Source: an uncultured Candidatus Saccharibacteria bacterium (GTDB lineage Bacteria > Patescibacteriota > Minisyncoccia > Phycocordibacterales > WO2-35-19). Taken from it: 64,000 nt of DNA. The stretch covers positions 5,737 to 69,736 of the forward strand of contig CAZJPJ010000002.1 in NCBI GenBank assembly GCA_964548205.1, given 5' to 3'. The translations under genes and the position numbers were made by a program. The notes beneath the pieces are model-generated. The model saw only the letters and a list, made by a program, of their open reading frames with translations, was not told the origin of the DNA and ran no database searches. Numbering within the stretch: the stretch's first letter is position 1; every line of letters begins with the position of its first letter. Shown piece by piece: positions 1 to 64,000 of the stretch.

Positions 1-243
1 TCTAAGTTCGGTGCTAGCACAGTCGAGTTACTTAGAGCTCCGGGTAAGGGTGTTGTGGCTGGAAGTGCAGTCAGAACAGTTCTTGAGCTTGCAGGAGTAA
101 AAGAGGTATCCGGTAAGATATTGTCTCGTTCAAAGAATAAGTTGAACATTGCTCGTGCTACAGTCAACGCTCTAAAATCGCTAAAGGGCAAAAAGGCAGA
201 TAAAATCGATAAAAAAATTGAGGACAAGAAAGAATCTAAATAA
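1..243 (+). CDS. rpsE: 30S ribosomal protein S5, C-terminal part (5' end lies outside the window)
   Basis: Frame 1 translation ...[22 protein letters not shown]...[19 protein letters not shown] matches the conserved S5 C-terminal domain. It has a K/E-rich tail and sits directly upstream of L15. Confidence 0.85.
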
Positions 244-279
244 CTTTTAACTTTATACTTTCAACTTTCAACTAAATTC

Positions 280-708
280 ATGCAATTACACAATGTAAAA
301 AGAAATAAAAGCAACAGAAAGTCTCGCCAAGTAGGTAGAGGTGGTGCTAAAGGCAAAACTTCTGGTAGAGGTACTAAGGGTCAGAATGCTCGTTCTGGCA
401 GAAAGAAGCGCCCAGAAATGCGTGACTTCATAAAGCGCATACCAAAACTCAGGGGTCGTGGTAAGAATTTCCTCAAATCTATCAAGCAAGATAATCACCC
501 GATAAACTTGTCGGCGATAAGTCAGAAGTTTCTTAAGGGTGAGGTGGTTAGCAAAGCTACTCTTATGGAAAAGGGTTTGATAAATAGAGGGGAGGTAGCC
601 AAAGTACTTGCGGCTGGAGAATTGGACAAAGAGCTAACTTTCAAAGGTCTAGAGTTGTCAAAATCAGCAATAGAGAAAATAACTAAAGCTGGTGGTAGAA
701 TAGAGTAA
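280..708 (+). CDS. rplO: 50S ribosomal protein L15
   Basis: N-terminal basic G/R-rich segment (GRGGAKGKTSGRGTKGQNARSG) and C-terminal ...KAGGRIE are typical of L15. It precedes secY. No L30 gene lies between S5 and L15; the gap is only 36 nt. Confidence 0.9.
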   Translation: MQLHNVKRNKSNRKSRQVGRGGAKGKTSGRGTKGQNARSGRKKRPEMRDFIKRIPKLRGRGKNFLKSIKQDNHPINLSAISQKFLKGEVVSKATLMEKGLINRGEVAKVLAAGELDKELTFKGLELSKSAIEKITKAGGRIE

Positions 709-723
709 ATTAAGTAAATAACA

Positions 724-1992
724 ATGGGTATAGGGAGAAAAATAAATCTAATTTTCAGTGACGGTAGACTCAGAAGCAAAGTCTTCTTTACTCTAGGTAT
801 ACTAGCGCTATTTAGATTGCTAGCTTCGATACCGATACCAGGTATCGATCCTCTAAGACTAGAGCAATTTCTATCTAGCAATGAATTTTTTGGTTTGCTG
901 AATATCTTTTCTGGTGGTGGGCTTTCAAACCTTTCTATCATCATGCTCGGTGTTGGACCATACATCACCGCTTCTATCATCATGCAACTTCTTACTGTTA
1001 TGTTTCCAAAAATTAAAGAGATGTATCAGGAGAATGGAGAGGCTGGCAGAAGAAAATTTGCCCAATATTCTAGACTCCTCTCTGTCCCTCTTGCTCTGAT
1101 ACAAGGATTTGGCTTCATGGCACTTCTTCGAAGTCAGGGTGTTATTGGAACCTTCACTCCTCTTGAAACTATCTCAAATCTTATAGTGGTCACAGCGGGT
1201 TCTCTACTTCTTATGTGGCTTGGAGAACTGATAAGTGAGTTTGGTTTTGGTAATGGTGTGTCCATGATTATTTTTGCTGGTATAGTATCTGCTCTTCCAA
1301 ATGCTCTAGTAAGACTATTCATAAGTTTTGATCCTTCGCAGCTGCCAGCTTACCTAGGTTTTGCTGCTGTAGCTTTGTTTGTGGTGTGGGGTATAGTGGT
1401 AGTAACAGAAGCAGAGAGGCCTATTCCTGTGACTTATGCAAAGCAGGTCAGAGGTAACAAGGTTTATGGTGGTGTCTCTACCTACCTTCCTCTAAGGTTG
1501 AATCAGGCCGGTGTAATACCGATCATTTTTGCTCTGTCTATACTCCTATTCCCTCAGATGATAGTGAGGTTTCTAGTCAATGTAGCAAATCCTACAGTCC
1601 AAAAGATATCCTCTTTTATTCTTGAGGCCTTATCAAATCAGATCGTCTACGCCGTCCTATACTTTTTCTTGGTATTTATATTTACTTATTTCTACACCGC
1701 TATTACTTTCGATCCTGATACTTTGTCAAAAAATCTTCAGCGCAACGGCGCCTTTATTCCGGGAGTAAGGCCTGGAAATCATACTAGCGATCATATATCC
1801 AGTATCTTGTTTAGACTTACTATGGTAGGCGCGCTATTTTTGGCTATCATCGCTGTATTGCCTATAATTCTACAATCCATAACTCAGATAAACGCGGTCA
1901 CTATAGGGGGTACCGGTCTATTGATCGTCGTAGCTGTGGTCATAGATCTTATCAAGAAGTTGGAAGCTCAGATTTCGGCTCGAGAATATTAA
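724..1992 (+). CDS. secY: Preprotein translocase subunit SecY
   Basis: 422-aa protein with multiple TM segments and SecY signature regions (GNGVSMIIFAGIV, QAGVIPIIFA). Canonical position after rplO. Confidence 0.95.
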   Translation: MGIGRKINLIFSDGRLRSKVFFTLGILALFRLLASIPIPGIDPLRLEQFLSSNEFFGLLNIFSGGGLSNLSIIMLGVGPYITASIIMQLLTVMFPKIKEMYQENGEAGRRKFAQYSRLLSVPLALIQGFGFMALLRSQGVIGTFTPLETISNLIVVTAGSLLLMWLGELISEFGFGNGVSMIIFAGIVSALPNALVRLFISFDPSQLPAYLGFAAVALFVVWGIVVVTEAERPIPVTYAKQVRGNKVYGGVSTYLPLRLNQAGVIPIIFALSILLFPQMIVRFLVNVANPTVQKISSFILEALSNQIVYAVLYFFLVFIFTYFYTAITFDPDTLSKNLQRNGAFIPGVRPGNHTSDHISSILFRLTMVGALFLAIIAVLPIILQSITQINAVTIGGTGLLIVVAVVIDLIKKLEAQISAREY

Positions 1993-2031
1993 TAACTAAA
2001 AGCTATAAACTAACAACTAGAAGCTAATATA

Positions 2032-2619
2032 ATGCAACCGCAGACTTTTATTTTTTGGGGACCATCTGGTTCAGGGAAAGGTACTCAAGCCAAACTGCTC
2101 ATAGACAAGTTGAAAGAAAAAAGTGATATGAAGGTGTGCTACCTAGAAACTGGACAAAAGTTTAGGGAGTTTGCACTCGAATCATCTTTTGCTTCTAAGC
2201 TAACTAAGAATATTTTAGATGAAGGAGGTTTAATGCCAGAGTTTATGCCCATATGGATATGGACCGAATATCTAGTAAGGCATGTTTCTGGAGAAGAGCA
2301 CCTGATTCTTGATGGTGTATCAAGAAGAGCTCCAGAGGCCCCAGTGCTTGATTCAGCCATAAAATTCTTTCAAAGAAAGAACCCGATAGTTGTTTCTATA
2401 GAAGTGTCTGATGATTGGTCTAGGGAGAGGCTCTCAAATCGTGGTAGGCATGATGATAATAAGCTTGATATCGATAGACGTATTAGTTGGTTCCACGAAA
2501 ACACTAAGCCTGCGATAGAGTTTTTCAAAAATAATAAAGATTACACTTTTCTAAGTATAAATGGCGAAAGGTCAATCGAAGAAGTGCATGCTGACATAGT
2601 ATCTAAACTTGGGTTATAA
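2032..2619 (+). CDS. adk: Adenylate kinase (short LID type)
   Basis: P-loop FWGPSGSGKGTQAKLL at the N-terminus. Position after secY. Confidence 0.85.
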   Translation: MQPQTFIFWGPSGSGKGTQAKLLIDKLKEKSDMKVCYLETGQKFREFALESSFASKLTKNILDEGGLMPEFMPIWIWTEYLVRHVSGEEHLILDGVSRRAPEAPVLDSAIKFFQRKNPIVVSIEVSDDWSRERLSNRGRHDDNKLDIDRRISWFHENTKPAIEFFKNNKDYTFLSINGERSIEEVHADIVSKLGL

Positions 2620-2621
2620 AA

Positions 2622-3395
2622 ATGATCAGATTAAAATCAGAAGAAGATATTGCGATCCTAAGGGAGGGGGGTAAAATACATGCCAAGATTCTTGCAGAAG
2701 TAGCGAAGAAAGTAAAACCGGGAGTAAAGACAGAAGAGCTCAACGACTATGCAGAAAAACTGATCGACGAAGCTGGGTGTACCGCATCTTTCTTGGGTTA
2801 TAAGCCTCAAGGTGTCAAAAGACCATATCCAGCTTCGCTTTGTGTGTCAGTAAACGAAGAGATAGTGCACGGTATACCAAACGGTGATAACAATAGAATA
2901 TTATTCGAAGGAGATATCGTAACACTTGATCTCGGTCTTACTTATAATAAGATGATCACTGATGCCGCTATCACCGTGCCGGTAGGTAAGATCAGTGAAG
3001 AAGCTTCTACTCTTATAAGAGGCACAAAAGAGGCGCTCGATAGAGCTATCAAAAACATGAGAGTCGGAGGACATATAGGCGATATAGGAGCAGAAGTGAT
3101 GGAAGTGGCAGTCAAGTATGACCTAGGTGTAGTCGAAGGTCTTGCTGGGCATGGTGTAGGATACAAAGTGCACGAGTCTCCCTTTGTACCAAATAGGGCA
3201 GAGAGGGGCGAGGGGCCAGAACTTGTACCCGGACTGGTCATAGCTATAGAGCCTATGTTGAGCTTAGGGAGCAGAGAGATAAAGCTTTTGAGTGACGGGT
3301 ATACTTATATCACTCGCGACAAGTCACTCTCTGCACACTTCGAGCATACAGTAGCGGTCACCAAAACTGGCATCGAGGTCCTCACTCGTATATAA
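2622..3395 (+). CDS. map: Methionine aminopeptidase type I
   Basis: MetAP fold motifs (IRLKSEEDIAILREGGKI..., metal-binding D/D/H/E/E pattern, HGIPNG). Follows adk as in the spc operon. Confidence 0.9.
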   Translation: MIRLKSEEDIAILREGGKIHAKILAEVAKKVKPGVKTEELNDYAEKLIDEAGCTASFLGYKPQGVKRPYPASLCVSVNEEIVHGIPNGDNNRILFEGDIVTLDLGLTYNKMITDAAITVPVGKISEEASTLIRGTKEALDRAIKNMRVGGHIGDIGAEVMEVAVKYDLGVVEGLAGHGVGYKVHESPFVPNRAERGEGPELVPGLVIAIEPMLSLGSREIKLLSDGYTYITRDKSLSAHFEHTVAVTKTGIEVLTRI

Positions 3396-3441
3396 TAGCC
3401 GTCTTATTAAAAATGATTTTATAAATTTAAATATAAGTAAT

Positions 3442-4047
3442 ATGGATCATCCAAAATCGGAACGTACATTGGTAGTGATAAAACCAGATGGTATACAGAG
3501 GGTCTTGATGGGTCAAATAATAGGACGGTATGAGAGAGTTGGCCTAAAACTCTTAGGTATAAAGATGCTTGTGCCTACCACTGATTTTATCGAAAAGCAC
3601 TATACTCTTGATCCAGAATGGAGAAGGGTAACGGGAGAAAAGACTATCAAGGGATACAAAGACAAAGGTTTGACCCCTCCTTCTGAGGACCCACTTGAGA
3701 TTACGGCAAAGATTTTGGAAGGACTAAAGAAATATATGACTAGTGGGCCAGTTGTGGCCATGGTTTGGCAGGGAGCTCATGCTGTAAAGATAGTCAGAAA
3801 GATCACTGGCGGCACTGAACCGCTCTCGACTGATGTTGGAACAATAAGAGGAGACTATGTTCTAGATTCATACCAAATGTCAGATAAAGATGGTAGAGCG
3901 GTAAGGAATCTGATCCATGCTTCTGGTTCGGTAGAAGAGGCTGAAAACGAGATCAGGCACTGGTTCAGTGATGAGGAGCTTATAGACTACCGTCTCGTAC
4001 AAGAGCAGATCATCTATGACGTAAACATTGACGGCATTTTGGAGTAA
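3442..4047 (+). CDS. ndk: Nucleoside diphosphate kinase (with an internal insertion)
   Basis: ERTLVVIKPDGIQR...GRYERVGLKLLGIKM and ...NLIHASGSVEEAENEI match NDK, including the active-site His region. 201 aa is longer than the typical ~140 aa. Confidence 0.85.
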   Translation: MDHPKSERTLVVIKPDGIQRVLMGQIIGRYERVGLKLLGIKMLVPTTDFIEKHYTLDPEWRRVTGEKTIKGYKDKGLTPPSEDPLEITAKILEGLKKYMTSGPVVAMVWQGAHAVKIVRKITGGTEPLSTDVGTIRGDYVLDSYQMSDKDGRAVRNLIHASGSVEEAENEIRHWFSDEELIDYRLVQEQIIYDVNIDGILE

Positions 4048-4221
4048 TTTATGCTATAATTTAAGTAGGTCATTCGGGTTTTTCTAACCTAAGAAAATGT
4101 CAGGGAGGCTAACTTTCCCCGTGAGATAATACGTTCTAATTACCTCTGTGTAAATAGAATTCATATCTCACTGGGGTCGAGGCCACCCACCTTAGCTAAA
4201 TGTTAGGGAATACCCCCGAGT

Positions 4222-4260
4222 GACCACCTAAAAAGCCCCATAGGGGCTTTTTAGGTGGTC
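4222..4260. terminator. Symmetric (bidirectional) intrinsic terminator hairpin
   Basis: Perfect 18-bp stem gaccacctaaaaagcccc / ggggctttttaggtggtc with a 3-nt loop. A-tract and T-tract are on opposite arms, so it would work in either orientation. It lies ~175 nt after the ndk stop and ~50 nt before the next gene. Confidence 0.55.
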
Positions 4261-4309
4261 GGATTGAGATATAGAGCAAAGCGACTTTGGCTATGATAAA
4301 ATTCTGTAT

Positions 4310-4738
4310 ATGCATAGGCAAAAACTTTTCCTAGAATTCTTTGTTTCCATAGTTGTTCTAGGTGTTTTAAATTTTTTGGCTACAAAATATAATTGGTATT
4401 GGACCAATGATTATTTTGATTCGATGATGCACTTTCTTGGAGGGGTTATGGTGGCGCTATTTTTTATGTGGCTGTATTTTTATTCTGGCTGGTTTGTGCC
4501 TCCTTCTAGGAATCTAACACACTTTTTTTGTGCCACATTGCTTTGTGTTATTTTTGTAGCCGTCAGTTGGGAGGTCTACGAATTGCTTTTGGGAGAAGCA
4601 AAGTTTAATGCAAAAAATTATCGTCTAGATACTACGCTCGATTTTATAATGGATACATTGGGGGCATTGGCTGCAATATTGTATGGTTATCTGAGCGAGA
4701 TAGGGCTTAGTGCCAAAAATATAAGAACTGGCATATGA
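4310..4738 (+). CDS. Hypothetical integral membrane protein (4 predicted TM segments)
   Basis: Hydrophobic segments VSIVVLGVLNFL, GGVMVALFFMWLYFY, CATLLCVIFVAVSW, LGALAAILYGYL. No confident family assignment. Confidence 0.5.
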   Translation: MHRQKLFLEFFVSIVVLGVLNFLATKYNWYWTNDYFDSMMHFLGGVMVALFFMWLYFYSGWFVPPSRNLTHFFCATLLCVIFVAVSWEVYELLLGEAKFNAKNYRLDTTLDFIMDTLGALAAILYGYLSEIGLSAKNIRTGI

Positions 4739-6129
4739 AAACCCGACAGATCGGAAACGAGATTATTTTTTACGGTGGAGTCGGTTCTACCACAGGTGCC
4801 AATTTTATGTTTACCAATGGCAAAGTAAAAGTTCTCATAGATTGTGGTCTGCGACAAGGTTCTAAAAAGGAAGAAGAAGAAAATTTTTTAGACTTTTCTT
4901 ATGATCCAAGCGAAGTAGATTTTCTGCTTATAACCCACGCCCATATGGATCATATTGGGAGGGTGCCAAAACTGATCAGAGATGGTTTTAGGGGCAAGAT
5001 CGTGTCTACTGCTGCAACCAAGCAACTGTCAGAACTTGCTCTGCAGGATGCTCTCAGGGTTATTTCTTCAAAATATCCAGATAGAGTGTTGTTTGAAAGT
5101 GAAGATGTAGAAGTCGCATTGCGTATATGGGAAACAAAAGAGTATCACGAAGTTTTTGAGTTGGGCGAGGGTTTAAAATGTGAGTTTTACAACTCGGGAC
5201 ATATTCTAGGTTCTTCTATTGTGGTTATAGAAGATAAGAGTGGGCGAGTAGCTTTTACTGGAGACTTGGGTAATTCGCCATCCCTTCTTTTACAAGACGT
5301 AGAATTGCCACAAAATATTGATTATTTGGTTATAGAGAGTGTGTATGGAGACAGGAATCATGATAATAAAGCAGAGAGACATGGGAAGATGCAAAATCTT
5401 ATAAGAGAGGGTATTAGGCGTGGCGGGGCTATTCTTATACCAGTCTTTTCTATCGAGAGGGCTCAAGTTCTCCTATATGAAATAAATAACATGATAGAAG
5501 ATGGAGAAATCGATCAGGTGCCGGTTTATCTTGATTCACCTCTCGGAGCTAAAGTGACAGAGGTTTATAGAAATTATAAAGAGCTATTCAATAAAAATAT
5601 TAAAGCCGAAATATCAGGTGGAGACGATATATTTGATTTTCCGAATTTTAAGATCATAGATAGTTTGCAAGACTCAAGTTTGATTCACAAAGAAAAAGGC
5701 CCCAAAATAATTTTAGCCGGATCTGGGATGTCAGAAGGTGGGAGAATGATAAGTCATGAGCAGTTTTATCTGGAAGATCCAAATTCGACACTCATCTTTG
5801 TCGGTTATCAAGCAGTAGCTACTCTGGGTAGAAGATTGGAGCAGGGAGAGAAACGTATCGAAATATATAACAAAAACAAGGAAGGGAAAAAAGAAAAGAA
5901 GATAATAAATGTCAGAGCCCATATTGAAAAAATAAATGGTTACTCCTCACATATGGACATGGATCACCTAACCGAGTTTGTCGACAATCTCAATGCACAA
6001 CACAAGCTTAGAAAAGTTTTTGTGTGTATGGGAGAACCAAAATCCTCGCTGCATTTGGTACAACGTCTGCGAGATTATGTCGGTGTCGAAGCTGTGTACC
6101 CTGAGATAAATAGGGAATACATTGTTTGA
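4735..6129 (+). CDS. MBL-fold metallo-hydrolase, beta-CASP RNA-processing family (RNase J/CPSF-like)
   Basis: Metallo-beta-lactamase motif ITHAHMDHIG, N-terminal GG.G...LIDCG pattern, and a C-terminal beta-CASP-like region. Overlaps the upstream ORF by 4 nt. Adjacent to rny. Confidence 0.7.
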   Translation: MKTRQIGNEIIFYGGVGSTTGANFMFTNGKVKVLIDCGLRQGSKKEEEENFLDFSYDPSEVDFLLITHAHMDHIGRVPKLIRDGFRGKIVSTAATKQLSELALQDALRVISSKYPDRVLFESEDVEVALRIWETKEYHEVFELGEGLKCEFYNSGHILGSSIVVIEDKSGRVAFTGDLGNSPSLLLQDVELPQNIDYLVIESVYGDRNHDNKAERHGKMQNLIREGIRRGGAILIPVFSIERAQVLLYEINNMIEDGEIDQVPVYLDSPLGAKVTEVYRNYKELFNKNIKAEISGGDDIFDFPNFKIIDSLQDSSLIHKEKGPKIILAGSGMSEGGRMISHEQFYLEDPNSTLIFVGYQAVATLGRRLEQGEKRIEIYNKNKEGKKEKKIINVRAHIEKINGYSSHMDMDHLTEFVDNLNAQHKLRKVFVCMGEPKSSLHLVQRLRDYVGVEAVYPEINREYIV

Positions 6130-7659
6130 TTACCTAGCGAATTCGATGACGCGGGATTCCCGGATGATGAGTACTTTTATTTCACCAGGATATTTTAGTT
6201 CGTTCTCTATCCTTAAAGCTATGTCTCTGGCTAAGTTTTTAGCTTCGAGGTCTGTAACATCATTGGGGTTTACAAAGACTCTTACTTCTCGGCCAGCTTG
6301 TAAAGCGTACGCTTTGTCTATGCCTTTGAAAGAAGTAGCAATGCTCTCTAGTTCTTCCAGACGTTTCAGATAATTCTCTACAGTATCTCTTCTTGCTCCT
6401 GGTCTAGAGCCAGATATAGCGTCTGCAGCTTGGACTATATAAGATTCTAATGTTTCATAAGGGTATTCTCCGTGGTGAGCCTCCATAGCCTTTACTACAA
6501 GCGGATCGGCTCCAAATTTTTGTAATATTCTTCTACCAATCTCTACATGAGTGCCTTGGATTTCGTGGTCTACAGCTTTGCCTATGTCATGTACCAGAGC
6601 CCCAGTCTTTGCTATTGCCACATTTGCTCCGATCTCAGCTGCGATCATACCCGCTATATGAGACATCTCTATAGAGTGTTGGAGTACGTTCTGGCCATAT
6701 GATGTTCTAAAGTGCAGTCGACCGAGTATCCCAATGATACGTGGATCTAAGTTGAAAACTCCGCACTCATATGCTGCTTGTTCTCCTTTTTCTTTGATTA
6801 TCTTATTTATCTCTTGCTTTGCCTTTTCAAGCATCTCCTCGATCTTTGCTGGTTGGATGCGACCGTCTTCGATAAGTTTCTCAAGAGCCACTCTTGCCAC
6901 TTGTCTACGCACAGGATCATGAGACGAAAGGGTGATAACACCCGGAGTGTCGTCGACAATTACTTCTACACCACTAGCTCTTTCAAAGGCCTTGATGTTC
7001 CTTCCTTCTTTGCCGATAATTTTACCCTTGATTTCATCAGAAGGGATCGAGACTGCTGTAGCAAATATATCTGAAGAGACTGAGTTCGCTAGGCGATGAA
7101 TAGATGTGGTCAAAATACTTTTGGCTTTTGATTCTAGTTTCTCAGCACCTTGTTGCTCAAGTTTCTGCATCCTTACTAACAGATCTTCTTCATAGTTTTT
7201 CTCTGCTTCAGAGAGTATGATTTTTTTTGCTGATTCTGGATTTAATCCAGATATCTTTTCTAGGTTCTTTATACGCTGTTGTTCTAGGGCTTCTGCTCTA
7301 TCTTTGATCTGCTTTATTTCTGTTGCTTTTTCCTTTATCTGCTCAACTTCTTTGTCTATGTCTACTTGGCGTTTATCTAAGAACTCCTCTTTCTTTATAA
7401 GGCGCTCTTCTGTTTTTGTTATCTTTTCTTCTCTTTCTTTGAATTCACTACGAAGAGAAGTTTCCATCGCGGCTACCTTTTTTTCGGCCTCCTCTAATAT
7501 CTTGGTCGCTTCTTCTTTGGCATGAAGTTCCATTTGCTTTATTCGCAGCTCCACAGAACCTCTTTGGCCGAGAGAGATGATCCATCTGAGGAAATATCCA
7601 AAACCAATACCCAAAAGGGCTGCGAAGCCTGCGAGTATTATTGCTAATTTTAGTGACAT
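6130..7659 (-). CDS. rny: Ribonuclease Y
   Basis: N-terminal TM anchor, a long coiled-coil, a KH domain (GKIIGKEGRNIKAFE) and an HD domain (HSIEMSHIAGMIAAE...HDIGK). Confidence 0.9.
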   Translation of the reverse strand: MSLKLAIILAGFAALLGIGFGYFLRWIISLGQRGSVELRIKQMELHAKEEATKILEEAEKKVAAMETSLRSEFKEREEKITKTEERLIKKEEFLDKRQVDIDKEVEQIKEKATEIKQIKDRAEALEQQRIKNLEKISGLNPESAKKIILSEAEKNYEEDLLVRMQKLEQQGAEKLESKAKSILTTSIHRLANSVSSDIFATAVSIPSDEIKGKIIGKEGRNIKAFERASGVEVIVDDTPGVITLSSHDPVRRQVARVALEKLIEDGRIQPAKIEEMLEKAKQEINKIIKEKGEQAAYECGVFNLDPRIIGILGRLHFRTSYGQNVLQHSIEMSHIAGMIAAEIGANVAIAKTGALVHDIGKAVDHEIQGTHVEIGRRILQKFGADPLVVKAMEAHHGEYPYETLESYIVQAADAISGSRPGARRDTVENYLKRLEELESIATSFKGIDKAYALQAGREVRVFVNPNDVTDLEAKNLARDIALRIENELKYPGEIKVLIIRESRVIEFAR

Positions 7660-7857
7660 GTTCTAAAAGGCGACTGGTTTCCTAGTGCTGTTTAGAGAGT
7701 ATTGTAAGTATCGTATCGAAAACATTAGTTTATAAAGTTTTTCGGTTTGTCTCAGTGTTTCTCTCGAAGTGGCAGTATCAGAAAACAAATCACATTAATT
7801 AAAGTATTAATGGTTACATTATACTTAATATTATTGTTTTGTCTATGCCTTTATGTA

Positions 7858-8454
7858 TTAGAGTACTTTGTCGATCAGGCCATACTTTTTGGCTTCGTCA
7901 GAGGACATGAAGAAGTCGCGCTCAACATCCTTTTCTATAATAGACATAGGTTGGCCGGTATTTTTAGACAATATCTTGTTTAGATTCTCTTTAGTTTTCA
8001 GTATGTGTTTTGCTGTTATGGCTATATCAGTGGCTTGGCCTCCTATACCGTCTATAAGTGGTTGATGGATCATAACTTCAGAGTTTGGTAGGGCAAAACG
8101 CTTGCCTTTAGCTCCGGCAGATAACACAATAGCAGCCCCACTTGCAGCTATACCTACGCATACAGTAGAAATATCGGGCTTTATGTGGTTCATGGTGTCG
8201 AGTATGGCAAGTGTAGAGGTGACTGAGCCCCCAGGAGAATTTATGTATATAGATATGTCTTTCTTTGGATCTTCTGACTGGAGAAAAAGGAGTTGGGCTA
8301 TAATAAGGTTTGCCATGGTGTCTTCGATCGGGCCTCCTAGGAAGATAATGCGTTCTTTTAGTAGGCGAGAATATATGTCATACGCCCTCTCTCCTTGGTG
8401 AGTCTTTTCGATAACTGTCGGCACTAGTATTGAATTGTATTCTTGTTTTTTCAT
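7858..8454 (-). CDS. clpP: ATP-dependent Clp protease proteolytic subunit
   Basis: ClpP core [24 protein letters not shown], catalytic Ser in GIAASGAAI, His in MIHQP. The start is placed at the internal Met (MKKQEY...), giving a typical ~198 aa. The longest ORF extends to 8559 and would overlap rsmE. Confidence 0.85.
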
Positions 8455-8478
8455 ACCGGACAATGATAACATGATTTT

Positions 8479-9201
8479 ATGCGTCTGCATAGGTTTTATA
8501 TAAAAGAAGTATCGATCGATAGAAAACAAATCCAAATCTTGGGCTCTGACCTTTTGCATCAGTGGAGAAACGTTTTCCGATATAACACTGGGAGTAAGGT
8601 GGTTATTTTTTGCGGAGATGGTTTTGAATACGAATGTGTTATTTTGCAGCTAACAAATAGAGAAGCAGTACTCGAAGTGGTAGAGAAAAGAGAGGGAGAG
8701 AGGGGATTTCCGGGTCTAGTCCTCTATCAATCGCTAATAAAGAAGGGCAACATGGAGTGGGTGGTAGAAAAGGCTACAGAACTCGGAGTCGTTCAAATAG
8801 TACCTATCGTTTCAGAGCATAGCGAGAAAAAGGGCTTCAATATGGAGAGAGCCAAGAAGATAGCTATAGAGGCAAGTGAGCAGTGTGGTAGGGTGGATGT
8901 GCCAGAAATCAGTAGCATCATGGAGTTAGAAGAATGTATTAAGGAAGTTTCTGGAAAAGCTGTGGCTTTTGATAAATCCGGTGCCTCTTTTTCGGAGGCC
9001 CCACCCCCAAACCCCCTCCCCCAAGGGGAGGGGGCAGGGGGAGGGGTGAGTATCTTTATCGGACCGGAAGGAGGGTGGTCAGCGGGCGAGATTGAAAAGT
9101 TTAAAGAGGTTAATATCAAAATACTATCTCTGGGTAACCTGACCCTCAGAGCAGAAACTGCCGCTATTGTTGCTCTAACAATCTCAAGACTTCTTGGTTG
9201 A
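8479..9201 (+). CDS. rsmE: 16S rRNA (uracil1498-N3)-methyltransferase RsmE, carrying an in-frame GC-only low-complexity insert
   Basis: N-terminal MRLHRFYI... PUA-like region and the C-terminal SPOUT knot ([10 protein letters not shown]). The insert ...[17 protein letters not shown]... is encoded by a C/G-tract palindrome at 9001-9046. Confidence 0.8.
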
Positions 9202-10231
9202 TAAGCATGCTCTCTACGTATATTCTCACGTTTTCTTCGTTTGCTTCTCTATAGTGTTCAAGAATATTTTTGACCTCATTTTCTAATATGGTCTGGTCTG
9301 GTTTGAGGTTTTCTGCTTTGGCTATAGCGTTGAATATGAGTTGGATTTTTGCCTTTTTCTCACCTTGTTCTCTTAGTTCTTCTCTTAATTTACTCTCGTC
9401 TTTATTTATGTGAGATAAATACTCTTCCCATTTACCTTTCATCCTTGCTATATCATCTTTCATCTGGGCCAATGACTTTTCGACTTCGCTTACGACCAAT
9501 ATTTCTGGCAACTCAATCTCGGTGTTTTTGATAAGCTCTTCCATCAACGTCGCTCTTTGCTTATCAGCTTCTTTGTTTTTCTTCTCGTTTTTTATATTTT
9601 CTCTTACTTTGGTGCGTAGTTCTTCTAGATTGGCAAAATTGCCAGCAGCTTTCGCTAGTTCGTCATCTAGGGTAGGGAGGTTCGCTTCCTCTTCAAAATT
9701 TGGATGACTCGGGTCATCGTGACCTTTGTCTTTATTCTGATTATGCCAATCGTGGTGAGCCTTATTTTTGCGTATCTCAAATAATACATCCTCTACTTCT
9801 TTCTCCGTAACTTCTGGTTCTTCCTTATTATTTTTGTTAGCCAAATCAGTGCCTATCTTTTTGTAGTCTGGGAGTTTAAACTCTGGCAATGTGGCCACCT
9901 TTATCTTAAATTCAAGTGGGTTACCAAATGCTATCTTTGTGATGGATACATCAGGTCTACCTATAGCATCGATGTTTGCTTCAATTAGTATTTTGCCATA
10001 ATGTTCGTTTATAGCTATTTCTGCAGCTTCACTGAGTATAGTCGATTCTCCGAGTTTGCTTACGACTATATTTTCTGGAATATTTCCTTTCCTAAAACCA
10101 TCTACTGATATTGTTTCTCCAAGCTTTTTTATAGCTTTCTTGCGGGCCCCATCGAGTTCGGAGCTTTCTATAGTGCACTCTATCTCTACTTCTGATTTTG
10201 GTAACTTTTTTATTTTGAAATCGTATTTCAT
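9164..10231 (-). CDS. tig: Trigger factor (short form, apparently lacking the PPIase domain)
   Basis: N-terminal ribosome-binding domain with the GFRKGNIP signature, followed by a K/E-rich helical C-terminal arm. 355 aa with no FKBP-like segment. Confidence 0.75.
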   Translation of the reverse strand: MKYDFKIKKLPKSEVEIECTIESSELDGARKKAIKKLGETISVDGFRKGNIPENIVVSKLGESTILSEAAEIAINEHYGKILIEANIDAIGRPDVSITKIAFGNPLEFKIKVATLPEFKLPDYKKIGTDLANKNNKEEPEVTEKEVEDVLFEIRKNKAHHDWHNQNKDKGHDDPSHPNFEEEANLPTLDDELAKAAGNFANLEELRTKVRENIKNEKKNKEADKQRATLMEELIKNTEIELPEILVVSEVEKSLAQMKDDIARMKGKWEEYLSHINKDESKLREELREQGEKKAKIQLIFNAIAKAENLKPDQTILENEVKNILEHYREANEENVRIYVESMLINQEVLRLLEQQ

Positions 10232-10276
10232 GGTAGGGGGAGTTTAGCTAAACAGCGGATAATTTGCAACAAGCCA

Positions 10277-10378
10277 ATCAGAAAACAGCTTCGAGCAAGC
10301 CTTGCGAACGCGACGACGTGAGCACGAGCAAATTTTCAGCAGAAAATTATGCGTGCGAGCGAGAAGCTGTTTTCTGAT
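10277..10378. repeat. 102-bp GC-rich element bounded by perfect 16-bp terminal inverted repeats (MITE-like / long structured hairpin)
   Basis: atcagaaaacagcttc at 10277-10292 and its exact reverse complement gaagctgttttctgat at 10363-10378. The interior holds nested short inverted repeats (cgtg-agc-cacg, aattttc...gaaaatt). It sits in the tig 5' intergenic region. Confidence 0.5.
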
Positions 10379-10385
10379 CGAAGTT

Positions 10386-10694
10386 TTATTGTAGTTCTGC
10401 TTCTATGACTGCGGCACCTTGGTCTAGGTTGTTGAAATCGCTCGCATTTAGGTCTGCTTCGATTGATCCTAGATCATCATTCTCGCTTTGCATGTTTAGA
10501 GATTCAACCACCGAGTCATTTTGTGGGCCTGCCTGTTCATTGCTAACTCTGTTTTTCAAGAAATACAGGCCACCGATAATGATGAGAGCGAGTATGATAA
10601 TGACAGCTAAGAGTGGACCCATGCTTTTTTTATTCTGATCTACAGACATACTACTCACTGGTGGCATTTGGTTTGGATTCATATTGTTGTCCAT
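10386..10694 (-). CDS. Hypothetical small membrane-anchored protein
   Basis: Single TM segment LLAVIIILALIIIGGLYFL, Pro/Asn-rich N-terminus and an acidic C-terminus. No homology recognised. Confidence 0.45.
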   Translation of the reverse strand: MDNNMNPNQMPPVSSMSVDQNKKSMGPLLAVIIILALIIIGGLYFLKNRVSNEQAGPQNDSVVESLNMQSENDDLGSIEADLNASDFNNLDQGAAVIEAELQ

Positions 10695-10716
10695 TTTTTT
10701 ATATTCTTAATCTTAA

Positions 10717-11463
10717 TTAATTGTCTGAAGAATTGTTGTCTTCTGATGAAGAGCTGTCATCACTATTGTTGGTGTCGCTGTTAGAAGGATTGTCAGCGTT
10801 CTCTTCTGCTACTTTTTTCATGCTGTTTATTACATCTACAAGTCCAGCATGTGCTTCTTTGATACTCTCTTTTGCTACGTTAGCTACTTCTTTCAGTTCT
10901 GGATAAAGTGCTCTGACGTCTCCAGCGAGTACCTCTCGCGCTTTATTTTCTAGATCGTTGACGCTTTGCTTTGCTTTTTCTATTAGTTCTTGAGCTGAAG
11001 CAAGCTTGTCTCTACTCTCGGTCATATCTAGACCTCGCTCTTCCATCTTTGCGATTCTAGAATCGATTCTCTCAGACAATTTTTCCAATCTTTCTATTGC
11101 AGCATTGTATCTCTTGCTTAACTGGTCTACGAATTTTTGCAACCTTTCGGCTACCTTTTCAGATATTTCAGCCTTTCTTTCTTCTACTTTTTCTTTTAAT
11201 TCTTCTCTCTTTTCCTCCACCTTTTGTCTGATGGTATCTTTTCTGTCCTCAATTTTTCCTTCCATTTCGGTACGCTTTTGTTCCATCTCTGCTGCTCGAT
11301 CTTCTTGTCTATCCATCATCTCTTGCTTCCTTTCCTCGACTTTTTCCATCCTGTCGTTCATCCTATCTTCAATTCTTGTAGTATCCGAATCTTGCGCATG
11401 AGACACCAAAGGTATTGCAAGGCTCATTGCAAGTGTGGTGATTAATAATCTTTTAGCTTTCAT
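10717..11463 (-). CDS. Hypothetical secreted coiled-coil repeat protein
   Basis: Signal peptide MKAKRLLITTLAMSLAIPLVSHA. The body has iterated E/R/K heptad-like repeats (EDR..E.MEQKRTEMEGKIEDRKD...). The C-terminal tail is S/D/N low complexity. Confidence 0.5.
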   Translation of the reverse strand: MKAKRLLITTLAMSLAIPLVSHAQDSDTTRIEDRMNDRMEKVEERKQEMMDRQEDRAAEMEQKRTEMEGKIEDRKDTIRQKVEEKREELKEKVEERKAEISEKVAERLQKFVDQLSKRYNAAIERLEKLSERIDSRIAKMEERGLDMTESRDKLASAQELIEKAKQSVNDLENKAREVLAGDVRALYPELKEVANVAKESIKEAHAGLVDVINSMKKVAEENADNPSNSDTNNSDDSSSSEDNNSSDN

Positions 11464-11531
11464 TTTTTCTTAAGGTTAATTCTAAGAGCCAGAAAAGTAA
11501 TCTGGTTTGTTAGATTATACACCTTATGAAG

Positions 11532-12056
11532 TTATTTGCCGAATTTTTTTGTGTAGAGTTCCAGACCTTCTTCAAAAGCCTTTTGGGCCTCTTCTTTTCC
11601 TTTAAACCCCCTTACCTCCACCTCCTTTTGTTGTAGTTTTTTGTAGGTCGAGTAAAAGTGCTCGATTTCCTTCAGGGTATGTTTGTTTATATCTGCAAGA
11701 TCTTTCGTGTCTTCCCATCTTGGGTCGTCTACTGGTACTGCTATTATCTTGTCGTCACCTTCTCCAGAATCAATCATGTTCATTATAGCAATGGGTCGCG
11801 CTCTAACTAAGATGCCCGGCTGTAGGGGGTATGTTGTCAGTAGTATAACGTCCAGAGGATCTTCGTCATGCCACAGACTTTTTGGTACAAAACCGTAGTC
11901 AAAAGGAAAATCTTGGGCTGTGTGTGCCACTCTATCAAGTGCTATTAGGCCAGTCTTTTTGTCTATCTCGTATTTGTTTTTGGAGCCTTTATTGATCTCG
12001 ATGATGACGTTCATCTCATCTTTGGATCCTGATTCCACTTCGTGCCACAAGTTCAT
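11532..12056 (-). CDS. ppa: Inorganic pyrophosphatase (family I)
   Basis: IEINKGSKNKYEID, DYGFVP and DPLDVIL motifs of soluble PPase. Confidence 0.85.
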   Translation of the reverse strand: MNLWHEVESGSKDEMNVIIEINKGSKNKYEIDKKTGLIALDRVAHTAQDFPFDYGFVPKSLWHDEDPLDVILLTTYPLQPGILVRARPIAIMNMIDSGEGDDKIIAVPVDDPRWEDTKDLADINKHTLKEIEHFYSTYKKLQQKEVEVRGFKGKEEAQKAFEEGLELYTKKFGK

Positions 12057-12183
12057 AAGTTAGTTAAAAGTTAAAAGTTTTTAAAGTTATACAAGTCTGG
12101 TTATTTTAATCCAAAGAATGGACTATTTCAATGTCGCTATTTTATCACATTTCCTAACGAGGTTTATGTTTTCACTCTTCTCC

Positions 12184-13317
12184 CTATGCGCTACCCAAGT
12201 CTTCTCCTTTGACTGAGCTTATGTCGATACGCCAACCTGTTAGCTTGGCTGCCAAGCGTACATTTTGTCCTCCCTTACCTATAGCTAAAGACTGCTGGTC
12301 TTCGGCTACTACTACACTTGCTTGTTTGTCTTCTTCTTTTATATCTACAGATACTATTTTTGCTGGAGAAAGTGCTGCCTCTATAAACTCTACTGGGTCT
12401 TCTGAATATTCTATACAGTCTATCTTCTCACCTCCAAGCTCACTGGTGACTGTGGCTACACGTACGCCTCTTTGACCAACAAGAGAGCCTACTGGGTCGA
12501 TATAAGCATCATTTGTAGATACTGCCACCTTTGATCTAGAACCAGCCTCTCTGGCTATAGCTCTTATTTCTATTGTGCCGTTAGCTAATTCCGGAGCTTC
12601 ATTTTCAAACAGAGCAGCCAAAAAGCGGGGATGCGAACGAGAAAGTCTTAGCATCACACCTTTCGGACCATCTTCTACTCTGTATAGATAGGCTCTGACT
12701 CTCTCTCCTTGGCTAAACCTCTCACCTGGTATTTGTTCGTCATAAGACAATATACCTACAGCTCTCCCTATGTCTACAAAAACATTACCCCTTTCTATGC
12801 GCTGGACGAAGCCAGATACTATCTCTCCTTCTTTGCTGCCAAATTCTTTTAAAACAGAACCTCTTTCTGCTTCACGGATTTTTTGCATGATAACCTGTTT
12901 TGCAGTCTGGGAAGCTATGCGGCCATAGTCGCCCTTGTCTTCAAGAGGGAAGTTTATCTCATCACCGACTTCTGCATCTCTTTTGATTTTCTTCGCATCT
13001 TCTATGAGTATGTGATGTTCGCTATTGTAAAGCACTCTTTCGTCTCCAGATTCCTCGGCATCTTCTACTGCTTTTTCCATTTCGCTACGGTCCATGAATA
13101 CCTTGGTATCATCCACCACTATCTTTACTTGCTCCATCTCTACTTGGCCGGAGTTTTTGTCAAAATGGGCTCTTATTATCTGCCCCTTCTTGCCATATTC
13201 CTTCTTGTAAGCGGTAGCCAATGCAAGTTCGATCGCCTCGAGAACACTTTCTCGGGGTATGCCACGCTCTTCTTCTAGTTGGTCCAGAACAGAATTTATA
13301 ACTTTGAGGTCAAACAT
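12184..13317 (-). CDS. nusA: Transcription termination/antitermination factor NusA
   Basis: N-terminal domain, S1 domain (GEIVSGFVQRIERGNVFVDIG) and tandem KH domains (LAIGKGGQNVRLAAKLTGWRIDI). Confidence 0.9.
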   Translation of the reverse strand: MFDLKVINSVLDQLEEERGIPRESVLEAIELALATAYKKEYGKKGQIIRAHFDKNSGQVEMEQVKIVVDDTKVFMDRSEMEKAVEDAEESGDERVLYNSEHHILIEDAKKIKRDAEVGDEINFPLEDKGDYGRIASQTAKQVIMQKIREAERGSVLKEFGSKEGEIVSGFVQRIERGNVFVDIGRAVGILSYDEQIPGERFSQGERVRAYLYRVEDGPKGVMLRLSRSHPRFLAALFENEAPELANGTIEIRAIAREAGSRSKVAVSTNDAYIDPVGSLVGQRGVRVATVTSELGGEKIDCIEYSEDPVEFIEAALSPAKIVSVDIKEEDKQASVVVAEDQQSLAIGKGGQNVRLAAKLTGWRIDISSVKGEDLGSA

Positions 13318-13488
13318 ATTGGTAAATTAAAATTAAAGACTAAAAATTTAATGAATAAAATTTAAAGATTTGTTAAGAATAATCTCTATACTTAAACAAG
13401 AAAGCCCGCTTTCGGGCGGACTCTCGATCATTCAGTATTAAAGCCATTATATTCTTTTGTACGCATTTTGTCAACTCACACTTTTGGA

Positions 13489-13517
13489 TTGATAAAAATG
13501 TTGTGAGCCCTTAAAAT
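13489..13517 (+). promoter_or_regulatory. Sigma70-like promoter for the giant ORF: TTGATA, 17-nt spacer, TAAAAT. The transcript is probably near-leaderless
   Basis: The -35 and -10 hexamers have canonical spacing. The ATG at 13525 lies ~8 nt after the -10 element with no Shine-Dalgarno upstream. Confidence 0.35.
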
Positions 13518-13524
13518 TTGTTAT

Positions 13525-16500
13525 ATGAGTAATCCAGGGTTGGAAATTGATAAAGGAATCAAAAGGTCCCCGGTAGATAGTTTGAGGTCTTTTGTAACCG
13601 ATCATGGGTATAAGGTTGAGTTCAATAGTGAGTTTTCAAACCTTGGCGCTGAAGAAAAGAACAGAGTTGCCGATATTTGGTTAGATTATCTAAGCAGTTT
13701 ATCAGAAGATGGTTTAAAAAGTTTTTTCTCTGGCCGTCAAGATAACATGCAAGTTATATCCGCCGACACTACTTACATTACACATCAATTAAGTGATGGC
13801 GATACTGCTGAGACAGAACCAACAAGGAGAATCACTTTTGGTTTAAACCCAGATTTTAAAAGAATATCAGATTTGTTAAATAGTTTAGATATAGGATGGA
13901 ACACTTCGGATAGTTTTGCTTTAATGAATGATCGAGCAAGAAAGAGAATATTAAGGGAAGTTGCTGATCGCTTGACCGAAAATTCTGATTCAGATTTGGT
14001 TGTGGCTCTTGGTGAGTTAAAGAAAAGAGAAGTGAGTATAATGTTGGCTCCAAATTCTCCCGGTGGTCACAATGGGGTGTCTTTGTCTGAAGATGGAAAA
14101 ATTTTAAATATAGCCAACCATTTTTTTACCGGTGCGGATATTTTAAGAGCTCTTGGTTTGGGCAATTTGATTAGTGTCAAGCAAGAGAAAAAGCAGGAAC
14201 AAGATGCAGAAATAAAAGGTCTAAAACTAGACATTTATCAGAAATTAGCGGGTGTAAATGTAGAGTATGGTCTTGAAGGAGATGAATTGGCAGAAGGTCT
14301 TCATAATTTTCTTAAGGTACTCAAAACCTATAGTTTATCTGAGTTGCAGACGATAAAAGAAAGATTTTCCAATATCTTGATAACAAAAGGTGTAGATATG
14401 TATTCTGATCTTGATTTGTTATTAAGAAAAGAAAGACAGGGTAGTTTGAGAGTTGATGCAACCCTTCCTTTCGAGGCTTTGAAACGGAACATAGATATTT
14501 TGGTCAATCCACTTCTTTTGTCAGATGATGTGCCAAGTCCTGATATTCCTGTACCGGAAATAGATGCTGAGGATGCAAATCCAGATCCATTTAAGGAGGG
14601 CGTGTTCGATCAATCTGAAGAAGTCAAAACTGGTATCGAAAAATTTAAACAAGATCTTTTTGAAGCAAGTAAAGATCTGGCGCGAGCCGAGTTTGATTTT
14701 AATAAGAGTAAAAGTCCCGAGGATAGAGAAAAAATGGATGAAGCCCAGACAAGATTGTACCAAAAAAGAGCGGAACTTGACCAAGAGGTTTTGAAAAATG
14801 TTAGTTCTAGAGCCAAAGATGAAAACATCGACGGTGCTAATTTGCAGGATGTAGATATAAAAATCGGATCTATATATAGGCGTATACAGATGGAGATATT
14901 GGCAGAAGAAAGAAGAGTCTTTCTAGACGAATACAGAAGTTATAGTGAACAAAATAGAGAAAGGGGAGCCAAAGATTGGCTTATAGAAAAAGCCAAAAAA
15001 GCCTTAGGTATAAAGGGGGTACAGTGGTATCTGGGTCTAAACAAATACAAGAGGACTGCTATAAATGTTGCCATATTTAGTACTGCTGTGACTGTAGGTA
15101 CTTTTGCTACGGGAATTGGGGCTGTAGCGGCTGCGGGCACAGGAGTTTCTATGGGAGCAATCAGAGGGGTCAGAGCTTTAGGAGCTTTGGGGACGGGGTA
15201 CCTTACTAACTCTCAGGTAGAGAAGAGAGGTATTAAAACACTAAATATCCTGTCTAAAGATGCTATAGATACTCTAGAAAAAGAAGAAAGAGAAAAAATA
15301 GAAAATTCAGGTATGGATATAAATGCAAAAGCAAAAGCTTATGAAGAGTTAGAGAGACGTCTTACAAGTGAAAAGAAAAAACTGAATATATCAAAGATAG
15401 TCGCAACTCTTGCAGGTGGTGTAGGTGGAGGTGTGGGTACTGGTCTGTTGCTAGATGCGTTTTACGGAGGAACAGGAAGTTCTTCTTTGCTGAACAATCG
15501 TTCTGGTCGCGCTTCTTTTGATCCCTCTTCTCAAAATGGAAGAAATTCTTTAACAGGATTATCGCCAAAGTCTCAAGACCAGATCCCTGTTGCGGGCAAA
15601 GGTGTTACAGAAGAGGTTGTCAAACCTATAGAACTTGTACCTCCTGCACAAGAGATGATGCCGCAGGTTGCTATACAGGAAATGTTTGGAAATACTGAAG
15701 CGGTGAAGCATATAGTGGAAGCTGGAGATTCTCAATGGAAACTTCTCGAAAAGACTCTTGAAAACTATGACAAATACAAACAGCTCTCTTCTGGAGAGGG
15801 GCAAAGTGCAAATGCTGTACTGGAGGCAAAGAGAACCTATGTAATCTCAATGCTAAATCAGGAGATTCAAAAAGACCCTTCTCAATATGGAGTAGATGCT
15901 GATGGGCTAAAGGTTGGCGATAAAGTTGATTATACAAAGTTGTTTGAAAACAAAGCTTTAGTGGATAGGGCTATAAATGAAGCAGAAAATCTAAAACCAA
16001 ATCAGATAGAGAATATTATTAAGAATAATGCTCAAGTAAAAAATTGGGTAGAAAAGCATTCCGGAGAAGCTCTTGATGAGAGTAAGGTAAGCGAAATTAT
16101 TTCTAACGACACTTCTAAGACTTCTGGGGGTATAAAATCACTATATACAGAATCCAGTGGTTCTACGGGCGCTGAAGGTGTTGATAATGAAGATGTGAAT
16201 GCTCGTGAGAGCACCACAGTTGCCCCAGATAAGGGGGGAGTAGAAGAAGTTGCAACTCCACAAGCAGCGGGTGCCAATGCGACGAAAGAAGCTGCTAAAG
16301 AAGTAGAGTTGCTCAAGAACAGTGAATACTTTGATGTATACAAGAAAGATATTGGTGAATCGTTGGTCCAATTCTTAGAATTAAAGGAACAAATCTTAAA
16401 ATTGGATTTACCGCAAAATGTTTCTAAGAATCTTGTAGCAAAAATTGATTACCTAACAAACAGTATAGAGGTTTTAAAAGAAAACCTGAATACATTGACG

Positions 16501-17223
16501 ACAGAATCGTATAATCAGCAAATTGAAAACATAGCAAATGAGTATGAACAACTTATCAATGAAGCTCGCAAGGCTATATCTGACGAAACTAAGTCAAGAG
16601 GTCTAATGGAAGATTTATCTAATGAAAAAAGATTACTTGCCAATCTAATAGACAATAAAAAGCCTAGTGTTGGTAACAGCGGTTTAGATGAGCAGAGAAA
16701 TATGATTCACAATGAAATAGCTGCTGCAAAGGAGAGATTGGTCGCTTTGCAATCACAGACTAAAGACAATGTAGTAGAGATGCCGACGAGGAATGCAAAT
16801 CTTGAGAGGACTATGTATGGAGATATTAGTGATATAGAAAGAATAGGAAAAACATTTGAACAAGAATTTAGAAATATATATGACCAAAATGGTTGGTTGA
16901 GACGTACGTCTGGAATTGATACTAAGGAGGGCCGATGGATGCTCTCTCAGAATTTTGACAAGATTTTGAAATTTGCCACAACTGGTGATGCACAAAAATC
17001 TGGATTGGCAGCTGAAGCTATAAACACCATATCTGGATCTCCCAAACATCAAGCTTTTCTTAATGAGATAAGAGATTTGCATAGTATGGCAAAAGAAAAT
17101 GGTATTGCAATAACAGTAGCCCCCAACACTGGTGTTCGAGAAGGTATGATGAAGTTGGTCGAATCTATTATGAGATTCCAAAATAACGCATCAGCTACAA
17201 ATGTGTTGCCTAAAGTGGCATAA
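13525..17223 (+). CDS. Giant hypothetical membrane protein of 1232 aa with no recognisable domains
   Basis: Uninterrupted 3.7-kb ORF. Central Gly/Ala-rich hydrophobic segments (AINVAIFSTAVTVGTFATGIGAVAAAGTGVSMGAI; IVATLAGGVGGGVGTGLLL). Long predicted coiled-coil regions on both sides and a Ser/Gly-rich linker. Confidence 0.6.
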   Translation: MSNPGLEIDKGIKRSPVDSLRSFVTDHGYKVEFNSEFSNLGAEEKNRVADIWLDYLSSLSEDGLKSFFSGRQDNMQVISADTTYITHQLSDGDTAETEPTRRITFGLNPDFKRISDLLNSLDIGWNTSDSFALMNDRARKRILREVADRLTENSDSDLVVALGELKKREVSIMLAPNSPGGHNGVSLSEDGKILNIANHFFTGADILRALGLGNLISVKQEKKQEQDAEIKGLKLDIYQKLAGVNVEYGLEGDELAEGLHNFLKVLKTYSLSELQTIKERFSNILITKGVDMYSDLDLLLRKERQGSLRVDATLPFEALKRNIDILVNPLLLSDDVPSPDIPVPEIDAEDANPDPFKEGVFDQSEEVKTGIEKFKQDLFEASKDLARAEFDFNKSKSPEDREKMDEAQTRLYQKRAELDQEVLKNVSSRAKDENIDGANLQDVDIKIGSIYRRIQMEILAEERRVFLDEYRSYSEQNRERGAKDWLIEKAKKALGIKGVQWYLGLNKYKRTAINVAIFSTAVTVGTFATGIGAVAAAGTGVSMGAIRGVRALGALGTGYLTNSQVEKRGIKTLNILSKDAIDTLEKEEREKIENSGMDINAKAKAYEELERRLTSEKKKLNISKIVATLAGGVGGGVGTGLLLDAFYGGTGSSSLLNNRSGRASFDPSSQNGRNSLTGLSPKSQDQIPVAGKGVTEEVVKPIELVPPAQEMMPQVAIQEMFGNTEAVKHIVEAGDSQWKLLEKTLENYDKYKQLSSGEGQSANAVLEAKRTYVISMLNQEIQKDPSQYGVDADGLKVGDKVDYTKLFENKALVDRAINEAENLKPNQIENIIKNNAQVKNWVEKHSGEALDESKVSEIISNDTSKTSGGIKSLYTESSGSTGAEGVDNEDVNARESTTVAPDKGGVEEVATPQAAGANATKEAAKEVELLKNSEYFDVYKKDIGESLVQFLELKEQILKLDLPQNVSKNLVAKIDYLTNSIEVLKENLNTLTTESYNQQIENIANEYEQLINEARKAISDETKSRGLMEDLSNEKRLLANLIDNKKPSVGNSGLDEQRNMIHNEIAAAKERLVALQSQTKDNVVEMPTRNANLERTMYGDISDIERIGKTFEQEFRNIYDQNGWLRRTSGIDTKEGRWMLSQNFDKILKFATTGDAQKSGLAAEAINTISGSPKHQAFLNEIRDLHSMAKENGIAITVAPNTGVREGMMKLVESIMRFQNNASATNVLPKVA

Positions 17224-17243
17224 TAAATAAAACCAAAGATAAA

Positions 17244-17543
17244 ATGGATGAGAATTTAAAGAAAAAATTGATAGAGGATTTCAACCTAAGCAAGATGAGC
17301 AAAGGCGAGCAAGAAGAGATGATAGATAAGATAGGCACTATGCTCTTTGAAGCAGTGCTCGAGCGTTCGCTCGATGATATGGACGAAGATACTCTCTATA
17401 AGTTTGAAAATGAGCTCTCTGACCCTAAGGGTGATTATGACATCGTTATCGCATTTCTAAAGAAGAATGTTAAAGACTTCAATGACATCGTCTCAACTGA
17501 GATGGCTCGCCTCAAACGCGCCACTGCCGGCATTTTTGCATAA
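17244..17543 (+). CDS. Hypothetical small acidic helical protein
   Basis: 99-aa ORF starting 20 nt after the giant ORF. No family recognised. Confidence 0.45.
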   Translation: MDENLKKKLIEDFNLSKMSKGEQEEMIDKIGTMLFEAVLERSLDDMDEDTLYKFENELSDPKGDYDIVIAFLKKNVKDFNDIVSTEMARLKRATAGIFA

Positions 17544-17575
17544 TATACAGGGCTCTGTACGCCTTCTGTACCTAT

Positions 17576-17604
17576 TTGACTAGGTATTTATCATTTGATA
17601 CAAT
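17576..17604 (+). promoter_or_regulatory. Sigma70-like promoter upstream of tuf: TTGACT, 17-nt spacer, TACAAT
   Basis: Near-consensus hexamers with optimal spacing ~110 nt upstream of the tuf ATG. Confidence 0.45.
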
Positions 17605-17716
17605 GTCGCTACTCGAAATTAAGCGGCTTTTTTATGCTCAACAAGACTTTTTAAGCTTTTGGAGAGCTAAGGCTGGTCGCAAAATTATTTAATAATAGAA
17701 TTTTAACAAAAATATT

Positions 17717-18916
17717 ATGGCAGAATTTGATCGAAGCAAGCCACACGTAAACGTAGGTACCATAGGCCACGTTGACCATGGTAAGACAACACTCACAGCT
17801 TCTATACTTCGCACACTTGACCTAAACAAGGATAAGGGTTTTGGTGCTAGAGTAGAAGCGGTTGACAGTATTGACAATGCTCCAGAAGAAAAGGCAAGAG
17901 GGATAACCATTGCTCTTCACCACAGCGAATACTGGACACCAGATAGACACTATGCTCACATCGATGCTCCAGGTCACGCCGACTACATAAAGAACATGAT
18001 CACTGGTGCTGCTCAGATGGACGGTGCAGTACTTGTAGTAGCTGCTACAGATGGTGTGATGCCTCAGACAAGAGAGCACATCTTGCTCGCAAAGCAGGTG
18101 GGTGTACCTAAGATCATTGTTTTCCTAAACAAGTGTGACATGGTGCCTGACAACGACCTTATCGACCTAGTGGAAGAAGAAGTAAGAGAGCTTTTGACTA
18201 AAAACGGATACGATGGTGCAGGTACTCCTGTCATAAGAGGTTCTGGTCTAAAGGCTCTAGAAGCAACAAGTGCAGATGACGAATGGTCACAAAAAGTATT
18301 AGAACTTGTAAAGACTCTTGATAGCTATATCCCAATGCCAGAGCGTGATACAGAAAAGCCATTTCTTATGCCTATTGAAGACATATTCTCTATCGAAGGA
18401 AGAGGTACTGTGGTCACAGGTAAGATAGAACGCGGTATCGTAAAGGTAGGTGAAGAAGTAGAAATAATCGGTCTTAAGGACGCTCAGAAGACTACAGTTA
18501 CAGGTATAGAAATGTTCAACAAGAATCTTCAGGAAGGTCAGGCTGGAGACAACGCTGGTATCTTGCTCCGTGGTCTTAAGAAAGAAGATGTCCACCGAGG
18601 TCAGGTTATCGCAAAGACTGGCAGTGTTACACCACATACAGATTTTGAAGCAGAAGTGTATATCCTCAAGAAGGAAGAAGGTGGTAGACACACCCCGTTC
18701 TTTACTGGCTACAAACCACAATTTTACATACGAACTACTGATGTAACGGGTGAAGTGACTTTGAAGGAAGGTGTAGAAATGGTTATGCCTGGAGACACTG
18801 CTCAGTTTAAGGTAAAGCTTGTAGCTCCTGTAGCTCTAGAAGAGAAGCAAAAGTTTGCTATCCGCGAGGGTGGCAAGACAGTTGGAGCCGGTGTAGTAAC
18901 AAAAATCGTAGCATAA
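17717..18916 (+). CDS. tuf: Elongation factor Tu
   Basis: [18 protein letters not shown] and NKCD GTPase motifs. 399 aa. Confidence 0.97.
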
Positions 18917-18931
18917 TCTAAGACAAAAAAG

Positions 18932-19300
18932 ATGGCAGAAGGTACATTAAAAACAGAAAAGAAAACAAAAAAAGGGGCAAGGAAGGACGACGTCATTTCT
19001 AAGCTTAGAATAAGAGTAAAGGCTTATGAATACAAAGTTCTTGATTTGTCTGTAAAGCAGATCATAGATACTGCGCTTCGTTATGATGCTCAGATTGTAG
19101 GCCCCGTGCCTCTGCCAATAGAGATAAAGAAATACACTGTAAACAGGTCTCCGTTTGTTTACAAAAATGCTAGAGAACAGTTTGAGATGAGGGTCCACAG
19201 AAGGGTTATTGATATAATAAATCCGTCCCCTAAAATCATGGAATCTCTGACAAATTTATCTCTACCAAGTGGTGTCTCTATAGATGTGAAGATTATATAG
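18932..19300 (+). CDS. rpsJ: 30S ribosomal protein S10 (with an N-terminal basic extension)
   Basis: RIRVKAYEYKVLD...GPVPLP...SPFVYKNAREQFEMRVHRRVIDI matches S10. Confidence 0.9.
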   Translation: MAEGTLKTEKKTKKGARKDDVISKLRIRVKAYEYKVLDLSVKQIIDTALRYDAQIVGPVPLPIEIKKYTVNRSPFVYKNAREQFEMRVHRRVIDIINPSPKIMESLTNLSLPSGVSIDVKII

Positions 19301-19348
19301 TCAAAAGTTAGAAAGGGGAAAGTTAAAAAGGAATAAGTTTCATTTAAA

Positions 19349-19383
19349 CCAAAAAGCCCTAAGCATGTTGAAGGGCTTTTTGG
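19349..19383 (+). terminator. Intrinsic terminator/attenuator-like hairpin between rpsJ and rplC
   Basis: aaaaagccct, an 11-nt loop, agggcttttt, then ggtt. GC stem with a flanking T-run. Confidence 0.45.
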
Positions 19384-19392
19384 TTGGGGTGC

Positions 19393-19421
19393 TTGATTAA
19401 AAAAGTGTAACCTGTTATATT
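19393..19421 (+). promoter_or_regulatory. Sigma70-like promoter upstream of rplC: TTGATT, 17-nt spacer, TATATT
   Basis: Lies between the hairpin and the rplC start. Confidence 0.35.
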
Positions 19422-19467
19422 ATCCATCAAGCCAAATGGCCTTTTATTTTGCAAGATTAAACACGGA

Positions 19468-20082
19468 ATGAAGTTTCTTTTAGCTAAAAAAATAAATATG
19501 ACCCAAGTCTTTGGGGTAGACAACAAGGTACGAGCTGTAACGGTTCTTCTTGTTGCTCCTAATACCGTATCTCAGATAAAAACTAAAGAGAAAGATGGTT
19601 ATAATGCTGTACAGTTCGCTGCTTTTGATCGCAAAGAGAAAAATATCAAAAAACCACAAAGGGGACATCTTAAGGATATAGGATCTTTTTCTCATATGAG
19701 AGAAGTTCGCATGGAGGCTGGTGAAATGAAAAGAGGAGATAAGGTTGGCGTCGATATTTTTAAGGCTGGAGAGACGGTGACAGTCAGAGCAATTTCAAAG
19801 GGTAAAGGTTTTCAAGGTGTAGTAAAGAGGCATGGTTTTGCTGGAGGTAGGAGAACACATGGTCAGAAGCACTCCGAAAGAGAACCGGGTTCCATAGGCG
19901 GTGGGGGTAGGGCTGGAGGCAGGGTGGCAAAAGGTATGCGTATGGCAGGAAGAATGGGGGGAGACAGAGTCACTGTGAAAAACCTAAAGGTAGTAGCTGT
20001 CGATACTGATAAGAATGAAATACTAGTCTCTGGTGCTGTGCCTGGTAGAAGGGGGACTCTTGTAGAAGTAAAATCAAGCTAA
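19468..20082 (+). CDS. rplC: 50S ribosomal protein L3
   Basis: LLAKKINMTQVF...VTVL aligns to the L3 N-terminus. The Gly/Arg-rich loop (GGGGRAGGRVAKGMRMAGRMG) is present. Confidence 0.9.
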   Translation: MKFLLAKKINMTQVFGVDNKVRAVTVLLVAPNTVSQIKTKEKDGYNAVQFAAFDRKEKNIKKPQRGHLKDIGSFSHMREVRMEAGEMKRGDKVGVDIFKAGETVTVRAISKGKGFQGVVKRHGFAGGRRTHGQKHSEREPGSIGGGGRAGGRVAKGMRMAGRMGGDRVTVKNLKVVAVDTDKNEILVSGAVPGRRGTLVEVKSS

Positions 20083-20107
20083 AAGAGGGTAATATTTGAT
20101 ATAAAAA

Positions 20108-20779
20108 ATGGAAGCAATAGTTTACAACCAAAAAGGAGTAGAGGATGGCAAAATAAAATTGCCAAAGAGTATCTTCGGATTGCCAAAAAATGATGCGCTG
20201 GTACATCAGGTTGTGGTTTCAATGATGGGCAACGCTAGGACTCCGGTAGCTCATACAAAAAACAGGGGGGAAGTCAGTGGTACAGGCAAGAAGCCATGGA
20301 AGCAAAAGGGTACTGGCAGAGCAAGACACGGTTCACGCAGAAGCCCTATATGGGTAGGTGGAGGTATAGCTCATGGTCCTAGAAACGAACGCGACTATTC
20401 TAGAAAGATAAACAAGAAGATGAAAACCAAAGCTCTCTTTACCGTATTGTCTCAAAAATATGAAGATGGAAAAGTCTTGTTTGTGGGTCCTATGGACTTT
20501 AAGGCTCCAAAAACAAGCGAAGCTAAGAAGATGGTAGGAACTCTTGCGACAATAAGTGGTTTTTCTGGTTTGAACAGTAGGAAGAATGCTTTTATACTAG
20601 CGACTCCAAACAAGTCTGAAGCGTTGAGTAAGAGTTTTCGAAATTTTGGCAACATAGAGACCGCTGCGGTCAAAGATCTAAATCCTGTCGATGTTTTGAA
20701 ATACAAATACGTATTGTTCGGGGATGCAAACGGAGCTCTAGAAGTCTTAAAACAGAGATCTTATAAGAAAGAGGAATAA
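20108..20779 (+). CDS. rplD: 50S ribosomal protein L4
   Basis: L4 family: ...KPWKQKGTGRARHGSRRSPIWVGGG.AHGP... Confidence 0.9.
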   Translation: MEAIVYNQKGVEDGKIKLPKSIFGLPKNDALVHQVVVSMMGNARTPVAHTKNRGEVSGTGKKPWKQKGTGRARHGSRRSPIWVGGGIAHGPRNERDYSRKINKKMKTKALFTVLSQKYEDGKVLFVGPMDFKAPKTSEAKKMVGTLATISGFSGLNSRKNAFILATPNKSEALSKSFRNFGNIETAAVKDLNPVDVLKYKYVLFGDANGALEVLKQRSYKKEE

Positions 20780-20784
20780 ATAAC

Positions 20785-21078
20785 ATGGCAGATAAGCAAA
20801 CCAAAAAAGCTAAATATGCAGACATACTTATAAAGCCACACATGACAGAGAAGGCTAACAATGCTGCCTCTAAAAATGTTCACACTTTTGATATTGCCCC
20901 TTCTGCAACCAAAGGTGATGTGGCAAAAGCTATCGATGCTTTTTATGGAGTTGCTCCTGTCAAAATTGCTATAGTAAATCTTCCAAAGAAAAAAGTTTTT
21001 GTTAGAGGTAAAGTTGGCTTTAAAAATGCTACCAAGAAGGCTTATGTATATTTGAAGGAGGGAGATAAGATAGAATAA
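20785..21078 (+). CDS. rplW: 50S ribosomal protein L23
   Basis: ILIKPHMTEKA...TFDIAPSATKGDVAKAI... Confidence 0.9.
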   Translation: MADKQTKKAKYADILIKPHMTEKANNAASKNVHTFDIAPSATKGDVAKAIDAFYGVAPVKIAIVNLPKKKVFVRGKVGFKNATKKAYVYLKEGDKIE

Positions 21079-21082
21079 AAAT

Positions 21083-21931
21083 ATGGCTATAAAACACTAC
21101 AAACCAACAACGAAATCTAGACGCCACATGAGTGTGGTGAACTATAGAGGTGTCACTACTACGAATAAGCCCCACAAAGCCCTTACTGTAGGTGGTAAAA
21201 GACACGTAGGTAGAGATGGTGCTGGTAGGATAAGCGTAAGACACAAAGGGGGTGGTCACAAGAGGCTTTTCAGAGATATAGATTTTAGATACAACAAAAT
21301 AAACATACCTTACAAAATAGCTTCTGTAGAATACGATCCAAATAGAACTGGTCTCATAGCTCTTGCTGTATACAAAGATGGAGAGAAACGATACATCTTG
21401 CTCCCAAGAGAGGTGAAGGTTGGGGAAACATGCATCACGGCACCTGAGACAGAGGTCAAAGTTGGCAACAGAATGAATCTGGCCAACATACCACTTGGAA
21501 CGTTTGTATACAATGTGGAATTGAAGCCGGGAGAGGGTGCAAAGATTGCAAGAAGTGCTGGAAATTATGTCCAAGTTATCGCCAAAGATGCCGGATTTGT
21601 CGACCTTAAGATGCCATCGAGTGAAGTAAGAAAAGTTAGAGAAAATTGCTTTGCGTCTATAGGTGCTGTTTCAAACGAAGAGAAAAGACTAGAAAAGTAT
21701 GGGAAGGCCGGAAGAAGTAGACATAAGGGTATTAGACCAACTGTAAGGGGTACAGCCATGAATCCAGTAGATCACCCACACGGAGGAGGTGAGGGAAGGC
21801 AAGGCAGAGGAAGAAGGAGAGCCATCTCTCTTTGGGGTAGGCCTACTGGTAAAGGTCAGAAGACTAGAAAAGCTAAAAAGTATTCTGATAAATATATTGT
21901 TTCTAGGAGAAAAGTCGGCAAGAAGCGATAA
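21083..21931 (+). CDS. rplB: 50S ribosomal protein L2
   Basis: L2 signatures: ...GRDGAGRISVRHKGGGHKR...HPHGGGEGRQGRG... Confidence 0.95.
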   Translation: MAIKHYKPTTKSRRHMSVVNYRGVTTTNKPHKALTVGGKRHVGRDGAGRISVRHKGGGHKRLFRDIDFRYNKINIPYKIASVEYDPNRTGLIALAVYKDGEKRYILLPREVKVGETCITAPETEVKVGNRMNLANIPLGTFVYNVELKPGEGAKIARSAGNYVQVIAKDAGFVDLKMPSSEVRKVRENCFASIGAVSNEEKRLEKYGKAGRSRHKGIRPTVRGTAMNPVDHPHGGGEGRQGRGRRRAISLWGRPTGKGQKTRKAKKYSDKYIVSRRKVGKKR

Positions 21932-21954
21932 GCAAGAAAAATAAGATCTAAACC

Positions 21955-22455
21955 ATGACAAAAGTTATTTCATCAGTGGACATAAAAAGTAGACAAACTC
22001 TCGATATCCGTTCGGGAGATACTTTGAAGGTTACCCAAAAAATAATAGAGCGTGACAAAAAAACAGGAAAACCTAAAACTAGGCTCCAAGTCTTTGAAGG
22101 CATTTGTCTTGCACTTAAGCACGGCAAGCAAGCAGGATCTACTTTTACAGTCAGAAAGACTGCAAGCGGGGTTGGTGTAGAAAGAATCTTTCCTCTTTAT
22201 TCTCCAATGATCGAGAAGATAGAGGTGACAAAGCGATCCAAGGTTAGACAAAGCAAGCTCTACCATATACGCGACAAAGCAGCCAAAGAAATCAGAAGGC
22301 AAATGAGAAATATTCAGGCAGTTCCGGAGCAAGAAGAGGTGAAAGCAGAAGAAGAAGTGGTGGCGGAAGAGAAAACAGAAGAAAATAAAGATCAAATGAC
22401 AGAAAGCTCTGAAAACACAGAGACCACGGAAAAGACAGAAGAAACAAAAGAATAA
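21955..22455 (+). CDS. rplS: 50S ribosomal protein L19 (with an E/K-rich C-terminal tail), sitting where rpsS (S19) would normally be
   Basis: RSGDTLKV...RLQVFEGICLAL..FTVRKTASGVGVERIFPLYSP.IEKIEV...KLYHIR aligns with L19, not S19. Confidence 0.85.
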   Translation: MTKVISSVDIKSRQTLDIRSGDTLKVTQKIIERDKKTGKPKTRLQVFEGICLALKHGKQAGSTFTVRKTASGVGVERIFPLYSPMIEKIEVTKRSKVRQSKLYHIRDKAAKEIRRQMRNIQAVPEQEEVKAEEEVVAEEKTEENKDQMTESSENTETTEKTEETKE

Positions 22456-22532
22456 TAAACCAAAAGCCCCCAAGGGGGCTTTTGGTTTATGTAATTGAAA
22501 AAAGTTGTTATTTAGCTATACTTGTCTTTATT

Positions 22533-22617
22533 GCGCAGGTGGCGGAACTGGTATACGCGTACGCTTGAGGTGCGTATGGAGCAATCCTTGGAGGTTCAAG
22601 TCCTCTCCTGCGCACCA
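22533..22617 (+). tRNA. tRNA-Leu(GAG), type II with a long variable arm. 3' CCA encoded
   Basis: Acceptor gcgcagg/cctgcgc, 3-bp D stem, anticodon stem tacgc/gcgta, loop ttGAGgt, variable stem-loop, T arm ggagg-ttcaagt-cctct, discriminator A. Confidence 0.85.
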
Positions 22618-22728
22618 GATTGATATTTTTGCTTTGCAACACTTTATGATTAAGGGTTTGTCGGTGGGGGACCCGCGCTTTTGATTGTAGAATTATTAGT
22701 AAAAGTATGTCACAATACATTACCTGAT

Positions 22729-22802
22729 GGTGGTACTAGCTCAGCTGGTAGAGCGCCGCTCTGTGGAAGCGGAGGTCATGGGTTCGAACCCCATGTATCA
22801 CC
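22729..22802 (+). tRNA. tRNA-His(GTG) with an encoded G-1
   Basis: Extra 5' G paired to discriminator C73. Anticodon stem ccgct/agcgg, loop ctGTGga, T loop ttcgaac. Confidence 0.85.
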
Positions 22803-22820
22803 CAAATATAAATTCTAAAA

Positions 22821-23318
22821 GTGACAAATTACTTTCAAAACAAGAAAGATCACCCTCAACATATTTCAGTCGGGGCGGTGGTTGTAAATAGCAAGGGCGA
22901 GATAATGGCCCACTATTTTAGTGAACGACTTTCTCATGGATATTGGCCAGACCTAGGGCTAAAAGACTTTTATATTTTGATGAGGGAGACACTGAATCCA
23001 AACGAAACTCTCGAACAAGCTCTACACAGAGGTCTTATGGAAGAGTTTGGAGTAGAGGCAGAGATTGTCGATTATATCGGATCACAATGTACAAGTGTAA
23101 ATAGCGCGAAACATGGCTGGAAGATCGACAAAACGACTTTGTATTTCTTGTGCAAATTTATATCTCAAGATGTATCGAAGAGAAGCAAAGAAGACATAGA
23201 GGGTGAGACTGATATAGAATGGCGAACCAAAGAATTTCTTATTTCCAAGATGAAAGATCAAGCAAAGAAATATGGCAGAGGCGATCTAGACGAATCAAGC
23301 ATCTTAGAGAAAATATAA
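22821..23318 (+). CDS. NUDIX hydrolase
   Basis: Nudix box G.....E.LEQALHRGLMEEFGVEA. Confidence 0.75.
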   Translation: MTNYFQNKKDHPQHISVGAVVVNSKGEIMAHYFSERLSHGYWPDLGLKDFYILMRETLNPNETLEQALHRGLMEEFGVEAEIVDYIGSQCTSVNSAKHGWKIDKTTLYFLCKFISQDVSKRSKEDIEGETDIEWRTKEFLISKMKDQAKKYGRGDLDESSILEKI

Positions 23319-23368
23319 TCCACACTATTTTGGATATTAATGTGGAGATTACTTTATAATTATTTGTA

Positions 23369-23635
23369 ATGGAAGGGGGGAAAGATGCTTACAAAAAGAT
23401 TCTTACTGAGATCATAAAAAAGCAATCTGTGATACTAGGACCTCAGATCGCTGTCTTGAAGGCCCGAGCAGTACCGGGTCTCAAGATTCTTGATGATGGA
23501 ACCGTGGTTGATTTGTCAGGCAATGAGCAAGACATTCTGCACAAACTAGTAGAGCAGTACGTAGCTCTTTCTGGTGAGATTGTGAAGAATGCGGTCAACT
23601 CTGTTTTTGATAAGTATCCTAATCTACAAACATAA
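23369..23635 (+). CDS. Hypothetical protein
   Basis: 88-aa ORF. No homology recognised. Confidence 0.35.
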   Translation: MEGGKDAYKKILTEIIKKQSVILGPQIAVLKARAVPGLKILDDGTVVDLSGNEQDILHKLVEQYVALSGEIVKNAVNSVFDKYPNLQT

Positions 23636-24033
23636 TGAAAAAAGTATTAATAATGTTTATGTTCGGTTTGTTACCCACTATGTCGTTGGCACAGACTGTT
23701 AGTATAAAAGACGTTGACGTCGAAGATGGCGTTGCTTATGCATCGTTCTTTACTAGCAACTTCTCCTTTCTCTTGTCTATAATAATAGGTCTTTTCGCTA
23801 CCTATTTTGTATATAGGTCTTCAAGAAAGATGGGTGGAGGGCTGTTTGGAGACGTTTTGAAATATGTTTCAGCAGGCATGCTACTTATAAGCCTTGGTGC
23901 ATTTGCTTTGGCTGCACCGATACTAGCTAATATCCAGTGGGTTTCTATTATTTATAGCGCGCTATTGTCTCTAGGTTTCGTGTTTCTTGTTCTCGGGGCT
24001 GAAAAGCTACTAAAAGGTATAAGCGAAAAGTAA
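23635..24033 (+). CDS. Hypothetical membrane protein (signal peptide plus TM segments)
   Basis: MKKVLIMFMFGLLPTMSLAQ leader and three hydrophobic segments. Overlaps its neighbours (ATGA). Confidence 0.45.
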   Translation: MKKVLIMFMFGLLPTMSLAQTVSIKDVDVEDGVAYASFFTSNFSFLLSIIIGLFATYFVYRSSRKMGGGLFGDVLKYVSAGMLLISLGAFALAAPILANIQWVSIIYSALLSLGFVFLVLGAEKLLKGISEK

Positions 24034-24034
24034 A

Positions 24035-25807
24035 ATGCAATCTGCTCTATTCGTGAGCAATATATTTTTTTTAGTCTCATCGACCATATTCTTGGCACTC
24101 ATAGTAGTGTCATTTTTGCTGATGCGTTCACTAAAGAAAAGGGATAATGAAGTCAAAAAAGAAAAAGAACTTTCAGCCAGAAGATTGTATGAGACTACGG
24201 TCGCCAAAGAAATAGGAGAACGCATCGGCTACTCCCTAGATGTATCTGAGATACTGAGTGTCATAACAGGAAGCCTAAGGCAGTTTATCGATTATACCAG
24301 TGTCGCTTACTTGGTACTTGGAGGCACTGAGATGAAATTTAACATCCATTTTGAAAAATCAGTCGATCATACATATTTTTCTGATGTTAAAAAAAGAACA
24401 GTCGATTCTTTGTCTGCGCTTTTGAATGAAAATATCAACAATCAAAAAATTTCTGATGTTGTATCAGGGGCAATAGAAATAGATGTCGGGATGCAGAAAG
24501 TTGGATCGTTTTTCAATATCCCTCTTGTTGTTGGGGGCAAACTCTCAGCTGTGCTCAATGTTTCCAGTATTGAAGAAGGTAAATACAAAGAAGACGACAT
24601 GACTATACTTTACAAGATTGTGTCGCAAGCTTCCGAACAGGTAACGAGGTTGCAAGAGGTTGTAAAGACTGAGCAAAGCAAGATAAACTCTATGGTATCC
24701 AGTATGGGGGAAGGGGTGATGATGGTCGACAAAGATTATCGGATAATAGTCGCAAATCCTGCCGTCAAAGAAATAATCGGGATCGATGATGATAGGGAGC
24801 TCAGCATATTTGATTTTATCGATAAACTGGGAGGTAAGTTCGATATAAGGGGTAGACTAGAAGAAAGTGTTGTAAAAAATGATTCATATGTGTCCGATAG
24901 AATCGAGATAAATAAATTCTATTATGCTATAGGTGTATATCCTGTTACTTCAGAAAAACTGAGAGGAGGGAGCGAGATACTAGGTGCGGTAGTCGTGTTC
25001 CACGATATGTCTAGAGAGGTGGAAGTAGAACAAATAAGAGAAGAGTATACTTCTATGATAGTACACGAATTGCGTTCACCGCTCGATGGGATAAAGAAAA
25101 TTATGGAGCTGGTTCATTCTGGTAAGGTCAGGAAAGGAGGAAAAGAGTTTGACGATTATCTCTCTATGATGCTCAACAGCTCTTCTTCGATGCTGGAGTT
25201 GGTAAACGATATTCTCGATATATCAAAGATCAGAGCCGGTAAATTCGAAATACATAAGACAGAAACTGATATCAAATCTCTTTTTGAAGACAGATTTATG
25301 TTCTACAAGCCTAGTGCAAAATCAAGAGGTGTAGATTTATCTCTCTCTATAAGTAACAATGTTCCCAAGACCATAAATCTTGACGAGAGAGCCATAAAGC
25401 AAGTTATAAACAACTATGTATCAAATGCTTTGAAATTTACAAAAGAGGGAGGCAAAGTGTTGGTATCAGTTTTTGTAGCAGAGAAGGGTCGTGTTTTGCC
25501 AGATGATCTTGAAAGAGCAGACATGAAAGTTTTCCCATCCATCAAGGATATGAACATAGAAGGAAAGACTTTGTGTATAGTGGTTTCAGACAATGGTTCT
25601 GGTATAAAGGATGAGTATATGCAAAATCTGTTCCAGAGCTATGTGCAGGTTGGGAATGGATCAAACAATGAAAAAGAGAAAGGTACTGGTCTTGGGCTTG
25701 CTATCAGCAAAGGTATAGCTCAGGCTCATGGTGGAAATGTGGGCGCTATATCAAGAAGCGAGGAAGGTTCAAGTTTCTTCTTTACACTACCGCTTGACGC
25801 AGTATAA
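24035..25807 (+). CDS. Sensor histidine kinase (TM, PAS-like, HisKA/HATPase)
   Basis: N-terminal TM, H-box HELRSPLDGI, N box NALKFT, G boxes DNGSGI and GTGLGLAISKGIAQAHGG. Confidence 0.85.
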   Translation: MQSALFVSNIFFLVSSTIFLALIVVSFLLMRSLKKRDNEVKKEKELSARRLYETTVAKEIGERIGYSLDVSEILSVITGSLRQFIDYTSVAYLVLGGTEMKFNIHFEKSVDHTYFSDVKKRTVDSLSALLNENINNQKISDVVSGAIEIDVGMQKVGSFFNIPLVVGGKLSAVLNVSSIEEGKYKEDDMTILYKIVSQASEQVTRLQEVVKTEQSKINSMVSSMGEGVMMVDKDYRIIVANPAVKEIIGIDDDRELSIFDFIDKLGGKFDIRGRLEESVVKNDSYVSDRIEINKFYYAIGVYPVTSEKLRGGSEILGAVVVFHDMSREVEVEQIREEYTSMIVHELRSPLDGIKKIMELVHSGKVRKGGKEFDDYLSMMLNSSSSMLELVNDILDISKIRAGKFEIHKTETDIKSLFEDRFMFYKPSAKSRGVDLSLSISNNVPKTINLDERAIKQVINNYVSNALKFTKEGGKVLVSVFVAEKGRVLPDDLERADMKVFPSIKDMNIEGKTLCIVVSDNGSGIKDEYMQNLFQSYVQVGNGSNNEKEKGTGLGLAISKGIAQAHGGNVGAISRSEEGSSFFFTLPLDAV

Positions 25808-25814
25808 TTAGTAT

Positions 25815-26180
25815 ATGAAAAAGATATTGATTGTAGATGATGACGAATTTTTCCCAAAGACTTTGGCTTCTGCTTTGCCTGTTGGTAAATACAAGATTGT
25901 CATGGCTAGTGACGGGGCTGAGGGTATGGAAAAATTAAAAACAGAGAATCCAGATCTGGTTATCTTGGATCTGCTGATGCCGAAGATGGATGGTACAGAG
26001 TTTTTGCGAGCGGTAAATGCAGACAAGGATATAAAAAAAATTCCTATACTAGTTTCTTCAAATTTGACCAGTATGAAGAAGGTGGGTGACTGTTTGTCTA
26101 TGGGTGCGGCTGGTTATATATTAAAGTCCGATGAGAGCCTCGATACTATAGTTCAAGATATAGAAAGAATCTTGGGATAA
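25815..26180 (+). CDS. Response regulator, receiver domain only (CheY-like)
   Basis: KILIVDDDE...LVILDLLMPKMDG...K... REC signature. No output domain. Confidence 0.85.
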   Translation: MKKILIVDDDEFFPKTLASALPVGKYKIVMASDGAEGMEKLKTENPDLVILDLLMPKMDGTEFLRAVNADKDIKKIPILVSSNLTSMKKVGDCLSMGAAGYILKSDESLDTIVQDIERILG

Positions 26181-26181
26181 T

Positions 26182-26754
26182 TTAAGACAATACTTCTAGT
26201 AGTAGAGTTCCAAGGTACACTGTAATGGTGTTGCTAGGTAGGAGCCCTACAAAAGTCCCCAATATGTAGTTTGTCAAACTTATTCTAGATAGACCCATAA
26301 GAATATTAAGAACATTGAACGGCATAATAGGAAGAATACGTAAAATAACAAGATCCGCCACTCCGCTATTCTCCAGTCTGTGATTGTATTTTTTTATAGA
26401 TTCCAGATACTTGCTGTTTAATATACTCTCAACCCACGATCTACCCATCATTCTAGATATATAGAAGGTGATAAGTGAACTCATTAAGCCTCCTATCATT
26501 GTAAACACCAATCCGTGAGCGAACCCGAACAATATGCCGCTTATAAGCATGAAGGGAGTAGAAGGTATAAATATAGTACCGATTGCAAGTATCACTATAA
26601 AGACGATCGGGGCCAGTATACCCAACTGATTGATGTACTCTCTAAAATCGTCTATATTTACTTGGTTTTCAAGTATGGGGGATACGATCAAGCCTGAAAT
26701 CACAAGGCAAATGAACAACCAGAATAGATATTTTTGAAGCTTTTTAAATTTCAT
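26182..26754 (-). CDS. DedA / TVP38-TMEM64 family membrane protein
   Basis: Multi-TM protein with the family-typical GxxxGxxxG-like core (FIPSTPFMLISGILFG) and ...RILPIMPFNVLNILMGLSRIS. Confidence 0.55.
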   Translation of the reverse strand: MKFKKLQKYLFWLFICLVISGLIVSPILENQVNIDDFREYINQLGILAPIVFIVILAIGTIFIPSTPFMLISGILFGFAHGLVFTMIGGLMSSLITFYISRMMGRSWVESILNSKYLESIKKYNHRLENSGVADLVILRILPIMPFNVLNILMGLSRISLTNYILGTFVGLLPSNTITVYLGTLLLEVLS

Positions 26755-26776
26755 TATTAAAATTATAATAGCAGTT

Positions 26777-27601
26777 ATGGTTCATGTTTTGTATGGAAAA
26801 CCAGTTAGAGATAGTATCAAGGCTAATTTGGTAGAAAGGATTGGGAGGCTTTCTTTTGTCCCCGAGTTGGTTATTTTCCAGGTTGGAGATAGGGATGATT
26901 CAAATATCTATATAAATAATAAAAAGAAATTCGGAGAAGAAATTGGAGCAAAGATTAGGCATATAAAATTGGACGAGTCAGTAGAAGAGAGGGTACTTAT
27001 CGAAGAAGTGAAGAAAATGAATAATGAAGAGAGTGTTTCCGGTATCATAATCCAGCTGCCTCTACCCAAAAATATGGATACAGAGAAAATCCTTTCTTTT
27101 ATCTCCAAAGAAAAAGATGCTGACGGTTTGAGAGAAGTAGGAGGGGAAAATGAAGAAATTTTTGTTACTCCTGCGACAGCGAGGGCTGTAGAAAATATTT
27201 TGGATTTCTATAATATTGAGGTGTTGGGCAAGAAAGTTGCTGTGGTCGGTCGCTCTAGGTTGGCTGGATCCCCCATTGCTAGTGTTTTAAGAAAACGGGG
27301 GGCTCAGGTAGAGGTTTGTCATAAGGAAACGCTAGATACGGAAGCGGTTTGTAAAAGCTCTGATGTATTGGTATCTGCTGCAGGCCAGCCTAGTCTTATA
27401 ACAAAAGATTTTGTAAATAGTAACCAAGTTGTTATTGATGTGGGTATCAATAGGGTGAACGCTTCTGTTGTTGGGGATGTGGATTTTGAGGAAGTGGAGC
27501 CTATTGTTAAAGCAATTACGCCCGTACCGGGGGGTGTCGGCCCTCTTACAGTAGCTTGTCTTTTTGAGAATTTGCTTGATCTCTGTTATAATAAGAGCTA
27601 A
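26777..27601 (+). CDS. folD: Bifunctional 5,10-methylene-THF dehydrogenase / 5,10-methenyl-THF cyclohydrolase
   Basis: GKKVAVVGRSRLAGSPIA, VDVGINRV, PVPGGVGPLTVACL motifs. Confidence 0.85.
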   Translation: MVHVLYGKPVRDSIKANLVERIGRLSFVPELVIFQVGDRDDSNIYINNKKKFGEEIGAKIRHIKLDESVEERVLIEEVKKMNNEESVSGIIIQLPLPKNMDTEKILSFISKEKDADGLREVGGENEEIFVTPATARAVENILDFYNIEVLGKKVAVVGRSRLAGSPIASVLRKRGAQVEVCHKETLDTEAVCKSSDVLVSAAGQPSLITKDFVNSNQVVIDVGINRVNASVVGDVDFEEVEPIVKAITPVPGGVGPLTVACLFENLLDLCYNKS

Positions 27602-27647
27602 GGTTTCCTTTATAAAGTATTTTAATTTATTAACTAATTAATTTTTT

Positions 27648-28451
27648 ATGTTCAACCAAATTATGGGTAGCGAGTCAGGAAAAATAGCAAAATGGGCAAC
27701 AATAACATTGATGCTATTATCGGCGTTTCTTTTTGTTCATGTAGTATCTGGACTATGGAGATTGCCAAATATAGACAGAGAAACATATCCGCAGAGTACC
27801 ATAACAGCTACTGGAAAGGGTGAGGCCTACGCTATCCCAGATGTCGGGTCATTCAGTTTTACAGTTACTGAAACTGCAGAATCGACCGAGGCGGCCCAAA
27901 AATTGTTGAATGAAAAAGTTTCGAGTGCAATCGCAGCAGTGAAGCAGATGGGAGTAGAAGAGAAAGATGTGAAGACTATAAACTACAATGTGTATCCAAA
28001 GTATCAATGGAGTGAAATAGTATGTGTCACTTACCCTTGTCCTCGAGGTGAGAATAAGCTAATTGGTTATGAAGTCAGCCAAACCATTCTTGTGAAGGTT
28101 AGAGACTTGGACAAAGCTGGGACTCTAGTAGACGAAGTAGGGGCTATCGGTATTTCAAATATTGGTGGGATCCAGTTTGAAGTAGATGACCGAGAAAAGT
28201 ATGTAGCAGAAGCTAGAGAGCAAGCTATAGCCGATGCAAAAGAACAGGGCAAGATTTTGGCTAAGCAGTTAGGTGTAAGACTTGGAAAGGTTTTGTATTT
28301 CAATGAAAACGGTGGCTATCCAACACCATATTATGCAGAAGGTATGGGCGGAGGAGATATAACAATGTCTGCTTCTATGATGAAGGCCGAAATCCCTGTG
28401 GGTGAAAACAAAATAGAGTCTCAAGTCTCAATAACTTACGAAATAGACTAG
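27648..28451 (+). CDS. SIMPL/DUF541-family secreted (periplasmic-immunogenic-like) protein
   Basis: N-terminal TM/signal, then ITATGKGEAYAIPDVGSFSFTV...QTILVKVRDLDKAGTLVDE... as in SIMPL domain proteins. Confidence 0.55.
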   Translation: MFNQIMGSESGKIAKWATITLMLLSAFLFVHVVSGLWRLPNIDRETYPQSTITATGKGEAYAIPDVGSFSFTVTETAESTEAAQKLLNEKVSSAIAAVKQMGVEEKDVKTINYNVYPKYQWSEIVCVTYPCPRGENKLIGYEVSQTILVKVRDLDKAGTLVDEVGAIGISNIGGIQFEVDDREKYVAEAREQAIADAKEQGKILAKQLGVRLGKVLYFNENGGYPTPYYAEGMGGGDITMSASMMKAEIPVGENKIESQVSITYEID

Positions 28452-28492
28452 ATTTGACACTTTTGGTGTATCTGGTAGAATAGAAACCAAAG

Positions 28493-28514
28493 GACCCGGG
28501 TAACGGGTTTTTTG
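28493..28514 (+). terminator. Intrinsic terminator-like hairpin with a T6 tract
   Basis: acccg-ggtaa-cgggt followed by tttttt, 40 nt after the SIMPL gene stop. An overlapping TTGACA...TAGAAT promoter-like motif at 28455-28482 makes the function ambiguous. Confidence 0.4.
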
Positions 28515-28527
28515 GTAAAATAAACAT

Positions 28528-28704
28528 ATGTCTATAACAAACTATATAAAAGAAACAAAAAATGAAATGGCTCATGTTAGTTGGCCTACAAGAAATCAGT
28601 CGATAAATTTCAGTATATTGGTGGTAGTAGTGTCGGTACTTGTATCCTTATTTCTTGCCCTGTTCGATCTTATCTTTACAAGAATTTTGTCTCTAGTTGT
28701 CTAG
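28528..28704 (+). CDS. secE: Preprotein translocase subunit SecE (58 aa, below the supplied ORF-track cutoff)
   Basis: MSITNYIKETKNEMAHVSWPTRNQSINFSILVVVVSVLVSLFLALFDLIFTRILSLVV has the SecE motif (..E..KV.WPTR.E) and one TM. Directly upstream of nusG-rplK as in the canonical secE-nusG cluster. Confidence 0.8.
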   Translation: MSITNYIKETKNEMAHVSWPTRNQSINFSILVVVVSVLVSLFLALFDLIFTRILSLVV

Positions 28705-28758
28705 TTTTTAAAACTCTTGCTTTCAAATTTATAGACTTTAAACTTTTAACTAAATCTC

Positions 28759-29304
28759 ATGTCTAAACAACAAATACAAGAGGGCAGAAATTGGTACGCT
28801 ATACACACATATTCTGGTTATGAAAATGCTGTGGCAAGAAACTTGAAGCAGCGTATCGAGTCTTTGGGTATGGAAGATAAGATTTTTAACGTCATTGTAC
28901 CTACTGAGAAGAAGATAAAGATAAAAGGTACTAAGAGGGTGGTGGAAGAAGAGAAGATATACCCTGGATATGTGCTTGTGGACATGGTGGTGTCAGATGA
29001 CTCTTGGTATGTAGTGCGCAATACTCCGAGAGTGACAGGTTTTGTAGGGAGCGGGGTGTTTCCAGTACCGCTTGATAAGAAAGAAGTAGAAAGCCTCTTC
29101 TCAAGGATGAATTCTGACACACCTAAGCACAATATTGATTTGGCTCTTGATGATGCTGTGAAGATAATGGACGGACCGTTTAAGGACCTTGAGGGTAAGG
29201 TTGGGGAAGTGGATGAGTCTAGGGGTAAAGTGAAGGTGCTTGTGCCTATGTTTGGCAGAGAAACACCAGTAGAGTTAGATTTTCTTCAGGTGAAGAAAAT
29301 CTAA
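28759..29304 (+). CDS. nusG: Transcription termination/antitermination factor NusG
   Basis: NGN domain (WYAIHTYSGYENAV) and a C-terminal KOW (GKVGEVDESRGKVKVLVPMFGRETPVEL). Confidence 0.9.
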   Translation: MSKQQIQEGRNWYAIHTYSGYENAVARNLKQRIESLGMEDKIFNVIVPTEKKIKIKGTKRVVEEEKIYPGYVLVDMVVSDDSWYVVRNTPRVTGFVGSGVFPVPLDKKEVESLFSRMNSDTPKHNIDLALDDAVKIMDGPFKDLEGKVGEVDESRGKVKVLVPMFGRETPVELDFLQVKKI

Positions 29305-29306
29305 CC

Positions 29307-29339
29307 GTATCATGTATTGAGTATTATGAATTATGCAAA
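29307..29339 (+). repeat. 33-nt A/T-rich direct repeat, upstream copy flanking rplK
   Basis: gtatcatgtattgagtattatgaattatgcaaa. 28/33 identical to the copy at 29814-29846. Confidence 0.5.
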
Positions 29340-29385
29340 GAATTGACTTTTTATAAAAATCAGATAGTCTATAGGTCACAAAGTT

Positions 29386-29808
29386 ATGGCAAAGAAAGTA
29401 AGTAAAACAATAAAATTGGTTATACAAGCAGGCAAAGCCACACCAGCTCCTCCTGTCGGTACTGCCCTTGGTCCTGCTGGTATCAATATCGGTGAGTTTG
29501 TCACCAAGTTCAACGATGCTACCAAGCAAATGAGTGGCCCTGTGCCTGCTCTCATTTCAATATACGAGGATAGAACATTCGACTTCGTGCTGAAGACCCC
29601 TCCTGCTTCAAGTCTGATACTCAAGGCTATTGGTGCCGAAAAAGGTGCTGGTAAGGCTCCTTCTCAAAAGATAGGCACTATAACTAGGAAACAACTCGAG
29701 GAAATAGCTACTACTAAGATGGTTGACCTCAATGCAAATGATATAGAGGCGGCTGTCAAAATCATCGCCGGCCAGTGTCGAAGCATGGGGGTTGAGGTGA
29801 AGGGGTAG
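29386..29808 (+). CDS. rplK: 50S ribosomal protein L11
   Basis: [31 protein letters not shown] is a diagnostic L11 N-terminus. Not followed by rplA. Confidence 0.95.
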
Positions 29809-29813
29809 AGCCT

Positions 29814-29846
29814 GTATCAAGTATTATGTATTAAGTATTATGCAAA
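29814..29846 (+). repeat. 33-nt direct repeat, downstream copy flanking rplK
   Basis: gtatcaagtattatgtattaagtattatgcaaa, immediately followed by a terminator hairpin. Confidence 0.5.
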
Positions 29847-29870
29847 AAAACACCGAGTGGTGTTTTTTGT
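29844..29870 (+). terminator. Intrinsic terminator after rplK
   Basis: aaaaacacc-gagt-ggtgttttttgttttt. Confidence 0.55.
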
Positions 29871-29944
29871 TTTTAGAGTTAGGTTTTCCAAATTTTTCAG
29901 AGTGTGATGGGTGGGGGCGGACTCGACTTTCTTAGGAGGGAATC

Positions 29945-30376
29945 ATGAAAATTTACGTTGGTTGTGCGTTGACTCAGGCGTCAGCAGAGTTTCGTCAACA
30001 TGTTGACGGTCTCAAAGACCAATTACGGTATCTCGGACACGAAGTACTTGATTTCGTTGGCCTTGAAGCTGGTACACCTGAAGATGTGTACGCAGGGGAC
30101 ATCAGATGTGTTAGAGAGTGCGATATTTTTATCGCGGTTTGTGATTACCCAGCCATTGGTCTCGGCTATGAGCTTGGGGTAGCGGTGGAAGTACTGGGCA
30201 AACCAGTACTTGCTGTAGCTCACAAAAACGCAGTTGTTACAAGACTGGTGTTGGGCATCACTCACCCTAATTTTACTTTTCGTCGATATCAACTCTTGGC
30301 TGATGTTAAATATTTTCTTGCCGAGATGTTAGTACGACCGCAACAGCAACAGCTTCCGTTTCCGCTTATTCTCTAG
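29945..30376 (+). CDS. Nucleoside 2-deoxyribosyltransferase-family protein
   Basis: MKIYVGCAL... N-terminus and a central IAVCDYPAIGLGYELGVA block. These parallel the NDT motifs (IYFAGxxF; D.G..MELGYA with the catalytic Glu). The ORF is noticeably GC-richer than the flanks. Confidence 0.55.
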   Translation: MKIYVGCALTQASAEFRQHVDGLKDQLRYLGHEVLDFVGLEAGTPEDVYAGDIRCVRECDIFIAVCDYPAIGLGYELGVAVEVLGKPVLAVAHKNAVVTRLVLGITHPNFTFRRYQLLADVKYFLAEMLVRPQQQQLPFPLIL

Positions 30377-30464
30377 TTTGACTCGGTGCGAAGATTTGGT
30401 CTCGTACCGAGTTTTCGCGTTTATGGAAGTTGCTTTTTGGGGAACCGAGTAATATTATGATGAT

Positions 30465-30947
30465 ATGAAAGACAGTAGGCCGAGCTGGGATGAATATTTT
30501 TTTGAGATAATGGCGGCTGTAGCTAAGAGGGCTACGTGTGATAGGGGGCGAAGTGGGTGCGTTGTTGCTCGGGATAAGCGTATATTAGCTACTGGGTATG
30601 TAGGTGCTCCAGCGGGTTGTAAGCACTGTGATGAGGTTGGTCATGAGATGCACACAGTTCTCAAGGATGATGGTACAGAGTCAAAACATTGTATAAGGAC
30701 AGCCCACGCTGAGCAAAATGCTATAGCTCACGCGGCAAGAGTTGGTATATCTCTCGAGGACGCTACCCTCTATTGCCAGATGACACCTTGCTATGCATGT
30801 GCCAAGATGATAATAAATGCTGGTATTACAAGAGTGGTGGCAAAGAATGATTATCATGCAGGGGGCAGAAGTAAAGAAATTTTTAAAGAAGCAGGGGTAG
30901 CATACGAACTATTAAATGATGTAACAGAAAAATACGAAAACCAATGA
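30465..30947 (+). CDS. dCMP deaminase (cytidine/deoxycytidylate deaminase zinc-binding family, ComEB-like)
   Basis: HAEQNAI...PCYACAKMIINAGI zinc-binding signature. WDEYF N-terminus typical of dCMP deaminases. Confidence 0.8.
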   Translation: MKDSRPSWDEYFFEIMAAVAKRATCDRGRSGCVVARDKRILATGYVGAPAGCKHCDEVGHEMHTVLKDDGTESKHCIRTAHAEQNAIAHAARVGISLEDATLYCQMTPCYACAKMIINAGITRVVAKNDYHAGGRSKEIFKEAGVAYELLNDVTEKYENQ

Positions 30948-31273
30948 GTATAGATCTAAAGGCTCTCCAAAAGGAGGTAATGCAAAACAAAATAGATAAG
31001 GGCTTCAACACCACTGACGTGGCCCTTGAGTTTTGTAGAGCGCACGAAGAATTATCTGAAGCGTTTAAGAAATATAACCAAGGGTCAGATGGAGTAGCGG
31101 AAGAGTTTGCGGATGTGGCTATTTTTTTGCTCGGTATGTGTGAGATATTGGGCTTTGACCTCGAAAAAGAAATTGTTGAAAAAGTTGAAATCAATAAAAA
31201 ACGAAAGTACAAGAAACATAAATCTCCAGATGGCAAAGATATCTTTATACGTATAGAAGAAGGAGTAAGCTAA
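30944..31273 (+). CDS. MazG-like nucleotide pyrophosphohydrolase domain protein
   Basis: All-alpha NTP-PPase motifs (E..E...A....E.....EEFADVAIFLLGMCEILGFDLE). Start overlaps the dCMP deaminase stop (ATGA). Confidence 0.6.
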   Translation: MSIDLKALQKEVMQNKIDKGFNTTDVALEFCRAHEELSEAFKKYNQGSDGVAEEFADVAIFLLGMCEILGFDLEKEIVEKVEINKKRKYKKHKSPDGKDIFIRIEEGVS

Positions 31274-32625
31274 TCTTTTCGTACTATATCGTGTTCGCCA
31301 CGTTTGACATCAAATCTGTCTGGGTCTTTGTCTAGGTGTATTACTAGATTACAATCTTTAAACTTTTGTTCCAAGGTTTTGGCCATTTGTACAGCTCTTG
31401 CTCGTAGGGTCGGGTGTACGAAGCGAGTGGCACGTAATTCTACTAGATATACTAGAGCTGACAGATTTCCCGTAAGTTTATTGGGTAAGTTGTACCCCAT
31501 CGGTACGTAGTATTGCTTGTCTTCTTTGGACAGTTTTAGTGATTTTATTTTCTTTTTTTGGGACACTAACAATTTTTCTGCTTCTTTTCTAAATTCTTTT
31601 GGTAGCTCACTCAAATACCATTCTCCAAATCCATGTTCATCGGTAACAAGCGGCATTCTTTGGTGCACTGCCCTGTGGCGTTGGATATCTCTAAACGATC
31701 CAAAGTCTAGCAAAAATTCAAATTGTAGCTGACCACATTCTGCCACTTCTCTAGGGAGTTCGGTTTTAGAGGGTCTCTGTTTTAGAGATTGTGAAAAAGA
31801 TTTTAATGTATTTTTGTCGATGCTGTTTTTTGATAACCTAAAATCTGAAACTTTTTTATTTGTGTAGTAGTAATGTTTTTGCATCCAATCTTTATTGAAT
31901 TTTTCTGTACTGTCATACCTTTTGTGTCCGAAAGAGCTGGGGTAGGCTTCCTTCAGAGCTTCTTCTATCTTTTCTCCAATCTGTCGTACTTCTTCTAGTG
32001 GATGGTGGCGAAGGGTGGCGATATGGTCTGCAGCTTGTCTCAGATTGGTGTGCCAAGCAAGGTTGGTGGTAGCTCCTGCAGGTAAGAAACTTCTCATGAT
32101 ATCAAAAGCCCTGGCCATAATAGCTTTCTTGTAGATGTTCTCTAGCTCACCTTCTTTTATTGGAAATCTTTTTTGAAGCTCTGTTTCTAGAATCTTTAGT
32201 CCTTTCATGTAAAATTTTCTCCAGGTTTCCAATACCTCTTTTGAATTTTTATTTTTTGCTGGATCTAGAAATTTTTGTTTTGCAAAATCTATATAACGGG
32301 TAGAGGCTTCTTGACCGGAATACAGTGGCCAATCTTGTATGGCTTTGGCGGCAAGCATTGAAACTCCTTCTATGAAAATAGTGCAAGTACCACAATCACC
32401 GATCGATTTGTGGCCATAGCCGACATAAAAGGTCGACATAAACTTTTCTGAACCTTTGTTTATAAGAACTTCTAGGTGGCTTTTTATACCCCCTATAGAT
32501 CTAGAGTGTAGAGCTTGAAGCATGGCCTCGGATTCTGGGCTTATAAGAGCTCCATTATTGAGTATAAGCACCATGCCTCCACCTGGTAATTTCTTTTCTG
32601 TATGTTGTAGGGATTTGATATCCAT
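31270..32625 (-). CDS. thyX: Flavin-dependent thymidylate synthase (ThyX)-like protein, unusually long (451 aa) with an apparent tandem ThyX-like architecture
   Basis: The N-terminal half aligns to the ThyX core (ALHSRS..., GHKSIG.C.TCTIFIEGVS, ...TNLAWHTNLRQAADHIATLR) but lacks the RHR motif. The C-terminal half carries RHRAVHQR. Divergent promoter region shared with tmk. Confidence 0.5.
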   Translation of the reverse strand: MDIKSLQHTEKKLPGGGMVLILNNGALISPESEAMLQALHSRSIGGIKSHLEVLINKGSEKFMSTFYVGYGHKSIGDCGTCTIFIEGVSMLAAKAIQDWPLYSGQEASTRYIDFAKQKFLDPAKNKNSKEVLETWRKFYMKGLKILETELQKRFPIKEGELENIYKKAIMARAFDIMRSFLPAGATTNLAWHTNLRQAADHIATLRHHPLEEVRQIGEKIEEALKEAYPSSFGHKRYDSTEKFNKDWMQKHYYYTNKKVSDFRLSKNSIDKNTLKSFSQSLKQRPSKTELPREVAECGQLQFEFLLDFGSFRDIQRHRAVHQRMPLVTDEHGFGEWYLSELPKEFRKEAEKLLVSQKKKIKSLKLSKEDKQYYVPMGYNLPNKLTGNLSALVYLVELRATRFVHPTLRARAVQMAKTLEQKFKDCNLVIHLDKDPDRFDVKRGEHDIVRKD

Positions 32626-32677
32626 TGATATACTGAAGTGGTCGTGCTAAATATAGCATAAGAAAATAATAAACAGT

Positions 32678-33358
32678 ATGAAAAAGGGCAAGTTTATAGT
32701 GATAGAGGGAACTGATGGATCTGGAAAAGCGACTCAGTTGGAATATCTCACAAAATATTTGAAAAGAAATAAAAAAAAGTTTGCTACTGCAGATTTCCCC
32801 CAATACGACAATTTCTCAGGGGCGTTTGTTGCCAAGTATCTAAGAGGTGAATATGGAACCGCTGATGAAGTTGGTCCGTATAGAGGCTCGATGTTTTATG
32901 CAGTAGATAGATATGACAAATCTTTTGACATAAAGAAGTGGATAGATGAAGGCAAAATAGTTTTGAGCAATAGATATGTCTCTGCTAACATGGGACACCA
33001 GACGGGAAAGATAAAAGGGAAGAAAAATAAAGACAAATTTCTAAAATGGCTTGATAATCTAGAGTATGAAATATTTGGTATACCTAGACCCGATGCTACA
33101 ATTTTACTTTTTGTATCACCAGAAATTGGTCAAAAACTTGTAGACCAGAAAAAAGAAAGAGCTTATACCAAAGGCAAAAAGAGAGATATACATGAGGCAG
33201 ATCTCAAGCATCTTAAAAATGCCGCTCTAGCGTATGTGTATGTGGCAAAGAAATATAAATGGATCGTGATAAACTGTACAAAAAACGGAGAGATGCGTAC
33301 CCGTGAAGATATACACAAAGAAATAGTGAACGTGCTTGAAGGTAAAAAACTAATATAA
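32678..33358 (+). CDS. tmk: Thymidylate kinase
   Basis: FIVIEGTDGSGKATQ P-loop, DRY motif (AVDRYDKS). Confidence 0.85.
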   Translation: MKKGKFIVIEGTDGSGKATQLEYLTKYLKRNKKKFATADFPQYDNFSGAFVAKYLRGEYGTADEVGPYRGSMFYAVDRYDKSFDIKKWIDEGKIVLSNRYVSANMGHQTGKIKGKKNKDKFLKWLDNLEYEIFGIPRPDATILLFVSPEIGQKLVDQKKERAYTKGKKRDIHEADLKHLKNAALAYVYVAKKYKWIVINCTKNGEMRTREDIHKEIVNVLEGKKLI

Positions 33359-33413
33359 ACACATGATCTAACCTTCTGACAAAAGAATAGTTTTAACAGA
33401 TAAGTTTACTTAT

Positions 33414-34670
33414 ATGAAGGCAAAAATGAAGGACAAAAAAGTTGAAAAATTGATCAAAGGAGAAGAAAGGAGGCAAGCCCTAGGCCTTGAGCTTATCCCC
33501 TCAGAAAATTATGTTTCAAACGATGTGCTTGCAGCAAATGGTAGTGTGTTTACAAACAAATATTCTGAAGGTTATCCAGGCCGAAGGTATTATGGTGGTC
33601 AAGACTTTACCGATGAGGTAGAAAGGCTTGCTATAGAGAGAGCTTGCAAGCTCTTTAAGTGCAAATACGCCAATGTCCAACCTCATGCTGGAGCTCCGGC
33701 CAATGTGGCTGCATACTTCGCTCTCCTTGAGCCCGGGGACACTGTCATGGGTATGGACCTTTCGCATGGTGGGCACCTTACACATGGCCATCCTGTCACC
33801 AGCGTTACAAAAGTTTTCAAGTTTATACGATACAAGATGAAAAACCCTGATACAGGGGAGATAGATTATGAAGATATGGAGAGAGTGGCTATGAAAGAAA
33901 AGCCAAAGATAATTTTGGCAGGATTTTCTGCCTACACTCGAGAGTTGGATTATGCTCGTATGGCAAAAATAGCAAAGAAAGTAGGAGCTATAGCTATGGC
34001 AGACATTGCTCACATAGCTGGGCTTATAGCGGGGAAGGCTCACAAGAACCCATTTGATTATGGCTTCGACATAATGACTACTACTACTCACAAAACTCTA
34101 CGCGGCCCGAGAGGAGGCATGATACTCGTAAGAGATAATGAGGAGATAGCCAAGAAAATAGACAAGACAGTTTTCCCCGGACTTCAGGGTGGGCCACTCA
34201 TGCACCATGTGGCGGCAAAGGCTGTCTGCTTTGGCGAAGCCCTCTCACCAAAGTTTAAGGTTTATGCTAAGCAGATCATTAAAAATGCCAAGGCTATGGC
34301 AAAGGTGCTAGAAAAAAATAAAATCAGGATGATAGGAGGCGGTACTGACAACCACTGCATACTTGCTGATATCTATGGTTCGCTCGGGGTCACTGGCAAG
34401 GAAGCTCAGACTGTACTCGATGAAGTCGGCATCACTCTCAATATGAACGTCATTGCAGACGATCCTAGGAAACCTCTTGACCCATCAGGTATCAGGTTCG
34501 GCACACCTGCCATCACTACCAGAGGATTTAAAGAAAAAGAGTGTGCGAGAGTAGCGGAGTTGATGATCGGTGTACTCAAAGATAAGGAGAACAAAAAACT
34601 GAAGGCAGAAGTGAAGAAAGAAATCCAAAAGTTGGCCAAAAAATTCCCTATACCAAAGAGTTTTGTGTAA
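33414..34670 (+). CDS. glyA: Serine hydroxymethyltransferase
   Basis: LIPSENYVS, LSHGGHLTHG and PLP-Lys region TTTTHKTLRGPRGG. Confidence 0.95.
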   Translation: MKAKMKDKKVEKLIKGEERRQALGLELIPSENYVSNDVLAANGSVFTNKYSEGYPGRRYYGGQDFTDEVERLAIERACKLFKCKYANVQPHAGAPANVAAYFALLEPGDTVMGMDLSHGGHLTHGHPVTSVTKVFKFIRYKMKNPDTGEIDYEDMERVAMKEKPKIILAGFSAYTRELDYARMAKIAKKVGAIAMADIAHIAGLIAGKAHKNPFDYGFDIMTTTTHKTLRGPRGGMILVRDNEEIAKKIDKTVFPGLQGGPLMHHVAAKAVCFGEALSPKFKVYAKQIIKNAKAMAKVLEKNKIRMIGGGTDNHCILADIYGSLGVTGKEAQTVLDEVGITLNMNVIADDPRKPLDPSGIRFGTPAITTRGFKEKECARVAELMIGVLKDKENKKLKAEVKKEIQKLAKKFPIPKSFV

Positions 34671-34695
34671 GTCGTGAAAGTGTTACAATAAAGCC

Positions 34696-34971
34696 ATGAG
34701 AACTAAGTCTAAAATAACAAAATTGAAGAAAGAAAAAGGGAAGCTTGTCAGTTTGCCAGTGCTTATAGAACAAGATGAAAGGGGTATGTATATTGGTTCG
34801 GTGCCATCGCTTCGGTCTTGCTATACCCAAGCTCAAACACTAGACGAACTTTATAAAAATTTACAGGAAGTTGTAGAACTGTCTATAGAGGTAGAAAAAG
34901 AATTTTTTGGCAACAAAGTAGAGACCAATCGCATTGTTGGATTTCAGAATTTATCTTTTGCGCTACATTAA
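34696..34971 (+). CDS. hicB: HicB-family antitoxin (UPF0150)
   Basis: ...MYIGSVPSLRSCYTQAQTLDELYKNLQEVVEL... matches the HicB N-terminal RNase-H-like fold pattern. Confidence 0.6.
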   Translation: MRTKSKITKLKKEKGKLVSLPVLIEQDERGMYIGSVPSLRSCYTQAQTLDELYKNLQEVVELSIEVEKEFFGNKVETNRIVGFQNLSFALH

Positions 34972-34974
34972 GAT

Positions 34975-35202
34975 ATGCCCCACTTATCTCCAGTCTCTCC
35001 AAAGAAACTTTTCAAATTTTTGGAGAAAGAAGGTTTTGAGTGTATTAGAATAAAAGGAAGCCATCATTTTTTCTTAAACCCAGTTGACCAAAGGACGACT
35101 TGTGTACCCCTCCATGGCAAGAGGGATATTGGGGTCGGGCTTTTGCGCCAGATTATAAAGGATATAAATATGTCAGTTGAGGATTTTAAGTCGAACCTAT
35201 GA
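34975..35202 (+). CDS. hicA: HicA-family mRNA interferase toxin
   Basis: KKLFKFLEKEGFECIRIKGSHHFF..P....TCVPLHGKRDIGVGLLRQIIKD is the YcfA/HicA pattern. 4 nt after hicB. Confidence 0.65.
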   Translation: MPHLSPVSPKKLFKFLEKEGFECIRIKGSHHFFLNPVDQRTTCVPLHGKRDIGVGLLRQIIKDINMSVEDFKSNL

Positions 35203-35621
35203 AGTTAAAAGTAAAAAAAGTGCACTCTGATGCTAAGTTGCCGCACTATGCTAATGCACATGACGCTGGTATGGACCTTTTTGCTCTAGAAGAAGTAATA
35301 GTAAAGAAAGGGGAGATAGCTAGGATAAGGACGGGGATATCGCTTGAAATACCGGAAGGGTATGTAGGGCTTTGCTGGGACAAGAGCGGGCTCTCGATGA
35401 ACCACGGTATCAAGACTTTGGCTGGAGTTATAGACTCTGGGTTTCGTGGGGAGCTTGTGGTAGCTGTCATAAACTTGGGCAATGAAGACTATACCTTTGA
35501 AAAAGGGCACAAAGTAATGCAGATGCTTGTGCAGAAAATTGAAACTGTAGAAATAGAAGAAGCAGAAGAACTGTCTGATTCAGATAGAGGAGAAAAAGGC
35601 TTCGGCAGCAGTGGGAAGTAG
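35199..35621 (+). CDS. dut: dUTP diphosphatase
   Basis: AGMDLFA, GLCWDKSGL, GVIDSGFRGEL motifs. Confidence 0.9.
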   Translation: MKLKVKKVHSDAKLPHYANAHDAGMDLFALEEVIVKKGEIARIRTGISLEIPEGYVGLCWDKSGLSMNHGIKTLAGVIDSGFRGELVVAVINLGNEDYTFEKGHKVMQMLVQKIETVEIEEAEELSDSDRGEKGFGSSGK

Positions 35622-35644
35622 GTATATATGTTATAAATATAGGG

Positions 35645-37303
35645 ATGTTGTTGAAAGCAATAATAAAGAAATGGGTGAAGGAGACTTTGGAGACAGAGGC
35701 AGATTTTGCTATCGAAGAGCCTAGGGACATAAGCTTTGGTGACTACTCGACCAATGTAGCCATGGTTTTGGCTAAAAAGGAGGGTAAAAACCCAAATGAG
35801 CTGGCAAAAGAAATAGTGAACAAACTTGAGGCAAAGAAAATGGCAGATGTGGAAAAAATAGAAGCCGTAGGCGGGTTTGTAAACCTTTTTTTAAGCAAAG
35901 AAGCGGTGAGCACTGCGCTTGTAAATACAAGCAAGGGCGCCGACCTTCCAGATAATCTTAAAGGTAAAAAAATATTTATAGAACATACTCAACCAAACCC
36001 ATTCAAAGTTTTCCATATCGGCCACCTGATGAACAATGCGATCGGTGAATCTGTGTCTCGACTGATAAAAACTTTGGGGGCTGAAGCAAAGGTGGTGACA
36101 TATCATGGGGATGTTGGTCTACATATCGCAAAGTCTATATGGGCTGTAAGTACAAAGAAGACAGTCAATTTTGCAGAGGGTTATGCTTTAGGTAATGATG
36201 CTTACGAAAATGGTGAATCTGCAAAAGAAGAAATAATAGAAATAAATAAGAAAATATATAACAAGAGTGACGAAGAGATAAACAAACTGTATCAAAAAGG
36301 AAAAGAAGAAAGCCTCCTGAAATTTGAGGAGTTGTATAGAAAACTGGATAGCCATTTTGATCACCACTTTTTTGAAAGCGAGGCTGGGCCTATAGGTAAA
36401 CAGATAGTAGAAGAAAATATAGGCAAAGTGTTTGAAGAAAGTGAGGGAGCAGTAATTTTCAGAGGAGAAAATTTTGAACCAAAGACTCATACAAGAGTTT
36501 TTCTAAACAAAGACAAATTGCCTACTTATGAAGCCAAAGAGGTGGGCTTGGCAAAGCTCAAGAAAGAGATGTTTGATTATGATGCTTCGATAACCATCAC
36601 CGCAAACGAACAGGATTCTTTTTTTGATGTGGTAGAGGTTGCTATTGGTGAAGTGATGTCTGACAGAAAGGGAAAGCTCATGCACCTCTCTCATGGGATG
36701 TTGCGACTCCCTGAAGGTAAGATGTCTTCTCGTACTGGCAATATTGTAAGTGCCGAGCAGATGATAAGTGATGTAAAAGAGAGGGTGATGGGAAAAATGA
36801 AGGATAGAGAATTAGATAGTAATGCAAAAGAAGAAATCTCGGAAATGGTAGCTATAGGGGCGATAAAATACTCGATACTGAGGCAGGCGATAGGTAAGGA
36901 CATAATATTTGATTTTGATAAGTCGCTTTCTTTCGAAGGAGATTCGGGTCCATACCTACAATACAGTGCAGTCAGGGCAAATTCTATAATAAAAAATGCT
37001 ACTGAAGCAGGGCTTGAAGCGAAAAGTGATGTTCCAGAAAAATGGGCCACCACTGTGCTGGAAAGAAAACTGACAAAGTTTTATGAAGTGATTGAACGTT
37101 CTTGTCTTGAATATGCCCCCCAACATTTGGTCACATATCTTACGGACCTTGCTTCTGAGTTTAACGGATTTTATGCAAAGGAAAAGATAGTGGACAAAGA
37201 AGATAAGGCAAGCCCTTACAAAATATTCCTAACCCAAGTCTTCAGAGAAACGATGCAAAGCGGCCTCTGGCTTCTCGGCATCAAAACTCCCGAGGTGATG
37301 TAG
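35645..37303 (+). CDS. argS: Arginine--tRNA ligase
   Basis: Class I HIGH motif (FHIGHLMNNAIG), KMSK-like region (GKMSSRTGN), C-terminal DALR anticodon-binding domain. Confidence 0.9.
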   Translation: MLLKAIIKKWVKETLETEADFAIEEPRDISFGDYSTNVAMVLAKKEGKNPNELAKEIVNKLEAKKMADVEKIEAVGGFVNLFLSKEAVSTALVNTSKGADLPDNLKGKKIFIEHTQPNPFKVFHIGHLMNNAIGESVSRLIKTLGAEAKVVTYHGDVGLHIAKSIWAVSTKKTVNFAEGYALGNDAYENGESAKEEIIEINKKIYNKSDEEINKLYQKGKEESLLKFEELYRKLDSHFDHHFFESEAGPIGKQIVEENIGKVFEESEGAVIFRGENFEPKTHTRVFLNKDKLPTYEAKEVGLAKLKKEMFDYDASITITANEQDSFFDVVEVAIGEVMSDRKGKLMHLSHGMLRLPEGKMSSRTGNIVSAEQMISDVKERVMGKMKDRELDSNAKEEISEMVAIGAIKYSILRQAIGKDIIFDFDKSLSFEGDSGPYLQYSAVRANSIIKNATEAGLEAKSDVPEKWATTVLERKLTKFYEVIERSCLEYAPQHLVTYLTDLASEFNGFYAKEKIVDKEDKASPYKIFLTQVFRETMQSGLWLLGIKTPEVM

Positions 37304-37386
37304 GGGGTTCACCATATCTATTTTATAAAAAACGTGTAAGGCGTATAATTTGGGTTATATATTATTAGTCCTATCATAAACTATCT

Positions 37387-37860
37387 ATGCAAAATCTTTT
37401 GAAAAAATCGGCCACGCTCGCGATCGTTGCCGGTGTGATACTTGTAGTCGGGGGAGCGTGGGGTATTTACTTCACATACACAAATGTAGCTAGAGAAAAT
37501 ATCACTACTCCGAGCGACGCCTCGATACCGAATGCTCCGGTAAGAGGGCCATTTACACTTATGTCGCAAGCAGACATCATACGACACCACACTCTCGAGT
37601 CGACTGGAGGTCAGACTTATGCACAGATGCCTCGACAAGTGGAGAAGAAAGATGAGAGTGGCAATGTCGTTTTGGGTGAAGACGGCAAACCAGTCTTAGT
37701 AGCAAACGAAGCTAGGAACATATGGGTCACTGCTACTACTCTTACTACTGCACTCAATCTGGCCATCATCTCCTATGTCTTCTCGGCTCTTATCGCACTC
37801 TTCGGACTCATATCCATATGGACGGGCTTTGTCTTCAGAGCTCTTGGTAGAATGCAATAA
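37387..37860 (+). CDS. Hypothetical membrane protein (N- and C-terminal TM segments)
   Basis: Hydrophobic segments LAIVAGVILVVGGAWGIYF and ALNLAIISYVFSALIALFGLISIW. No family recognised. Confidence 0.4.
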   Translation: MQNLLKKSATLAIVAGVILVVGGAWGIYFTYTNVARENITTPSDASIPNAPVRGPFTLMSQADIIRHHTLESTGGQTYAQMPRQVEKKDESGNVVLGEDGKPVLVANEARNIWVTATTLTTALNLAIISYVFSALIALFGLISIWTGFVFRALGRMQ

Positions 37861-38153
37861 TGCAATACAAATTTAAATCTGAAGTCTGGCTTTATCCTAG
37901 CGATGTGGCCTCTTGGCACTTTGTAACTGTGCCAAAAAAAGAATCGGCTGATATAAAGAAAAAGAAAAAGGGCCCCAAGAGGGGATGGGGGGCTGTGAAA
38001 GTGAAAGTGAATATCGGTAAAACTTCTTGGACTACTTCAATATTTCCTGACAAAAAGTCAGACTGCTATATCTTGCCACTCAAGGCTGATGTAAGAAAGA
38101 AGGAAGATGTCTTTGCGGGCGATAGGTTAGGTCTAGAGATAAAATTGGTGTAA
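37860..38153 (+). CDS. Hypothetical protein, possibly DUF1905-like
   Basis: ...WHFVTVPK...GWGAVKVKVNIGKTSWTTSIFP... pattern. Overlaps the upstream ORF (ATGA). Confidence 0.4.
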   Translation: MQYKFKSEVWLYPSDVASWHFVTVPKKESADIKKKKKGPKRGWGAVKVKVNIGKTSWTTSIFPDKKSDCYILPLKADVRKKEDVFAGDRLGLEIKLV

Positions 38154-38177
38154 AAAAACAGGCGTTGGCCTGTTTGG
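38153..38177 (+). terminator. Intrinsic terminator-like hairpin
   Basis: aaaaaacaggc-gttg-gcctgtttgg directly after the stop codon. Confidence 0.45.
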
Positions 38178-38197
38178 AGAAAAATGTAAAAAAGGAA

Positions 38198-38400
38198 AAA
38201 CCGGCAGCGTTTTGGTATGACACCGCCGGTTTGCTCGGCCTGGCAAATCTGTTGCGAGACCAGACCGAGTCTTTCACCCAGCGCCGCGCGTTTCATGCAC
38301 GGCAGCGGCGGGTGATCGCGGCGCTGACAAGACTCCGACTGACAGAGTCTCAGTCCCAACCGCGCGAGATCGGGCAATCAAACCCGAATCTTCCTTAAGT
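38198..38400. other. GC-rich, highly structured noncoding element (candidate small structured RNA or inserted element)
   Basis: ~200 nt of strikingly high GC content in an AT-rich genome. Perfect hairpins aaaccggc...gccggttt (38198-38232) and cagcgccgcg...cgcggcgctg (38279-38326). Only short overlapping ORFs of low coding likelihood occur on either strand. Confidence 0.4.
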
Positions 38401-38587
38401 ATAGCACCTTTATGGGTGACTGTCAAGCGTTTTGAGAATTTGTTGGTATTTTCTTTTTATTGCTACCAAAATACGTTGCAAAATAAGGATAAAATTGGAC
38501 AAGGACAAAAATGAGGCCGATTTTATAGGGCTAGAGCTATATTTGCCATAAAGGCGCGGTCTGGCTTGTCGGGGTATTGCGGGGTGT

Positions 38588-38616
38588 TTGACAATAAGCT
38601 GTTATTTGATAGTATA
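38588..38616 (+). promoter_or_regulatory. Promoter of the rpsS-rplE block: TTGACA, 16-nt spacer, extended -10 TGaTAGTAT, followed by a leader hairpin
   Basis: Consensus -35. TG two nt upstream of TAGTAT. The cccgc-tct-gcggg hairpin and an AAAGAG Shine-Dalgarno precede the rpsS ATG. Confidence 0.5.
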
Positions 38617-38655
38617 TTCGGGTCCCGCTCTGCGGGTTTAGTTTTATAAAGAGTT

Positions 38656-39009
38656 ATGTCAAGATCACTCAAAAAAGGACCTTACGTAGATGAGCGTGTG
38701 CTCAAAAAAGTAATGGGCAAGAAACCTCAGGAGACTGGGGTTATAAAGACGTGGTCTAGAGCATGTGTCATATCTCCTGAGATGGTCGGCTTCACTTTCG
38801 GCGTACACAATGGCAGAGCACATCTAGAAGTTTTTGTCAGTGAAGATATGGTAGGCCACAGGCTTGGCGAATTTTCACCAACAAAGAAATTCATAAAGCA
38901 CGGAGGTAAGATGCAGAAGGAACAAGAAGCTAAGGCTAAAGAAGCTGAGATAGCAGCAGCCAAGGCCGCCAAGACAACTGCCGATTCTGCCACAACAAAG
39001 AAAAAATAA
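38656..39009 (+). CDS. rpsS: 30S ribosomal protein S19 (with a K/A-rich C-terminal extension)
   Basis: [11 protein letters not shown]...[40 protein letters not shown]. Confidence 0.95.
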
Positions 39010-39015
39010 TTTTGT

Positions 39016-39405
39016 ATGAAAGAAATAACTGCACAGCTCAATAGCTACCGTCAATCACCAAGAAAAGTGAGACTTGTTGCTAGTAGCTTGCGTGGCAAGT
39101 CAGTAAACGATGCGCTCTCAACTTTGCGATTTACAGTCAAAAGAGCTTCGACTCCGCTTGATAAACTATTGAAGTCTGCTATCGCAAATGCAAAGAATGC
39201 AGGAGTTGAGAAGGATAATCTTTTTGTGAAGTCTATTTCTGTAGATGGTGGTAGAATACTTTATCGTAGGATGCCAGTAGCTCACGGAGCAGCACATCCT
39301 ATAAGAAAAAGGACAAGTCATGTGAAGCTAGTGCTTGGTGAAAAGTCTAAAAGTCCAAAGGTCGAAGCCAAGAACAAGAAGGAAAAGAAAGAAAAATCAA
39401 AATAA
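39016..39405 (+). CDS. rplV: 50S ribosomal protein L22
   Basis: SPRKVRLVASSLRGKSVNDALSTL...SAIANA...RTSHV. Confidence 0.9.
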   Translation: MKEITAQLNSYRQSPRKVRLVASSLRGKSVNDALSTLRFTVKRASTPLDKLLKSAIANAKNAGVEKDNLFVKSISVDGGRILYRRMPVAHGAAHPIRKRTSHVKLVLGEKSKSPKVEAKNKKEKKEKSK

Positions 39406-39441
39406 CTTTATAGACTTTTAACTTTAAAACTTTTAACTAAA

Positions 39442-40104
39442 ATGAGTCATACCGTACACCCATATTCACATAGACTAGGTATCATCAGAGACTGGAAGAG
39501 TCGTTGGTTTGCTCTTGGTAATGACTACAAGAGCAATTTGCGTTCTGATGTTTTGATCACAGAGTTTTTGAGGAAGAGGCTCAAGGGTATGCACGTTAGC
39601 TCTATAGAGATAGAACGCAATGTAAAGACTTTTAGGATAATTATCGAAACTGGCCGTCCTGGTCTGATCATAGGTAGAAGCGGAGAGGGTATGAACAAGC
39701 TTAGAGATGATCTCCTAAGCTTTATGGTAAAGAATAAAATTGCAAATAAAGCAGAGCTGAAGATAGATGTAAAAGAGATAAAATCACCCGAATCAAACGC
39801 CATGATCAGCGCTCAGATGGTAGCAGAAGGACTTGAAAAGAGGCTTCCTTTCCGTAGAGTAGTCAAGCAAGTAATAGAGAAAGCTTTTGCAAATAGAGAT
39901 GTAAAGGGTGTAAAGGTGACACTCTCTGGCATTATGGGAGGTTCCAACATGGCTCGCGTAGAAACAAGAAAGCTTGGTCGTATCCCACTTCAAACTTTGA
40001 GAGCAGATGTTGATTATGCTTTTTATGAAGCTCTCTTGCCTCTAGGGAAGATAGGTATAAAGGTGTGGATATACAAAGGCGATATCTTTAATAAGAAAAG
40101 CTAG
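39442..40104 (+). CDS. rpsC: 30S ribosomal protein S3
   Basis: [22 protein letters not shown] N-terminus, KH domain ([13 protein letters not shown]). Confidence 0.95.
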   Translation: [220 protein letters not shown]

Positions 40105-40110
40105 AATATT

Positions 40111-40530
40111 ATGTTAGTCCCAAAGAAAGTAAAATACAGAAAATGGCATGTAATGCGCAAGAACCCGCTCAAGGTCGGGGCTGCTACTCGTGGTACTACA
40201 GTTTCTTTCGGTTCTCATGGTCTAAAGTCTACTAGCGCTTTTCGGGTGACTTCAAACCAAATAGAGGCAGCTAGGAAGGCTATATCAAGATCTCTTGGTA
40301 AAACTGGAAGAATCTGGATTCGCATTTTTCCTGACAAACCTTTTACAAAGAAGCCAGCTGAAGTAAAGATGGGTAAGGGTAAGGGTGATATCGAGGGTTA
40401 TCATGTGCAAGTGTTGCCTGGTCAGATCGTCTTTGAAGTAGACGGAGCAGTCGACACTGTAGCCGTAGAGTCGCTGAGAAAGGGTGGCACCAAATTACCT
40501 TTGAAGACTAAGATAGTTTCTAGGCACTAA
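40111..40530 (+). CDS. rplP: 50S ribosomal protein L16
   Basis: MLVPKKVKYRK...GKTGRIWIRIFPDKP.TKKPAEVKMGKGKGD.E. Confidence 0.95.
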   Translation: MLVPKKVKYRKWHVMRKNPLKVGAATRGTTVSFGSHGLKSTSAFRVTSNQIEAARKAISRSLGKTGRIWIRIFPDKPFTKKPAEVKMGKGKGDIEGYHVQVLPGQIVFEVDGAVDTVAVESLRKGGTKLPLKTKIVSRH

Positions 40531-40544
40531 TTTCACAAATTGTT

Positions 40545-40724
40545 ATGAAGAAAGCTACAGAAAAAAAAGATATAGAGAAAATAAAGAAAGATTTGGAAGA
40601 GAAGAATCTAGAGCTTTTTGATATAAGGTTTGGCAAAGCCGGAGCGGGTGCTAAGAATGTAAAAAAATACGGCACTCTAAAAAAAGAAATAGCGAGAATA
40701 AAGACAACACTGAATAATCAATAA
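40545..40724 (+). CDS. rpmC: 50S ribosomal protein L29 (59 aa, below the ORF-track cutoff)
   Basis: Translation MKKATEKKDIEKIKKDLEEKNLELFDIRFGKAGAGAKNVKKYGTLKKEIARIKTTLNNQ. Canonical position between L16 and S17, with an L29-like helical K/E pattern. Confidence 0.75.
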   Translation: MKKATEKKDIEKIKKDLEEKNLELFDIRFGKAGAGAKNVKKYGTLKKEIARIKTTLNNQ

Positions 40725-40738
40725 TATTTGAAATCACA

Positions 40739-41008
40739 ATGAACACGAAATCTGAGACAAAAGAAAAAGACAACAAGGTAGGAGCAAAAGTGCTCAATGG
40801 AGTTGTGGTATCAAGTAAAATGAAGGACACTGCAGTTGTAGAAGTGGTGAGGTATGTGAAGCACCCAAAGTATAAGAAATACTACAAGGTGAACAAGAGG
40901 TACAAGGCACATGATGTCGGCAACAAGGCAGAGGTTGGGCAGAAGGTAGGAATAAGGTCTGTAAGGCCAATATCAAAAGACAAACATTTTGTTATAGTTC
41001 ATAGTTAA
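40739..41008 (+). CDS. rpsQ: 30S ribosomal protein S17
   Basis: GVVVSSKMKDTAVVEV.RYVKHPKYKKYYKVNKRYKAHD...G..V.I...RPISK.K.FVIV. Confidence 0.9.
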   Translation: MNTKSETKEKDNKVGAKVLNGVVVSSKMKDTAVVEVVRYVKHPKYKKYYKVNKRYKAHDVGNKAEVGQKVGIRSVRPISKDKHFVIVHS

Positions 41009-41033
41009 AAGTCGAAGGTTAAAAGTAAAAGAG

Positions 41034-41411
41034 ATGATACAGCCAAGAAGTATAGTAAAAGTAGCGGATAATTCAGGAGCCAAGATAGGGCGTATTTTCA
41101 AAGTGCTCGGCAGTTCCAAGAAGAGGTACGCAGAGATCGGAGAACTTGTTGTTTTCTCTGTTCAGAAGGCCGAGCCAAGAAAAACTGTAAAGAAAAAAGA
41201 TGTCCTTCTCGGATTGGTGGTACGTCAGAAAAATCCTTATAGGAGGAAAGATGGTTCCTACATAAGATTTGACGAAAATGCAGTGGTTTCAGTTGAAAGA
41301 AAAAAAGGAGAGATAATACCTAAGGCCAATCGTATCTTTGGTCCTATAACTAGAGAGATAGCAGAAGCGGGTCATCAAGCTATAGTCTCTCTTGCACCAG
41401 AAGTAATATAA
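41034..41411 (+). CDS. rplN: 50S ribosomal protein L14
   Basis: MIQPRSIVKVADNSGAK... Confidence 0.95.
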   Translation: MIQPRSIVKVADNSGAKIGRIFKVLGSSKKRYAEIGELVVFSVQKAEPRKTVKKKDVLLGLVVRQKNPYRRKDGSYIRFDENAVVSVERKKGEIIPKANRIFGPITREIAEAGHQAIVSLAPEVI

Positions 41412-41416
41412 ACACT

Positions 41417-41635
41417 ATGCATATAAAGAAAGGAGACAAAGTAATAGTGCTAGCAGGCAAAGATAAGGGCAAGAGCGGCTCTGTGGTTAAAGCTTTGCCG
41501 CAAAAGGGTAAAGTGGTAGTAGAAGGTATAAACAAGCTCAAAAAGCACATGAGAAAAAGAAAGCAAAACGAAAAAGGTAAGGTGGTAGAAATGGAGATGC
41601 CTATAGATGTTTCTAATGTAAAGAAAGCAAAATAA
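41417..41635 (+). CDS. rplX: 50S ribosomal protein L24
   Basis: MHIKKGDKVIVLAGKDKGKSGSVVKALPQKGKVVVEGINKLKKH is a KOW-domain L24. Confidence 0.9.
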   Translation: MHIKKGDKVIVLAGKDKGKSGSVVKALPQKGKVVVEGINKLKKHMRKRKQNEKGKVVEMEMPIDVSNVKKAK

Positions 41636-41641
41636 ACTAAT

Positions 41642-42175
41642 ATGATCAGGTTAAAAGAAAAAACAAAATCAGCATACAAAGAGCTCAAAGAAAGCATGGG
41701 TCTTAAAAATGTCATGCAGTCTCCTAAGATACAAAAGGTGGTTATAAGTGCAGGTGTTGGCTCTTTTAAAGATCCAAAGAAAGTTGAAATAGTAGAAGAC
41801 AGGCTATCAAAGATTACTGGCCAAAAGGTTTCAAAGCGTGGTGCCAAACAATCTATCGCCACATTTAAGACTAGAGAAGGTGATACTGTAGGTCTTCAGG
41901 TTACTCTAAGAGGAGAGAAGATGTGGAGTTTTCTAGACAGGCTTGTAAACATAGCTCTTCCTAGAACCAAAGACTTCAGAGGTATACCGACTACAGGAGT
42001 AGATCTCATGGGTAACTATACTCTCGGTATAAAAGAAAACACTGTCTTTCCTGAAACAGCTGACGAAGATCTAAAAGACGTCTTTGGTTTTGCTGTGACA
42101 GTGGTCACAAATCAGAAAACTCAGCAAAAGGCTCGTCTTTTCTTCGACTATCTAGGCTTTCCTTTCAAGAAATAG
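41642..42175 (+). CDS. rplE: 50S ribosomal protein L5
   Basis: L5 family (...NVMQSPKIQKVVISAGVG...RGIPTTGVDLMGNYTLGIKENTVFPE...). The operon breaks off here, with no rpsN/rpsH following. Confidence 0.9.
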   Translation: MIRLKEKTKSAYKELKESMGLKNVMQSPKIQKVVISAGVGSFKDPKKVEIVEDRLSKITGQKVSKRGAKQSIATFKTREGDTVGLQVTLRGEKMWSFLDRLVNIALPRTKDFRGIPTTGVDLMGNYTLGIKENTVFPETADEDLKDVFGFAVTVVTNQKTQQKARLFFDYLGFPFKK

Positions 42176-42184
42176 TTTTAAATA

Positions 42185-42850
42185 TCAATGGGCTAGAAAT
42201 AGTCCGAAGACATGAATCCCGCCGCGCCCCAAAAGGGCGCGGCGGGATTCATCAAAGGTAGCTCCTGTTGTATAGACATCATCTACTACCACAAACAATC
42301 TCTTTTTATCGATATCTGCATCCATCGCACCTATAATATTTTTTAATCTCAAGTCTCGGCTTAGTTTGTTTTGTTTCTCTGTGTCTCTGATCTTCTTCAA
42401 TATGTCGTATTTAATATTTATATCTTTGTGCTTATTGACTTCTTTTAGTAACTCAACCATGGGATTGAATCCTCTCTCCTGTTGCTCTTTCTTACTCATG
42501 GGCATCGGCAAGACTATGGCGTCTGATCCATAAAACATGTTTATGTCTGAAAGAATCTCTAGAAGTTCTTGGTAAACCACTTTTGCAAAAAATTTTCTAG
42601 CAAATGGGTGGTTCTTGTATTTCAATGCGATCAACAATGATTTGGTCTTTGGATTTTGGTAGCTAAACAGAGATATGACGTCTTTTTTTACCAAATCAGA
42701 TCTTGGTATAGACCGTGTTAATTCATCAAAATCAATTCCTGTAAATTCATCTAATTTTTTATCCTCAGGTATTGCTATACCTATAAAGATATCGAAGACT
42801 TTAACCGCAGTCCTACCTAAAAAGAGGGTACTCTTTTTTAAGAAATCCAT
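42185..42850 (-). CDS. comF: ComF-family protein (competence, phosphoribosyltransferase domain)
   Basis: C-terminal PRTase motif RLFVVVDDVYTTGATFDESRRAL. Position next to the type IV pilus genes. A GC-only 15-bp perfect palindrome (42215-42249) lies in its 3' coding end. Confidence 0.65.
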   Translation of the reverse strand: MDFLKKSTLFLGRTAVKVFDIFIGIAIPEDKKLDEFTGIDFDELTRSIPRSDLVKKDVISLFSYQNPKTKSLLIALKYKNHPFARKFFAKVVYQELLEILSDINMFYGSDAIVLPMPMSKKEQQERGFNPMVELLKEVNKHKDINIKYDILKKIRDTEKQNKLSRDLRLKNIIGAMDADIDKKRLFVVVDDVYTTGATFDESRRALLGRGGIHVFGLFLAH

Positions 42851-42867
42851 TATGTTAAAATGATACC

Positions 42868-43968
42868 ATGAGTTTTTTGGATAAAATATTTAAGAGTAAA
42901 ACTAATAATGCTATAGGCATCGACATAGGGTCTTCCTCTATAAAAGTAGTGGAGCTAAAGAGGGATGGTGATAAAGCTGTTCTCGGTACGTACGGGGAGC
43001 TATCCTTGGGTCCATATGGAGGAGTTTCTATAGGTCAATCTACAAATCTTCCAACAGAAAAGTTGATTGAGGCAGTAACTGATTTACTAAAGGAAAAAGA
43101 GGTTGCCATAACTACTCTAAAAGCTGGTATCGCTATACCTTTCAAAGCTAGTCTTCTTTCGGTAATTGAGATGCCAGAGTTGAGTAAGTCAGAGCTTGAT
43201 TCTATGGTACCTATAGAAGCTCGGAAATACATTCCAGTGCCTATAGCAGACGTTACTATCGATTGGTCTGTTATACCAAAGAAAGAGAATGAAGATGAAC
43301 CTAGCAATGCTGTTTCAAAAAAGACAATGGAAATACTGCTTGTTGCTATACACAATAATATACTTAACCAGTACAATGAAATTGTTGAAAAAACTGGCTT
43401 AGAGGCAAAGTTTTCAGAGATAGAGGTGTTCAGTTCTATGAGATCGGTGGTAGAAAGTACTTCTGGCCCAATCATGATATTAGATATGGGCGCTTCTACC
43501 ACAAAGCTTTATATTATCGATAGGGGTATTGTTCTTTATTCTCATACCGTAAACCATGGCTCCCAAGAAATAACTGGAAATATAGCCAGATCACTAAATA
43601 TATCTGTAGAAGACGCTGAAATCCAGAAGAGGGCAGGGGACGTTTCTAGGACGATAGGAGGTGCTGATATAAAGGAAGCAGTTTCAAATGTTATCGATCG
43701 CATTTTTTCTGAAACCAACCGCTTTTTATTTGAATATCAAAAAAAACACAACAGGAATATAAAGTCGGTGACTCTCATTGGAGGTGGGTCAGCGTTAAAA
43801 GGCTTTAAAAAGTTGGCCGAGGATAATTTTAAGGTTGAGATAATATCAGGTAATCCATTTGAAAAAATTGTTGTACCAGCATTTTTGGAGGATGTCTTAA
43901 GACAAACTGGTCCAGAATTTGCAGTTTCTGCTGGTGTAGCATTGAGAGCACTGACCGAATTAGAATGA
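42868..43968 (+). CDS. pilM: Type IV pilus assembly protein PilM (actin-like ATPase)
   Basis: N-terminal AIGIDIGSSSIKVVEL..., ASKHA-fold motifs, ...TLIGGGSALKG. Confidence 0.85.
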   Translation: MSFLDKIFKSKTNNAIGIDIGSSSIKVVELKRDGDKAVLGTYGELSLGPYGGVSIGQSTNLPTEKLIEAVTDLLKEKEVAITTLKAGIAIPFKASLLSVIEMPELSKSELDSMVPIEARKYIPVPIADVTIDWSVIPKKENEDEPSNAVSKKTMEILLVAIHNNILNQYNEIVEKTGLEAKFSEIEVFSSMRSVVESTSGPIMILDMGASTTKLYIIDRGIVLYSHTVNHGSQEITGNIARSLNISVEDAEIQKRAGDVSRTIGGADIKEAVSNVIDRIFSETNRFLFEYQKKHNRNIKSVTLIGGGSALKGFKKLAEDNFKVEIISGNPFEKIVVPAFLEDVLRQTGPEFAVSAGVALRALTELE

Positions 43969-44030
43969 TGGATAAGTAATTAACACAATTCTTCGACCAT
44001 ACAGCTATATTTGTTCTATAATTTAATAGT

Positions 44031-44726
44031 ATGGCTCCAGAATTTAGATCTTCATTTATACCCAAAAATACTCAATCTGCCGAAGTCTTCCAAAAGAAAG
44101 GAGATGGTCCGTTTGGTTGGGTTGCTCTTTTGTTTTTTATATTGTCTTTGCTATTGAGTGGAGCGCTTTTTGCTTACAAAACTATTCTGTCTCGTAATAT
44201 AGCGTCTCTAAAGAATGAATTAGAACTCAAAGAGTCGTCTATAGACTATAAAACTATTGAGACGATGGCTACTTTTAGTAATCAGCTCAAGGGTGCTAAA
44301 GATGTCTTGGCTAGACATATCATAGTATCTAGTTTTCTAGAAATACTTAACGACAGTACTCCATCGACTGTCAGATTTACTGATTTTCTATACAACATTG
44401 ATCAAGAGGGTAGGGTGTTTGTGGTCATGCCAGGAGAAGCTAAGGATTATTCTAGTATCGCTTTGTTAGATAGAGAATTGAAGAAATCAAAATACCTGAA
44501 AGAAGTTAATTTTGGTCAGTTAGATTCTAGGAAGGGGATGGTAGCTTTTGAGTTAAATGTCTCTGTTGATCCTAGTATTGCTGCCTATAAAGCAGAGACG
44601 GAAGAGCCTGTAGATGTTGTTGGGAATAGGTCAGACGATACTTCGGTAGAAAATGCTGATGATATAGACTTATCAGAATTAGAGCAGAGCATGGATTTTT
44701 TACCAGAGTCATTTGATGATATATAA
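44031..44726 (+). CDS. pilN: PilN-like type IV pilus assembly protein (bitopic)
   Basis: Single TM (WVALLFFILSLLLSGALFAY) followed by a coiled-coil/periplasmic domain. Position after pilM. Confidence 0.6.
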   Translation: MAPEFRSSFIPKNTQSAEVFQKKGDGPFGWVALLFFILSLLLSGALFAYKTILSRNIASLKNELELKESSIDYKTIETMATFSNQLKGAKDVLARHIIVSSFLEILNDSTPSTVRFTDFLYNIDQEGRVFVVMPGEAKDYSSIALLDRELKKSKYLKEVNFGQLDSRKGMVAFELNVSVDPSIAAYKAETEEPVDVVGNRSDDTSVENADDIDLSELEQSMDFLPESFDDI

Positions 44727-45303
44727 AAATAAATCAATGAGAAGTTCAAGTGCATTGTCATATCTCATACTCACCATAGCTGTAGTCTATGCTTTTGCTT
44801 TACCTCAATATCAAAATGTAAACGTATTGTCTGTAGAAAAAGAAGAAGTTACTAAGAAACTGGATAAGGTCGATGTGATTGAAGACAAGAAGAATGCTCT
44901 ACTTGCTGAGTTCAATGAGATTAGTTCTAGAGAAGTAAACATGGTAAAAACTCTAGTTCCTGAATCTTTTGATTATGTAAAATTGGCTTACGATATTGAT
45001 TCGGCCGCTTCTAGGTACGGTATCTCTATATCTAATGTCGCTACTCAAGACAATGAAGTTACTTCAGTTTCAGAGACAGAAATGGTAAACAGCAGTCCTT
45101 ATAGATCAAGGGAGGTTTATGTATCTTTCGAGGCAACTTATGACGCTTTTGGCAAATTGGTGACTGATTTGGAAAAAAGTCTTAGGGTTTTGGATATAAT
45201 TTCTCTGAAAATTACAACAAAAGAGGGATCGATTTATGACTATGAATTAGGCTTTAGAACTCATTGGGCCAACAATCTAAATGTAAATCAAGATGAACAA
45301 TAA
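44713..45303 (+). CDS. pilO: PilO-like type IV pilus assembly protein (bitopic)
   Basis: Single TM (ALSYLILTIAVVYAFALP), then a coiled-coil and a ferredoxin-like C-terminal region. Overlaps pilN by 14 nt. Confidence 0.55.
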   Translation: MMIYKNKSMRSSSALSYLILTIAVVYAFALPQYQNVNVLSVEKEEVTKKLDKVDVIEDKKNALLAEFNEISSREVNMVKTLVPESFDYVKLAYDIDSAASRYGISISNVATQDNEVTSVSETEMVNSSPYRSREVYVSFEATYDAFGKLVTDLEKSLRVLDIISLKITTKEGSIYDYELGFRTHWANNLNVNQDEQ

Positions 45304-45550
45304 TATTGCAATATCTATAATCATAGCTGCAGCCCTTATAATATACAAAATATTTTTTGTGGTACCTGTAGATGATAGTATCCCGATTACTTCAGCAAAA
45401 ATAGACCAAGCTTTAATAATGATAGATAGTATAAACTTCGATCGTCAGGTTTTTAGTGATCCCAACCTAGGTTCCCTAAAAAGTTTGGAGATTCCTATAA
45501 ATGAAGTTTCAGTAGGTAAGAGTAATCCTTTTGGATCTATTATAAAGTAA
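45293..45550 (+). CDS. Hypothetical small membrane-anchored protein in the pilus locus (possibly PilP-like)
   Basis: N-terminal TM (IAISIIIAAALIIYKIFFVV). Overlaps pilO by 11 nt. Confidence 0.4.
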   Translation: MNNNIAISIIIAAALIIYKIFFVVPVDDSIPITSAKIDQALIMIDSINFDRQVFSDPNLGSLKSLEIPINEVSVGKSNPFGSIIK

Positions 45551-45557
45551 TACAAAA

Positions 45558-47327
45558 ATGAGCGTTCTTGATATCTTGGTAAAATCAGGTGTTCTCAGCC
45601 AAAGAGATGCTTCGATTCTTAAATCAAAAGAAGGGGCAAGAGAAGAATTGGACAAACAACTTCTTTCTTTGGGAGTAAGTGAGACTGATCTTTTGAGTGC
45701 AAAGTCAGAATATTTTGGTGTGCCTTTGAAAAAAGTAGAATACTCAAGAATTGATCAGAAGATCCTAGATTATATACCAGAAGAGTCGGCAGTTTATTAT
45801 CAGTTTGTACCCGTTGGTCTAAAAGACGGCATTATAGAAGTGGGTATGGTGGATCCGGATAATATATCTGCGCGCGATGCTTTAAACTTTATATCTTCAA
45901 GGATAAATCTACCTTTTAAGATATTCCTTATATCTTTTGAAGATTTTGAAAAAACAGTCTCTCTGTACAAGGGTCTTTCAGGTGAAGTCACAAAAGCTCT
46001 TTCTGAGCTTGAGAACGAGCTTGTTTTGGAATCAAAAGAAATCAAAGGTGAAGAAAAAAAAGATAGTAAAGAAGCTGGGAAGGATGCTTTTGATGATAAT
46101 CAAGAAGAAAATATAATAGGGGACACTAAAGATCCAACAAAAATAGAAAATGCCCCTGTAACAAAGATTGTGGCCACAATATTGCGGTATGCCACAGACG
46201 GTAGAGCGTCAGATATCCATATAGAACCCACCATTAATAATCTAAGAGTGCGCTTTAGAGTTGACGGCATTATGAATACAAGCTTGGTCTTGCCCGTAAG
46301 GGTACATAGCGCAGTCGTAGCTAGGATAAAAATCATGTCAAATATGAGACTGGATGAAAAAAGAAAACCTCAAGATGGCAGGTTTTCTGCGCGGTTGGAT
46401 GAAAGGAAGATTGACTTTCGTGTCTCCACATTTCCTACTTACTATGGTGAAAAGATAGTGATTAGAATCCTGGATCAGGATAAAGGGGTTCTCAAACTTG
46501 AAGAATTGGGCTTGAGTAAAGAAAATCTCCAAAAAATAAAAAATGCTCTAGAGAGGCCCTACGGTCTAATACTCATATCTGGCCCTACAGGTAGTGGTAA
46601 ATCCACAACACTTTATTCTATGTTAAACGAAGTTGATAAAGATCATAAAAACGTCCTCTCTCTTGAAGATCCGATAGAATACAATATCGAAGGCATGAGC
46701 CAATCGCAAGTAAGGGCAGAAATAGGTTATACATTTGCTTCGGGGCTACGTACTACATTGCGACAGGACCCGGATATTATAATGGTGGGTGAGATAAGAG
46801 ATAAAGAGACTGCCCAGCTTGCAATACAGGCGGCCCTTACTGGCCACTTAGTATTTTCGACTATTCACACTAACAATGCTATAGGTGTCGTGCCGAGGCT
46901 TATAGATATGGGTGTAGATCCGTATCTCATCGCACCTACTTTGGTTCTTGCTATCGCTCAAAGATTGGGCCGAGCTCTTTGTAAGGGTGCAGGCAAGCCA
47001 ATGAAAGTCAAAGGTACTGCTATTGGTGCTATGATCGAAAAACAGTTTTCTGATTTACCAACTGAGTATCTATCGAAAATCCAGTTTGGTGATGAGGTGT
47101 GTGAGGTTTCTCCAGGACCTGATTGTCCTAATGGTGTTAGGGGCAGGGTTGCAGTGATGGAAATACTCGAAGTCGATAAAGATTTGCAACAGATTATCCT
47201 GAATACACCCACTGAGGAGGCTATATGGAAGCATGCCAGAAGTAAGGGCATGTTGACTATGAAAGAGGATGCAATACTAAGAGCTTTCAACAAGCAGATC
47301 CCGTTCGAAGAAGTGAATTCTCTCTAA
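45558..47327 (+). CDS. pilB: Type IV pilus assembly ATPase PilB (GspE family)
   Basis: N-terminal GSPII_E_N domain. Walker A LISGPTGSGKSTTLYSML, Asp box, Walker B, His box, tetracysteine-like CEVSPGPDCPNG. Confidence 0.9.
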   Translation: MSVLDILVKSGVLSQRDASILKSKEGAREELDKQLLSLGVSETDLLSAKSEYFGVPLKKVEYSRIDQKILDYIPEESAVYYQFVPVGLKDGIIEVGMVDPDNISARDALNFISSRINLPFKIFLISFEDFEKTVSLYKGLSGEVTKALSELENELVLESKEIKGEEKKDSKEAGKDAFDDNQEENIIGDTKDPTKIENAPVTKIVATILRYATDGRASDIHIEPTINNLRVRFRVDGIMNTSLVLPVRVHSAVVARIKIMSNMRLDEKRKPQDGRFSARLDERKIDFRVSTFPTYYGEKIVIRILDQDKGVLKLEELGLSKENLQKIKNALERPYGLILISGPTGSGKSTTLYSMLNEVDKDHKNVLSLEDPIEYNIEGMSQSQVRAEIGYTFASGLRTTLRQDPDIIMVGEIRDKETAQLAIQAALTGHLVFSTIHTNNAIGVVPRLIDMGVDPYLIAPTLVLAIAQRLGRALCKGAGKPMKVKGTAIGAMIEKQFSDLPTEYLSKIQFGDEVCEVSPGPDCPNGVRGRVAVMEILEVDKDLQQIILNTPTEEAIWKHARSKGMLTMKEDAILRAFNKQIPFEEVNSL

Positions 47328-47383
47328 ATATTATCAACACTAGTCAAGGGTTATGTTGCTCTTGGTAGTGTATAATTGTTTTC

Positions 47384-47773
47384 ATGGCATCAGATAGTAA
47401 ATCGAAAATCATGATTGTAGATGATGATGATTTTCTCTTAAACATGTACTCTCTAAAGTTCAGCAAGTCAGGTGCAGAGGTTCTAGTTTCTAGATCTGGC
47501 TCTGAGCTATTGGACCATTTGAAATCTGGAGTTGATCCAGATGTGATATTGCTAGATATTGTTTTGCCCGGTATGAATGGTATAGAGATACTTGAGGAGA
47601 TTAGAAAAAATAAATTTGCACCAGATTCAAAAATAGTAATGCTAACAAATCAAAATGATGAATCAGAGATTGCGAAGGCAAACGCTCTTGGTGTTGCTGG
47701 TTATATTGTGAAGTCTTCTGAAACTCCGTCTGAGGTGGTAGAAAATGTTCTTAGTATTTTAAAATCAAAATAA
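47384..47773 (+). CDS. Response regulator receiver protein (PilH/PilG-like, REC only)
   Basis: KIMIVDDDDF...ILLDIVLPGMNG...MLTNQ...GYIVKS. Confidence 0.8.
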   Translation: MASDSKSKIMIVDDDDFLLNMYSLKFSKSGAEVLVSRSGSELLDHLKSGVDPDVILLDIVLPGMNGIEILEEIRKNKFAPDSKIVMLTNQNDESEIAKANALGVAGYIVKSSETPSEVVENVLSILKSK

Positions 47774-47774
47774 T

Positions 47775-48827
47775 ATGGGTAGTAATATAGACACCCTCAT
47801 AGACCTAGTGGTCAAAGAAGGGGCATCGGACCTTCACTTAGCAGAAGGTAGGCCTCCGTATATAAGAATATCTGGAGAGCTTTTGCCTCTGCACAAAAGT
47901 GGGGCTATGACTCATCAGCATATAGAAAAAATAATAGACAGTATGCTTTCTGATGCAAAGAAAAAGGACTTTATCGAAAGGCAAAGTGCAGACTTGTCAT
48001 ACAACCATGCAAATTCTAGATTCCGAGTACATGTTAGTGTCGAACAGCAGCGTCTCTGTATTACTTTTAGGCATATAAAAGAGGATATACCAACTCTCTC
48101 TGAATTGAACCTTCCGGATTCTTTGGCAGATTTTTCTCGCAGAAAGTCTGGATTTTTCCTAGTGGTAGGTCCAACTGGAAACGGTAAATCTACCACACTA
48201 GCCTCACTCATAAACTTGATCAATCAAGAGAGACTTGAGAAGGTTGTGACTATAGAAGACCCTATAGAATACATATTCAAGCAAGACAAGTCTTTGATTT
48301 TCCAAAGAGAAGTAGGTATCGATACTCCAAGTTTCTCTCAAGCCCTAAATGATTCTTTCAGAGACGATATAAATGTTATAATGGTTGGCGAGATTCGTAA
48401 TCCAGAAACTATATCTACAGCTGTAACAGCCGCTGAAACTGGTCACCTTGTATATTCGACACTCCATACCAATAGCGCTGCTCAAACGGTAGATCGTATT
48501 ATAGATGCCTTTCCTGCAAACCAGCAAAATCAAATTCGCATTCAGCTCGCCGCTTCGCTTGCAGGTATCTTTTCGCAAAGATTGGTTCCGAAAATTTCTG
48601 GTGGCTTGGTTCCGGTTTTTGAGTTGCTTATTAACAACACCGCCATATCAAACCTTATCAGAGATAAACGCACTCATGAAATAAATGCAGTTATAGAGAC
48701 TAGTTCAAGTGAAGGGATGATTGATTTTAACAGGTGTCTAATAGAAAAGGTCCAAGCGGGTGACATATCTGTTGAGAATGCTTACTTGTATTCAAACAAC
48801 CCTAAAACTCTAGAAAAAATGTTATAA
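47775..48827 (+). CDS. pilT: Twitching motility (pilus retraction) ATPase PilT
   Basis: Walker A VVGPTGNGKSTTLASLI. PilT-specific AIRNLIRE-like motif (AISNLIRDKRTHEINAVIETS). Confidence 0.9.
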   Translation: MGSNIDTLIDLVVKEGASDLHLAEGRPPYIRISGELLPLHKSGAMTHQHIEKIIDSMLSDAKKKDFIERQSADLSYNHANSRFRVHVSVEQQRLCITFRHIKEDIPTLSELNLPDSLADFSRRKSGFFLVVGPTGNGKSTTLASLINLINQERLEKVVTIEDPIEYIFKQDKSLIFQREVGIDTPSFSQALNDSFRDDINVIMVGEIRNPETISTAVTAAETGHLVYSTLHTNSAAQTVDRIIDAFPANQQNQIRIQLAASLAGIFSQRLVPKISGGLVPVFELLINNTAISNLIRDKRTHEINAVIETSSSEGMIDFNRCLIEKVQAGDISVENAYLYSNNPKTLEKML

Positions 48828-48829
48828 AG

Positions 48830-50032
48830 ATGAAATTTGTTTACAAAACAATTGACAAAGATGGAAAGTTTCAGTCAGGAGAGATTGATTCTTTTAGTAT
48901 AGATACTGCTATAAGCAACTTGCAAAAGCGAGGGTTAGTTATATCTTCCATAAAACCAAAAGATAGTGGTAATTTTGTAGATAAAATACCTTTTTTGAAC
49001 ACGGTTTCAAACAAAGATATTGTGATTCTATCAAGGCAGATATCTACTTTGTTTGAGGCTCAAGTTTCAGCTTTGAGAGCGTTCAAGCTTATCGGTACAG
49101 AAAATACAAATCCAATACTTAGGAAACATTTGTTGCAAGTAGTAGATGATTTACAGGGTGGTAGCTCTATATCCAATGCTTTAGCCAAGCATCCGCAAGT
49201 TTTTTCTGATTTTTATGTAAACATGGTTCGATCAGGTGAAGAATCCGGTAAACTAGATGAAACGTTTTCTTACCTAGCGGATTACATGGATAGAACTTAC
49301 GAAGTGACCTCAAAAGCTAAGAACGCTCTGATTTATCCCGCCTTTGTTATATTCACCTTCATTGCAGTTATGGTCCTAATGTTTACGATTATTATCCCAA
49401 AGATTGGGGTTATCATAAAAGATTCTGGACAGGAGATACCGATTTATACAAAAGCGGTGTTTGCTGTCAGCGATTTTATGATCAACAATGGCGTTATAAT
49501 GGTAATCGGTATTTTGCTTATCGCAGGCCTTGGCTATTGGTATATAAAGACAGAAGAGGGGGGTAAACAGTTTTCAGTTATGAGGCTATATGTGCCGTAC
49601 GTTGGTGATTTGTTTAAGAAACTATATCTGTCTAGGTTTTGTGACAACATGAGTACTATGATCAGCTCAGGTATTCCGATGCTCAAATCTATAGAAGTTA
49701 CTTCTGCTATTATTGATAATGTCATATATAAAGACTTATTGAATTCTGCGTTGATCAAAGTAAAATCTGGTACTTCTCTTTCAGAATCGATATCTGATTC
49801 TGAGGTTATGCCGAAAATATTGACGCAAATGGTAAGGGTGGGAGAAGAGACTGGTGAGCTAGGTAAAATAATGAAGACCATGGCTAAGTTTTACCAGCGA
49901 GAGGTGATAAATGCGGTAGATACTCTGGTTGGACTTATAGAGCCAGTCATGATTGTATCTCTCGGTATTGGGGTTGGTATTTTGCTCGCTTCTGTGCTTG
50001 TGCCTATATACAATGTGGCTTCGGGTCTATAA
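48830..50032 (+). CDS. pilC: Type IV pilus inner-membrane platform protein PilC (GspF family)
   Basis: Two T2SF repeats with TM segments. ...MVRVGEETGELGKIMKTMAKFYQRE. Confidence 0.9.
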   Translation: MKFVYKTIDKDGKFQSGEIDSFSIDTAISNLQKRGLVISSIKPKDSGNFVDKIPFLNTVSNKDIVILSRQISTLFEAQVSALRAFKLIGTENTNPILRKHLLQVVDDLQGGSSISNALAKHPQVFSDFYVNMVRSGEESGKLDETFSYLADYMDRTYEVTSKAKNALIYPAFVIFTFIAVMVLMFTIIIPKIGVIIKDSGQEIPIYTKAVFAVSDFMINNGVIMVIGILLIAGLGYWYIKTEEGGKQFSVMRLYVPYVGDLFKKLYLSRFCDNMSTMISSGIPMLKSIEVTSAIIDNVIYKDLLNSALIKVKSGTSLSESISDSEVMPKILTQMVRVGEETGELGKIMKTMAKFYQREVINAVDTLVGLIEPVMIVSLGIGVGILLASVLVPIYNVASGL

Positions 50033-50158
50033 AGTCATTATCCACATTCTGGTCATAAATTTCTCTCCACTTGTTTATAATCTATATTAGCTTAATAGCA
50101 AGTTTGGTCGATTGCTTAAGCTTCTCTCTCGAGAGGGACATTATAAAAAAATACTATT

Positions 50159-50590
50159 TTGAAAATGAAAAATAAAGGTTTTACACTTATCGAGCTCTTG
50201 GTGGTTATTGCGATCATAGGTATTCTATCTTCTGTTGTTTTGGCTTCACTCAATACCGCTAGAACTAGGGGTCAAGATGCCAAAATGAAGTCTGAGATGT
50301 CAGGTCTTAGAGCGGCGGCAGAGTTGTATTATGACTCTAACTCTGCTTCCTACTCTGGTCTCTTCACTACAAACAATACATGTAACGCAACTGCTGGTAC
50401 TGCTCATGATCAGTATATAGACTCTATAGCTGCAGCTTCAAACTCTGAAGCTTGTTTCAGTGGCGCTGCTGGGTATGCTATGGTGGCTCAATTACCTAGT
50501 GGTACATATTGGTGTGTGGGTTATGATGGTGACTCTAAGTCTGTGGCTGGCACATCGGCGATCGGGGCATCAGATTTTGATTGTGATTAA
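50159..50590 (+). CDS. pilA: Type IV major pilin (prepilin with class III signal)
   Basis: MKMKNKG|FTLIELLVVIAIIGIL with Glu at +5. C-terminal Cys pair (C...DFDCD) forms a disulfide loop. Confidence 0.85.
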   Translation: MKMKNKGFTLIELLVVIAIIGILSSVVLASLNTARTRGQDAKMKSEMSGLRAAAELYYDSNSASYSGLFTTNNTCNATAGTAHDQYIDSIAAASNSEACFSGAAGYAMVAQLPSGTYWCVGYDGDSKSVAGTSAIGASDFDCD

Positions 50591-50640
50591 TTTTTGATTG
50601 CTACACGAAAACCCCTCTTTCTGTAATGGTTTGAGGGGTT

Positions 50641-51474
50641 TTGTGTTACAATTTTTCTGTGGCTTTATTACTTACAATTAAAATAATCATATTTTTTATT
50701 TTCGGCGCGTGTATTGGCAGCTTTGTAAATGTTGTGGCGCTTCGTTATGGGACTGGGTTATCTTTTTTCAGAGGAAGATCATTTTGTTTTTCATGTAACG
50801 AAAAGCTCGGGTTTATAGATCTTATTCCTATTTTTTCCTTCCTCTTTCTAAGAGGGAAGTGTCGATATTGCCATTCCGTAATACCGAAAAATCTACTATT
50901 TTCGGAAATCATAATGGGTTTTTTGTCAGTTTGTGCGGCTTATAAAGTTGGCTTTTTACAGACTGGCCTTCTAACTAATTTTAATGTTAGCTTTATTCTG
51001 GATTATCTTTCTCTTGTCTCGCTGTTTGCCATTGTCTTTTTGATAACCATTTATGATATAAAACATCTTATAATTCCTGATACTTTTTTAATAGCATTAT
51101 TGCTGTCATCTTTTGTTTACTGGTTTCCTCTGTTGGTTAGTCTTGAACGTGTTGCCTCCGGCGTCTTATTATCCCTACCTTTTCTACTTATCTTTTATAT
51201 TTCACGGGGACGTTGGATGGGGTTTGGAGACATAAAGTATATAGCCCTGATCGGGTACATGTTCGGCTTGTACCAAGGGGTATCTGTTGTCACTTTATCT
51301 TTTTGGATCGGAGCTCTGGTCTCTGTAATTATCTTATCTCTCCAGAAAATTAGAGATAAGCGCGGTTTGCATCCATATTTCAATAAGATTACAATTAAGT
51401 CCGAGATACCTTTCGGTCCTTTTCTATCAGTGGCAATTATCTTTGTGGTAATTTTTAATATAAATGTTTATTGA
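50641..51474 (+). CDS. pilD: Prepilin peptidase PilD (A24 family)
   Basis: Tetracysteine motif (CFSCNEKL...CRYC). Catalytic-Asp regions (IPDT; GFGDIKYIALIG). Eight TM segments. Confidence 0.85.
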   Translation: MCYNFSVALLLTIKIIIFFIFGACIGSFVNVVALRYGTGLSFFRGRSFCFSCNEKLGFIDLIPIFSFLFLRGKCRYCHSVIPKNLLFSEIIMGFLSVCAAYKVGFLQTGLLTNFNVSFILDYLSLVSLFAIVFLITIYDIKHLIIPDTFLIALLLSSFVYWFPLLVSLERVASGVLLSLPFLLIFYISRGRWMGFGDIKYIALIGYMFGLYQGVSVVTLSFWIGALVSVIILSLQKIRDKRGLHPYFNKITIKSEIPFGPFLSVAIIFVVIFNINVY

Positions 51475-52115
51475 TGAAATTTTCCAACCACAAAAGAGGT
51501 TTTAGTATCGCAGAACTTATCGTGGTTGGGGCGATCATATCTATACTTTCAAGCGTAATTCTGACAGGGCAGGTAAGATATGGAGATAAGGCAGCTACGT
51601 TTGAACGTGCATACAAGATTTCTTCTGATATTAAGAGGGCTCAGACTGAAGCTCTAGCAGCAAAGAAATGGCCCTGCACCTTGCCGGGTGTTCCTGACAG
51701 TTTTGATGTAAACATAGGTGTAAGTTTTTCTGTTAGTAATCTAAATCAGTACAATTATTTTGCAGACCTAAGTCCTGATAGGATTTTTACTTCATCTGAG
51801 CTCAATACTCCATGCTCTTATGAGACATTCTCGACCAAGATATATAAGATATGTGTGGATAGACCTTCTGGTTCTAGTAAGATATGCATGCCAGATAACC
51901 CTAACTTTACTCAGGTAAATATTATTTTTAATAGACCTGATCCAAGGCCTGATATTTATTTTGGTTGTGGAGCTAGCGTCAGTCCTTGTGGTGGTGTGAA
52001 TATCCGAACTCCGATTTATCTGTATTTTGCAGATTCAAAAGGTGGTAGTTATGTGGAATTGAAATATGATAAGGGTGGTCAAGTGGCTATAAAGAGCGTA
52101 GGTTCTACTCCTTAA
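51471..52115 (+). CDS. Minor (pseudo)pilin 1
   Basis: Prepilin motif KRG|FSIAELIVVGAIISIL. Confidence 0.65.
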   Translation: MMKFSNHKRGFSIAELIVVGAIISILSSVILTGQVRYGDKAATFERAYKISSDIKRAQTEALAAKKWPCTLPGVPDSFDVNIGVSFSVSNLNQYNYFADLSPDRIFTSSELNTPCSYETFSTKIYKICVDRPSGSSKICMPDNPNFTQVNIIFNRPDPRPDIYFGCGASVSPCGGVNIRTPIYLYFADSKGGSYVELKYDKGGQVAIKSVGSTP

Positions 52116-52116
52116 A

Positions 52117-52665
52117 ATGAAGCATCTTTTAAAAAAAGAAAGAGGTTTTACATTGGTTGAGATGATTGTTGCTGTCGGCCTTTTCCTTATCTGTGTTTCT
52201 ATTGCTACAGGAGCAGTCTCTATCCTCATTGATTCAAGTCGTAGAGTTCAAACCAATAAAAACGTACTAGACAATTTCAACCTTGCCATTGAGGAAATGA
52301 CTCGTTTTATTCGTTATGGTAAAAATTATCATTGTGGCAATACTGGTACCTACAGCGTTCCTCAGGATTGTATAAATGGTAGCGATTTTCTCGCTGTTCA
52401 ATTTAAAGCATATACTTATATATTCAAGAAGGTTGGATCTACTCTGGTCCTAGATGATCAGGATACCTTTGATAAGAATCTTTCTTCTGAGGATGTGGTT
52501 ATCACAAACTTAACCTTCTACACCTATGGTACTACGAGTGGAGTTGGTGATACTATTCAACCGTATGTAATCATAAAAATAGCAGGATATATAAAATCTG
52601 GAGCCAATTCCCAAATAAATTTTGATTTACAGACTACTGCTTCACAAAGGGATGTCGATATATAA
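52117..52665 (+). CDS. Minor (pseudo)pilin 2
   Basis: ERG|FTLVEMIVAVGLFLI. Confidence 0.65.
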   Translation: MKHLLKKERGFTLVEMIVAVGLFLICVSIATGAVSILIDSSRRVQTNKNVLDNFNLAIEEMTRFIRYGKNYHCGNTGTYSVPQDCINGSDFLAVQFKAYTYIFKKVGSTLVLDDQDTFDKNLSSEDVVITNLTFYTYGTTSGVGDTIQPYVIIKIAGYIKSGANSQINFDLQTTASQRDVDI

Positions 52666-53232
52666 ATGAATAAGGTGTATAAAAAAAATAATAAGGCTTT
52701 TGGTATCATAGAACTAATTATTTCTATAGCTATTATTGCGTCTGTCATAGCTTCCGTGGCTACAGTATTGAGAGATAGCATAAAGGCTTCTTCCTTGGCA
52801 AAAGACGAAGTTCAGGCTATATATCTGGCACAAGATGCCGTAGAGATATTGCGTCATGTGAGAGACAACAACCGCTTGTCTTATTTAAGGGGTAACAACA
52901 CTAACTGGCTTCAAGACATAGCTAGAGTGTCAACAGATCCTTGTTATTTTGGAAAGACTTGTATGGTTGATGCTACTAAGAATAATTTTGGCAACCTTAC
53001 TTTTTTTAGGTCATGCACTAGCACTTTCGAATCTTGTGATTTTCTGCGTCAAAATACCTCGACTGGCTTGTATGGATACGATACCGCTTGGACCCAAACT
53101 AAATACAAAAGGGCTATATCACTTACTCAAAATTCTGCAAATGATGTCTTGGTGACGGTAAGTGTAAAGTGGTCAAGAGGTATAAATGATTATGATTATA
53201 CTTACAAGACCATTTTAATGAATTGGAAATAG
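52666..53232 (+). CDS. Minor (pseudo)pilin 3
   Basis: KAFGIIELIISIAIIASV. Confidence 0.6.
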   Translation: MNKVYKKNNKAFGIIELIISIAIIASVIASVATVLRDSIKASSLAKDEVQAIYLAQDAVEILRHVRDNNRLSYLRGNNTNWLQDIARVSTDPCYFGKTCMVDATKNNFGNLTFFRSCTSTFESCDFLRQNTSTGLYGYDTAWTQTKYKRAISLTQNSANDVLVTVSVKWSRGINDYDYTYKTILMNWK

Positions 53233-53236
53233 GATT

Positions 53237-53740
53237 ATGAATAAATTTTACACATCAAAAAAAGGATTCTCTATATATCTAGCTGTCATTATGAGTGCTG
53301 CTTTGTTGACTGTGGCAGTATCTGTCTCAAAAATAAGCTCTTCTAGTCTTAAGTATGTAAATATAAACAAAGAGTCTCAGGCTGCGTATTTTGCTGCAGA
53401 AGCTGGTCTTGAGTGTGCATTGTATTGGGACACTTATCCTTCTGTGTCTGCTTTTGATTATAATACTGCAAATACTATTACTTGTCTTGGTCAGGTGATG
53501 AGTGGGGGTATAGCTTTGCCAAACGGCCAGACTAGTCTAGTGGGCGGAGGAGGTGCCTCAAATTATATAAGTAATTTTCTTTTCTATATGGAGCCAGGTG
53601 CTAGTCAAACATCTAAACCGTGTGTTTATGTTACGGTATCTAAAGCCGGTTTTACTACAATAATAAAGTCGAGAGGGTACAATATATGTTCGTTTAGTGA
53701 TCCACGCATTCTTGAAAGAGGTATCGACACCACCTATTGA
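53237..53740 (+). CDS. Minor pilin-like protein lacking Glu+5 (PilX/GspK-like)
   Basis: KKG|FSIYLAVIMSAALLTVAV. Hydrophobic N-terminal helix without the conserved E5. Confidence 0.5.
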   Translation: MNKFYTSKKGFSIYLAVIMSAALLTVAVSVSKISSSSLKYVNINKESQAAYFAAEAGLECALYWDTYPSVSAFDYNTANTITCLGQVMSGGIALPNGQTSLVGGGGASNYISNFLFYMEPGASQTSKPCVYVTVSKAGFTTIIKSRGYNICSFSDPRILERGIDTTY

Positions 53741-53769
53741 TACGCTATTACTTTGTAAGTTGGTTGTGA

Positions 53770-55827
<2,058 letters not shown>

Positions 55828-55842
55828 CGATAATATGCTTCT

Positions 55843-56130
55843 ATGGTAAATAAGGATGATGTCCAAGAATTAGCCAATTTGTCTCGTATTGAGATAACTG
55901 AAAATGAAGCGCAAGAGCTATCAAAAGAGATAGAAGATATCTTGGGTTATGTCGGCCAAGTGTCGCAGATAGCTTTTTCACACAAAACGGATGACATTGT
56001 TTTTGGTAGTACTAGAAATGTTTGGCGCGAAGATGATGCTGTTACTCAAAGTGGTGAATACAGCAAAGAGCTTATAGAAGCTTTTCCTGAAAAGGAGGGG
56101 GATCTTTTGAAGGTTAAGAAAGTTCTTTAG
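55843..56130 (+). CDS. gatC: Asp/Glu-tRNA amidotransferase subunit C
   Basis: Size, position before gatA, and ...LSRIEITE.E......I..ILGYV pattern. Confidence 0.75.
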   Translation: MVNKDDVQELANLSRIEITENEAQELSKEIEDILGYVGQVSQIAFSHKTDDIVFGSTRNVWREDDAVTQSGEYSKELIEAFPEKEGDLLKVKKVL

Positions 56131-56144
56131 TTTGGGTCAAAAAT

Positions 56145-57560
56145 ATGGATATAAAAAATCTAACAATCAAAGAAGCAAGAATTCTTTTGGATAAAAAAGA
56201 TATCTCGGCAGAAGAGCTCTCAGGGTATTATCTAAAAAATATTGAATCCAAAAATAAAAAACTCAATGTTTATTTGGAAGTTTATGATGATGTCTTGGAG
56301 CAGGCAAAAAACGCACAATTGTTGATAGATCAAGGTAAATCTATGCCACTTACTGGTATCCCGCTTTCGTTAAAAGATAATCTTTTAGTAAAAGGCAGGA
56401 AGGTTAGCGCTGCTTCTAAGATGCTTGAAAACTATACTGCTTCCTATACAGCTACGGCAGTACAAAAACTGATAGATCAAGGTGCTGTTTTGCTCGGCCG
56501 AGTCAATATGGACGAATTTGCTTGTGGAGGTTCTACAGAAAATTCAGCTTTTGGTGTTACTTACAATCCCCATGATATAGAGAGGGTGGCCGGTGGTTCA
56601 AGTGGCGGTAGTGCTGCAAGTGTAGCTGCAGACATGGCCCTAGGTTCACTTGGGTCTGACACGGGCGGATCAGTGAGAGAGCCAGCGGGATTCTGTGGTG
56701 TAGTAGGTTTAAAGCCAACATACGGAAGTGTATCTAGAAACGGTCTTATGGCCATGGGTTCTTCTCTTGATATCATCGGTACGTTGACAAAGAATGTGGC
56801 TGATGCTGAGATTCTTTTCGACAGCATAAAAGGTAAGGACAAAATGGATGCTACATCAATCGAGCTGGAATATAAAAGTCAGCAGCTAAAAGCCAATACT
56901 GTTGGCATACCAAGACACTTACTCGAGATGGACGGTATCTCTAAAGAAGTGCGTGACAATTTTGAACAATCAGTAAAGAAGCTCAAAGACCTAGGTTTTG
57001 AAATAGTAGATTTGAAACTGCCTAATATCGAGAAAGCTTTGGCTGTCTACTACATCATAATGCCAGCAGAACTCTCGTCAAACTTAGCACGCTTCGATGG
57101 TATGAGATACGGACTAAGAAGTGAAGGAGATAATTTAATGTCGGTTTACAAAAATTCTCGTCGCAATGGTTTTGGTAGTGAAATAAGGCGCAGGATTATT
57201 CTCGGCACTTATGTTTTGTCAGCAGGGTATTACGATGCCTTTTATGGCAAAGCCATGATCGCTCGCGAAATTATCAAACAAGATTTTGAAGAAGCTTTTA
57301 AAAAAGTAGATGTGGTCATTACTCCGACTGCTCCGACTCCTGCGTGGAAGGTGGGGGAGAAGTCGAGCCCTTTGGAAGTTTACCTTGCAGATATATTTAC
57401 AGTCTCAGCTAACATTGCTGGTATACCAGCAATGTCAGTACCGGGAGGATTTGCTAAAATAAATGGCAAGGATCTTCCCATTGGTGTTCAGTTTATGGCG
57501 CCAAATCTAAATGAAGATGCTTTGTTTTCCTTGGGTAAGAAATTCCTAGGCGAAAAATAA
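56145..57560 (+). CDS. gatA: Asp/Glu-tRNA amidotransferase subunit A (amidase)
   Basis: Amidase signature GGSSGGSAASVAA and Ser-cisSer-Lys triad context. Confidence 0.9.
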   Translation: MDIKNLTIKEARILLDKKDISAEELSGYYLKNIESKNKKLNVYLEVYDDVLEQAKNAQLLIDQGKSMPLTGIPLSLKDNLLVKGRKVSAASKMLENYTASYTATAVQKLIDQGAVLLGRVNMDEFACGGSTENSAFGVTYNPHDIERVAGGSSGGSAASVAADMALGSLGSDTGGSVREPAGFCGVVGLKPTYGSVSRNGLMAMGSSLDIIGTLTKNVADAEILFDSIKGKDKMDATSIELEYKSQQLKANTVGIPRHLLEMDGISKEVRDNFEQSVKKLKDLGFEIVDLKLPNIEKALAVYYIIMPAELSSNLARFDGMRYGLRSEGDNLMSVYKNSRRNGFGSEIRRRIILGTYVLSAGYYDAFYGKAMIAREIIKQDFEEAFKKVDVVITPTAPTPAWKVGEKSSPLEVYLADIFTVSANIAGIPAMSVPGGFAKINGKDLPIGVQFMAPNLNEDALFSLGKKFLGEK

Positions 57561-57564
57561 AAAA

Positions 57565-58305
57565 ATGGACAAAGAAGAAGAAAAAAGTGATGGTTGGAAT
57601 CTAGACCCTGTAGAAGCTATCTATGTGTTACTTATCATAAGTGTAATATTGGGGTCTTTGTTGCCAGCATTGTTTGGTTATATAAAGAGCGGAAGTGTTA
57701 CTTTTTTTGGGATACCGATGGGTGAGTTGGGTAGTTCTATTTTGGGCATCTTCAAATACTCTTGGCTTTTTAAGATATTAGGTTTTTCTATAGCAGGTGT
57801 CGCGGCAGTTGCTACTTTTGTTTGGAATAAGATGGCTGATTCTGTGTTGCAAACAGTGCTCTCTGGCCTCTATCCTAGTACAGGATCTATGGCTGGTGTT
57901 TCAAGTGTGGTTACAAACAGGACGCTTTCTGGTTCGGTGGCTCAGAATGGCGGTATGGTCGTAGTAAATAGCAATGGTAACAGTAAGTCAGCCAAAAATA
58001 AGTGGCAGAAAATTATCGACCTTGTCGAATCAAATGAGGAATCAAACTGGAGGCTTGCTATTATCGAAGCTGACATAATCCTCGATTCTCTACTAGAAAC
58101 ACTTCAACTTCCGGGACAAACCATAGGAGACAAGCTAAAAGCCGTGGAACCAAGTGATTTTCTTACCCTTGACTACGCTTGGGAGGCCCATAAAGCACGC
58201 AATGCTGTAGCTCACAAAGGAAGTGAGTTTTTACTCAATCAACGCGAAGCTCGCCGTGTTATCTCTCTCTATGAAATGGTTTTCAAGGAGTTTTATCTTA
58301 TATAA
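57565..58305 (+). CDS. Hypothetical membrane protein
   Basis: Three N-terminal TM segments, then a Ser/Gly/Asn-rich region and a helical C-terminal domain. No family recognised. Confidence 0.45.
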   Translation: MDKEEEKSDGWNLDPVEAIYVLLIISVILGSLLPALFGYIKSGSVTFFGIPMGELGSSILGIFKYSWLFKILGFSIAGVAAVATFVWNKMADSVLQTVLSGLYPSTGSMAGVSSVVTNRTLSGSVAQNGGMVVVNSNGNSKSAKNKWQKIIDLVESNEESNWRLAIIEADIILDSLLETLQLPGQTIGDKLKAVEPSDFLTLDYAWEAHKARNAVAHKGSEFLLNQREARRVISLYEMVFKEFYLI

Positions 58306-58530
58306 CTTGTGTTTACATTGAGCTTGCCGAAGTGTTGCGGGCCGCTTCTAACGAGTCTCGCAAAATTTATTCCAAGATTGTTGCGGGGCCCAGACTCGCA
58401 CTAGGATCTTTTGGTTATGAGCCAAACGAATTACTTTACTCTACCCCGCAGATAATGATGTGAAAAATACTATCATATTTTTCATAGAATGCAAAATATC
58501 TAAAAGTGTGATAGATTTTCTATGCAAAAC

Positions 58531-58603
58531 GACGGAGTAGCTCAGTTGGTAGAGCACAGGACTCATAAGCCTGGGGTCGTGGGTTCAATCCCCACCTCCG
58601 TCA
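58531..58603 (+). tRNA. tRNA with CAT anticodon (Met elongator, or Ile2 if lysidinylated)
   Basis: Acceptor gacggag/ctccgtc, D arm gctc-agttggta-gagc, anticodon loop ctCATaa, T arm gtggg-ttcaatc-cccac, discriminator A. One A:G mismatch at 31:39. An extended -10 (TGaTAGATT) lies ~12 nt upstream. Confidence 0.75.
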
Positions 58604-58607
58604 CAAT

Positions 58608-58829
58608 ATGAAGAAAATCCAATACATAACCCTAAGAGTATTTTTTGTAACTATGCTCTTATGTGCCGCTATCTTTCTGTACATGGTATGGACAGCAGCT
58701 CCAAACGGGCCAGATGAATTTGGCCTAAAAAACCAAGTGGCTTTCACAAGTTTTGTAGTTGGCTTAGCCTCTTTCCTTATTTGGCTCACTACTATGATAG
58801 TGGATATCAGGGATAGGATGAGTAAATAG
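58608..58829 (+). CDS. Hypothetical small membrane protein (2 TM)
   Basis: 73-aa ORF starting 5 nt after the tRNA. Confidence 0.4.
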   Translation: MKKIQYITLRVFFVTMLLCAAIFLYMVWTAAPNGPDEFGLKNQVAFTSFVVGLASFLIWLTTMIVDIRDRMSK

Positions 58830-58851
58830 TTCTAAATTTTTTCTAAATACT

Positions 58852-59208
58852 CTACATACCCAGTGTGCTTATAGTGTCTACATAAGTACGCAAGAAGGCT
58901 GGTATGGCAAATACAAGGCCTATGACTGGCACCACGAATACTATTATAGTGATGATAGCTGTCCACTTTATATAATTGCGTATTTTTTCTACTGATATAT
59001 GTACTGCATCGATCTTGCGCTCGAGCTCATCGAGCCTTTTTTGGATATCTGGTTGCATGAGTACATAGTAGCATTTTGAGGTTGAGATATGTAGAAGGGG
59101 CGTGAATTCATGCTTGACCATATAGTAAAAAGCCTCTTTGAAATTGTGTAATTTCATGTATAATAACCTTCGTTCTTCCAGATTATTTTTAGATAGGAAG
59201 AAACGCAT
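58852..59208 (-). CDS. Hypothetical membrane-anchored protein
   Basis: 118-aa ORF with a C-terminal TM (WTAIITIIVFVVPVIGLVFAIPAFL). Confidence 0.4.
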   Translation of the reverse strand: MRFFLSKNNLEERRLLYMKLHNFKEAFYYMVKHEFTPLLHISTSKCYYVLMQPDIQKRLDELERKIDAVHISVEKIRNYIKWTAIITIIVFVVPVIGLVFAIPAFLRTYVDTISTLGM

Positions 59209-59229
59209 TTTTGAAAGATTTATAAAAAT

Positions 59230-59511
59230 GCGGGTGTAGCTCAGCTGGTTAGAGCGTCCGCCTGTAGATATGCAGCTTTTTGCCGAAAAGGCAAATTGAA
59301 ACTCTTTGGGATATCGGTGAAGGCTAAGTCTTATTTATATATATAGGATATGCGAACACCGAGGGAACTCGCCGATAAGGCGAGAGCGCCGTAGAGACTA
59401 GATACCAAAGCACCTAAAAGGAAACTCATGGTGAAGATATAGTCCACTCCGCTATGAAAATAGCGGGTAAGTGCACGCGGAAGGCCGTGGGTTCAAATCC
59501 CATCACTCGCG
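59230..59511 (+). tRNA. tRNA-Asp(GUC) gene interrupted by a group I intron in the anticodon loop (exon 1 59230-59265, exon 2 59474-59511)
   Basis: Exons join to gcgggtg-ta-gctc-agctggtta-gagc-g-tccgc-CTGTCAC-gcgga-aggcc-gtggg-ttcaaat-cccat-cactcgc-G. G10, G73 and the CUGUCAC loop are as in canonical tRNA-Asp. The 5' splice site follows U35 and pairs ctgt with the gcag guide (U:G). The intron ends in G. Confidence 0.8.
59266..59473 (+). ncRNA. Group I (self-splicing) intron, ~208 nt, Azoarcus/tRNA-intron type core
   Basis: The P7-P9 region cgccGTAGAGACTAGAtaccaaagCACCTAAaaGGaAACtCATGG closely matches the Azoarcus tRNA-Ile intron core (GUAGAGACUAGACGGCACCCACCUAAGGCAAACGCUAUGG). gggat...ctaagtc resembles its P3-P4 segment. 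No ORF inside. Confidence 0.75.
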
Positions 59512-59591
59512 CATCGATTTTTATACTGTGGTTAAGCCACAAAAACCACACACCCCTAAGGGATTAGAACTGTGGTAGTATTTTGGGTATG
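59497..59591 (+). repeat. Cassette-junction repeat family A, founder copy (tRNA-Asp 3' end plus downstream ~80 nt)
   Basis: aaatcccatcactcgcgcatcgatttttatactgtggttaagccacaaaaaccacacacccctaagggattagaactgtggtagtattttgggtATGg. Near-identical copies occur at 62471-62577 and 63646-63754. Confidence 0.8.
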
Positions 59592-60071
59592 GAAAATGAA
59601 ATTGAAAGAAAGTTCTATGTTAAAGAAATGCCTGATTTGTCTCTAACCAAGCCATTGCATTATGAAAGATTTTTCTTAGAAAGAAGTGAGGGAAGAGAGA
59701 TTAGGATTTCGAAAGTAGATAACAGGTATTGGTATGAAGTAAAGAATGAGTTATCCGAATTGGAAAGAACACGAGAAAAGAAAGAAATAACAAAAGAAGA
59801 GTTTGATAGCTTAAAACGGGGTTCCTCAGAAGTTATTATGAGGGAAAGATACGATCTTTCGTCTAATCCTAAAATTTCAATACAGATATATCACGGAAGA
59901 TTTGAAGGTCTAGTAAGAGCTGAGGTTGAGTTTGAAACAGAGGAAGAAGCTAAAAACTTCAAACCCTTGGAATGGATGGGAGAAGAAATGACGGGGTTGC
60001 CGATTGCTAGGGATAGTAAACTTATTGATCTATCGGATGCAGAATTTAAGACATATTTAAAATTGATTTAG
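59589..60071 (+). CDS. CYTH-domain protein (triphosphate tunnel metalloenzyme)
   Basis: N-terminal EIERKFYV (the ExExK motif of CYTH). Acidic residues recur in the alternating-strand pattern. ATG start preferred over the TTG at 59583. Confidence 0.6.
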   Translation: MENEIERKFYVKEMPDLSLTKPLHYERFFLERSEGREIRISKVDNRYWYEVKNELSELERTREKKEITKEEFDSLKRGSSEVIMRERYDLSSNPKISIQIYHGRFEGLVRAEVEFETEEEAKNFKPLEWMGEEMTGLPIARDSKLIDLSDAEFKTYLKLI

Positions 60072-60123
60072 TAAAATCAGTATTCATTTAATTGTTAGCG
60101 GGAGTTCCCAATTTACTACTGTT

Positions 60124-60309
60124 ATGATAAAAATAGAGGGGAAGGATCATATGAGCGAAGAAAATGACTTATACAGAGCTCTTGTTGATGCCCAGGCGAG
60201 AAGAGCCTCAATGGCAACAGAAAGCAGTCTCTGCCCCACGTGTGGGGCTACTATGATAAAAAGCGGTGGGCATTACCACTGCGAAACTCATGGCTCTCCA
60301 AAAAAATGA
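60124..60309 (+). CDS. Hypothetical small zinc-ribbon protein
   Basis: CPTCG...HYHCETHG four-ligand motif. 61 aa. Confidence 0.4.
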   Translation: MIKIEGKDHMSEENDLYRALVDAQARRASMATESSLCPTCGATMIKSGGHYHCETHGSPKK

Positions 60310-60349
60310 GGACTGATTAAAACAGCCAGACACTCAGAAAGGAGGTATT

Positions 60350-60399
60350 GTGTCTGGCTTTCGCTTTTATAAATATAGAGTGATAGTATTTCGGGTATG
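60350..60399 (+). repeat. Promoter/start-module repeat family B, copy 1
   Basis: gtgtctggctttcgcttttataaatatagagtgatagtatttcgggtATG. A 48/50 match occurs at 62107-62156. It carries the TGaTAGTAT extended -10 and a near-leaderless start context. It is preceded by the hairpin agccagacac...gtgtctggct. Confidence 0.7.
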
Positions 60400-60924
60400 A
60401 AAATCTACTTAATAAGACATGGTGAGACAACTGGTGATATAGAAGATAGATATGGTGGTAGTTATGACGACCATCTTACAGAGTTAGGAAGACAACAGAT
60501 TCAAGAAACAGCCGATAAAATTGTAGGAAAAGGGATAGAAATCATTTTTACCAGTACCCTTATAAGAGCAAAGGAATCTGGACAAATAATTTCTTCAAAG
60601 ATTGGTTGTGCGGTAGAAGAAAGAGAAGGTCTACAAGAAAGACACTATGGCATTCTAACTGGTCTTACAAAAGCTGAAGCCCTAGAAAAATACCCAGAAG
60701 TTGTGGAAGCGCATAAGGACTCAAAAAATACTGACCCAGAAGGGGAGAGTTATGAAGACTTTCAAAACAGAGTTCTGAATTCATTCAAAGAAATACAAAA
60801 AGAAAACTATAATACTGTTGCCATAGTCTCTCATGGTGGCCCAATTAAGCAAATCCTGGCTTACTTGAATATGGATATTCCTGAAAAACTGGGAGACGGA
60901 GAGATAATTGAGTTTGAACATTAG
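60397..60924 (+). CDS. Histidine phosphatase family protein (phosphoglycerate mutase-like)
   Basis: MKIYLIRHGET (RHG catalytic motif), ...VSHGGPI second His. Confidence 0.65.
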   Translation: MKIYLIRHGETTGDIEDRYGGSYDDHLTELGRQQIQETADKIVGKGIEIIFTSTLIRAKESGQIISSKIGCAVEEREGLQERHYGILTGLTKAEALEKYPEVVEAHKDSKNTDPEGESYEDFQNRVLNSFKEIQKENYNTVAIVSHGGPIKQILAYLNMDIPEKLGDGEIIEFEH

Positions 60925-60951
60925 TTCTAACGTCGTACACTACCCCGCGCA
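60923..60951 (+). repeat. Partial copy of junction repeat A (5' part only)
   Basis: agttctaacgtcgtacactaccccgcgca versus agttctaacatcgtacactagctcgcgca in the full copies. Confidence 0.6.
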
Positions 60952-61216
60952 AGACCAAAAATTGCTGGATTTTTTCCAGCAATTTTTGCGTCTATGCACG
61001 ATGTAGAAGCAAGCCAACTGCTTGGCTTGCGTTGGGATTTGAAAAGCGCAGCCATGTTTTTGTAGCAACAAAAACAGGCGAGCTAGGGTCATGAAAAATT
61101 TTCTGCAGAAAATTTATTCCTGACCAAATCCCATCACTCGCGCTAAGGGACTTTTTCTTAAAATATGTTGATAAATAAAGCCCGTTGGGTTCTAACGGGA
61201 GCTATTGTTTTTTTAT
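60952..61216. other. Highly structured noncoding region carrying an exact 19-nt copy of the tRNA-Asp 3' end (att-like) and ending in an intrinsic terminator
   Basis: Perfect hairpins at 60955-60989 (14-bp stem), 61009-61030 and 61056-61077. The self-complementary gaaaattttc occurs twice around tgcag. caaatcccatcactcgcgc at 61125-61143 equals the tRNA-Asp 3' end. Terminator cccgtt-gggttct-aacggg plus T7 lies at 61179-61216. Confidence 0.55.
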
Positions 61217-61304
61217 CATATCTATTATATAATTAGACCACTACTTAAACACGAGTAGTCGGTAACAACGAACATGTTCCCGCAATCCAAACAGAGGTGA
61301 AAAT

Positions 61305-61655
61305 ATGCCCGAGATTATTCTTTCTAGGCTGCAGTATGTGGCGGCGGGTATCGTCTTTCAGTCGTCGTTGTTTTCGTTTGACGATCTGGCTCATTTGAAT
61401 CATGTCGAGGTCAAGATTGCACCGACGACGGTTGGAAAGAGGGCCTTGATTGCTTATGTAAAGTTGTACTTCGATCGTTGGACATATGTTCAACACGGAC
61501 CCAGCGATCATCCTGCCCACAAAATGCCTGCAGAAGTCAGTGTTGTTTTCCTTCAGAACAGACAAAGGAAGCTGACGGGATACTACACTGTCGCCTTTTT
61601 CTACAACGGTGATCCTGGAGAACCGAAATTTCTCCATTCCATTGTTGGTTGGTAA
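61305..61655 (+). CDS. Hypothetical protein encoded in a GC-rich cassette
   Basis: Good Shine-Dalgarno (GAGGTG) 7 nt upstream of the ATG. The ORF region is much more GC-rich than the genome. A fully overlapping antisense ORF (61245-61658) exists, so the strand call is tentative. Confidence 0.4.
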   Translation: MPEIILSRLQYVAAGIVFQSSLFSFDDLAHLNHVEVKIAPTTVGKRALIAYVKLYFDRWTYVQHGPSDHPAHKMPAEVSVVFLQNRQRKLTGYYTVAFFYNGDPGEPKFLHSIVGW

Positions 61656-61817
61656 CAAACGCTCTGGAGAACAGCGTCCAACTTCAGCCTCGCGCTAACA
61701 CCGTGGGGCTTTCCATTTTTAATGCAAATGCAGTTCTAACATCATCCCTGCCCGCAATGCTTCGCATAGCGATGCAGGCGGGCACTAGGTGTTCCGAATT
61801 ATGCTAATATTTCACGC

Positions 61818-62096
61818 ATGATACGTTGGTTGGTTGATCGTAAATACTTTAGAAACGAAAATCATGCCATATGGTTTGCATGTTCGCTGGCCATAATATT
61901 TTTCGTGACACTCACGTATCTGAGGCCAAGCAAATTCATTTTTCTTTTGACACCGCTCGTTGTACATATACCCGCTCTCATAAACTCTTCTATCTCCGTT
62001 TACTTTGCTAAGGAGAGCGACTTGTATTCTAAAGACTGCATTTGGTTCAATGCTCTTTTGATAATTGTTTACCTAATATTATTTTCACTTTTTTAG
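61818..62096 (+). CDS. Hypothetical membrane protein (3 TM)
   Basis: 92-aa hydrophobic ORF. An upstream sequence (61721-61790) starts with cagttctaacatc, like the junction repeat, followed by nested GC hairpins. Confidence 0.4.
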   Translation: MIRWLVDRKYFRNENHAIWFACSLAIIFFVTLTYLRPSKFIFLLTPLVVHIPALINSSISVYFAKESDLYSKDCIWFNALLIIVYLILFSLF

Positions 62097-62106
62097 ACTC
62101 TATAGA

Positions 62107-62156
62107 GTGTCTGGCTTTCGCTTTTATAAAGATAGAGTGATAGTATTTTGGGTATG
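62107..62156 (+). repeat. Promoter/start-module repeat family B, copy 2
   Basis: gtgtctggctttcgcttttataaagatagagtgatagtattttgggtATG. Confidence 0.7.
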
Positions 62157-62480
62157 GAAAAAGTAAAAATTGTTGTGTTTGTTCCAGAAACTCATGCTGA
62201 TGCGGTTAGAAAAGCTGTTGGAGAAGCAGGTGCTGGAAAAATTGGAAACTATATCCATTGTAGCTTTTCAGTAAAGGGCAAAGGAAGATTCATTCCTCAA
62301 GATGGAGCTGACCCAACAATAGGGGAAATAGGTAGATACGAAGAGGTAGACGAAGAAAGAATCGAGTTTGTTTGTGACAAGGGTATGTTAGATCAAGTGA
62401 TTAAAGCTATGAAAGAAGTACACCCATATGAAGAGGTTGCATATGATGTTTACCCACTTTTAATAAAATCCCAGTTCTAA
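62154..62480 (+). CDS. Hypothetical small alpha/beta protein, tentatively PII/CutA-like fold
   Basis: KIVVFVPETHADAVRKAVGEAGAGKIGNY...HPYEEVAYDVYPL resembles GlnB-like superfamily members (HPYE motif as in CutA). The ATG start is used rather than the TTG at 62148. The stop codon lies inside the junction repeat. Confidence 0.4.
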   Translation: MEKVKIVVFVPETHADAVRKAVGEAGAGKIGNYIHCSFSVKGKGRFIPQDGADPTIGEIGRYEEVDEERIEFVCDKGMLDQVIKAMKEVHPYEEVAYDVYPLLIKSQF

Positions 62481-62577
62481 CATCGTACACTAGCTCGCGC
62501 ATCGGTTTTTCTATTGTGGTTAAGCCACAAAAACCACACACCCCTAAGGGATTTGAACTGTGGTATATTGGGATAGG
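62471..62577 (+). repeat. Cassette-junction repeat family A, copy 2
   Basis: ccagttctaacatcgtacactagctcgcgcatcggtttttctattgtggttaagccacaaaaaccacacacccctaagggatttgaactgtggtatattgggatagg. Confidence 0.8.
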
Positions 62578-62590
62578 AAAGAGGTGAATA

Positions 62591-63094
62591 TTGGAACGTG
62601 TAATAGAAATAGTTGGAAATATAGATGACCAAATGGCTGACATGTTTGAGGGAAAGATCCGAGAACTATCTGCTAAAGGAAATGATCCTATTTTGCTCGT
62701 GATTAGCTCACACGGTGGGTATGAAGCTCCCATGATAAGAATTATCGAGCAGATCAAAGCTTGCTCGGCCATTGTCAATGGGCGGGTTCGTGATTATGCA
62801 CATTCAGCAGGATTCGTTATTCTGCAATACTGCAAAGAGAGGAGAGCGCCTAGAGACAGCAGTCTGCTTCTTCATCTACCAAGATATGAAGCGGCAGATA
62901 TTACCAGAATGGTTGGCTTTCCAGCTGAGGAGGCCTGCGTAATCGAAGGTAATGAATTCTTCTATCGTTTTCTGGATTATCTAGGAGGAAGATCAAACCT
63001 TAACAGGTTTAAGCTTCGAGAGCTCGCAAGGGAAGATAGGGTGATTTTGGGGGCTGAAGCACTTGCCCTCGGTTTTCTTGACTGTTTGGAATAA
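62591..63094 (+). CDS. ClpP-family serine peptidase-like protein (phage prohead-protease type)
   Basis: ILLVISSHGGYEAPMIRII, nucleophile context YAHSAGFVIL, His in LLLHLP. TTG start with an AAGAGG Shine-Dalgarno. Confidence 0.5.
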   Translation: MERVIEIVGNIDDQMADMFEGKIRELSAKGNDPILLVISSHGGYEAPMIRIIEQIKACSAIVNGRVRDYAHSAGFVILQYCKERRAPRDSSLLLHLPRYEAADITRMVGFPAEEACVIEGNEFFYRFLDYLGGRSNLNRFKLRELAREDRVILGAEALALGFLDCLE

Positions 63095-63157
63095 CACGCC
63101 GCCCGATGCGAGGCACGACCTCGGTCGGGCTCTCGCTTTTTATGCTATATTCTTGGT

Positions 63158-63655
63158 ATGGAATCTCAGCCCAAACAATTTAACTATGAGAATAGTCTAA
63201 TAAGAGAAGTTTATGAATTATTAGGAGCCAGCACTCCGCTTGAGCTCCATGATAAATATGTCATAGAAGAACAGAAATTATTTAAGTCTCATGAATGGGA
63301 TTATGATAACCATGAGCAAATACAGAATAAGGTAAAAGATATTTTAGATAACGTAGATCCCACCACTCTTACTGAAGAGGAGCAAGAATGGAGACAGGAG
63401 ATACTGTGGTTCTGGTACCACCATGCTATTAGCTGTGCCATCTGGAAGAAAGATAGAGAAAAAGCTATTGAGTACTCAGAAAAAGCACTTTCTCTACAAG
63501 ATCGAGATCACCCTAATAAAATAACTAAGGTTCTTAGTTTGCTTGTCAACGACAAACTAGAAGAAGCAGAGGAATTTGTAAAAACTATTAATACCGATAA
63601 AGACACGGCCGAAGGGTTAATCGAGGATTATAAGAATGGAGGATTCCAGTTCTAA
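63158..63655 (+). CDS. Hypothetical protein
   Basis: 165-aa acidic ORF. Its last codons (…QF*) are provided by the junction repeat, as for the 62154 ORF. Confidence 0.4.
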   Translation: MESQPKQFNYENSLIREVYELLGASTPLELHDKYVIEEQKLFKSHEWDYDNHEQIQNKVKDILDNVDPTTLTEEEQEWRQEILWFWYHHAISCAIWKKDREKAIEYSEKALSLQDRDHPNKITKVLSLLVNDKLEEAEEFVKTINTDKDTAEGLIEDYKNGGFQF

Positions 63656-63754
63656 CATCGTACACTAGCTCGCGCATCGGTTTTTATATTGTGGTTAAGC
63701 CACAAAAACCACACACCCCTAAGGGATTTGAACTGTGGTAGTATTTTGGGTATG
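63646..63754 (+). repeat. Cassette-junction repeat family A, copy 3
   Basis: ccagttctaacatcgtacactagctcgcgcatcggtttttatattgtggttaagccacaaaaaccacacacccctaagggatttgaactgtggtagtattttgggtATG. Confidence 0.8.
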
Positions 63755-64000
63755 GAAATATTGGAATTATCTGAAATAGGTGAGAAGGTAATAAAAAACA
63801 AGACAAATATTTTAATTGGTTTAAGTATAAACAATAGCTATTTCAAAGATGGAAACCTGGAGAAAATAATCCAATGGTCAGCAGAAAATGCAAAAAGAAT
63901 ATTCATAATGATACCTGATAAACCTGCCATTTTTACCTTAATGAGCTTTGGTTATTCTGAAGATAAGGCTAAGGCAAAGGCTCGCCTCGAATCTAATAGA
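63752..64000 (+). CDS. Cyclodipeptide synthase (tRNA-dependent, CDPS)-like protein, N-terminal 83 aa (3' end outside the window)
   Basis: NILIGLSINNSYFKDGNLEKIIQWSAENAKRIFIMIPDKPAIFTLMSFGYSEDKAKAKAR parallels the CDPS N-terminal core (for example the B. subtilis YvmC-like [24 protein letters not shown]...LLAGHEAANLLEALG...KAERKVR), including the catalytic Ser context. Confidence 0.5.
   Translation, partial: MEILELSEIGEKVIKNKTNILIGLSINNSYFKDGNLEKIIQWSAENAKRIFIMIPDKPAIFTLMSFGYSEDKAKAKARLESNR

What the first reader, a model, noticed from the sequence alone, without database searches (positions are those of the whole stretch)
59497..64000. tRNA-Asp-anchored tandem array of small gene cassettes separated by a ~105-nt junction repeat derived from the tRNA 3' end
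Downstream of tRNA-Asp lies a one-strand series of small, functionally unrelated genes (see summary). Three junctions carry near-identical ~105-nt elements at 59497, 62471 and 63646. Each consists of a tRNA-Asp-3'-end-like segment (gttc.aa..atc...cact.gctcgcgcatcg), a stem-loop-rich core (tgtggttaagccacaaaaaccaca..., ccctaaggg) and a promoter/start module ending in ...tgRtagtattttgggtATG. Additional partial copies (60923; 61721) and an exact 19-nt copy of the tRNA 3' end (61125) also occur. In two cassettes the junction repeat supplies the final codons and stop (…cagTTCTAA), so every unit has a precise, recurring boundary. The upstream ORFs also end in the identical C-terminal dipeptide QF. 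This pattern is expected for iterative site-specific insertion at a tRNA 3' end. One possibility is serial integrase-mediated accretion. Another is an integron-like cassette system using a tRNA-derived recombination site instead of attC. No integrase lies inside the window. It may lie just beyond 64000 or upstream, or the system may be trans-acting.
Basis: seen in the sequence. Interest (0 to 1): 0.88.

Follow-up and report, generated by a model that had tools for sequence, protein, structure and literature searches.

The report
Recombinase attachment sites bounding gene cassettes
Downstream of a tRNA-Asp gene in an ultra-small (CPR) bacterium, small gene modules are bounded by attachment sites of a widespread, apparently undescribed family, most likely used by a large serine recombinase that recognises the tRNA's universal T-loop.

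Summary
The repeats are real and confined to the last 4.5 kb of the window. They are not simply copies of the tRNA end. Each junction has an 18-nt core, TTCTAAC-N-TCGTACACTA, followed by the last ~8 nt of tRNA-Asp and either that tRNA's 3' flank or older chromosomal flank.

The same 18-mer is invariant in 9 metagenome contigs. There it also sits in same-orientation arrays between unrelated genes. Its tail matches the 3' end of a local tRNA (His, Gly, Arg).

In all four lineages the junction holds 25 nt from GTTCTAAC to the tRNA discriminator, and the tRNA holds 20 nt from its T-loop GTTC. The two central bases agree (GC, CC, TC, AC). This is the published geometry of large-serine-recombinase attP and attB half-sites.

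A very abundant CPR serine recombinase sits against tRNA 3' ends with similar GGTTCTAGC arms, in one case on a contig that also carries the 18-mer. No recombinase lies in the window.

Best reading: an attL/attR-flanked 1.4-kb insertion, plus two attP-like junctions bounding recombinase-less cassettes. It is a new variant of a known kind.

The parts
59230..59511 (+). tRNA-Asp(GUC): exon 1 59230-59265, group I intron 59266-59473, exon 2 59474-59511. CCA is not encoded.
   Evidence: Read from the sequence. Rfam RF00028 scores 47.8 bits, E 4.7e-10. Missed by ARAGORN. The same intron-bearing gene is 82% identical in L025. An intron at position 35/36 of Patescibacteria tRNA-Asp is published (PMC13011429).
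59491..59537 (+). J1, attL-type junction: B half-site 59491-59510 (G53 to C72, GTTCAAATCCCATCACTCGC), central dinucleotide GC 59511-59512, P' side 59513-59537. The shared promoter module continues to the ATG at 59589.
   Evidence: Half-site table. The right side is 96.7% identical to that of J6 over 90 nt.
59513..60948 (+). Cassette A, a 1.44-kb insertion without a recombinase. Genes: 59589-60071 (160 aa, phrog_6660), 60151-60309 (zinc-ribbon-like), 60397-60924 (His_Phos_1).
   Evidence: Pfam and PHROGs. In L005 and L025 the hairpin element follows the tRNA directly. None of these genes lies near tRNA-Asp in relatives.
60924..60970 (+). J2, attR-type junction: P half-site 60924-60948 (GTTCTAACGTCGTACACTACCCCGC), centre GC 60949-60950, B' side 60951-60970, which is the start of the older hairpin element.
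60951..61143 (+). Older structured 'tRNA-tail element': hairpin T1, hairpin H1 61009-61030, inverted T-arm copy 61032-61043, two further hairpins, and an exact 19-nt copy of the tRNA 3' end at 61125-61143.
   Evidence: Folds at z about -6 on either strand. Homologous elements follow tRNAs in L005, L006, L008 and L025, and a direct tRNA-end copy follows the tRNA in L009 and L068. No Rfam match.
61732..61760 (+). J4, a degenerate site: CAGTTCTAACATC followed by a tRNA-acceptor-like ATCCCTGCCCGCA. The upstream 18 nt resemble the 3' end of gene 62154-62480.
   Evidence: (family D7). Its geometry fits neither 25 nt nor 20 nt.
62107..62480 (+). Second promoter module 62107-62153, a 94% copy of 60350-60403 whose breakpoint falls inside a hairpin, plus the 108-aa gene 62154-62480 whose last two codons and stop lie in J5.
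62474..62525 (+). J5, attP-like junction: P half-site 62474-62498, centre GC 62499-62500, P' side 62501-62525. Outer TAAC...GTTA symmetry is centred at position 62500. A degraded promoter module runs to about 62599.
   Evidence: symmetry read from the sequence.
62501..63673 (+). 1.17-kb unit between two attP-like junctions: ClpP-like gene 62591-63094 and the 165-aa gene 63158-63655. The latter belongs to a conserved CPR family whose native end is ..GKFF*; here it reads ..GGFQF*.
63649..63700 (+). J6, attP-like junction: P half-site 63649-63673, centre GC 63674-63675, P' side 63676-63700. The promoter module runs to the ATG at 63752.
63752..64000 (+). First gene of the next unit, a cyclodipeptide synthase cut off by the end of the window.
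   Evidence: Pfam PF16715, E 2.4e-13.

Best explanation
The junctions are attachment sites of a widespread family of small integrative gene modules in CPR bacteria. These modules insert at the extreme 3' end of tRNA genes. The enzyme is most likely a large serine recombinase (LSR) acting in trans.

Proposed site structure:
- attP-type site: a 25-bp P half-site, made of the invariant 18-mer plus about 6 bp that match the target tRNA's acceptor strand; then a central dinucleotide equal to the tRNA discriminator plus the next base; then a P' side that carries the module's own promoter.
- attB-type site: the tRNA from G53 of the T-loop to N72 (20 bp), the same dinucleotide, and the 3' flank.
- The recombinase would read GTTC.AA both in the universal T-loop and, 5 bp further out, in GTTCTAAC.

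Reading of the window:
- J1 is attL and J2 is attR of one 1.44-kb module.
- J5 and J6 are attP-like junctions, as expected between modules that recombined with an already occupied site.
- The modules carry no recombinase and would be satellites of recombinase-bearing elements.

Shown: the site anatomy, its conservation, its arrays, and the tRNA matching. Inferred: the enzyme class, the crossover point, and whether the modules still move.
For: 1. The 18-mer is exact in 20 junctions from the window and 9 metagenome contigs, with unrelated flanks between lineages.
2. It occurs in same-orientation arrays: four copies each in L089 and L091, two to three in L088, L090 and L094. Only the junctions are shared between L088, L089 and L091; the cargo differs.
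3. Tails equal the end of a local tRNA plus its flank. In L091, tRNA-His ..CCAC|CC|CAGCGATTTTTAGCCTCA matches junction ..CGAC|CC|CAGCACTTTTTAGCCTCA. L093 is a clean single insertion: tRNA-Gly, a two-gene cassette, then the 18-mer followed by CCCGC|TC|AGA.
4. The 25-nt versus 20-nt spacing and identical central dinucleotides (GC, CC, TC, AC) hold in 4 of 4 lineages. [quoted passage not shown]
5. L094 carries a Resolvase+Recombinase+Zn_ribbon_recom protein abutting tRNA-Arg. Next to it is a related arm, GGTTCTAGC..TCGTA.., 24 nt from AC|CAAG, and two canonical junctions lie 4 kb further on.
6. The same recombinase family has at least 7970 members. It abuts tRNA-Leu or tRNA-Arg in L097, L098 and L100-L102. 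In L098, L100 and L102 an attR-type arm lies 3.7-5 kb away.
7. In the window, the tRNA-arm/P', P/B' and P/P' combinations are all present, and the insertion lies between the tRNA and the element that follows it in relatives.
Against: - No recombinase lies in the window or in the cassettes: phmmer with XerD and gamma-delta resolvase, and tblastn with the L094 recombinase, found nothing.
- No recombinase gene is seen next to canonical 18-mer sites except in L094, where the recombinase's own arms are the variant form.
- The P' sides show at most weak symmetry with P.
- Identity between junctions extends about 55 nt beyond a 25-bp half-site.
- Serine integrases do not normally recombine attP with attL or attR, so how attP-like internal junctions arise is unexplained.
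- The 165-aa cargo gene is an ordinary conserved CPR gene.
- A second promoter module was duplicated with a breakpoint that is not at any site.
- No close relative or strain variant was available to show presence or absence of single cassettes.
Confidence: 0.62

Rival explanations
1. The same family of attachment sites, but served by a tyrosine recombinase. This could be classical integrase accretion at a tRNA, or an integron-like platform with the tRNA end acting as attI.
For: tRNA 3' ends are the classical targets of tyrosine integrases. Islands built by serial integration, with partial tRNAs between elements, are documented (10.1101/2020.12.28.424599). The 18-mer resembles a loxP arm: TAACnTCGTACA against TAACTTCGTATA, noted from memory. 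A 9-nt inverted repeat, CAGTTCTAA..TTAGAACTG, brackets the unit.
Against: No tyrosine recombinase was found. No second inverted arm lies at a 6-8 bp spacing. The unit does not fold as a hairpin. Cassettes carry their own promoters. The 25/20-nt offset and the dinucleotide agreement have a specific explanation only for serine integrases. The recombinases found against tRNA ends beside related arms are serine enzymes.
Confidence: 0.15
2. There is no dedicated recombinase. A promoter-bearing intergenic module next to tRNA-Asp was copied locally by homologous or illegitimate recombination and gene conversion, which placed the same promoter in front of several genes.
For: The shared sequence runs through a promoter to the start codon. 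A second promoter module (60350 and 62107) was duplicated with an arbitrary breakpoint. No recombinase is present. No copy of the 22-nt core of the P' module was found in public genome or metagenome contigs, and the J6 junction with its promoter module has no match in the phage or plasmid collections.
Against: This cannot explain an 18-mer that is invariant in unrelated genomes with different flanks. Nor does it explain why tails track different local tRNAs, or why the insertion boundary falls exactly at the tRNA's last bases on one side and at 18-mer plus CGCGCA on the other.
Confidence: 0.08
3. The 18-mer plus tail is an RNA-level signal: a mimic of a tRNA 3' end that marks mRNA 3' ends for tRNA-processing enzymes, or acts as a terminator or insulator between transcription units.
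For: It always has the orientation of the flanking genes. It lies at gene 3' ends, after terminators and before promoters. It reads as T-loop, T-stem strand, acceptor strand, discriminator and, in three lineages, CCA.
Against: No partner strands exist to form T or acceptor stems. There is a 5-nt insertion relative to a tRNA. Identity with the local tRNA continues into the untranscribed 3' flank. The sites are clustered rather than genome-wide: 3 in 64 kb, all within 3 kb. There is no Rfam match.
Confidence: 0.07

Closest known systems
Large serine recombinase (serine integrase) attP/attB sites, e.g. Listeria phage A118/LI integrase and phiC31
   Same: Short sites without arm-type repeats. A 25-bp attP half-site against a 20-bp attB half-site, with the same outer motif shifted by 5 bp. 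A central dinucleotide that must match. Hybrid attL and attR flank the insert (PMC3783163).
   Different: The target is the universal T-loop and acceptor end of many different tRNAs rather than one gene. The outer 18 bp of P are invariant while the inner ~7 bp co-vary with the target. The modules are 1-5 kb rather than phages, and many carry no recombinase. P' is not clearly symmetric with P.
SCCmec-type composite islands made by Ccr serine recombinases (from my own knowledge, not tested here)
   Same: Insertion at the 3' end of a conserved gene. Arrays of elements separated by direct repeats of the site. Elements without a recombinase sit in the array. The repeat overlaps gene ends.
   Different: The anchor is a tRNA, not rlmH. 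The cassettes are far smaller. The host is a CPR bacterium. No ccr-like gene is seen in the window.
tRNA-anchored flexible islands built by serial integration (tycheposons of Prochlorococcus)
   Same: The tRNA acts as a seed. Newer elements push older ones outward. Partial tRNA sequences separate elements. Degenerate remnants accumulate (10.1101/2020.12.28.424599).
   Different: Tycheposons use tyrosine recombinases, with about 40-nt partial tRNAs as sites. Here only ~8 nt of the tRNA are duplicated, next to a conserved non-tRNA 18-mer.
Integrons
   Same: One-strand arrays of small, functionally unrelated cassettes. A recurrent site at each cassette's 3' end sometimes supplies the stop codon. 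The site sequence is homogeneous within a genome.
   Different: No IntI. No attC hairpin. Cassettes carry promoters. The conserved core is 18 nt rather than 7. The anchor is a tRNA rather than attI next to intI.

Membership tests
Serine-integrase (LSR) attachment sites | A large serine recombinase gene in the element or the genome | not testable with these tools
   None in the 64-kb window. The rest of the 136-kb source contig could not be fetched. LSR genes abut tRNAs beside related arms in L094, L097, L098 and L100-L102.
Serine-integrase (LSR) attachment sites | Identical central dinucleotide in the two partner sites | tested here: met
   GC, CC, TC and AC agree between the anchor tRNA and its junctions in four lineages. 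The position of the crossover itself is inferred.
Serine-integrase (LSR) attachment sites | attP half-site about 25 bp, attB half-site about 20 bp, outer motif shifted by 5 bp | tested here: met
   GTTCTAAC starts 25 nt from the centre and the T-loop GTTC starts 20 nt from it, in the window, L091, L093 and L094. The rule is taken from PMC3783163.
Serine-integrase (LSR) attachment sites | Pseudo-palindromic half-sites (P' resembles P) | tested here: inconclusive
   Only TAAC...GTTA symmetry, centred at 62500, in the window. No clear symmetry in the L088/L089 junctions (read from the sequences).
Serine-integrase (LSR) attachment sites | An insert flanked by hybrid attL and attR, with an empty attB in relatives | tested here: met
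   J1 and J2 flank cassette A. In L005 and L025 the tRNA-Asp is followed directly by the hairpin element. L093 is a second clean case. The relatives are distant, at about 70% GatA identity.
Integron | attC site that folds into an imperfect hairpin with R''/R' boxes | tested here: not met
   Single-stranded DNA folds of all three copies, on both strands, give z from +0.1 to -0.9.
Integron | intI tyrosine recombinase next to attI, and promoterless cassettes | tested here: not met
   No tyrosine recombinase was found with an XerD probe; genes upstream of the tRNA are syntenic with relatives. Each cassette has its own -10 box.
Generic dispersed intergenic repeat (MITE/REP-like) | Copies scattered through the genome regardless of context | tested here: not met
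   Within the window's 64 kb there are three copies of the 18-mer and three of the 39-nt core, all within 59.5-63.7 kb.
tRNA-anchored island made by tyrosine-integrase accretion | Direct repeats that are true partial copies of the anchor tRNA (about 20-45 nt) | tested here: not met
   Junctions share only CTCGCGCA with the tRNA. The T-loop-like part is the foreign 18-mer, with a 5-nt offset. The separate 19-nt copy at 61125 does fit this pattern.

The most novel reading that the evidence does not exclude
CPR bacteria have a working serine-recombinase analogue of the integron. One conserved recombinase family reads the universal tRNA T-loop, so any tRNA 3' end can serve as a docking site. It mobilises in trans a pool of 1-5 kb, promoter-equipped, recombinase-less cassettes. 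Each cassette is marked by an invariant 18-bp half-site whose inner ~7 bp are matched to the target tRNA.
Probability: 0.3. Interest if true: 0.8.

Novelty: new variant of a known kind. Interest (0 to 1): 0.66.

Why it matters
CPR bacteria have tiny genomes and few recognised mobile elements, so how they gain and shuffle accessory genes is poorly understood. These sites would supply a concrete mechanism and an easy marker, an exact 18-mer, for finding their flexible gene pool in metagenomes.

For recombinase biology, the family would be unusual. It appears to read a universal tRNA feature and to retarget between tRNAs by changing only the few bases around the crossover. That modular site design is of interest to those engineering serine integrases.

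If the cassettes turn out to be dead remnants, the finding reduces to an ordinary tRNA-linked islet.

Tried and rejected
- attC-like hairpin: rejected by folding.
- Known RNA family: nothing matched the junction or the hairpin element in Rfam.
- Extending the contig: exact-protein look-ups returned only short Logan contigs from SRR15237813 that break at the repeats. The truncated cyclodipeptide synthase found no homologue.
- The 22-nt core of the P' module is absent from genome and metagenome contigs. The 18-mer is absent from viral contigs. The junction has no match in phage or plasmid records.
- Cassette conservation: none of the cassette genes lies near tRNA-Asp in relatives. The closest 165-aa homologues have other neighbours and no junction.
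- Analogous repeat arrays were not found in six related loci.
- Protein-coding explanation for the 18-mer (VY[D/E]VRT on the minus strand): rejected, because the other wobble positions never vary.
- Replication terminator, dif/Xer and loxP resemblances: recalled from memory. dif and loxP were compared by eye only and no second arm was found; none was tested further.
- LSR element at tRNA-Gln in L084 against L087: a present/absent pair with a GGTTCTAAC arm, but a CAG repeat makes the spacing ambiguous. Not used as evidence.
- Sequence similarity between the window's intergenic DNA and the arms of LSR elements: none.
- Literature: the motif strings are not printed in the held library.

Full report
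**Observation**

The window belongs to a CPR/Patescibacteria genome. The nearest GatA proteins, at 69-71% identity, come from Candidatus Zambryskibacteria MAGs.

At 59230-59511 lies tRNA-Asp(GUC). It is interrupted after U35 by a 208-nt group I intron, which is why ARAGORN misses it.

Downstream, three copies of a ~100-nt sequence occur at 59480, 62468 and 63643.
- Their 39-nt core is exact in all three and is found nowhere else in the 64 kb.
- Copies 2 and 3 are 98% identical.
- Copy 1 is the tRNA itself and matches the others only from CTCGCGCA onward.
- The partial copies at 60923 and 61731, the exact 19-nt tRNA-end copy at 61125, and the CAG TTC TAA gene ends are all present.
- The unit does not fold better than shuffled sequence as single-stranded DNA.
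- Its 3' end is an extended -10 box 7 nt before the ATG. This leaderless layout is common in the genome, but this exact sequence occurs only here.

**Local anatomy**

Synteny from GatA through p246, two tRNA-Met genes and p118 to tRNA-Asp is kept in L004, L005 and L025. Everything after tRNA-Asp differs.

In L005 and L025 the tRNA is followed at once by a hairpin-rich element that ends in a copy of the tRNA 3' end. The window has that element at 60951-61143.

Between the tRNA and that element sit 1.44 kb with three genes: 59589-60071, 60151-60309 and 60397-60924 (the last is His_Phos_1). The boundaries of this insert are:
- left: ..CACTCGC|GC|ATCGATTTTT
- right: GTTCTAACGTCGTACACTACCCCGC|GC|AAGACC..

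The insert therefore lies between two short CGCGCA repeats. Its right end carries a motif, here called P, that also forms the left part of copies 2 and 3. The sequence after the tRNA, called P', forms their right part. So the three combinations tRNA-arm/P', P/old-flank and P/P' all exist, and tRNA/old-flank is the state seen in relatives. That is the pattern of attL, attR, attP and attB.

**The motif is widespread**

A 22-mer from P' has no match in public genome or metagenome contigs. The P 20-mer, AGTTCTAACNTCGTACACTA, hits 9 metagenome contigs.
- With variants, the 18-mer TTCTAAC-N-TCGTACACTA is exact in 20 aligned junctions, while the flanks are unrelated between lineages.
- It forms same-orientation arrays between unrelated genes: four copies each in L089 and L091, two or three in L088, L090 and L094.
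- Between L088, L089 and L091 only the junctions are shared, not the cargo.
- The cargo is miscellaneous: AHSA1, cupredoxin, a FAD-Rieske oxidoreductase, LRR, HIT, HAD and many proteins of unknown function.
- The motif matches no Rfam family, and its strings are not printed in the held literature.

**The tail tracks the local tRNA**

Each genome has its own constant sequence after the 18-mer.
- In L091 it is the end of tRNA-His plus that tRNA's 3' flank.
- L093 shows a clean single insertion: tRNA-Gly, a two-gene cassette (a HIT protein and a 140-aa protein), then the 18-mer followed by the last 10 nt of the tRNA.
- In L094 the tail resembles the end of tRNA-Arg.

The centre can be placed at the discriminator and the next base. 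On that basis the junction always holds 25 nt from the G/A of (G/A)TTCTAAC to the centre. The tRNA holds 20 nt from G53 of the T-loop to the centre. The central dinucleotide agrees within each lineage: GC, CC, TC and AC.

For serine integrases, the attP half-site is 25 bp. The motif bound by the zinc-ribbon domain lies 5 bp closer to the crossover dinucleotide in attB (PMC3783163). The shared outer motif here would be GTTC.AA, which is the universal T-loop on the tRNA side.

**A recombinase candidate**

L094 encodes a 524-aa Resolvase+Recombinase+Zn_ribbon_recom protein whose 3' end abuts tRNA-Arg.
- Beside it lie variant arms, GGTTCTAGC..TCGTA.., 24 nt from AC|CAAG.
- Two canonical junctions lie 4 kb further along the same contig.

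The protein family is very large: at least 7970 members at E <= 1e-30, with the top 120 at 66-75% identity and named Saccharibacteria where a name is given.
- In L097, L098 and L100-L102 the gene again abuts a tRNA-Leu or tRNA-Arg. In L099 the gene is present without an adjacent tRNA.
- A variant arm with a tail matching that tRNA lies about 300 nt upstream of the gene in L098, L100, L101 and L102; none was found in L097.
- In L098, L100 and L102 an attR-type arm lies 3.7-5 kb from the tRNA, in the tRNA's orientation. This delimits small elements of recombinase plus cargo.
- Relatives of the window organism (L084, L087) carry a recombinase at 38% identity.
- No recombinase lies in the window.

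**Interpretation**

The most likely reading is an islet at tRNA-Asp made by serine-recombinase-type site-specific recombination.
- J1 and J2 are the attL and attR of one recombinase-less module.
- J5 and J6 are attP-like junctions that bound a 1.17-kb unit (the ClpP-like gene plus the 165-aa gene) and the start of a unit carrying a cyclodipeptide synthase.
- Between them lie the older hairpin element and a mosaic that includes a degenerate site (J4).

Points against this reading, or still unexplained:
- The enzyme is not seen next to canonical sites except in L094.
- P' is barely symmetric with P.
- Identity between junctions runs about 55 nt past a half-site, through the promoter.
- Internal attP-like sites are not what a strictly unidirectional serine integrase should leave.
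- The 165-aa gene belongs to a conserved CPR family whose native end is ..GKFF*; here it reads ..GGFQF*.
- A second promoter module was copied with a breakpoint that is not at any site.
- No strain-level variation could be examined.

**Comparison and novelty**

Integration at tRNA ends, accretion of elements, and arrays that include recombinase-less members are all known. Examples are tycheposons and, from my own knowledge, SCCmec composites.

Three features appear new. The site family has an invariant 18-bp half-site with a target-matched inner part. The universal T-loop seems to be used as the attB motif by a serine enzyme. And the modules in CPR genomes are very small and carry their own promoters. 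I rate this a new variant of a known kind.

The tRNA-Asp intron is already published (PMC13011429).

Noticed in passing
window 60951-61143; L025 15829-16079, 17417-17600, 17601-17830; L005 19048-19240; L006 (reverse strand, contig end); L008 3567-3712; L009 and L068 downstream of tRNA-Asp: A conserved structured 'tRNA-tail element' follows tRNA-Asp or tRNA-Met in several CPR lineages. Its order is: hairpin, inverted copy of the tRNA T-arm (sometimes also the acceptor strand) split by a hairpin with loop CTGC and compensatory stem changes, two more hairpins, then a direct copy of the tRNA 3' end that starts in the T-loop. The inverted and direct copies co-vary with the neighbouring tRNA. It folds at z -3 to -6 on both strands and has no Rfam match. 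In L068 only the direct tRNA-end copy was seen. Its function is unknown: a remnant of another integrative element, or an RNA.
   Followed up: partly
window 59266-59473; also L025 17166-17380 and L025 14683-14942 (minus strand): Group I intron at position 35/36 of tRNA-Asp(GUC), which hides the gene from ARAGORN. This intron class in Patescibacteria tRNA-Asp and tRNA-Asn is published and was validated experimentally (PMC13011429). L025 has a second group I intron upstream of its tRNA-Met, on the minus strand (host gene not determined), and an ORF (about 16478-17140) just upstream of tRNA-Asp whose translation contains a YFDGDG motif suggestive of a LAGLIDADG endonuclease (read by eye, not tested).
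   Followed up: yes
L094 (motif orientation) 3149-3285 / 4849-4985 and 4979-5177 / 6713-6911; L097 about 9730-9790 / 11464-11520: The CPR serine recombinase gene is bracketed by inverted repeats: perfect and 137 nt in L094, about 60 nt in L097. They start at the last bases of the tRNA, so an attL-type and an inverted attP-type site face each other. A second 199-nt inverted pair flanks the next gene in L094. This suggests an invertible recombinase module, or an assembly of two orientations.
   Followed up: no
L097-L102, about 9600-10000 (upstream of the recombinase start): About 400 nt upstream of the recombinase gene are strongly conserved between distant contigs and rich in hairpins (for example GGGGCAGCCGTTGGCTGCGCC and GGCTTTAATAGCCGTC). 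This may be a structured leader or a regulatory RNA.
   Followed up: no
L084 7926-7960 and 8440-8460, compared with L087 7863-7950: In relatives of the window organism, a serine recombinase and about 8 kb of adjacent genes are present in L084 where L087 has an intact tRNA-Gln followed directly by the same downstream genes. L084 has a GGTTCTAAC arm before GCCAGCAGC, and a second GCCAGCAG junction after a small Exo_endo_phos gene. A CAG repeat makes the spacing ambiguous.
   Followed up: partly
window-wide, e.g. 25815, 26182, 44031, 47384, 53782, 55843: Many genes have a TAnAAT-like box 6-8 nt before the ATG and no Shine-Dalgarno sequence. Leaderless transcription therefore seems to be a common mode in this genome.
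   Followed up: partly
window 264-275, 12060-12071 (minus strand), 28742-28753, 39429-39440, 41001-41012 (minus strand): A repeated motif, ACTTT(T/C)AACTAA, often tandemly doubled, lies just upstream of several start codons. There are 5 matches against about 1 expected. It may be a shared regulatory site.
   Followed up: partly
window 63752-64000: A tRNA-dependent cyclodipeptide synthase gene (Pfam CDPS, E 2.4e-13) starts at the last junction and is cut off by the end of the window. No homologue was found with the 82-aa fragment.
   Followed up: partly

Follow-up and report, generated by a model that had tools for sequence, protein, structure and literature searches.

A conserved structured module tied to tRNA 3′ ends, and a cassette array behind tRNA-Asp, in Patescibacteria

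Results

The tRNA-Asp gene and the cassettes that follow it

The window, as we call the 64,000-nt stretch of DNA analysed here, carries a tRNA-Asp(GTC) gene at positions 59230-59511 of the + strand. Its exons, read from the sequence, span 59230-59265 and 59474-59511; the discriminator is G73 and CCA is not encoded. In the anticodon loop the gene is interrupted by a probable group I intron of 208 nt (59266-59473), and for this reason it was not called by ARAGORN. The intron matches Rfam Intron_gpI (RF00028) with 47.8 bits (E = 5.7e-10; gathering score 50), and its boundaries fit the group I pattern, exon 1 ending in U and the intron in G. Known bacterial tRNA group I introns share the anticodon-loop position, the U and G boundaries and the RF00028 match; the present one differs in scoring 2 bits below the Rfam gathering cut-off and in having tRNA-Asp as its host. 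The spliced product would be a normal tRNA-Asp by its sequence, with 85-87% identity to the intron-less tRNA-Asp of three other loci (L007, L010, L011) and 77% to that of L036. An Rfam search over 56-64 kb at E ≤ 1 returned tRNAs and the intron only.

Nine genes follow on the + strand, all in the same direction. Gene 1 (59589-60071; 160 aa) has no assigned family, gene 2 (60151-60309; 52 aa) is Cys-rich and gene 3 (60397-60924) encodes a histidine phosphatase (Pfam His_Phos_1, E = 2.7e-43). Beyond a gap of 380 nt come gene 4 (61305-61655; 116 aa, without family match), gene 5 (61818-62096; 92 aa, hydrophobic, likely a membrane protein), gene 6 (62154-62480; 108 aa), gene 7 (62591-63094; ClpP-like), gene 8 (63158-63655; 165 aa) and, incomplete at the window edge, gene 9 (63752-64000), a tRNA-dependent cyclodipeptide synthase (Pfam CDPS, E = 2.4e-13; 63 bits against TIGR04539, cut-off 45). 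A homolog search with the partial synthase returned nothing. The cargo is thus of an ordinary accessory kind (phosphatase, ClpP-like protein, small proteins without assigned family); PADLOC found no defence systems among the cassette proteins, and none of these proteins matched a recombinase family. Exact look-up of genes 3 and 8, and of a 246-aa protein encoded upstream, retrieved only short Logan unitigs from SRR15237813, identical to the window and breaking at the repeats.

Four copies of AGTTCYAACRTC are present in the window (60923, 61732, 62473 and 63648), where 0.07 would be expected. All of them are located at a gene end or just beyond it, three of the four overlapping or abutting the stop codon, and they divide the genes into five groups: genes 1-3, gene 4, genes 5-6, genes 7-8 and gene 9. 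Four of the cassette genes start at a shared promoter-like TAGTATTTTGGGT-ATG found nowhere else in the window. The small cassettes beyond the gap each end in AGTTCTAACRTC, up to the window edge. Between genes 4 and 5, AGTTCTAACATC is followed by a GC-rich hairpin (junction X, 61732-61800, + strand; z = -3.3 when folded as DNA). We conclude that the region is a cassette array, an assignment that is firmly supported.

A hairpin-dense region with a second tRNA-Asp 3′ end

The gap between the phosphatase stop codon (60924) and the start of the 116-aa reading frame (61305) had been described in an earlier note as a gene-free, hairpin-dense segment. It contains no reading frame on the + strand and only chance ones of 42-50 aa on the - strand. 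Folded as RNA, the 380 nt reach -128.1 kcal/mol, as compared with -83.7 ± 5.1 for dinucleotide shuffles (z = -8.8; 0/100 shuffles equally good). The perfect 14-bp and 9-bp stems that the note had reported are both present (60956-60969 with 60975-60988, and 61009-61017 with 61022-61030), as are a third stem (61054-61063 with 61068-61076), a fourth (61087-61103 with 61108-61125) and a small hairpin at 61240-61259, and the overall fold lies far beyond chance. The strong terminator placed after the repeat is likewise borne out: the terminator scan flags 61181-61199 with a T-run next to it, and the intrinsic terminator-like hairpin with its T-run spans 61181-61215 (+ strand). One detail was wrong. 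The self-complementary GAAAATTTTC said to occur twice is not literally present, the actual sequences being GAAAAATTTTC (61093) and GAAAATTT (61108), which pair as the arms of a single hairpin.

The exact 19-nt duplicate of the tRNA-Asp 3′ end, CAAATCCCATCACTCGCGC, proved to be a unique pair in the 64 kb. The first copy (59494-59512, + strand) runs from C56 in the T-loop to one base beyond the discriminator of tRNA-Asp; the second lies at 61125-61143 (+ strand). No match was obtained in 100 shuffles, even with 3 mismatches allowed. The refuting case named in the note did not arise: the 19-mer is not frequent, and, as described below, related loci differ in content.

The hairpins and the second 19-mer (60952-61144, + strand) form one conserved module of about 190 nt, as shown by covariance model R1 and by covariation; this too is firmly supported. 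In its 5′ part the module comprises, after the tRNA end, a first hairpin (H1; 60956-60988 in the window), in most copies the acceptor 3′ strand as its inverted complement, the motif GAAG and hairpin H2 (61009-61030, loop CTGC). The middle part consists of CGUUGGGAUUUGAAA, which is complementary to T-loop and T-stem (antiT; TGGGATTTG at 61033-61041), then CGCAG, hairpin H3 (61049-61082) and GnGAG. Finally come GGGGU, hairpin H4 (61087-61125), UGACC, the direct copy of the tRNA end and a second terminator. The complement of the acceptor and T-arm 3′ strand is thus interrupted by H2; its acceptor segment is missing from the modules of the window and of L006. The direct copy corresponds to the last 17-20 nt of the tRNA, from T-loop position 56, and in the window its first 9 nt pair with antiT, closing a three-way junction around H3 and H4. 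Since the direct copy pairs with the inverted one in this way, the 19-mer is an intrinsic part of the module and not a local insertion scar. The CUGC loop of H2 is conserved, and GACGA is often found in the loop of H4.

H1, with an A-tract on one side of its 14-bp stem and a T-tract on the other, has the make-up of a terminator and the shape of a bidirectional one; the terminator scan passed over it because the T-run sits inside the stem. A consensus scan between H1 and H2 detected no promoter-like site. Rfam 15, searched on both strands of 60900-61320 at E ≤ 1, gave no match to the module. A tRNA-like cloverleaf was considered and rejected: the 5′ acceptor strand is missing in the window, L006 and L012, and what might pass for the 5′ strand of the T-stem is really the conserved GnGAG/GGGGU junction with the base of H4. 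Hammerhead, twister and retron were discarded as well, for want of core motifs, of an Rfam match and of a nearby reverse transcriptase. As to a REP/RAYT context, the module hairpins are not dispersed repeats, and one IS200-like reading frame lies 5 kb away in L007 only.

A three-gene cassette inserted exactly at the tRNA end

The closest relative is locus L006, whose tRNA-Asp also bears the intron. By blastn, L006 664-1051 corresponds to window 59128-59513 and L006 1045-1253 to window 60945-61146. The two blocks abut in L006, and the insertion in the window therefore comprises 59514-60951, exactly at the tRNA end. This assignment of the local indel is firmly supported. The inserted cassette, E1 (1,438 nt, + strand), contains genes 1-3, as defined by the L006 breakpoints, Pfam/NCBIfam matches and junction alignment A8. 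It is delimited by (C)CGCGCA, present at both edges, together with a conserved, element-borne arm; the repeat actually flanking the 1.44-kb insert amounts to (C)CGCGCA plus loose similarity only. The insert begins with TCGATTTTTATACTGTGGTTAAGCC, the start of the left or P′ arm (59514-59588, + strand), which consists of TCGATTTTTATAC TGTGGTTAAGCCACA..CCCCTAAGGGATTAGAACTG and then, up to the ATG, the promoter-like TAGTATTTTGGGT. This arm belongs to repeat family D1, of which a 39-mer is exact in three copies. The right arm, named alt (AGTTCTAACGTCGTACACTACCCCGCGCA; 60923-60951, + strand), overlaps the phosphatase stop codon and recurs at 62473 and 63648.

The tRNA end joined to the P′ arm makes an attL-like junction (A), and the alt arm joined to H1 an attR-like one. 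Further along, alt is joined to P′ in an attP-like arrangement at junction B (62468-62565, + strand) and again at junction C (63643-63740, + strand), which is 98% identical to B; these recurrences identify alt as a cassette end. Alignment A8 thus brings together four junction types: tRNA/H1 in L006, tRNA/P′ at A, alt/H1 at 60923-60975 and alt/P′ at B and C. By sequence, this is the set that one site-specific crossover would be expected to yield; part of it might also be imitated by homologous recombination between repeats of 100 nt. The present genome is the only one from which cassette repeats A, B and C are known. B and C fold weakly as DNA (z of -1.5 to -1.6).

A comparable arrangement exists in L036, from a different lineage (anchor protein 50% identical), where tRNA-Asp is followed by a 3.5-kb insert, an alt arm and the module. 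The L036 insert carries unrelated accessory genes, and its homologous alt arm, GCAGTTCCAACGTCCGTGACCACGCCGCGCA, occupies the same position.

These comparisons bear out the integration event that the earlier note had proposed, in that a site-specific insertion did take place next to tRNA-Asp and L006 represents the empty site. They do not uphold its extent. The note took the two 19-mers for an attL/attR pair bounding 59512-61143; the direct repeat is exact, but the module that contains its second copy is also present in insertion-free genomes, and the breakpoint relative to L006 falls at 60945-60951, not at 61143.

Beyond the module, the remaining cassette series appears to begin at the end of the tRNA-end copy (61144). 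The sequence there, CGCGC/TAAGGGA, resembles a P′ arm with an internal deletion, a weak suggestion as the support amounts to 7 nt.

No integrase or recombinase, intI included, was found among the reading frames of the 64-kb window with motif regexes and, on a small subset, Pfam. The single regex match turned out to be a deaminase by Pfam.

The module recurs directly behind tRNA genes

A metagenome scan with the pattern GGGATTTGAA-N(70-100)-TGACCAAAYNCNATC yielded eight true loci representing six distinct sequences (L006, L007, L010/L016, L011, L012/L014 and L013), along with three chance matches inside a coding region. In every true locus the module starts right after tRNA-Asp. Together with R1, a covariance model built from a MAFFT alignment, the scan places the module in nine distinct loci besides the window, from several Patescibacteria lineages, the above being joined by L002 and L036/L037. 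In eight of the nine the module follows tRNA-Asp immediately on its 3′ side; L036, the ninth, has the layout of the window. The R1 score is 155 bits for the window copy and 93-173 bits for the other nine loci (E-values from the model are rough), and R1 recovered units absent from the seed alignment. The survey, 13 units in all, is small, as it is based on one metagenome scan and one genome scan.

L002, a Patescibacteria metagenome-assembled genome reached through the upstream 246-aa protein, shows the layout directly behind an intron-less tRNA-Asp: two hairpins, GGGATTTGAAA, a hairpin, a long hairpin, TGACCAAA and a tRNA-end-like sequence with a terminator after it. Most module-bearing loci lack the intron, which is accordingly unrelated to the module. 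The contig with the closest homolog of the 246-aa anchor (P0020) ends before the tRNAs. As a synteny anchor, the 68-aa membrane protein encoded beside tRNA-Asp was of no use, its homologs occurring in unrelated contexts.

The orientation of the module is always that of the tRNA, and a terminator always follows. Some loci contain more than one unit: a second full one is found in L012 (two tandem units in L012/L014) and a partial second one in L007 and L010, while L011 and L013 have, respectively, three and two bare tandem fragments made of TGACC and the copy. Module identity is 81% between the window and L006 and 59-66% between genera. Among the loci found, no pair of genomes showed the module itself present in one and absent from the other with clean breakpoints, and no recombinase gene was seen beside any module. 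IMG/VR scans for the module pattern and for the cassette repeat gave zero hits; blastn returned no match in phages and one irrelevant match in plasmids.

Covariation supports the fold

RNAalifold applied to a MAFFT alignment of nine units predicts 38 base pairs, 28 of which show compensatory changes. In the set of 13 distinct units, standard pairs make up 93.9% of cells (shuffled: 69.7%), both sides change in 34 of the 38 pairs and the covariation score is 0.68 as opposed to 0.22; 0/500 shuffles reach the observed values. The 13-unit alignment leans towards structure because it was fitted to the model, and the MAFFT-based RNAalifold result serves as the independent check. When the 3′ partner was slid by 1-3 columns as a control, pairing fell to 30-45%. 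In the window and L006, all 38 pairs of the stems are Watson-Crick. Overall, the fold of the module is strongly supported. G-U pairs outnumber A-C mismatches 19 to 5, or 8:1 in the well-aligned units, so that the constraint is read on the + strand, as expected of RNA. Of the two structural analyses named in the earlier note, covariation came out positive, with compensatory changes, and the Rfam scan produced no family for the module.

The module is tailored to the tRNA ahead of it

On two contigs the module is also found 3′ of tRNA-Thr: tRNA-Thr(GGT) in L016 and tRNA-Thr(CGT) in L011. These modules have the same H2, H3 and H4 motifs, their direct copy is the tRNA-Thr end (20 nt in L016, 19 nt in L011) and their inverted segment is its complement. 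Likewise, the tRNA-Asp of L036/L037 has an unusual T-loop, GUCAGCA, and both antiT (AUGGGUGCUGAC) and the copy (CACCCAUCAGCCGCGCA) match the change. The helix between antiT and the copy accordingly covaries in the Thr units and L036. In every cognate unit the direct copy begins in the T-loop. L006 and L013 are exceptions, their modules keeping GGGAUUUG/CAAAUCCC although the T-arm of their own tRNA-Asp differs. It follows that the internal helix is maintained for its own sake and that the copy is not always a displaced host end. That the module is a conserved, structured element associated with the 3′ ends of tRNAs is firmly supported.

Discussion

We tentatively read the module as a pseudo-attachment site, or as a relic of integration, at a cassette hotspot linked to a tRNA, a reading to which we give somewhat less than an even chance. 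The locus would be a hotspot of site-specific recombination at a tRNA gene, with the crossover within or beside the CGCGCA of the tRNA end and with cassettes moved by a recombinase encoded elsewhere. The module would then be the fixed, non-coding relic or landing pad of an integration of the T-loop type, retaining a pseudo-attB made of the tRNA-end copy and its terminator, and a second cassette series would start right at that copy (61144); the conserved fold may act either as single-stranded DNA or as RNA. A role in recombination is favoured because the T-loop is the starting point of the copy, as in known systems that target tRNA or tmRNA genes, because the module lies behind a terminator without a promoter-like site, because tandem copy fragments exist, because both arms are rewritten to match each tRNA and because cassettes accumulate on both sides of the module. 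Against it stand the lack of a visible recombinase and of any presence/absence polymorphism of the module among the loci found; the 59-66% identity between genera, which looks like vertical descent under structural constraint rather than recent mobility; the RNA-like pairing bias; the L006 and L013 copies, which depart from the tRNA-Asp ahead of them; and cassette repeats that are known from a single genome and that homologous recombination might in part account for. The earlier note had offered a degenerate earlier junction as one reading of the hairpins. Such an origin is possible, but the module is not merely degenerate, its structure being conserved with compensatory changes.

The same note had also thought of a small RNA, which is possible. 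In its fuller form, the module would be a structured non-coding RNA that trails the tRNA, or else the upstream mRNA, on the 3′ side, produced by read-through of H1 and ending at the second terminator. Its fold could then hold the mimic of the tRNA 3′ half against the antisense segment; it might serve in the processing or quality control of pre-tRNA, or act as a sponge or decoy, and the adjoining cassette insertions would reflect a coincidental use of the tRNA as attachment site. Strong covariation in all helices, the excess of G-U over A-C, the conserved loops (CUGC, GACGA) and junction motifs (GAAG, CGCAG, GnGAG, GGGGU), the constant orientation with the tRNA, the ever-present terminator and a divergence that tracks that of the hosts all speak for such an RNA. 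Yet the module begins after a canonical terminator (A-tract, stem, T-tract) with no promoter-like site between H1 and H2, it matches no Rfam family at E ≤ 1, and the acceptor-complement segment is absent from the window and L006 copies. Nor does an RNA explain the tandem TGACC-plus-copy fragments of L011 and L013, or the rewriting of the direct and inverted segments for tRNA-Thr and for the L036 T-loop. We regard it as the main rival and a serious one, though on balance rather unlikely.

That 59512-61143 is a single integrated island, with the 19-mers as attL and attR and the hairpins as its end, is distinctly improbable. An exact 19-nt direct repeat starting in the T-loop is what such an island would leave, and if a folded single strand had been integrated, the hairpin site might well end up at the far end, beside the displaced tRNA tail. 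However, in L006 and seven further distinct loci the hairpins and the tRNA-end copy occur without intervening genes, the L006 breakpoint lies at 60945-60951 instead of 61143, and alt (60923-60951), which recurs at B and C fused to the P′ arm, marks the end of the cassette. Least probable of all, with very little in its favour overall, is that the module consists of decayed inverted and direct pseudo-copies of the tRNA 3′ end around a bidirectional terminator, kept similar to the tRNA by gene conversion and functionless, with hairpins that are chance palindromes or terminators. Inverted and direct copies do lie near the parent gene, with acceptor sequences that track the local tRNA, and stems that are 38/38 Watson-Crick in the window and L006 recall young palindromes. 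But H2, H3 and H4 keep their position and pairing across genera while their sequence changes, the compensatory pairs (34/38) exceed anything seen in 500 shuffles, and the same internal motifs appear behind a different tRNA (Thr).

The recombination reading invites comparison with integron arrays, which likewise have short same-direction cassettes, imperfectly palindromic sites between them and one fixed insertion site; the first motif of the site overlaps a stop codon, and TTCTAAC resembles the inverse core RYYYAAC. Here, in contrast, no intI was found in the window, a tRNA gene end serves as primary site, the right-hand ATTTGAA or ATTAGAA lacks the G of GTTRRRY and the cassettes carry their own promoter-like motif. 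Tested as attC sites, the junctions fall short: TTCTAAC agrees with RYYYAAC at 6/7 positions and ATTTGAA with GTTRRRY at 5/7, and B and C fold weakly, X better. The likeness we have in view is that of a strand-specific folded site mimicking a duplex target. In the attachment region of CTX phage, two inverted target copies about 100 nt apart can anneal within one strand and imitate a double-stranded target; at the present locus the target is the end of a tRNA gene and not dif, there are no phage genes, and any single-stranded intermediates would be hypothetical. By analogy, the module and the shorter junctions might be folded single-strand recombination sites, with a stem that imitates the duplex tRNA 3′ end, in an integron-like platform of Patescibacteria composed of a tRNA gene, folded sites and a recombinase encoded elsewhere. 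We consider this improbable; if true, it would explain the strand-specific covariation, the missing promoter, the rewritten arms and the small same-orientation cassettes.

Closer precedents are found among islands in tRNA and tmRNA genes. [quoted passage not shown] In the tycheposons of Prochlorococcus, partial tRNAs are found and successive integrations push older elements inward (bioRxiv 10.1101/2020.12.28.424599). With these systems, and with cis-mobilizable elements and accretion, the present locus shares a repeat of about 20 nt from an RNA-gene 3′ end starting in the T-loop, an element-borne motif just upstream of it (here TGACC or the alt arm), tandem elements with the newer one beside the intact gene, accessory cargo and the existence of cargo-only units without integrase. 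It differs from them in that its units are tiny (0.7-1.4 kb with one to three genes, or 190 nt of non-coding sequence) and show no integrase nearby, that the non-coding unit is a conserved, covarying multi-hairpin fold and that it holds an inverted complement of the tRNA end, which is not reported for those systems. Given the module, "partial tRNA" repeats next to tRNA-Asp or tRNA-Thr should not automatically be taken for island borders.

Patescibacteria have tiny genomes, and to our knowledge how they gain and lose genes is poorly understood. The locus described here offers an apparent tRNA-anchored hotspot at which cassettes of one to three genes are added with base-pair precision and no recombinase is visible nearby, accompanied by a module that is structured, covarying, uncatalogued as an RNA family in Rfam and tailored to the tRNA ahead of it. 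Should the module be a recombination site, it would represent a new platform for cassette capture; should it be an RNA, it would define a new class of tRNA-linked structured RNA. On either reading, R1 provides a means of locating loci of this kind across thousands of metagenomic genomes.

Regulatory repeats and cargo of the cassette array

The array of small gene groups that surrounds the module (the hairpin-rich element behind the tRNA genes) contains a recurrent motif, TAGTATTTYGGGT, which directly abuts an ATG at each of its four occurrences (window positions 59576, 60384, 62141 and 63739). All four lie within the array, the motif being absent from the rest of the 64 kb. The TAGTATTTYGGGT-ATG arrangement resembles a leaderless start preceded by an extended -10 box. 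Two of the motifs are embedded in a 54-nt repeat (60350-60403 and 62107-62160; 94% identity), found upstream of gene 3, which encodes a histidine phosphatase, and of gene 6. Each copy of the repeat combines the promoter-like motif with a terminator hairpin's 3′ half. The presence of this repeat upstream of both genes therefore suggests that regulatory modules have been copied between cassettes.

A terminator-like hairpin, AGCCTCGCGCTAACACCGTGGGGCT, follows gene 4 (61686-61710) and includes the 10-mer CTCGCGCTAA, also present at the end of the module (61137-61146). The last reading frame (63752-64000, cut by the window end) encodes a tRNA-dependent cyclodipeptide synthase, an unusual cargo in a Patescibacteria genome. 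A Logan unitig from the same organism (L001, corresponding to window 59536-61760) ends at 61760, within the junction between genes 4 and 5 (61732-61800). The window has no repeat at the point where the unitig stops, and the stop may reflect strain variation at this junction in sample SRR15237813.

The tRNA cluster and its intron

A tRNA-Met pair followed by tRNA-Asp forms a conserved cluster, present in the window (58380-58604) and at loci L002, L003, L007, L010, L029 and L036. Upstream of it lie ligA-gatC-gatA and an uncharacterised protein of 220-260 aa, the anchor protein. In the window, tRNA-Asp(GTC) (59230-59511) is split in its anticodon loop by a 208-nt group I intron (59266-59473), and ARAGORN made no call for this gene. 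The intron is shared with relative L006 and absent from the other relatives. Downstream of the module, tRNA-Thr is found at L007, L011 and L016, followed by prfB-ftsE(-ftsX) at L007 and L016. L007 alone also carries, 5 kb from its module, an open reading frame resembling an IS200-like/REP-associated tyrosine transposase (7667-8341; HWHFI motif).

Module relatives and reduced forms

The module family extends to tRNA-Thr genes, with members on the reverse strand of L016 (2029-2186) and L011 (229-386) that contain both a copy and the complement of the tRNA-Thr end. After the module, GTGACCAAATCCCA(TC) occurs three times in tandem in L011 (reverse strand; approximately 600-710 in the tRNA orientation) and twice in tandem in L013; these copies resemble leftovers of recurrent events, stacked one after another. 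In the Zambryskibacteria-like relative L029 (9050-9130), the full module is missing, and all that is retained is a terminator and, after it, a near-complement of the locus's own T-arm, AGACTTGAACC. A terminator combined with an anti-T-arm may constitute the minimal conserved unit.

Loci L036-L045 encode an identical anchor protein, yet differ in the small genes between it and tRNA-Met (a PemK toxin, an HTH protein and unknowns). This interval forms a second site of variation within that population.

What the first reader, a model, noticed from the sequence alone, without database searches (positions are those of the whole stretch)
63752..64000. Cyclodipeptide synthase-like gene as the last cassette
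The truncated ORF aligns position-for-position with the N-terminal catalytic core of tRNA-dependent cyclodipeptide synthases (GxS..NSYF; the YvmC/AlbC family). CDPSs hijack aminoacyl-tRNAs to make diketopiperazines and are rare outside Actinobacteria and Firmicutes. Finding one in a tRNA-linked mobile cassette array of a reduced-genome organism suggests horizontally acquired secondary metabolism or signalling.
Basis: partly seen in the sequence, partly recalled or inferred. Interest (0 to 1): 0.6.

Follow-up and report, generated by a model that had tools for sequence, protein, structure and literature searches.

The report
Cyclodipeptide synthase gene, Parcubacteria-type genome
The open reading frame at the end of the window is the start of an intact tRNA-dependent cyclodipeptide synthase gene in a small-genome (CPR/Parcubacteria-type) bacterium; it belongs to an uncharacterised but already catalogued branch of a known enzyme family, so it is a sound but fairly ordinary find.

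Summary
Observation confirmed. An ORF starts at ATG 63752 and runs off the window. Its 83 residues match the CDPS models above their curated cut-offs: Pfam PF16715 at 51.3 bits and TIGR04539 at 63.6 bits.

I recovered the full product, P0152 (NCBI, 136-kb contig). It is 100% identical over the window part. It matches the CDPS models end to end (112 and 144 bits). Its AlphaFold model (pLDDT 95.7) superposes on CDPS crystal structures at TM 0.84-0.87.

The catalytic Ser25, Asn28, Glu166, Tyr186 and His187 are present, which makes it the NYH subfamily. Two residues conserved in the characterised CDPSs differ: Tyr178 is Phe and Pro184 is Ala (AlbC numbering). The whole clade shares these changes, and they co-occur with Tyr at position 200.

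The host is Parcubacteria-like (LigA 65-67% identical to Zambryskibacteria and Parcubacteria). CDPSs in CPR bacteria are already known. One is characterised and crystallised. Gondry et al. 2018 list Ryanbacteria and Andersenbacteria proteins whose P1 substrate-pocket motif (LGMPWFIY) is the same as or nearly the same as this one's.

The repeat-bounded gene array next to a tRNA is real. Mobility, "last cassette" and horizontal origin remain unproven. Relatives carry no adjacent tailoring genes. New member of a known kind; interest is low to moderate.

The parts
63752..64000 (+). First 83 codons of a 214-codon cyclodipeptide synthase gene. It contains G23 and the nucleophile S25 (AlbC G35 and S37), N28 (N40), Y30, and P1-pocket residues L21, G23, M53 and P55.
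   Evidence: HMM matches. (P0152 is 100% identical). (alignment to AlbC, YvmC and BtCDPS).
63728..63751 (+). Eight in-frame codons from TTG (MNCGSILG) that the NCBI gene call includes. They are probably 5' leader or promoter rather than coding, because relatives begin at the ATG.
   Evidence: the P0152 N-terminus equals the translation of these bases. (homologues align from Met-1 at 63752).
63736..63754 (+). Motif TGGTAGTATTTTGGGTATG, an extended -10-like TGnTAGTAT ending 7 nt before the ATG. It is one of four copies, each at the start of an ORF in the last 4.5 kb. A promoter role is inferred.
   Evidence: 4 matches; 0.05 expected. (no canonical -35/-10 pair was called here).
63643..63740 (+). 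Third copy of a 98-nt junction repeat, directly upstream of the CDPS gene. It comprises a tRNA-3'-end-like CTCGCGCATCG, a GTGGTTAAGCCAC hairpin and the promoter-like motif.
62468..62565 (+). Second copy of the 98-nt junction repeat (context).
59480..59577 (+). First copy of the junction repeat. It begins inside the 3' end of the tRNA-Asp gene (context).
59230..59512 (+). tRNA-Asp(GUC) gene interrupted by a 208-nt group I intron in the anticodon loop. It anchors the repeat-bounded gene array (context).
   Evidence: Rfam Intron_gpI 47.8 bits, E 2.4e-10. (ARAGORN with introns allowed).
61126..61143 (+). Exact 18-nt duplicate of the tRNA-Asp 3' end (AAATCCCATCACTCGCGC). This resembles an att-site-like direct repeat (context).
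   Evidence: 2 matches; 0.02 expected.

Best explanation
The ORF is the 5' part of an intact, stand-alone cyclodipeptide synthase gene of the NYH subfamily. The product is 214 aa counted from ATG 63752. The gene lies on the chromosome of a Parcubacteria-type (CPR/Patescibacteria) bacterium.

Shown: homology to CDPS over the full length; a predicted CDPS fold; and presence of the acyl-accepting Ser25, Gly23, Asn28, Glu166, the cyclisation Tyr186 and His187.

Inferred from the established CDPS ping-pong mechanism (AlbC, YvmC, Rv2275): the aminoacyl group of a first aminoacyl-tRNA is transferred to Ser25. A second aminoacyl-tRNA then gives a dipeptidyl-enzyme. Tyr186-assisted intramolecular cyclisation releases a 2,5-diketopiperazine.

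Relatives have no recognisable tailoring enzyme next to the gene, so the product is probably an unmodified cyclodipeptide. Its composition cannot be predicted. The pockets are P1 LGMPWFIY and P2 TGVNSMP. Among characterised enzymes, the closest motifs make aliphatic or Pro-containing cyclodipeptides.

The clade replaces Tyr178 with Phe and Pro184 with Ala, and has Tyr at position 200. Anchoring of the first substrate may therefore differ from AlbC.

The gene sits behind the third copy of a 98-nt junction repeat in a mosaic, tRNA-Asp-linked stretch. This is compatible with acquisition by recombination at that hotspot.
For: Fragment HMM matches exceed the curated cut-offs.

P0152 is the full-length product. 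It is 100% identical over the window's 83 aa plus the 8 upstream codons. It lies on a 136,196-nt NCBI contig, the same length as the contig recorded for the 100%-identical LigA (P0205) of this window.

P0152 scores 112.2 bits against PF16715 (positions 7-215 of 220) and 144.2 bits against TIGR04539 (6-216 of 220).

phmmer against the PDB gives BtCDPS 2.4e-15, S. haemolyticus cLL synthase 8.5e-15, then YvmC and AlbC. The alignments place S25, E166, Y186 and H187 on S37, E182, Y202 and H203.

The AF2 model has pLDDT 95.7 and pTM 0.91. All of the top 50 Foldseek PDB hits are CDPSs, with TM 0.84-0.87 to 6ez3, 7azu and 3oqh.

About 70 related clusters of 208-231 aa conserve the same motifs. In my 163-sequence alignment, S37 is kept in 160, E182 in 161 and Y202 in 158. 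This argues for purifying selection on an active site.

The P1 motif is identical to that of a Ca. Ryanbacteria protein listed among NYH CDPSs by Gondry et al. 2018, Data Sheet 4.

Relatives' loci show no CDO, P450, methyltransferase or prenyltransferase genes beside the CDPS.
Against: Tyr178 (AlbC numbering) is Phe162 and Pro184 is Ala168. In AlbC, Y178F is 'poorly active' and impairs acyl-enzyme formation (PMC3105412; PMC5935735).

I found no member of this clade that has been assayed.

The closest relative (P0001, 70% identical) carries an in-frame TAA. A 134-aa truncated relative, P0201, is recorded on 22 contigs. Decay therefore occurs in this group.

The DNA beyond base 64000 was not available to me. 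Downstream genes and the 3' two-thirds of the gene are known only through the database protein.
Confidence: 0.8

Rival explanations
1. The protein is a CDPS-fold protein whose chemistry has shifted. With Phe at 178 and Ala at 184, it may bind aminoacyl-tRNA but work differently. It might be very slow, release a linear dipeptide, or transfer the aminoacyl group to another acceptor instead of making a diketopiperazine.
For: F162 and A168 replace two of the six residues called conserved in the family. The change is fixed across the clade: F178 with A184 in 73 of 163 aligned relatives.
Against: The nucleophile Ser, Glu182, the cyclisation Tyr202, and the His203 and Asn40 that hold the dipeptidyl intermediate are all conserved. 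Phe178 is accompanied by Tyr200 in 75 of 76 cases, which suggests compensation rather than loss. QM/MM work found that Y178F does not raise the cyclisation barrier.
Confidence: 0.14
2. The gene is a decaying remnant or pseudogene in a mosaic integration hotspot and is not expressed.
For: The gene lies in a patchwork of repeats and short ORFs. Its closest relative has an internal stop, and another relative is truncated. GC is low, at the 1.4th percentile.
Against: The database product is full length (214 aa from the ATG) and has every motif of the clade. A promoter-like motif shared with three neighbouring genes sits directly upstream.
Confidence: 0.04
3. The match is a chance ORF, or comes from a different Rossmann-fold family such as a class I aminoacyl-tRNA synthetase fragment.
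For: None found.
Against: CDPS was the only Pfam family found, even with the E-value limit set to 10. All PDB sequence and fold hits are CDPSs.
Confidence: 0.01

Closest known systems
Ca. Ryanbacteria OGZ44804.1 and Ca. Andersenbacteria OGY31047.1, listed as putative NYH CDPSs without a predicted activity in Gondry et al. 2018, Data Sheet 4
   Same: They come from CPR metagenome genomes and are NYH type. Their P1 pockets are LGMPWFIY and LGMPWLIY; the window protein's is LGMPWFIY. Their P2 pockets, TGCGRMP and TGVGRMP, resemble TGVNSMP here.
   Different: I compared only the pocket strings, not whole sequences. Neither protein has been characterised.
Firmicute cyclo(Leu-Leu) synthases: BtCDPS (6ztu, 7azu), S. 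haemolyticus CDPS (6ez3) and YvmC (3oqh)
   Same: These are the best solved relatives by sequence (E 2e-15 to 6e-9) and by fold (TM 0.84-0.87). They are NYH type, of similar size and stand-alone. S37, N40, E182, Y202 and H203 align.
   Different: Identity is only 19-25%. They have Y178, P184 and L/M200 where this protein has F, A and Y. Their P1 pockets differ (L/I-G-L-A-F-F-F-L/M). In Bacillus the yvmC gene is linked to a P450, CypX (my own knowledge). No such neighbour appears in this clade.
AlbC (Streptomyces noursei; 3oqv, 4q24), the mechanistic reference CDPS
   Same: It has the same fold and the same catalytic Ser, Glu, Tyr and His. Numbering transfers cleanly.
   Different: Identity is about 20%. 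AlbC needs the Tyr178 hydroxyl, since Y178F is poorly active, whereas this clade has Phe there naturally. AlbC sits beside the cyclodipeptide oxidase genes albA and albB in the albonoursin cluster (my own knowledge). No equivalent appears here.
ParcuCDPS (CDPS 90, Parcubacteria bacterium RAAC4_OD1_1; 7qb8 and related entries), which makes cyclo(His-Pro) and cyclo(His-Glu)
   Same: It is the one characterised and crystallised CDPS from a CPR bacterium. It shows that CPR CDPSs can be active.
   Different: It belongs to the other subfamily (XYP) and is a distant relative: E 1.9e-7 by sequence and TM 0.62-0.67. Its pockets differ (GAYAWELY and FEWKYTR).

Membership tests
Cyclodipeptide synthase (PF16715 / TIGR04539) | Profile-HMM match above the curated cut-off over the whole domain | tested here: met
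   Fragment: 51.3 bits (cut-off 27) and 63.6 bits (cut-off 45). Full product P0152: 112.2 bits over positions 7-215 of 220, and 144.2 bits over 6-216 of 220.
Cyclodipeptide synthase (PF16715 / TIGR04539) | Class-I aaRS-like Rossmann fold of the solved CDPSs | tested here: met
   This rests on a predicted model only. AF2 pLDDT is 95.7 and pTM 0.91. All of the top 50 Foldseek PDB hits are CDPSs, with TM up to 0.87.
Cyclodipeptide synthase (PF16715 / TIGR04539) | Acyl-accepting Ser37 and Gly35 (AlbC numbering) | tested here: met
   G23 and S25 lie inside the window and align to GIS of AlbC, YvmC and BtCDPS.
Cyclodipeptide synthase (PF16715 / TIGR04539) | Glu182 and the cyclisation Tyr202 | tested here: met
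   E166 and Y186 of P0152. Both lie beyond base 64000, so they are seen only in the database protein.
Cyclodipeptide synthase (PF16715 / TIGR04539) | Tyr178 and Pro184. The literature calls these 'conserved' or 'well conserved' rather than strictly conserved. Tyr178 anchors the first substrate in AlbC. | tested here: not met
   F162 and A168. The clade shares them: F with A in 73 of 163 relatives, and F178 with Y200 in 75 of 76. This does not remove homology-based membership, since Gondry et al. list proteins with the same pocket motif as CDPSs. It does lower the claim that the enzyme works exactly like AlbC.
Cyclodipeptide synthase (PF16715 / TIGR04539) | Formation of a cyclodipeptide from two aminoacyl-tRNAs | not testable with these tools
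   This needs expression with LC-MS/MS, or in-vitro assays.
NYH subfamily of CDPSs (Jacques et al. 2015) | Asn40, Tyr202 and His203 | tested here: met
   N28 (in the window), and Y186 and H187 (in P0152). The profile scores NYH structures (1e-27 to 3e-20) above XYP ParcuCDPS (8e-14).
Integron gene-cassette array | attC sites (structured imperfect palindromes) between cassettes, plus an intI integrase | tested here: not met
   The 98-nt repeats fold weakly as ssDNA, with z from -1.3 to -1.7. No integrase domain occurs in the ORFs I scanned between 57.5 and 64 kb. The repeats carry promoter-like motifs, unlike promoterless cassettes (my own knowledge).
tRNA-targeted integrated element or genomic islet | Direct repeat of the tRNA 3' end bounding inserted DNA | tested here: met
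   An 18-nt exact duplicate of the tRNA-Asp 3' end lies at 61126-61143. tRNA-3'-like CTCGCGCA cores occur in each 98-nt repeat.
tRNA-targeted integrated element or genomic islet | Integrase or recombinase gene in the element | tested here: inconclusive
   None occurs among the ORFs scanned from 57.5 to 64 kb. The sequence beyond 64000 is not available. There were no matches in viral contigs.

The most novel reading that the evidence does not exclude
The CPR clade to which this gene belongs may be a mechanistic variant of CDPS. In it, the substrate-anchoring tyrosine hydroxyl would have moved from helix alpha7 (position 178, now Phe) to strand beta6 (position 200, now Tyr), with Pro184 becoming Ala. 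The P1 pocket is nearly invariant ([ILV]GMP-W-FIY). These stand-alone enzymes may therefore make one conserved, untailored diketopiperazine. Small-genome CPR bacteria, thought to be episymbiotic, might use it as an exported signal or weapon towards their hosts. In one subclade the enzyme would work with a conserved, uncharacterised ~280-aa partner protein.
Probability: 0.25. Interest if true: 0.5.

Novelty: new member of a known kind. Interest (0 to 1): 0.27.

Why it matters
CPR bacteria have minimal biosynthetic capacity, so any small-molecule product is a candidate mediator of their dependence on host cells. A CDPS needs only charged tRNAs, which makes it a cheap route to such a molecule.

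This gene adds one more example to a CPR-wide clade that has been catalogued but never assayed. The clade naturally lacks the Tyr178 hydroxyl that AlbC needs for efficient acyl-enzyme formation. Assaying one member, together with the F162Y and Y184F swaps, would show whether the CDPS active site tolerates a relocated tyrosine, and would reveal the product.

On its own, the finding does not change what is known. The family, its presence in CPR genomes and its annotation models all already exist.

Tried and rejected
1. Extending the window.
- Two metagenome scans, one with protein patterns and one with an exact 42-mer, found nothing.
- Exact-protein look-ups of neighbouring window genes returned only short Logan contigs from run SRR15237813. 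These contigs break at the repeats.
- A look-up of P0152 found no record.
- The DNA beyond base 64000 therefore stayed unread. The full protein came only from the profile search.

2. Integron or attC reading of the repeats. I rejected it because the ssDNA folds are weak, no integrase was seen, and the repeats carry promoter-like motifs.

3. Phage or viral origin. The repeat has no exact match in viral contigs, and no CDPS relative occurs there.

4. Alternative genetic code as the explanation for the in-frame stop in relative L001. The stop is TAA, not TGA, and window ORFs read normally with table 11. A pseudogene or a sequencing error is more likely.

5. Canonical sigma-70 promoter upstream of the gene. 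The scan called none there. Only an extended -10-like motif is present.

6. A tRNA next to the CDPS as a conserved feature. No tRNA lies beside the CDPS in the six related loci scanned; the only one called, in L003, is about 7 kb away.

7. Product prediction. The pocket motif matches no characterised specificity group in the part of Gondry's table that was readable, so I make no firm prediction.

8. Function of the conserved 280-aa partner. It has no Pfam or PDB sequence match.

Full report
**The observation**

The sequence shows ATG at 63752, followed by an open frame to the last base of the window. The 83 residues contain G23-L-S25 and N28-S-Y-F.

Pfam finds only one family, CDPS (PF16715): E 1.6e-13, 51.3 bits against a cut-off of 27, with residues 7-81 on profile positions 7-81 of 220. 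NCBIfam TIGR04539 (tRNA-dependent cyclodipeptide synthase) gives 63.6 bits against a cut-off of 45. The best solved relatives are BtCDPS (E 2.3e-9), then YvmC, a cLL synthase and AlbC.

**Getting the rest of the protein**

The window ends inside the gene. Several attempts to extend the DNA failed.
- Two metagenome scans found nothing.
- Exact look-ups of neighbouring window proteins returned only short Logan contigs from run SRR15237813, which break at the local repeats.

A profile search with an alignment of relatives then returned P0152. It is 222 aa, from NCBI, on a 136,196-nt contig, and is 100% identical to the query. Its first eight residues, MNCGSILG, are the translation of window bases 63728-63751 from a TTG. 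The window's LigA is likewise 100% identical to a protein (P0205) recorded on a contig of the same length. P0152 is therefore the product of this gene as NCBI called it. Relatives align from the Met encoded at 63752, so I count 214 aa from that ATG.

**Does the full protein hold up?**

It does, by three independent tests.
- P0152 matches PF16715 over positions 7-215 of 220 (112.2 bits) and TIGR04539 over 6-216 of 220 (144.2 bits).
- phmmer against the PDB aligns residues 3-211 with BtCDPS (2.4e-15). It also aligns the protein with the S. haemolyticus cLL synthase, YvmC and AlbC.
- An AlphaFold2 model built on 63 relatives has pLDDT 95.7 and pTM 0.91. All 50 best Foldseek matches in the PDB are CDPSs, with TM 0.84-0.87 to 6ez3, 7azu and 3oqh.

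**Catalytic residues (AlbC numbering in brackets)**

Present: G23 (G35), S25 (S37, the acyl acceptor), N28 (N40), E166 (E182), Y186 (Y202, the cyclisation tyrosine) and H187 (H203). The N/Y/H trio places the protein in the NYH subfamily. Consistent with this, the clade profile scores NYH structures at 1e-27 to 3e-20 and the XYP ParcuCDPS at 8e-14.

Two residues differ: F162 replaces Y178, and A168 replaces P184. In AlbC, Y178F is 'poorly active' and lowers acyl-enzyme formation (PMC3105412). A later QM/MM study calls Y178 and E182 'well conserved', calls S37 and Y202 'strictly conserved', and finds no direct effect of Y178F on the cyclisation barrier (PMC5935735).

In my alignment of 163 sequences (158 relatives, the window protein and four PDB references), the differences are a clade signature.
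- Position 178 is Phe in 76 and Tyr in 83.
- Phe178 goes with Ala184 in 73.
- Phe178 goes with Tyr200 in 75 of 76, whereas Tyr178 has Tyr200 in only 14 of 83.

This fits a compensating relocation of the tyrosine. However, it is one clade, so the covariation is not independent evidence, and I could not inspect model coordinates.

**Substrate pockets**

I mapped the pocket positions through the AlbC alignment.
- P1 (positions 33, 35, 65, 67, 119, 185, 186, 200) reads LGMPWFIY.
- P2 (positions 152, 155, 156, 159, 204, 206, 207) reads TGVNSMP.

The seven P1 positions I tabulated across relatives (all except 119) are nearly invariant in the clade: [ILV]GMPFIY in 63 of 163 sequences.

Gondry et al. 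2018 (Data Sheet 4, sheet 'NYH CDPSs') list two matching entries, neither with a recorded activity.
- Ca. Ryanbacteria OGZ44804.1: LGMPWFIY and TGCGRMP.
- Ca. Andersenbacteria OGY31047.1: LGMPWLIY and TGVGRMP.

In that table the nearest characterised motifs make aliphatic or Pro-containing cyclodipeptides.
- CDPS 77: LGFPWLVF/TGARRMD, which makes cLV, cLL and cLI.
- CDPS 84: LGLPWFLF, which makes cFI.
- The cPX group, for example CGHPWLLY/TDVHRIP, which makes cPP.

I do not regard the product as predictable from these data.

**Host and distribution**

The window carries ordinary chromosomal genes: EF-Tu, ArgS, SHMT, LigA, GatA, and the type IV pilus genes PilB and PilC. The named proteins closest to its LigA come from Ca. 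Zambryskibacteria, the Parcubacteria group and Paceibacterota, at 65-67% identity.

CDPS relatives occur in a Saccharibacteria MAG (L002) and a Nomurabacteria MAG (L003).
- An exhaustive search with the 83-aa fragment found 192 representatives at E <= 1e-3 and 24 at E <= 1e-10.
- The profile search found 69 clusters at E <= 1e-10, mostly 208-231 aa.

CDPSs in CPR bacteria are not new. CDPS 90 from Parcubacteria bacterium RAAC4_OD1_1 makes cHP and cHE, and has crystal structures. Gondry's tables list further CPR entries: Microgenomates, Moranbacteria, Azambacteria, Kaiserbacteria, Buchananbacteria and Kerfeldbacteria. Two of these have C-terminal ABC-transporter domains. The statement that CDPSs are rare outside Actinobacteria and Firmicutes is therefore dated.

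**Genomic context**

The last 4.5 kb of the window is a mosaic that begins at a tRNA.
Rfam's group I intron model matches it at 47.8 bits, E 2.4e-10, just under the gathering score of 50.
- A 98-nt repeat occurs three times, at 59480, 62468 and 63643. The first copy starts in the tRNA 3' end. The third copy ends 12 nt before the CDPS start.
- The motif TGRTAGTATTTYGGGTATG occurs four times, always at an ORF start and only in this stretch.
- The tRNA 3' end is duplicated exactly (18 nt) at 61126-61143.
- A related segment, GTTCTAACRTCGTACACTA, occurs three times.

The 'array next to a tRNA' is therefore real, and it resembles repeated recombination at a tRNA integration hotspot. Several points argue against calling it a mobile cassette array.
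- The repeats do not fold like attC sites, with z from -1.3 to -1.7.
- No integrase domain occurs in the ORFs I scanned from 57.5 to 64 kb.
- Regional GC equals the window mean.
- Nothing similar appears in viral contigs.

The CDPS fragment itself is AT-rich: 31.3% GC, the 1.4th percentile of 249-nt windows. Because three near-identical repeats separate the segments, and an independent assembly breaks there, the order of segments should be checked. Whether the CDPS is the 'last' unit cannot be judged.

**Neighbours in relatives**

Eight related loci (L003, L007, L008, L011, L014, L015, L016, and L002 in part) show no cyclodipeptide oxidase, P450, methyltransferase or prenyltransferase beside the CDPS. 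No tRNA lies beside the CDPS in the six loci scanned for tRNAs (L001, L002, L003, L007, L008, L011); the only one called, in L003, is about 7 kb away. NUDIX genes lie nearby in three of them.

Five loci with otherwise different flanks share a divergently transcribed ~280-aa protein immediately upstream. It is 55-62% identical between loci, has an invariant HPHEW motif, and has no Pfam or PDB match. The window has no homologue of it.

**Verdict**

The gene is a genuine, apparently intact NYH-type CDPS in a Parcubacteria-type genome. Family membership by homology and predicted fold is secure. Activity and product are inferred. The clade's Phe178, Ala184 and Tyr200 signature is the one feature a CDPS specialist might want to test. 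The finding is a new member of a known kind, of low to moderate interest.

Noticed in passing
window 59230-59512 (+): tRNA-Asp(GUC) gene split by a 208-nt group I intron in the anticodon loop. Rfam Intron_gpI gives 47.8 bits, E 2.4e-10, just below the gathering score of 50. Default ARAGORN and the Rfam gathering scan both missed the tRNA.
   Followed up: partly
window 59480-59577, 62468-62565, 63643-63740; also 60350-60403 and 62107-62160: A 98-nt repeat in three copies and a 54-nt repeat in two copies form the junctions between short gene blocks downstream of the tRNA. Each ends in the motif TGRTAGTATTTYGGGTATG, which includes the start codon of the next ORF. The motif occurs four times, and only in this stretch.
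   Followed up: partly
window 61126-61143 and 60924-60950: An exact 18-nt duplicate of the tRNA-Asp 3' end lies 1.6 kb downstream of the tRNA. A diverged tRNA-3'-like segment (GTTCTAACGTCGTACACTACCCCGCGCA) sits right after the histidine-phosphatase gene. Both look like att-type scars, but no integrase is in view.
   Followed up: partly
window 61305-61655 (+): A 116-aa ORF preceded by GAGGTG has GC 46.7% and GC3 0.51. Neighbouring genes have GC3 of 0.25-0.44. It overlaps a 137-aa ORF on the other strand. Its identity is unknown.
   Followed up: no
L001 443-1085 (closest relative, 70% identical): The CDPS homologue has an in-frame TAA after codon 146. It then continues in frame through the FLFQELAF and YLYHS motifs to about 212 aa. 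This indicates a pseudogene, a sequencing error or read-through. Another relative, P0201 (134 aa), is truncated and recorded on 22 contigs.
   Followed up: partly
L003 8973-9818(-), L011 6027-6863(-), L014 4048-4887(-), L015 3056-3889(-), L016 4045-4887(-): A conserved ~280-aa protein is transcribed divergently right next to the CDPS in five loci whose other neighbours differ. In L015 an rve transposase separates the two genes. The protein is 55-62% identical between loci, has an invariant HPHEW motif and a weak HTH-like N-terminus, and has no Pfam or PDB match. It may be a regulator or a new tailoring or partner protein. It is absent from the window.
   Followed up: partly
proteins P0077, P0118, P0140, P0127, P0062 (distant CDPS relatives): CDPS domains occur fused to PAS plus a histidine-kinase ATPase (754 and 711 aa), to a periplasmic solute-binding domain, to a SET domain, and to a P450 fragment. 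The kinase fusions hint at a signalling role for some CDPSs.
   Followed up: no
window 58380-58450 (-) and 58531-58604 (+): Two tRNA-Met(CAU) genes lie head to head, 80 nt apart, just upstream of the mosaic region. The independent Logan contig ends near here.
   Followed up: no
window 4735-6126 (+): A 464-aa beta-CASP/metallo-beta-lactamase protein scores 394.9 bits on NCBIfam 'type VII CRISPR-associated Cas14' (cut-off 800) and 314.8 bits on aCPSF1 (cut-off 580). It is below both cut-offs, so it is probably a beta-CASP ribonuclease.
   Followed up: no
window 13525-17220 (+): A 1232-aa ORF directly upstream of the EF-Tu region has no NCBIfam match at E <= 1e-5.
   Followed up: no
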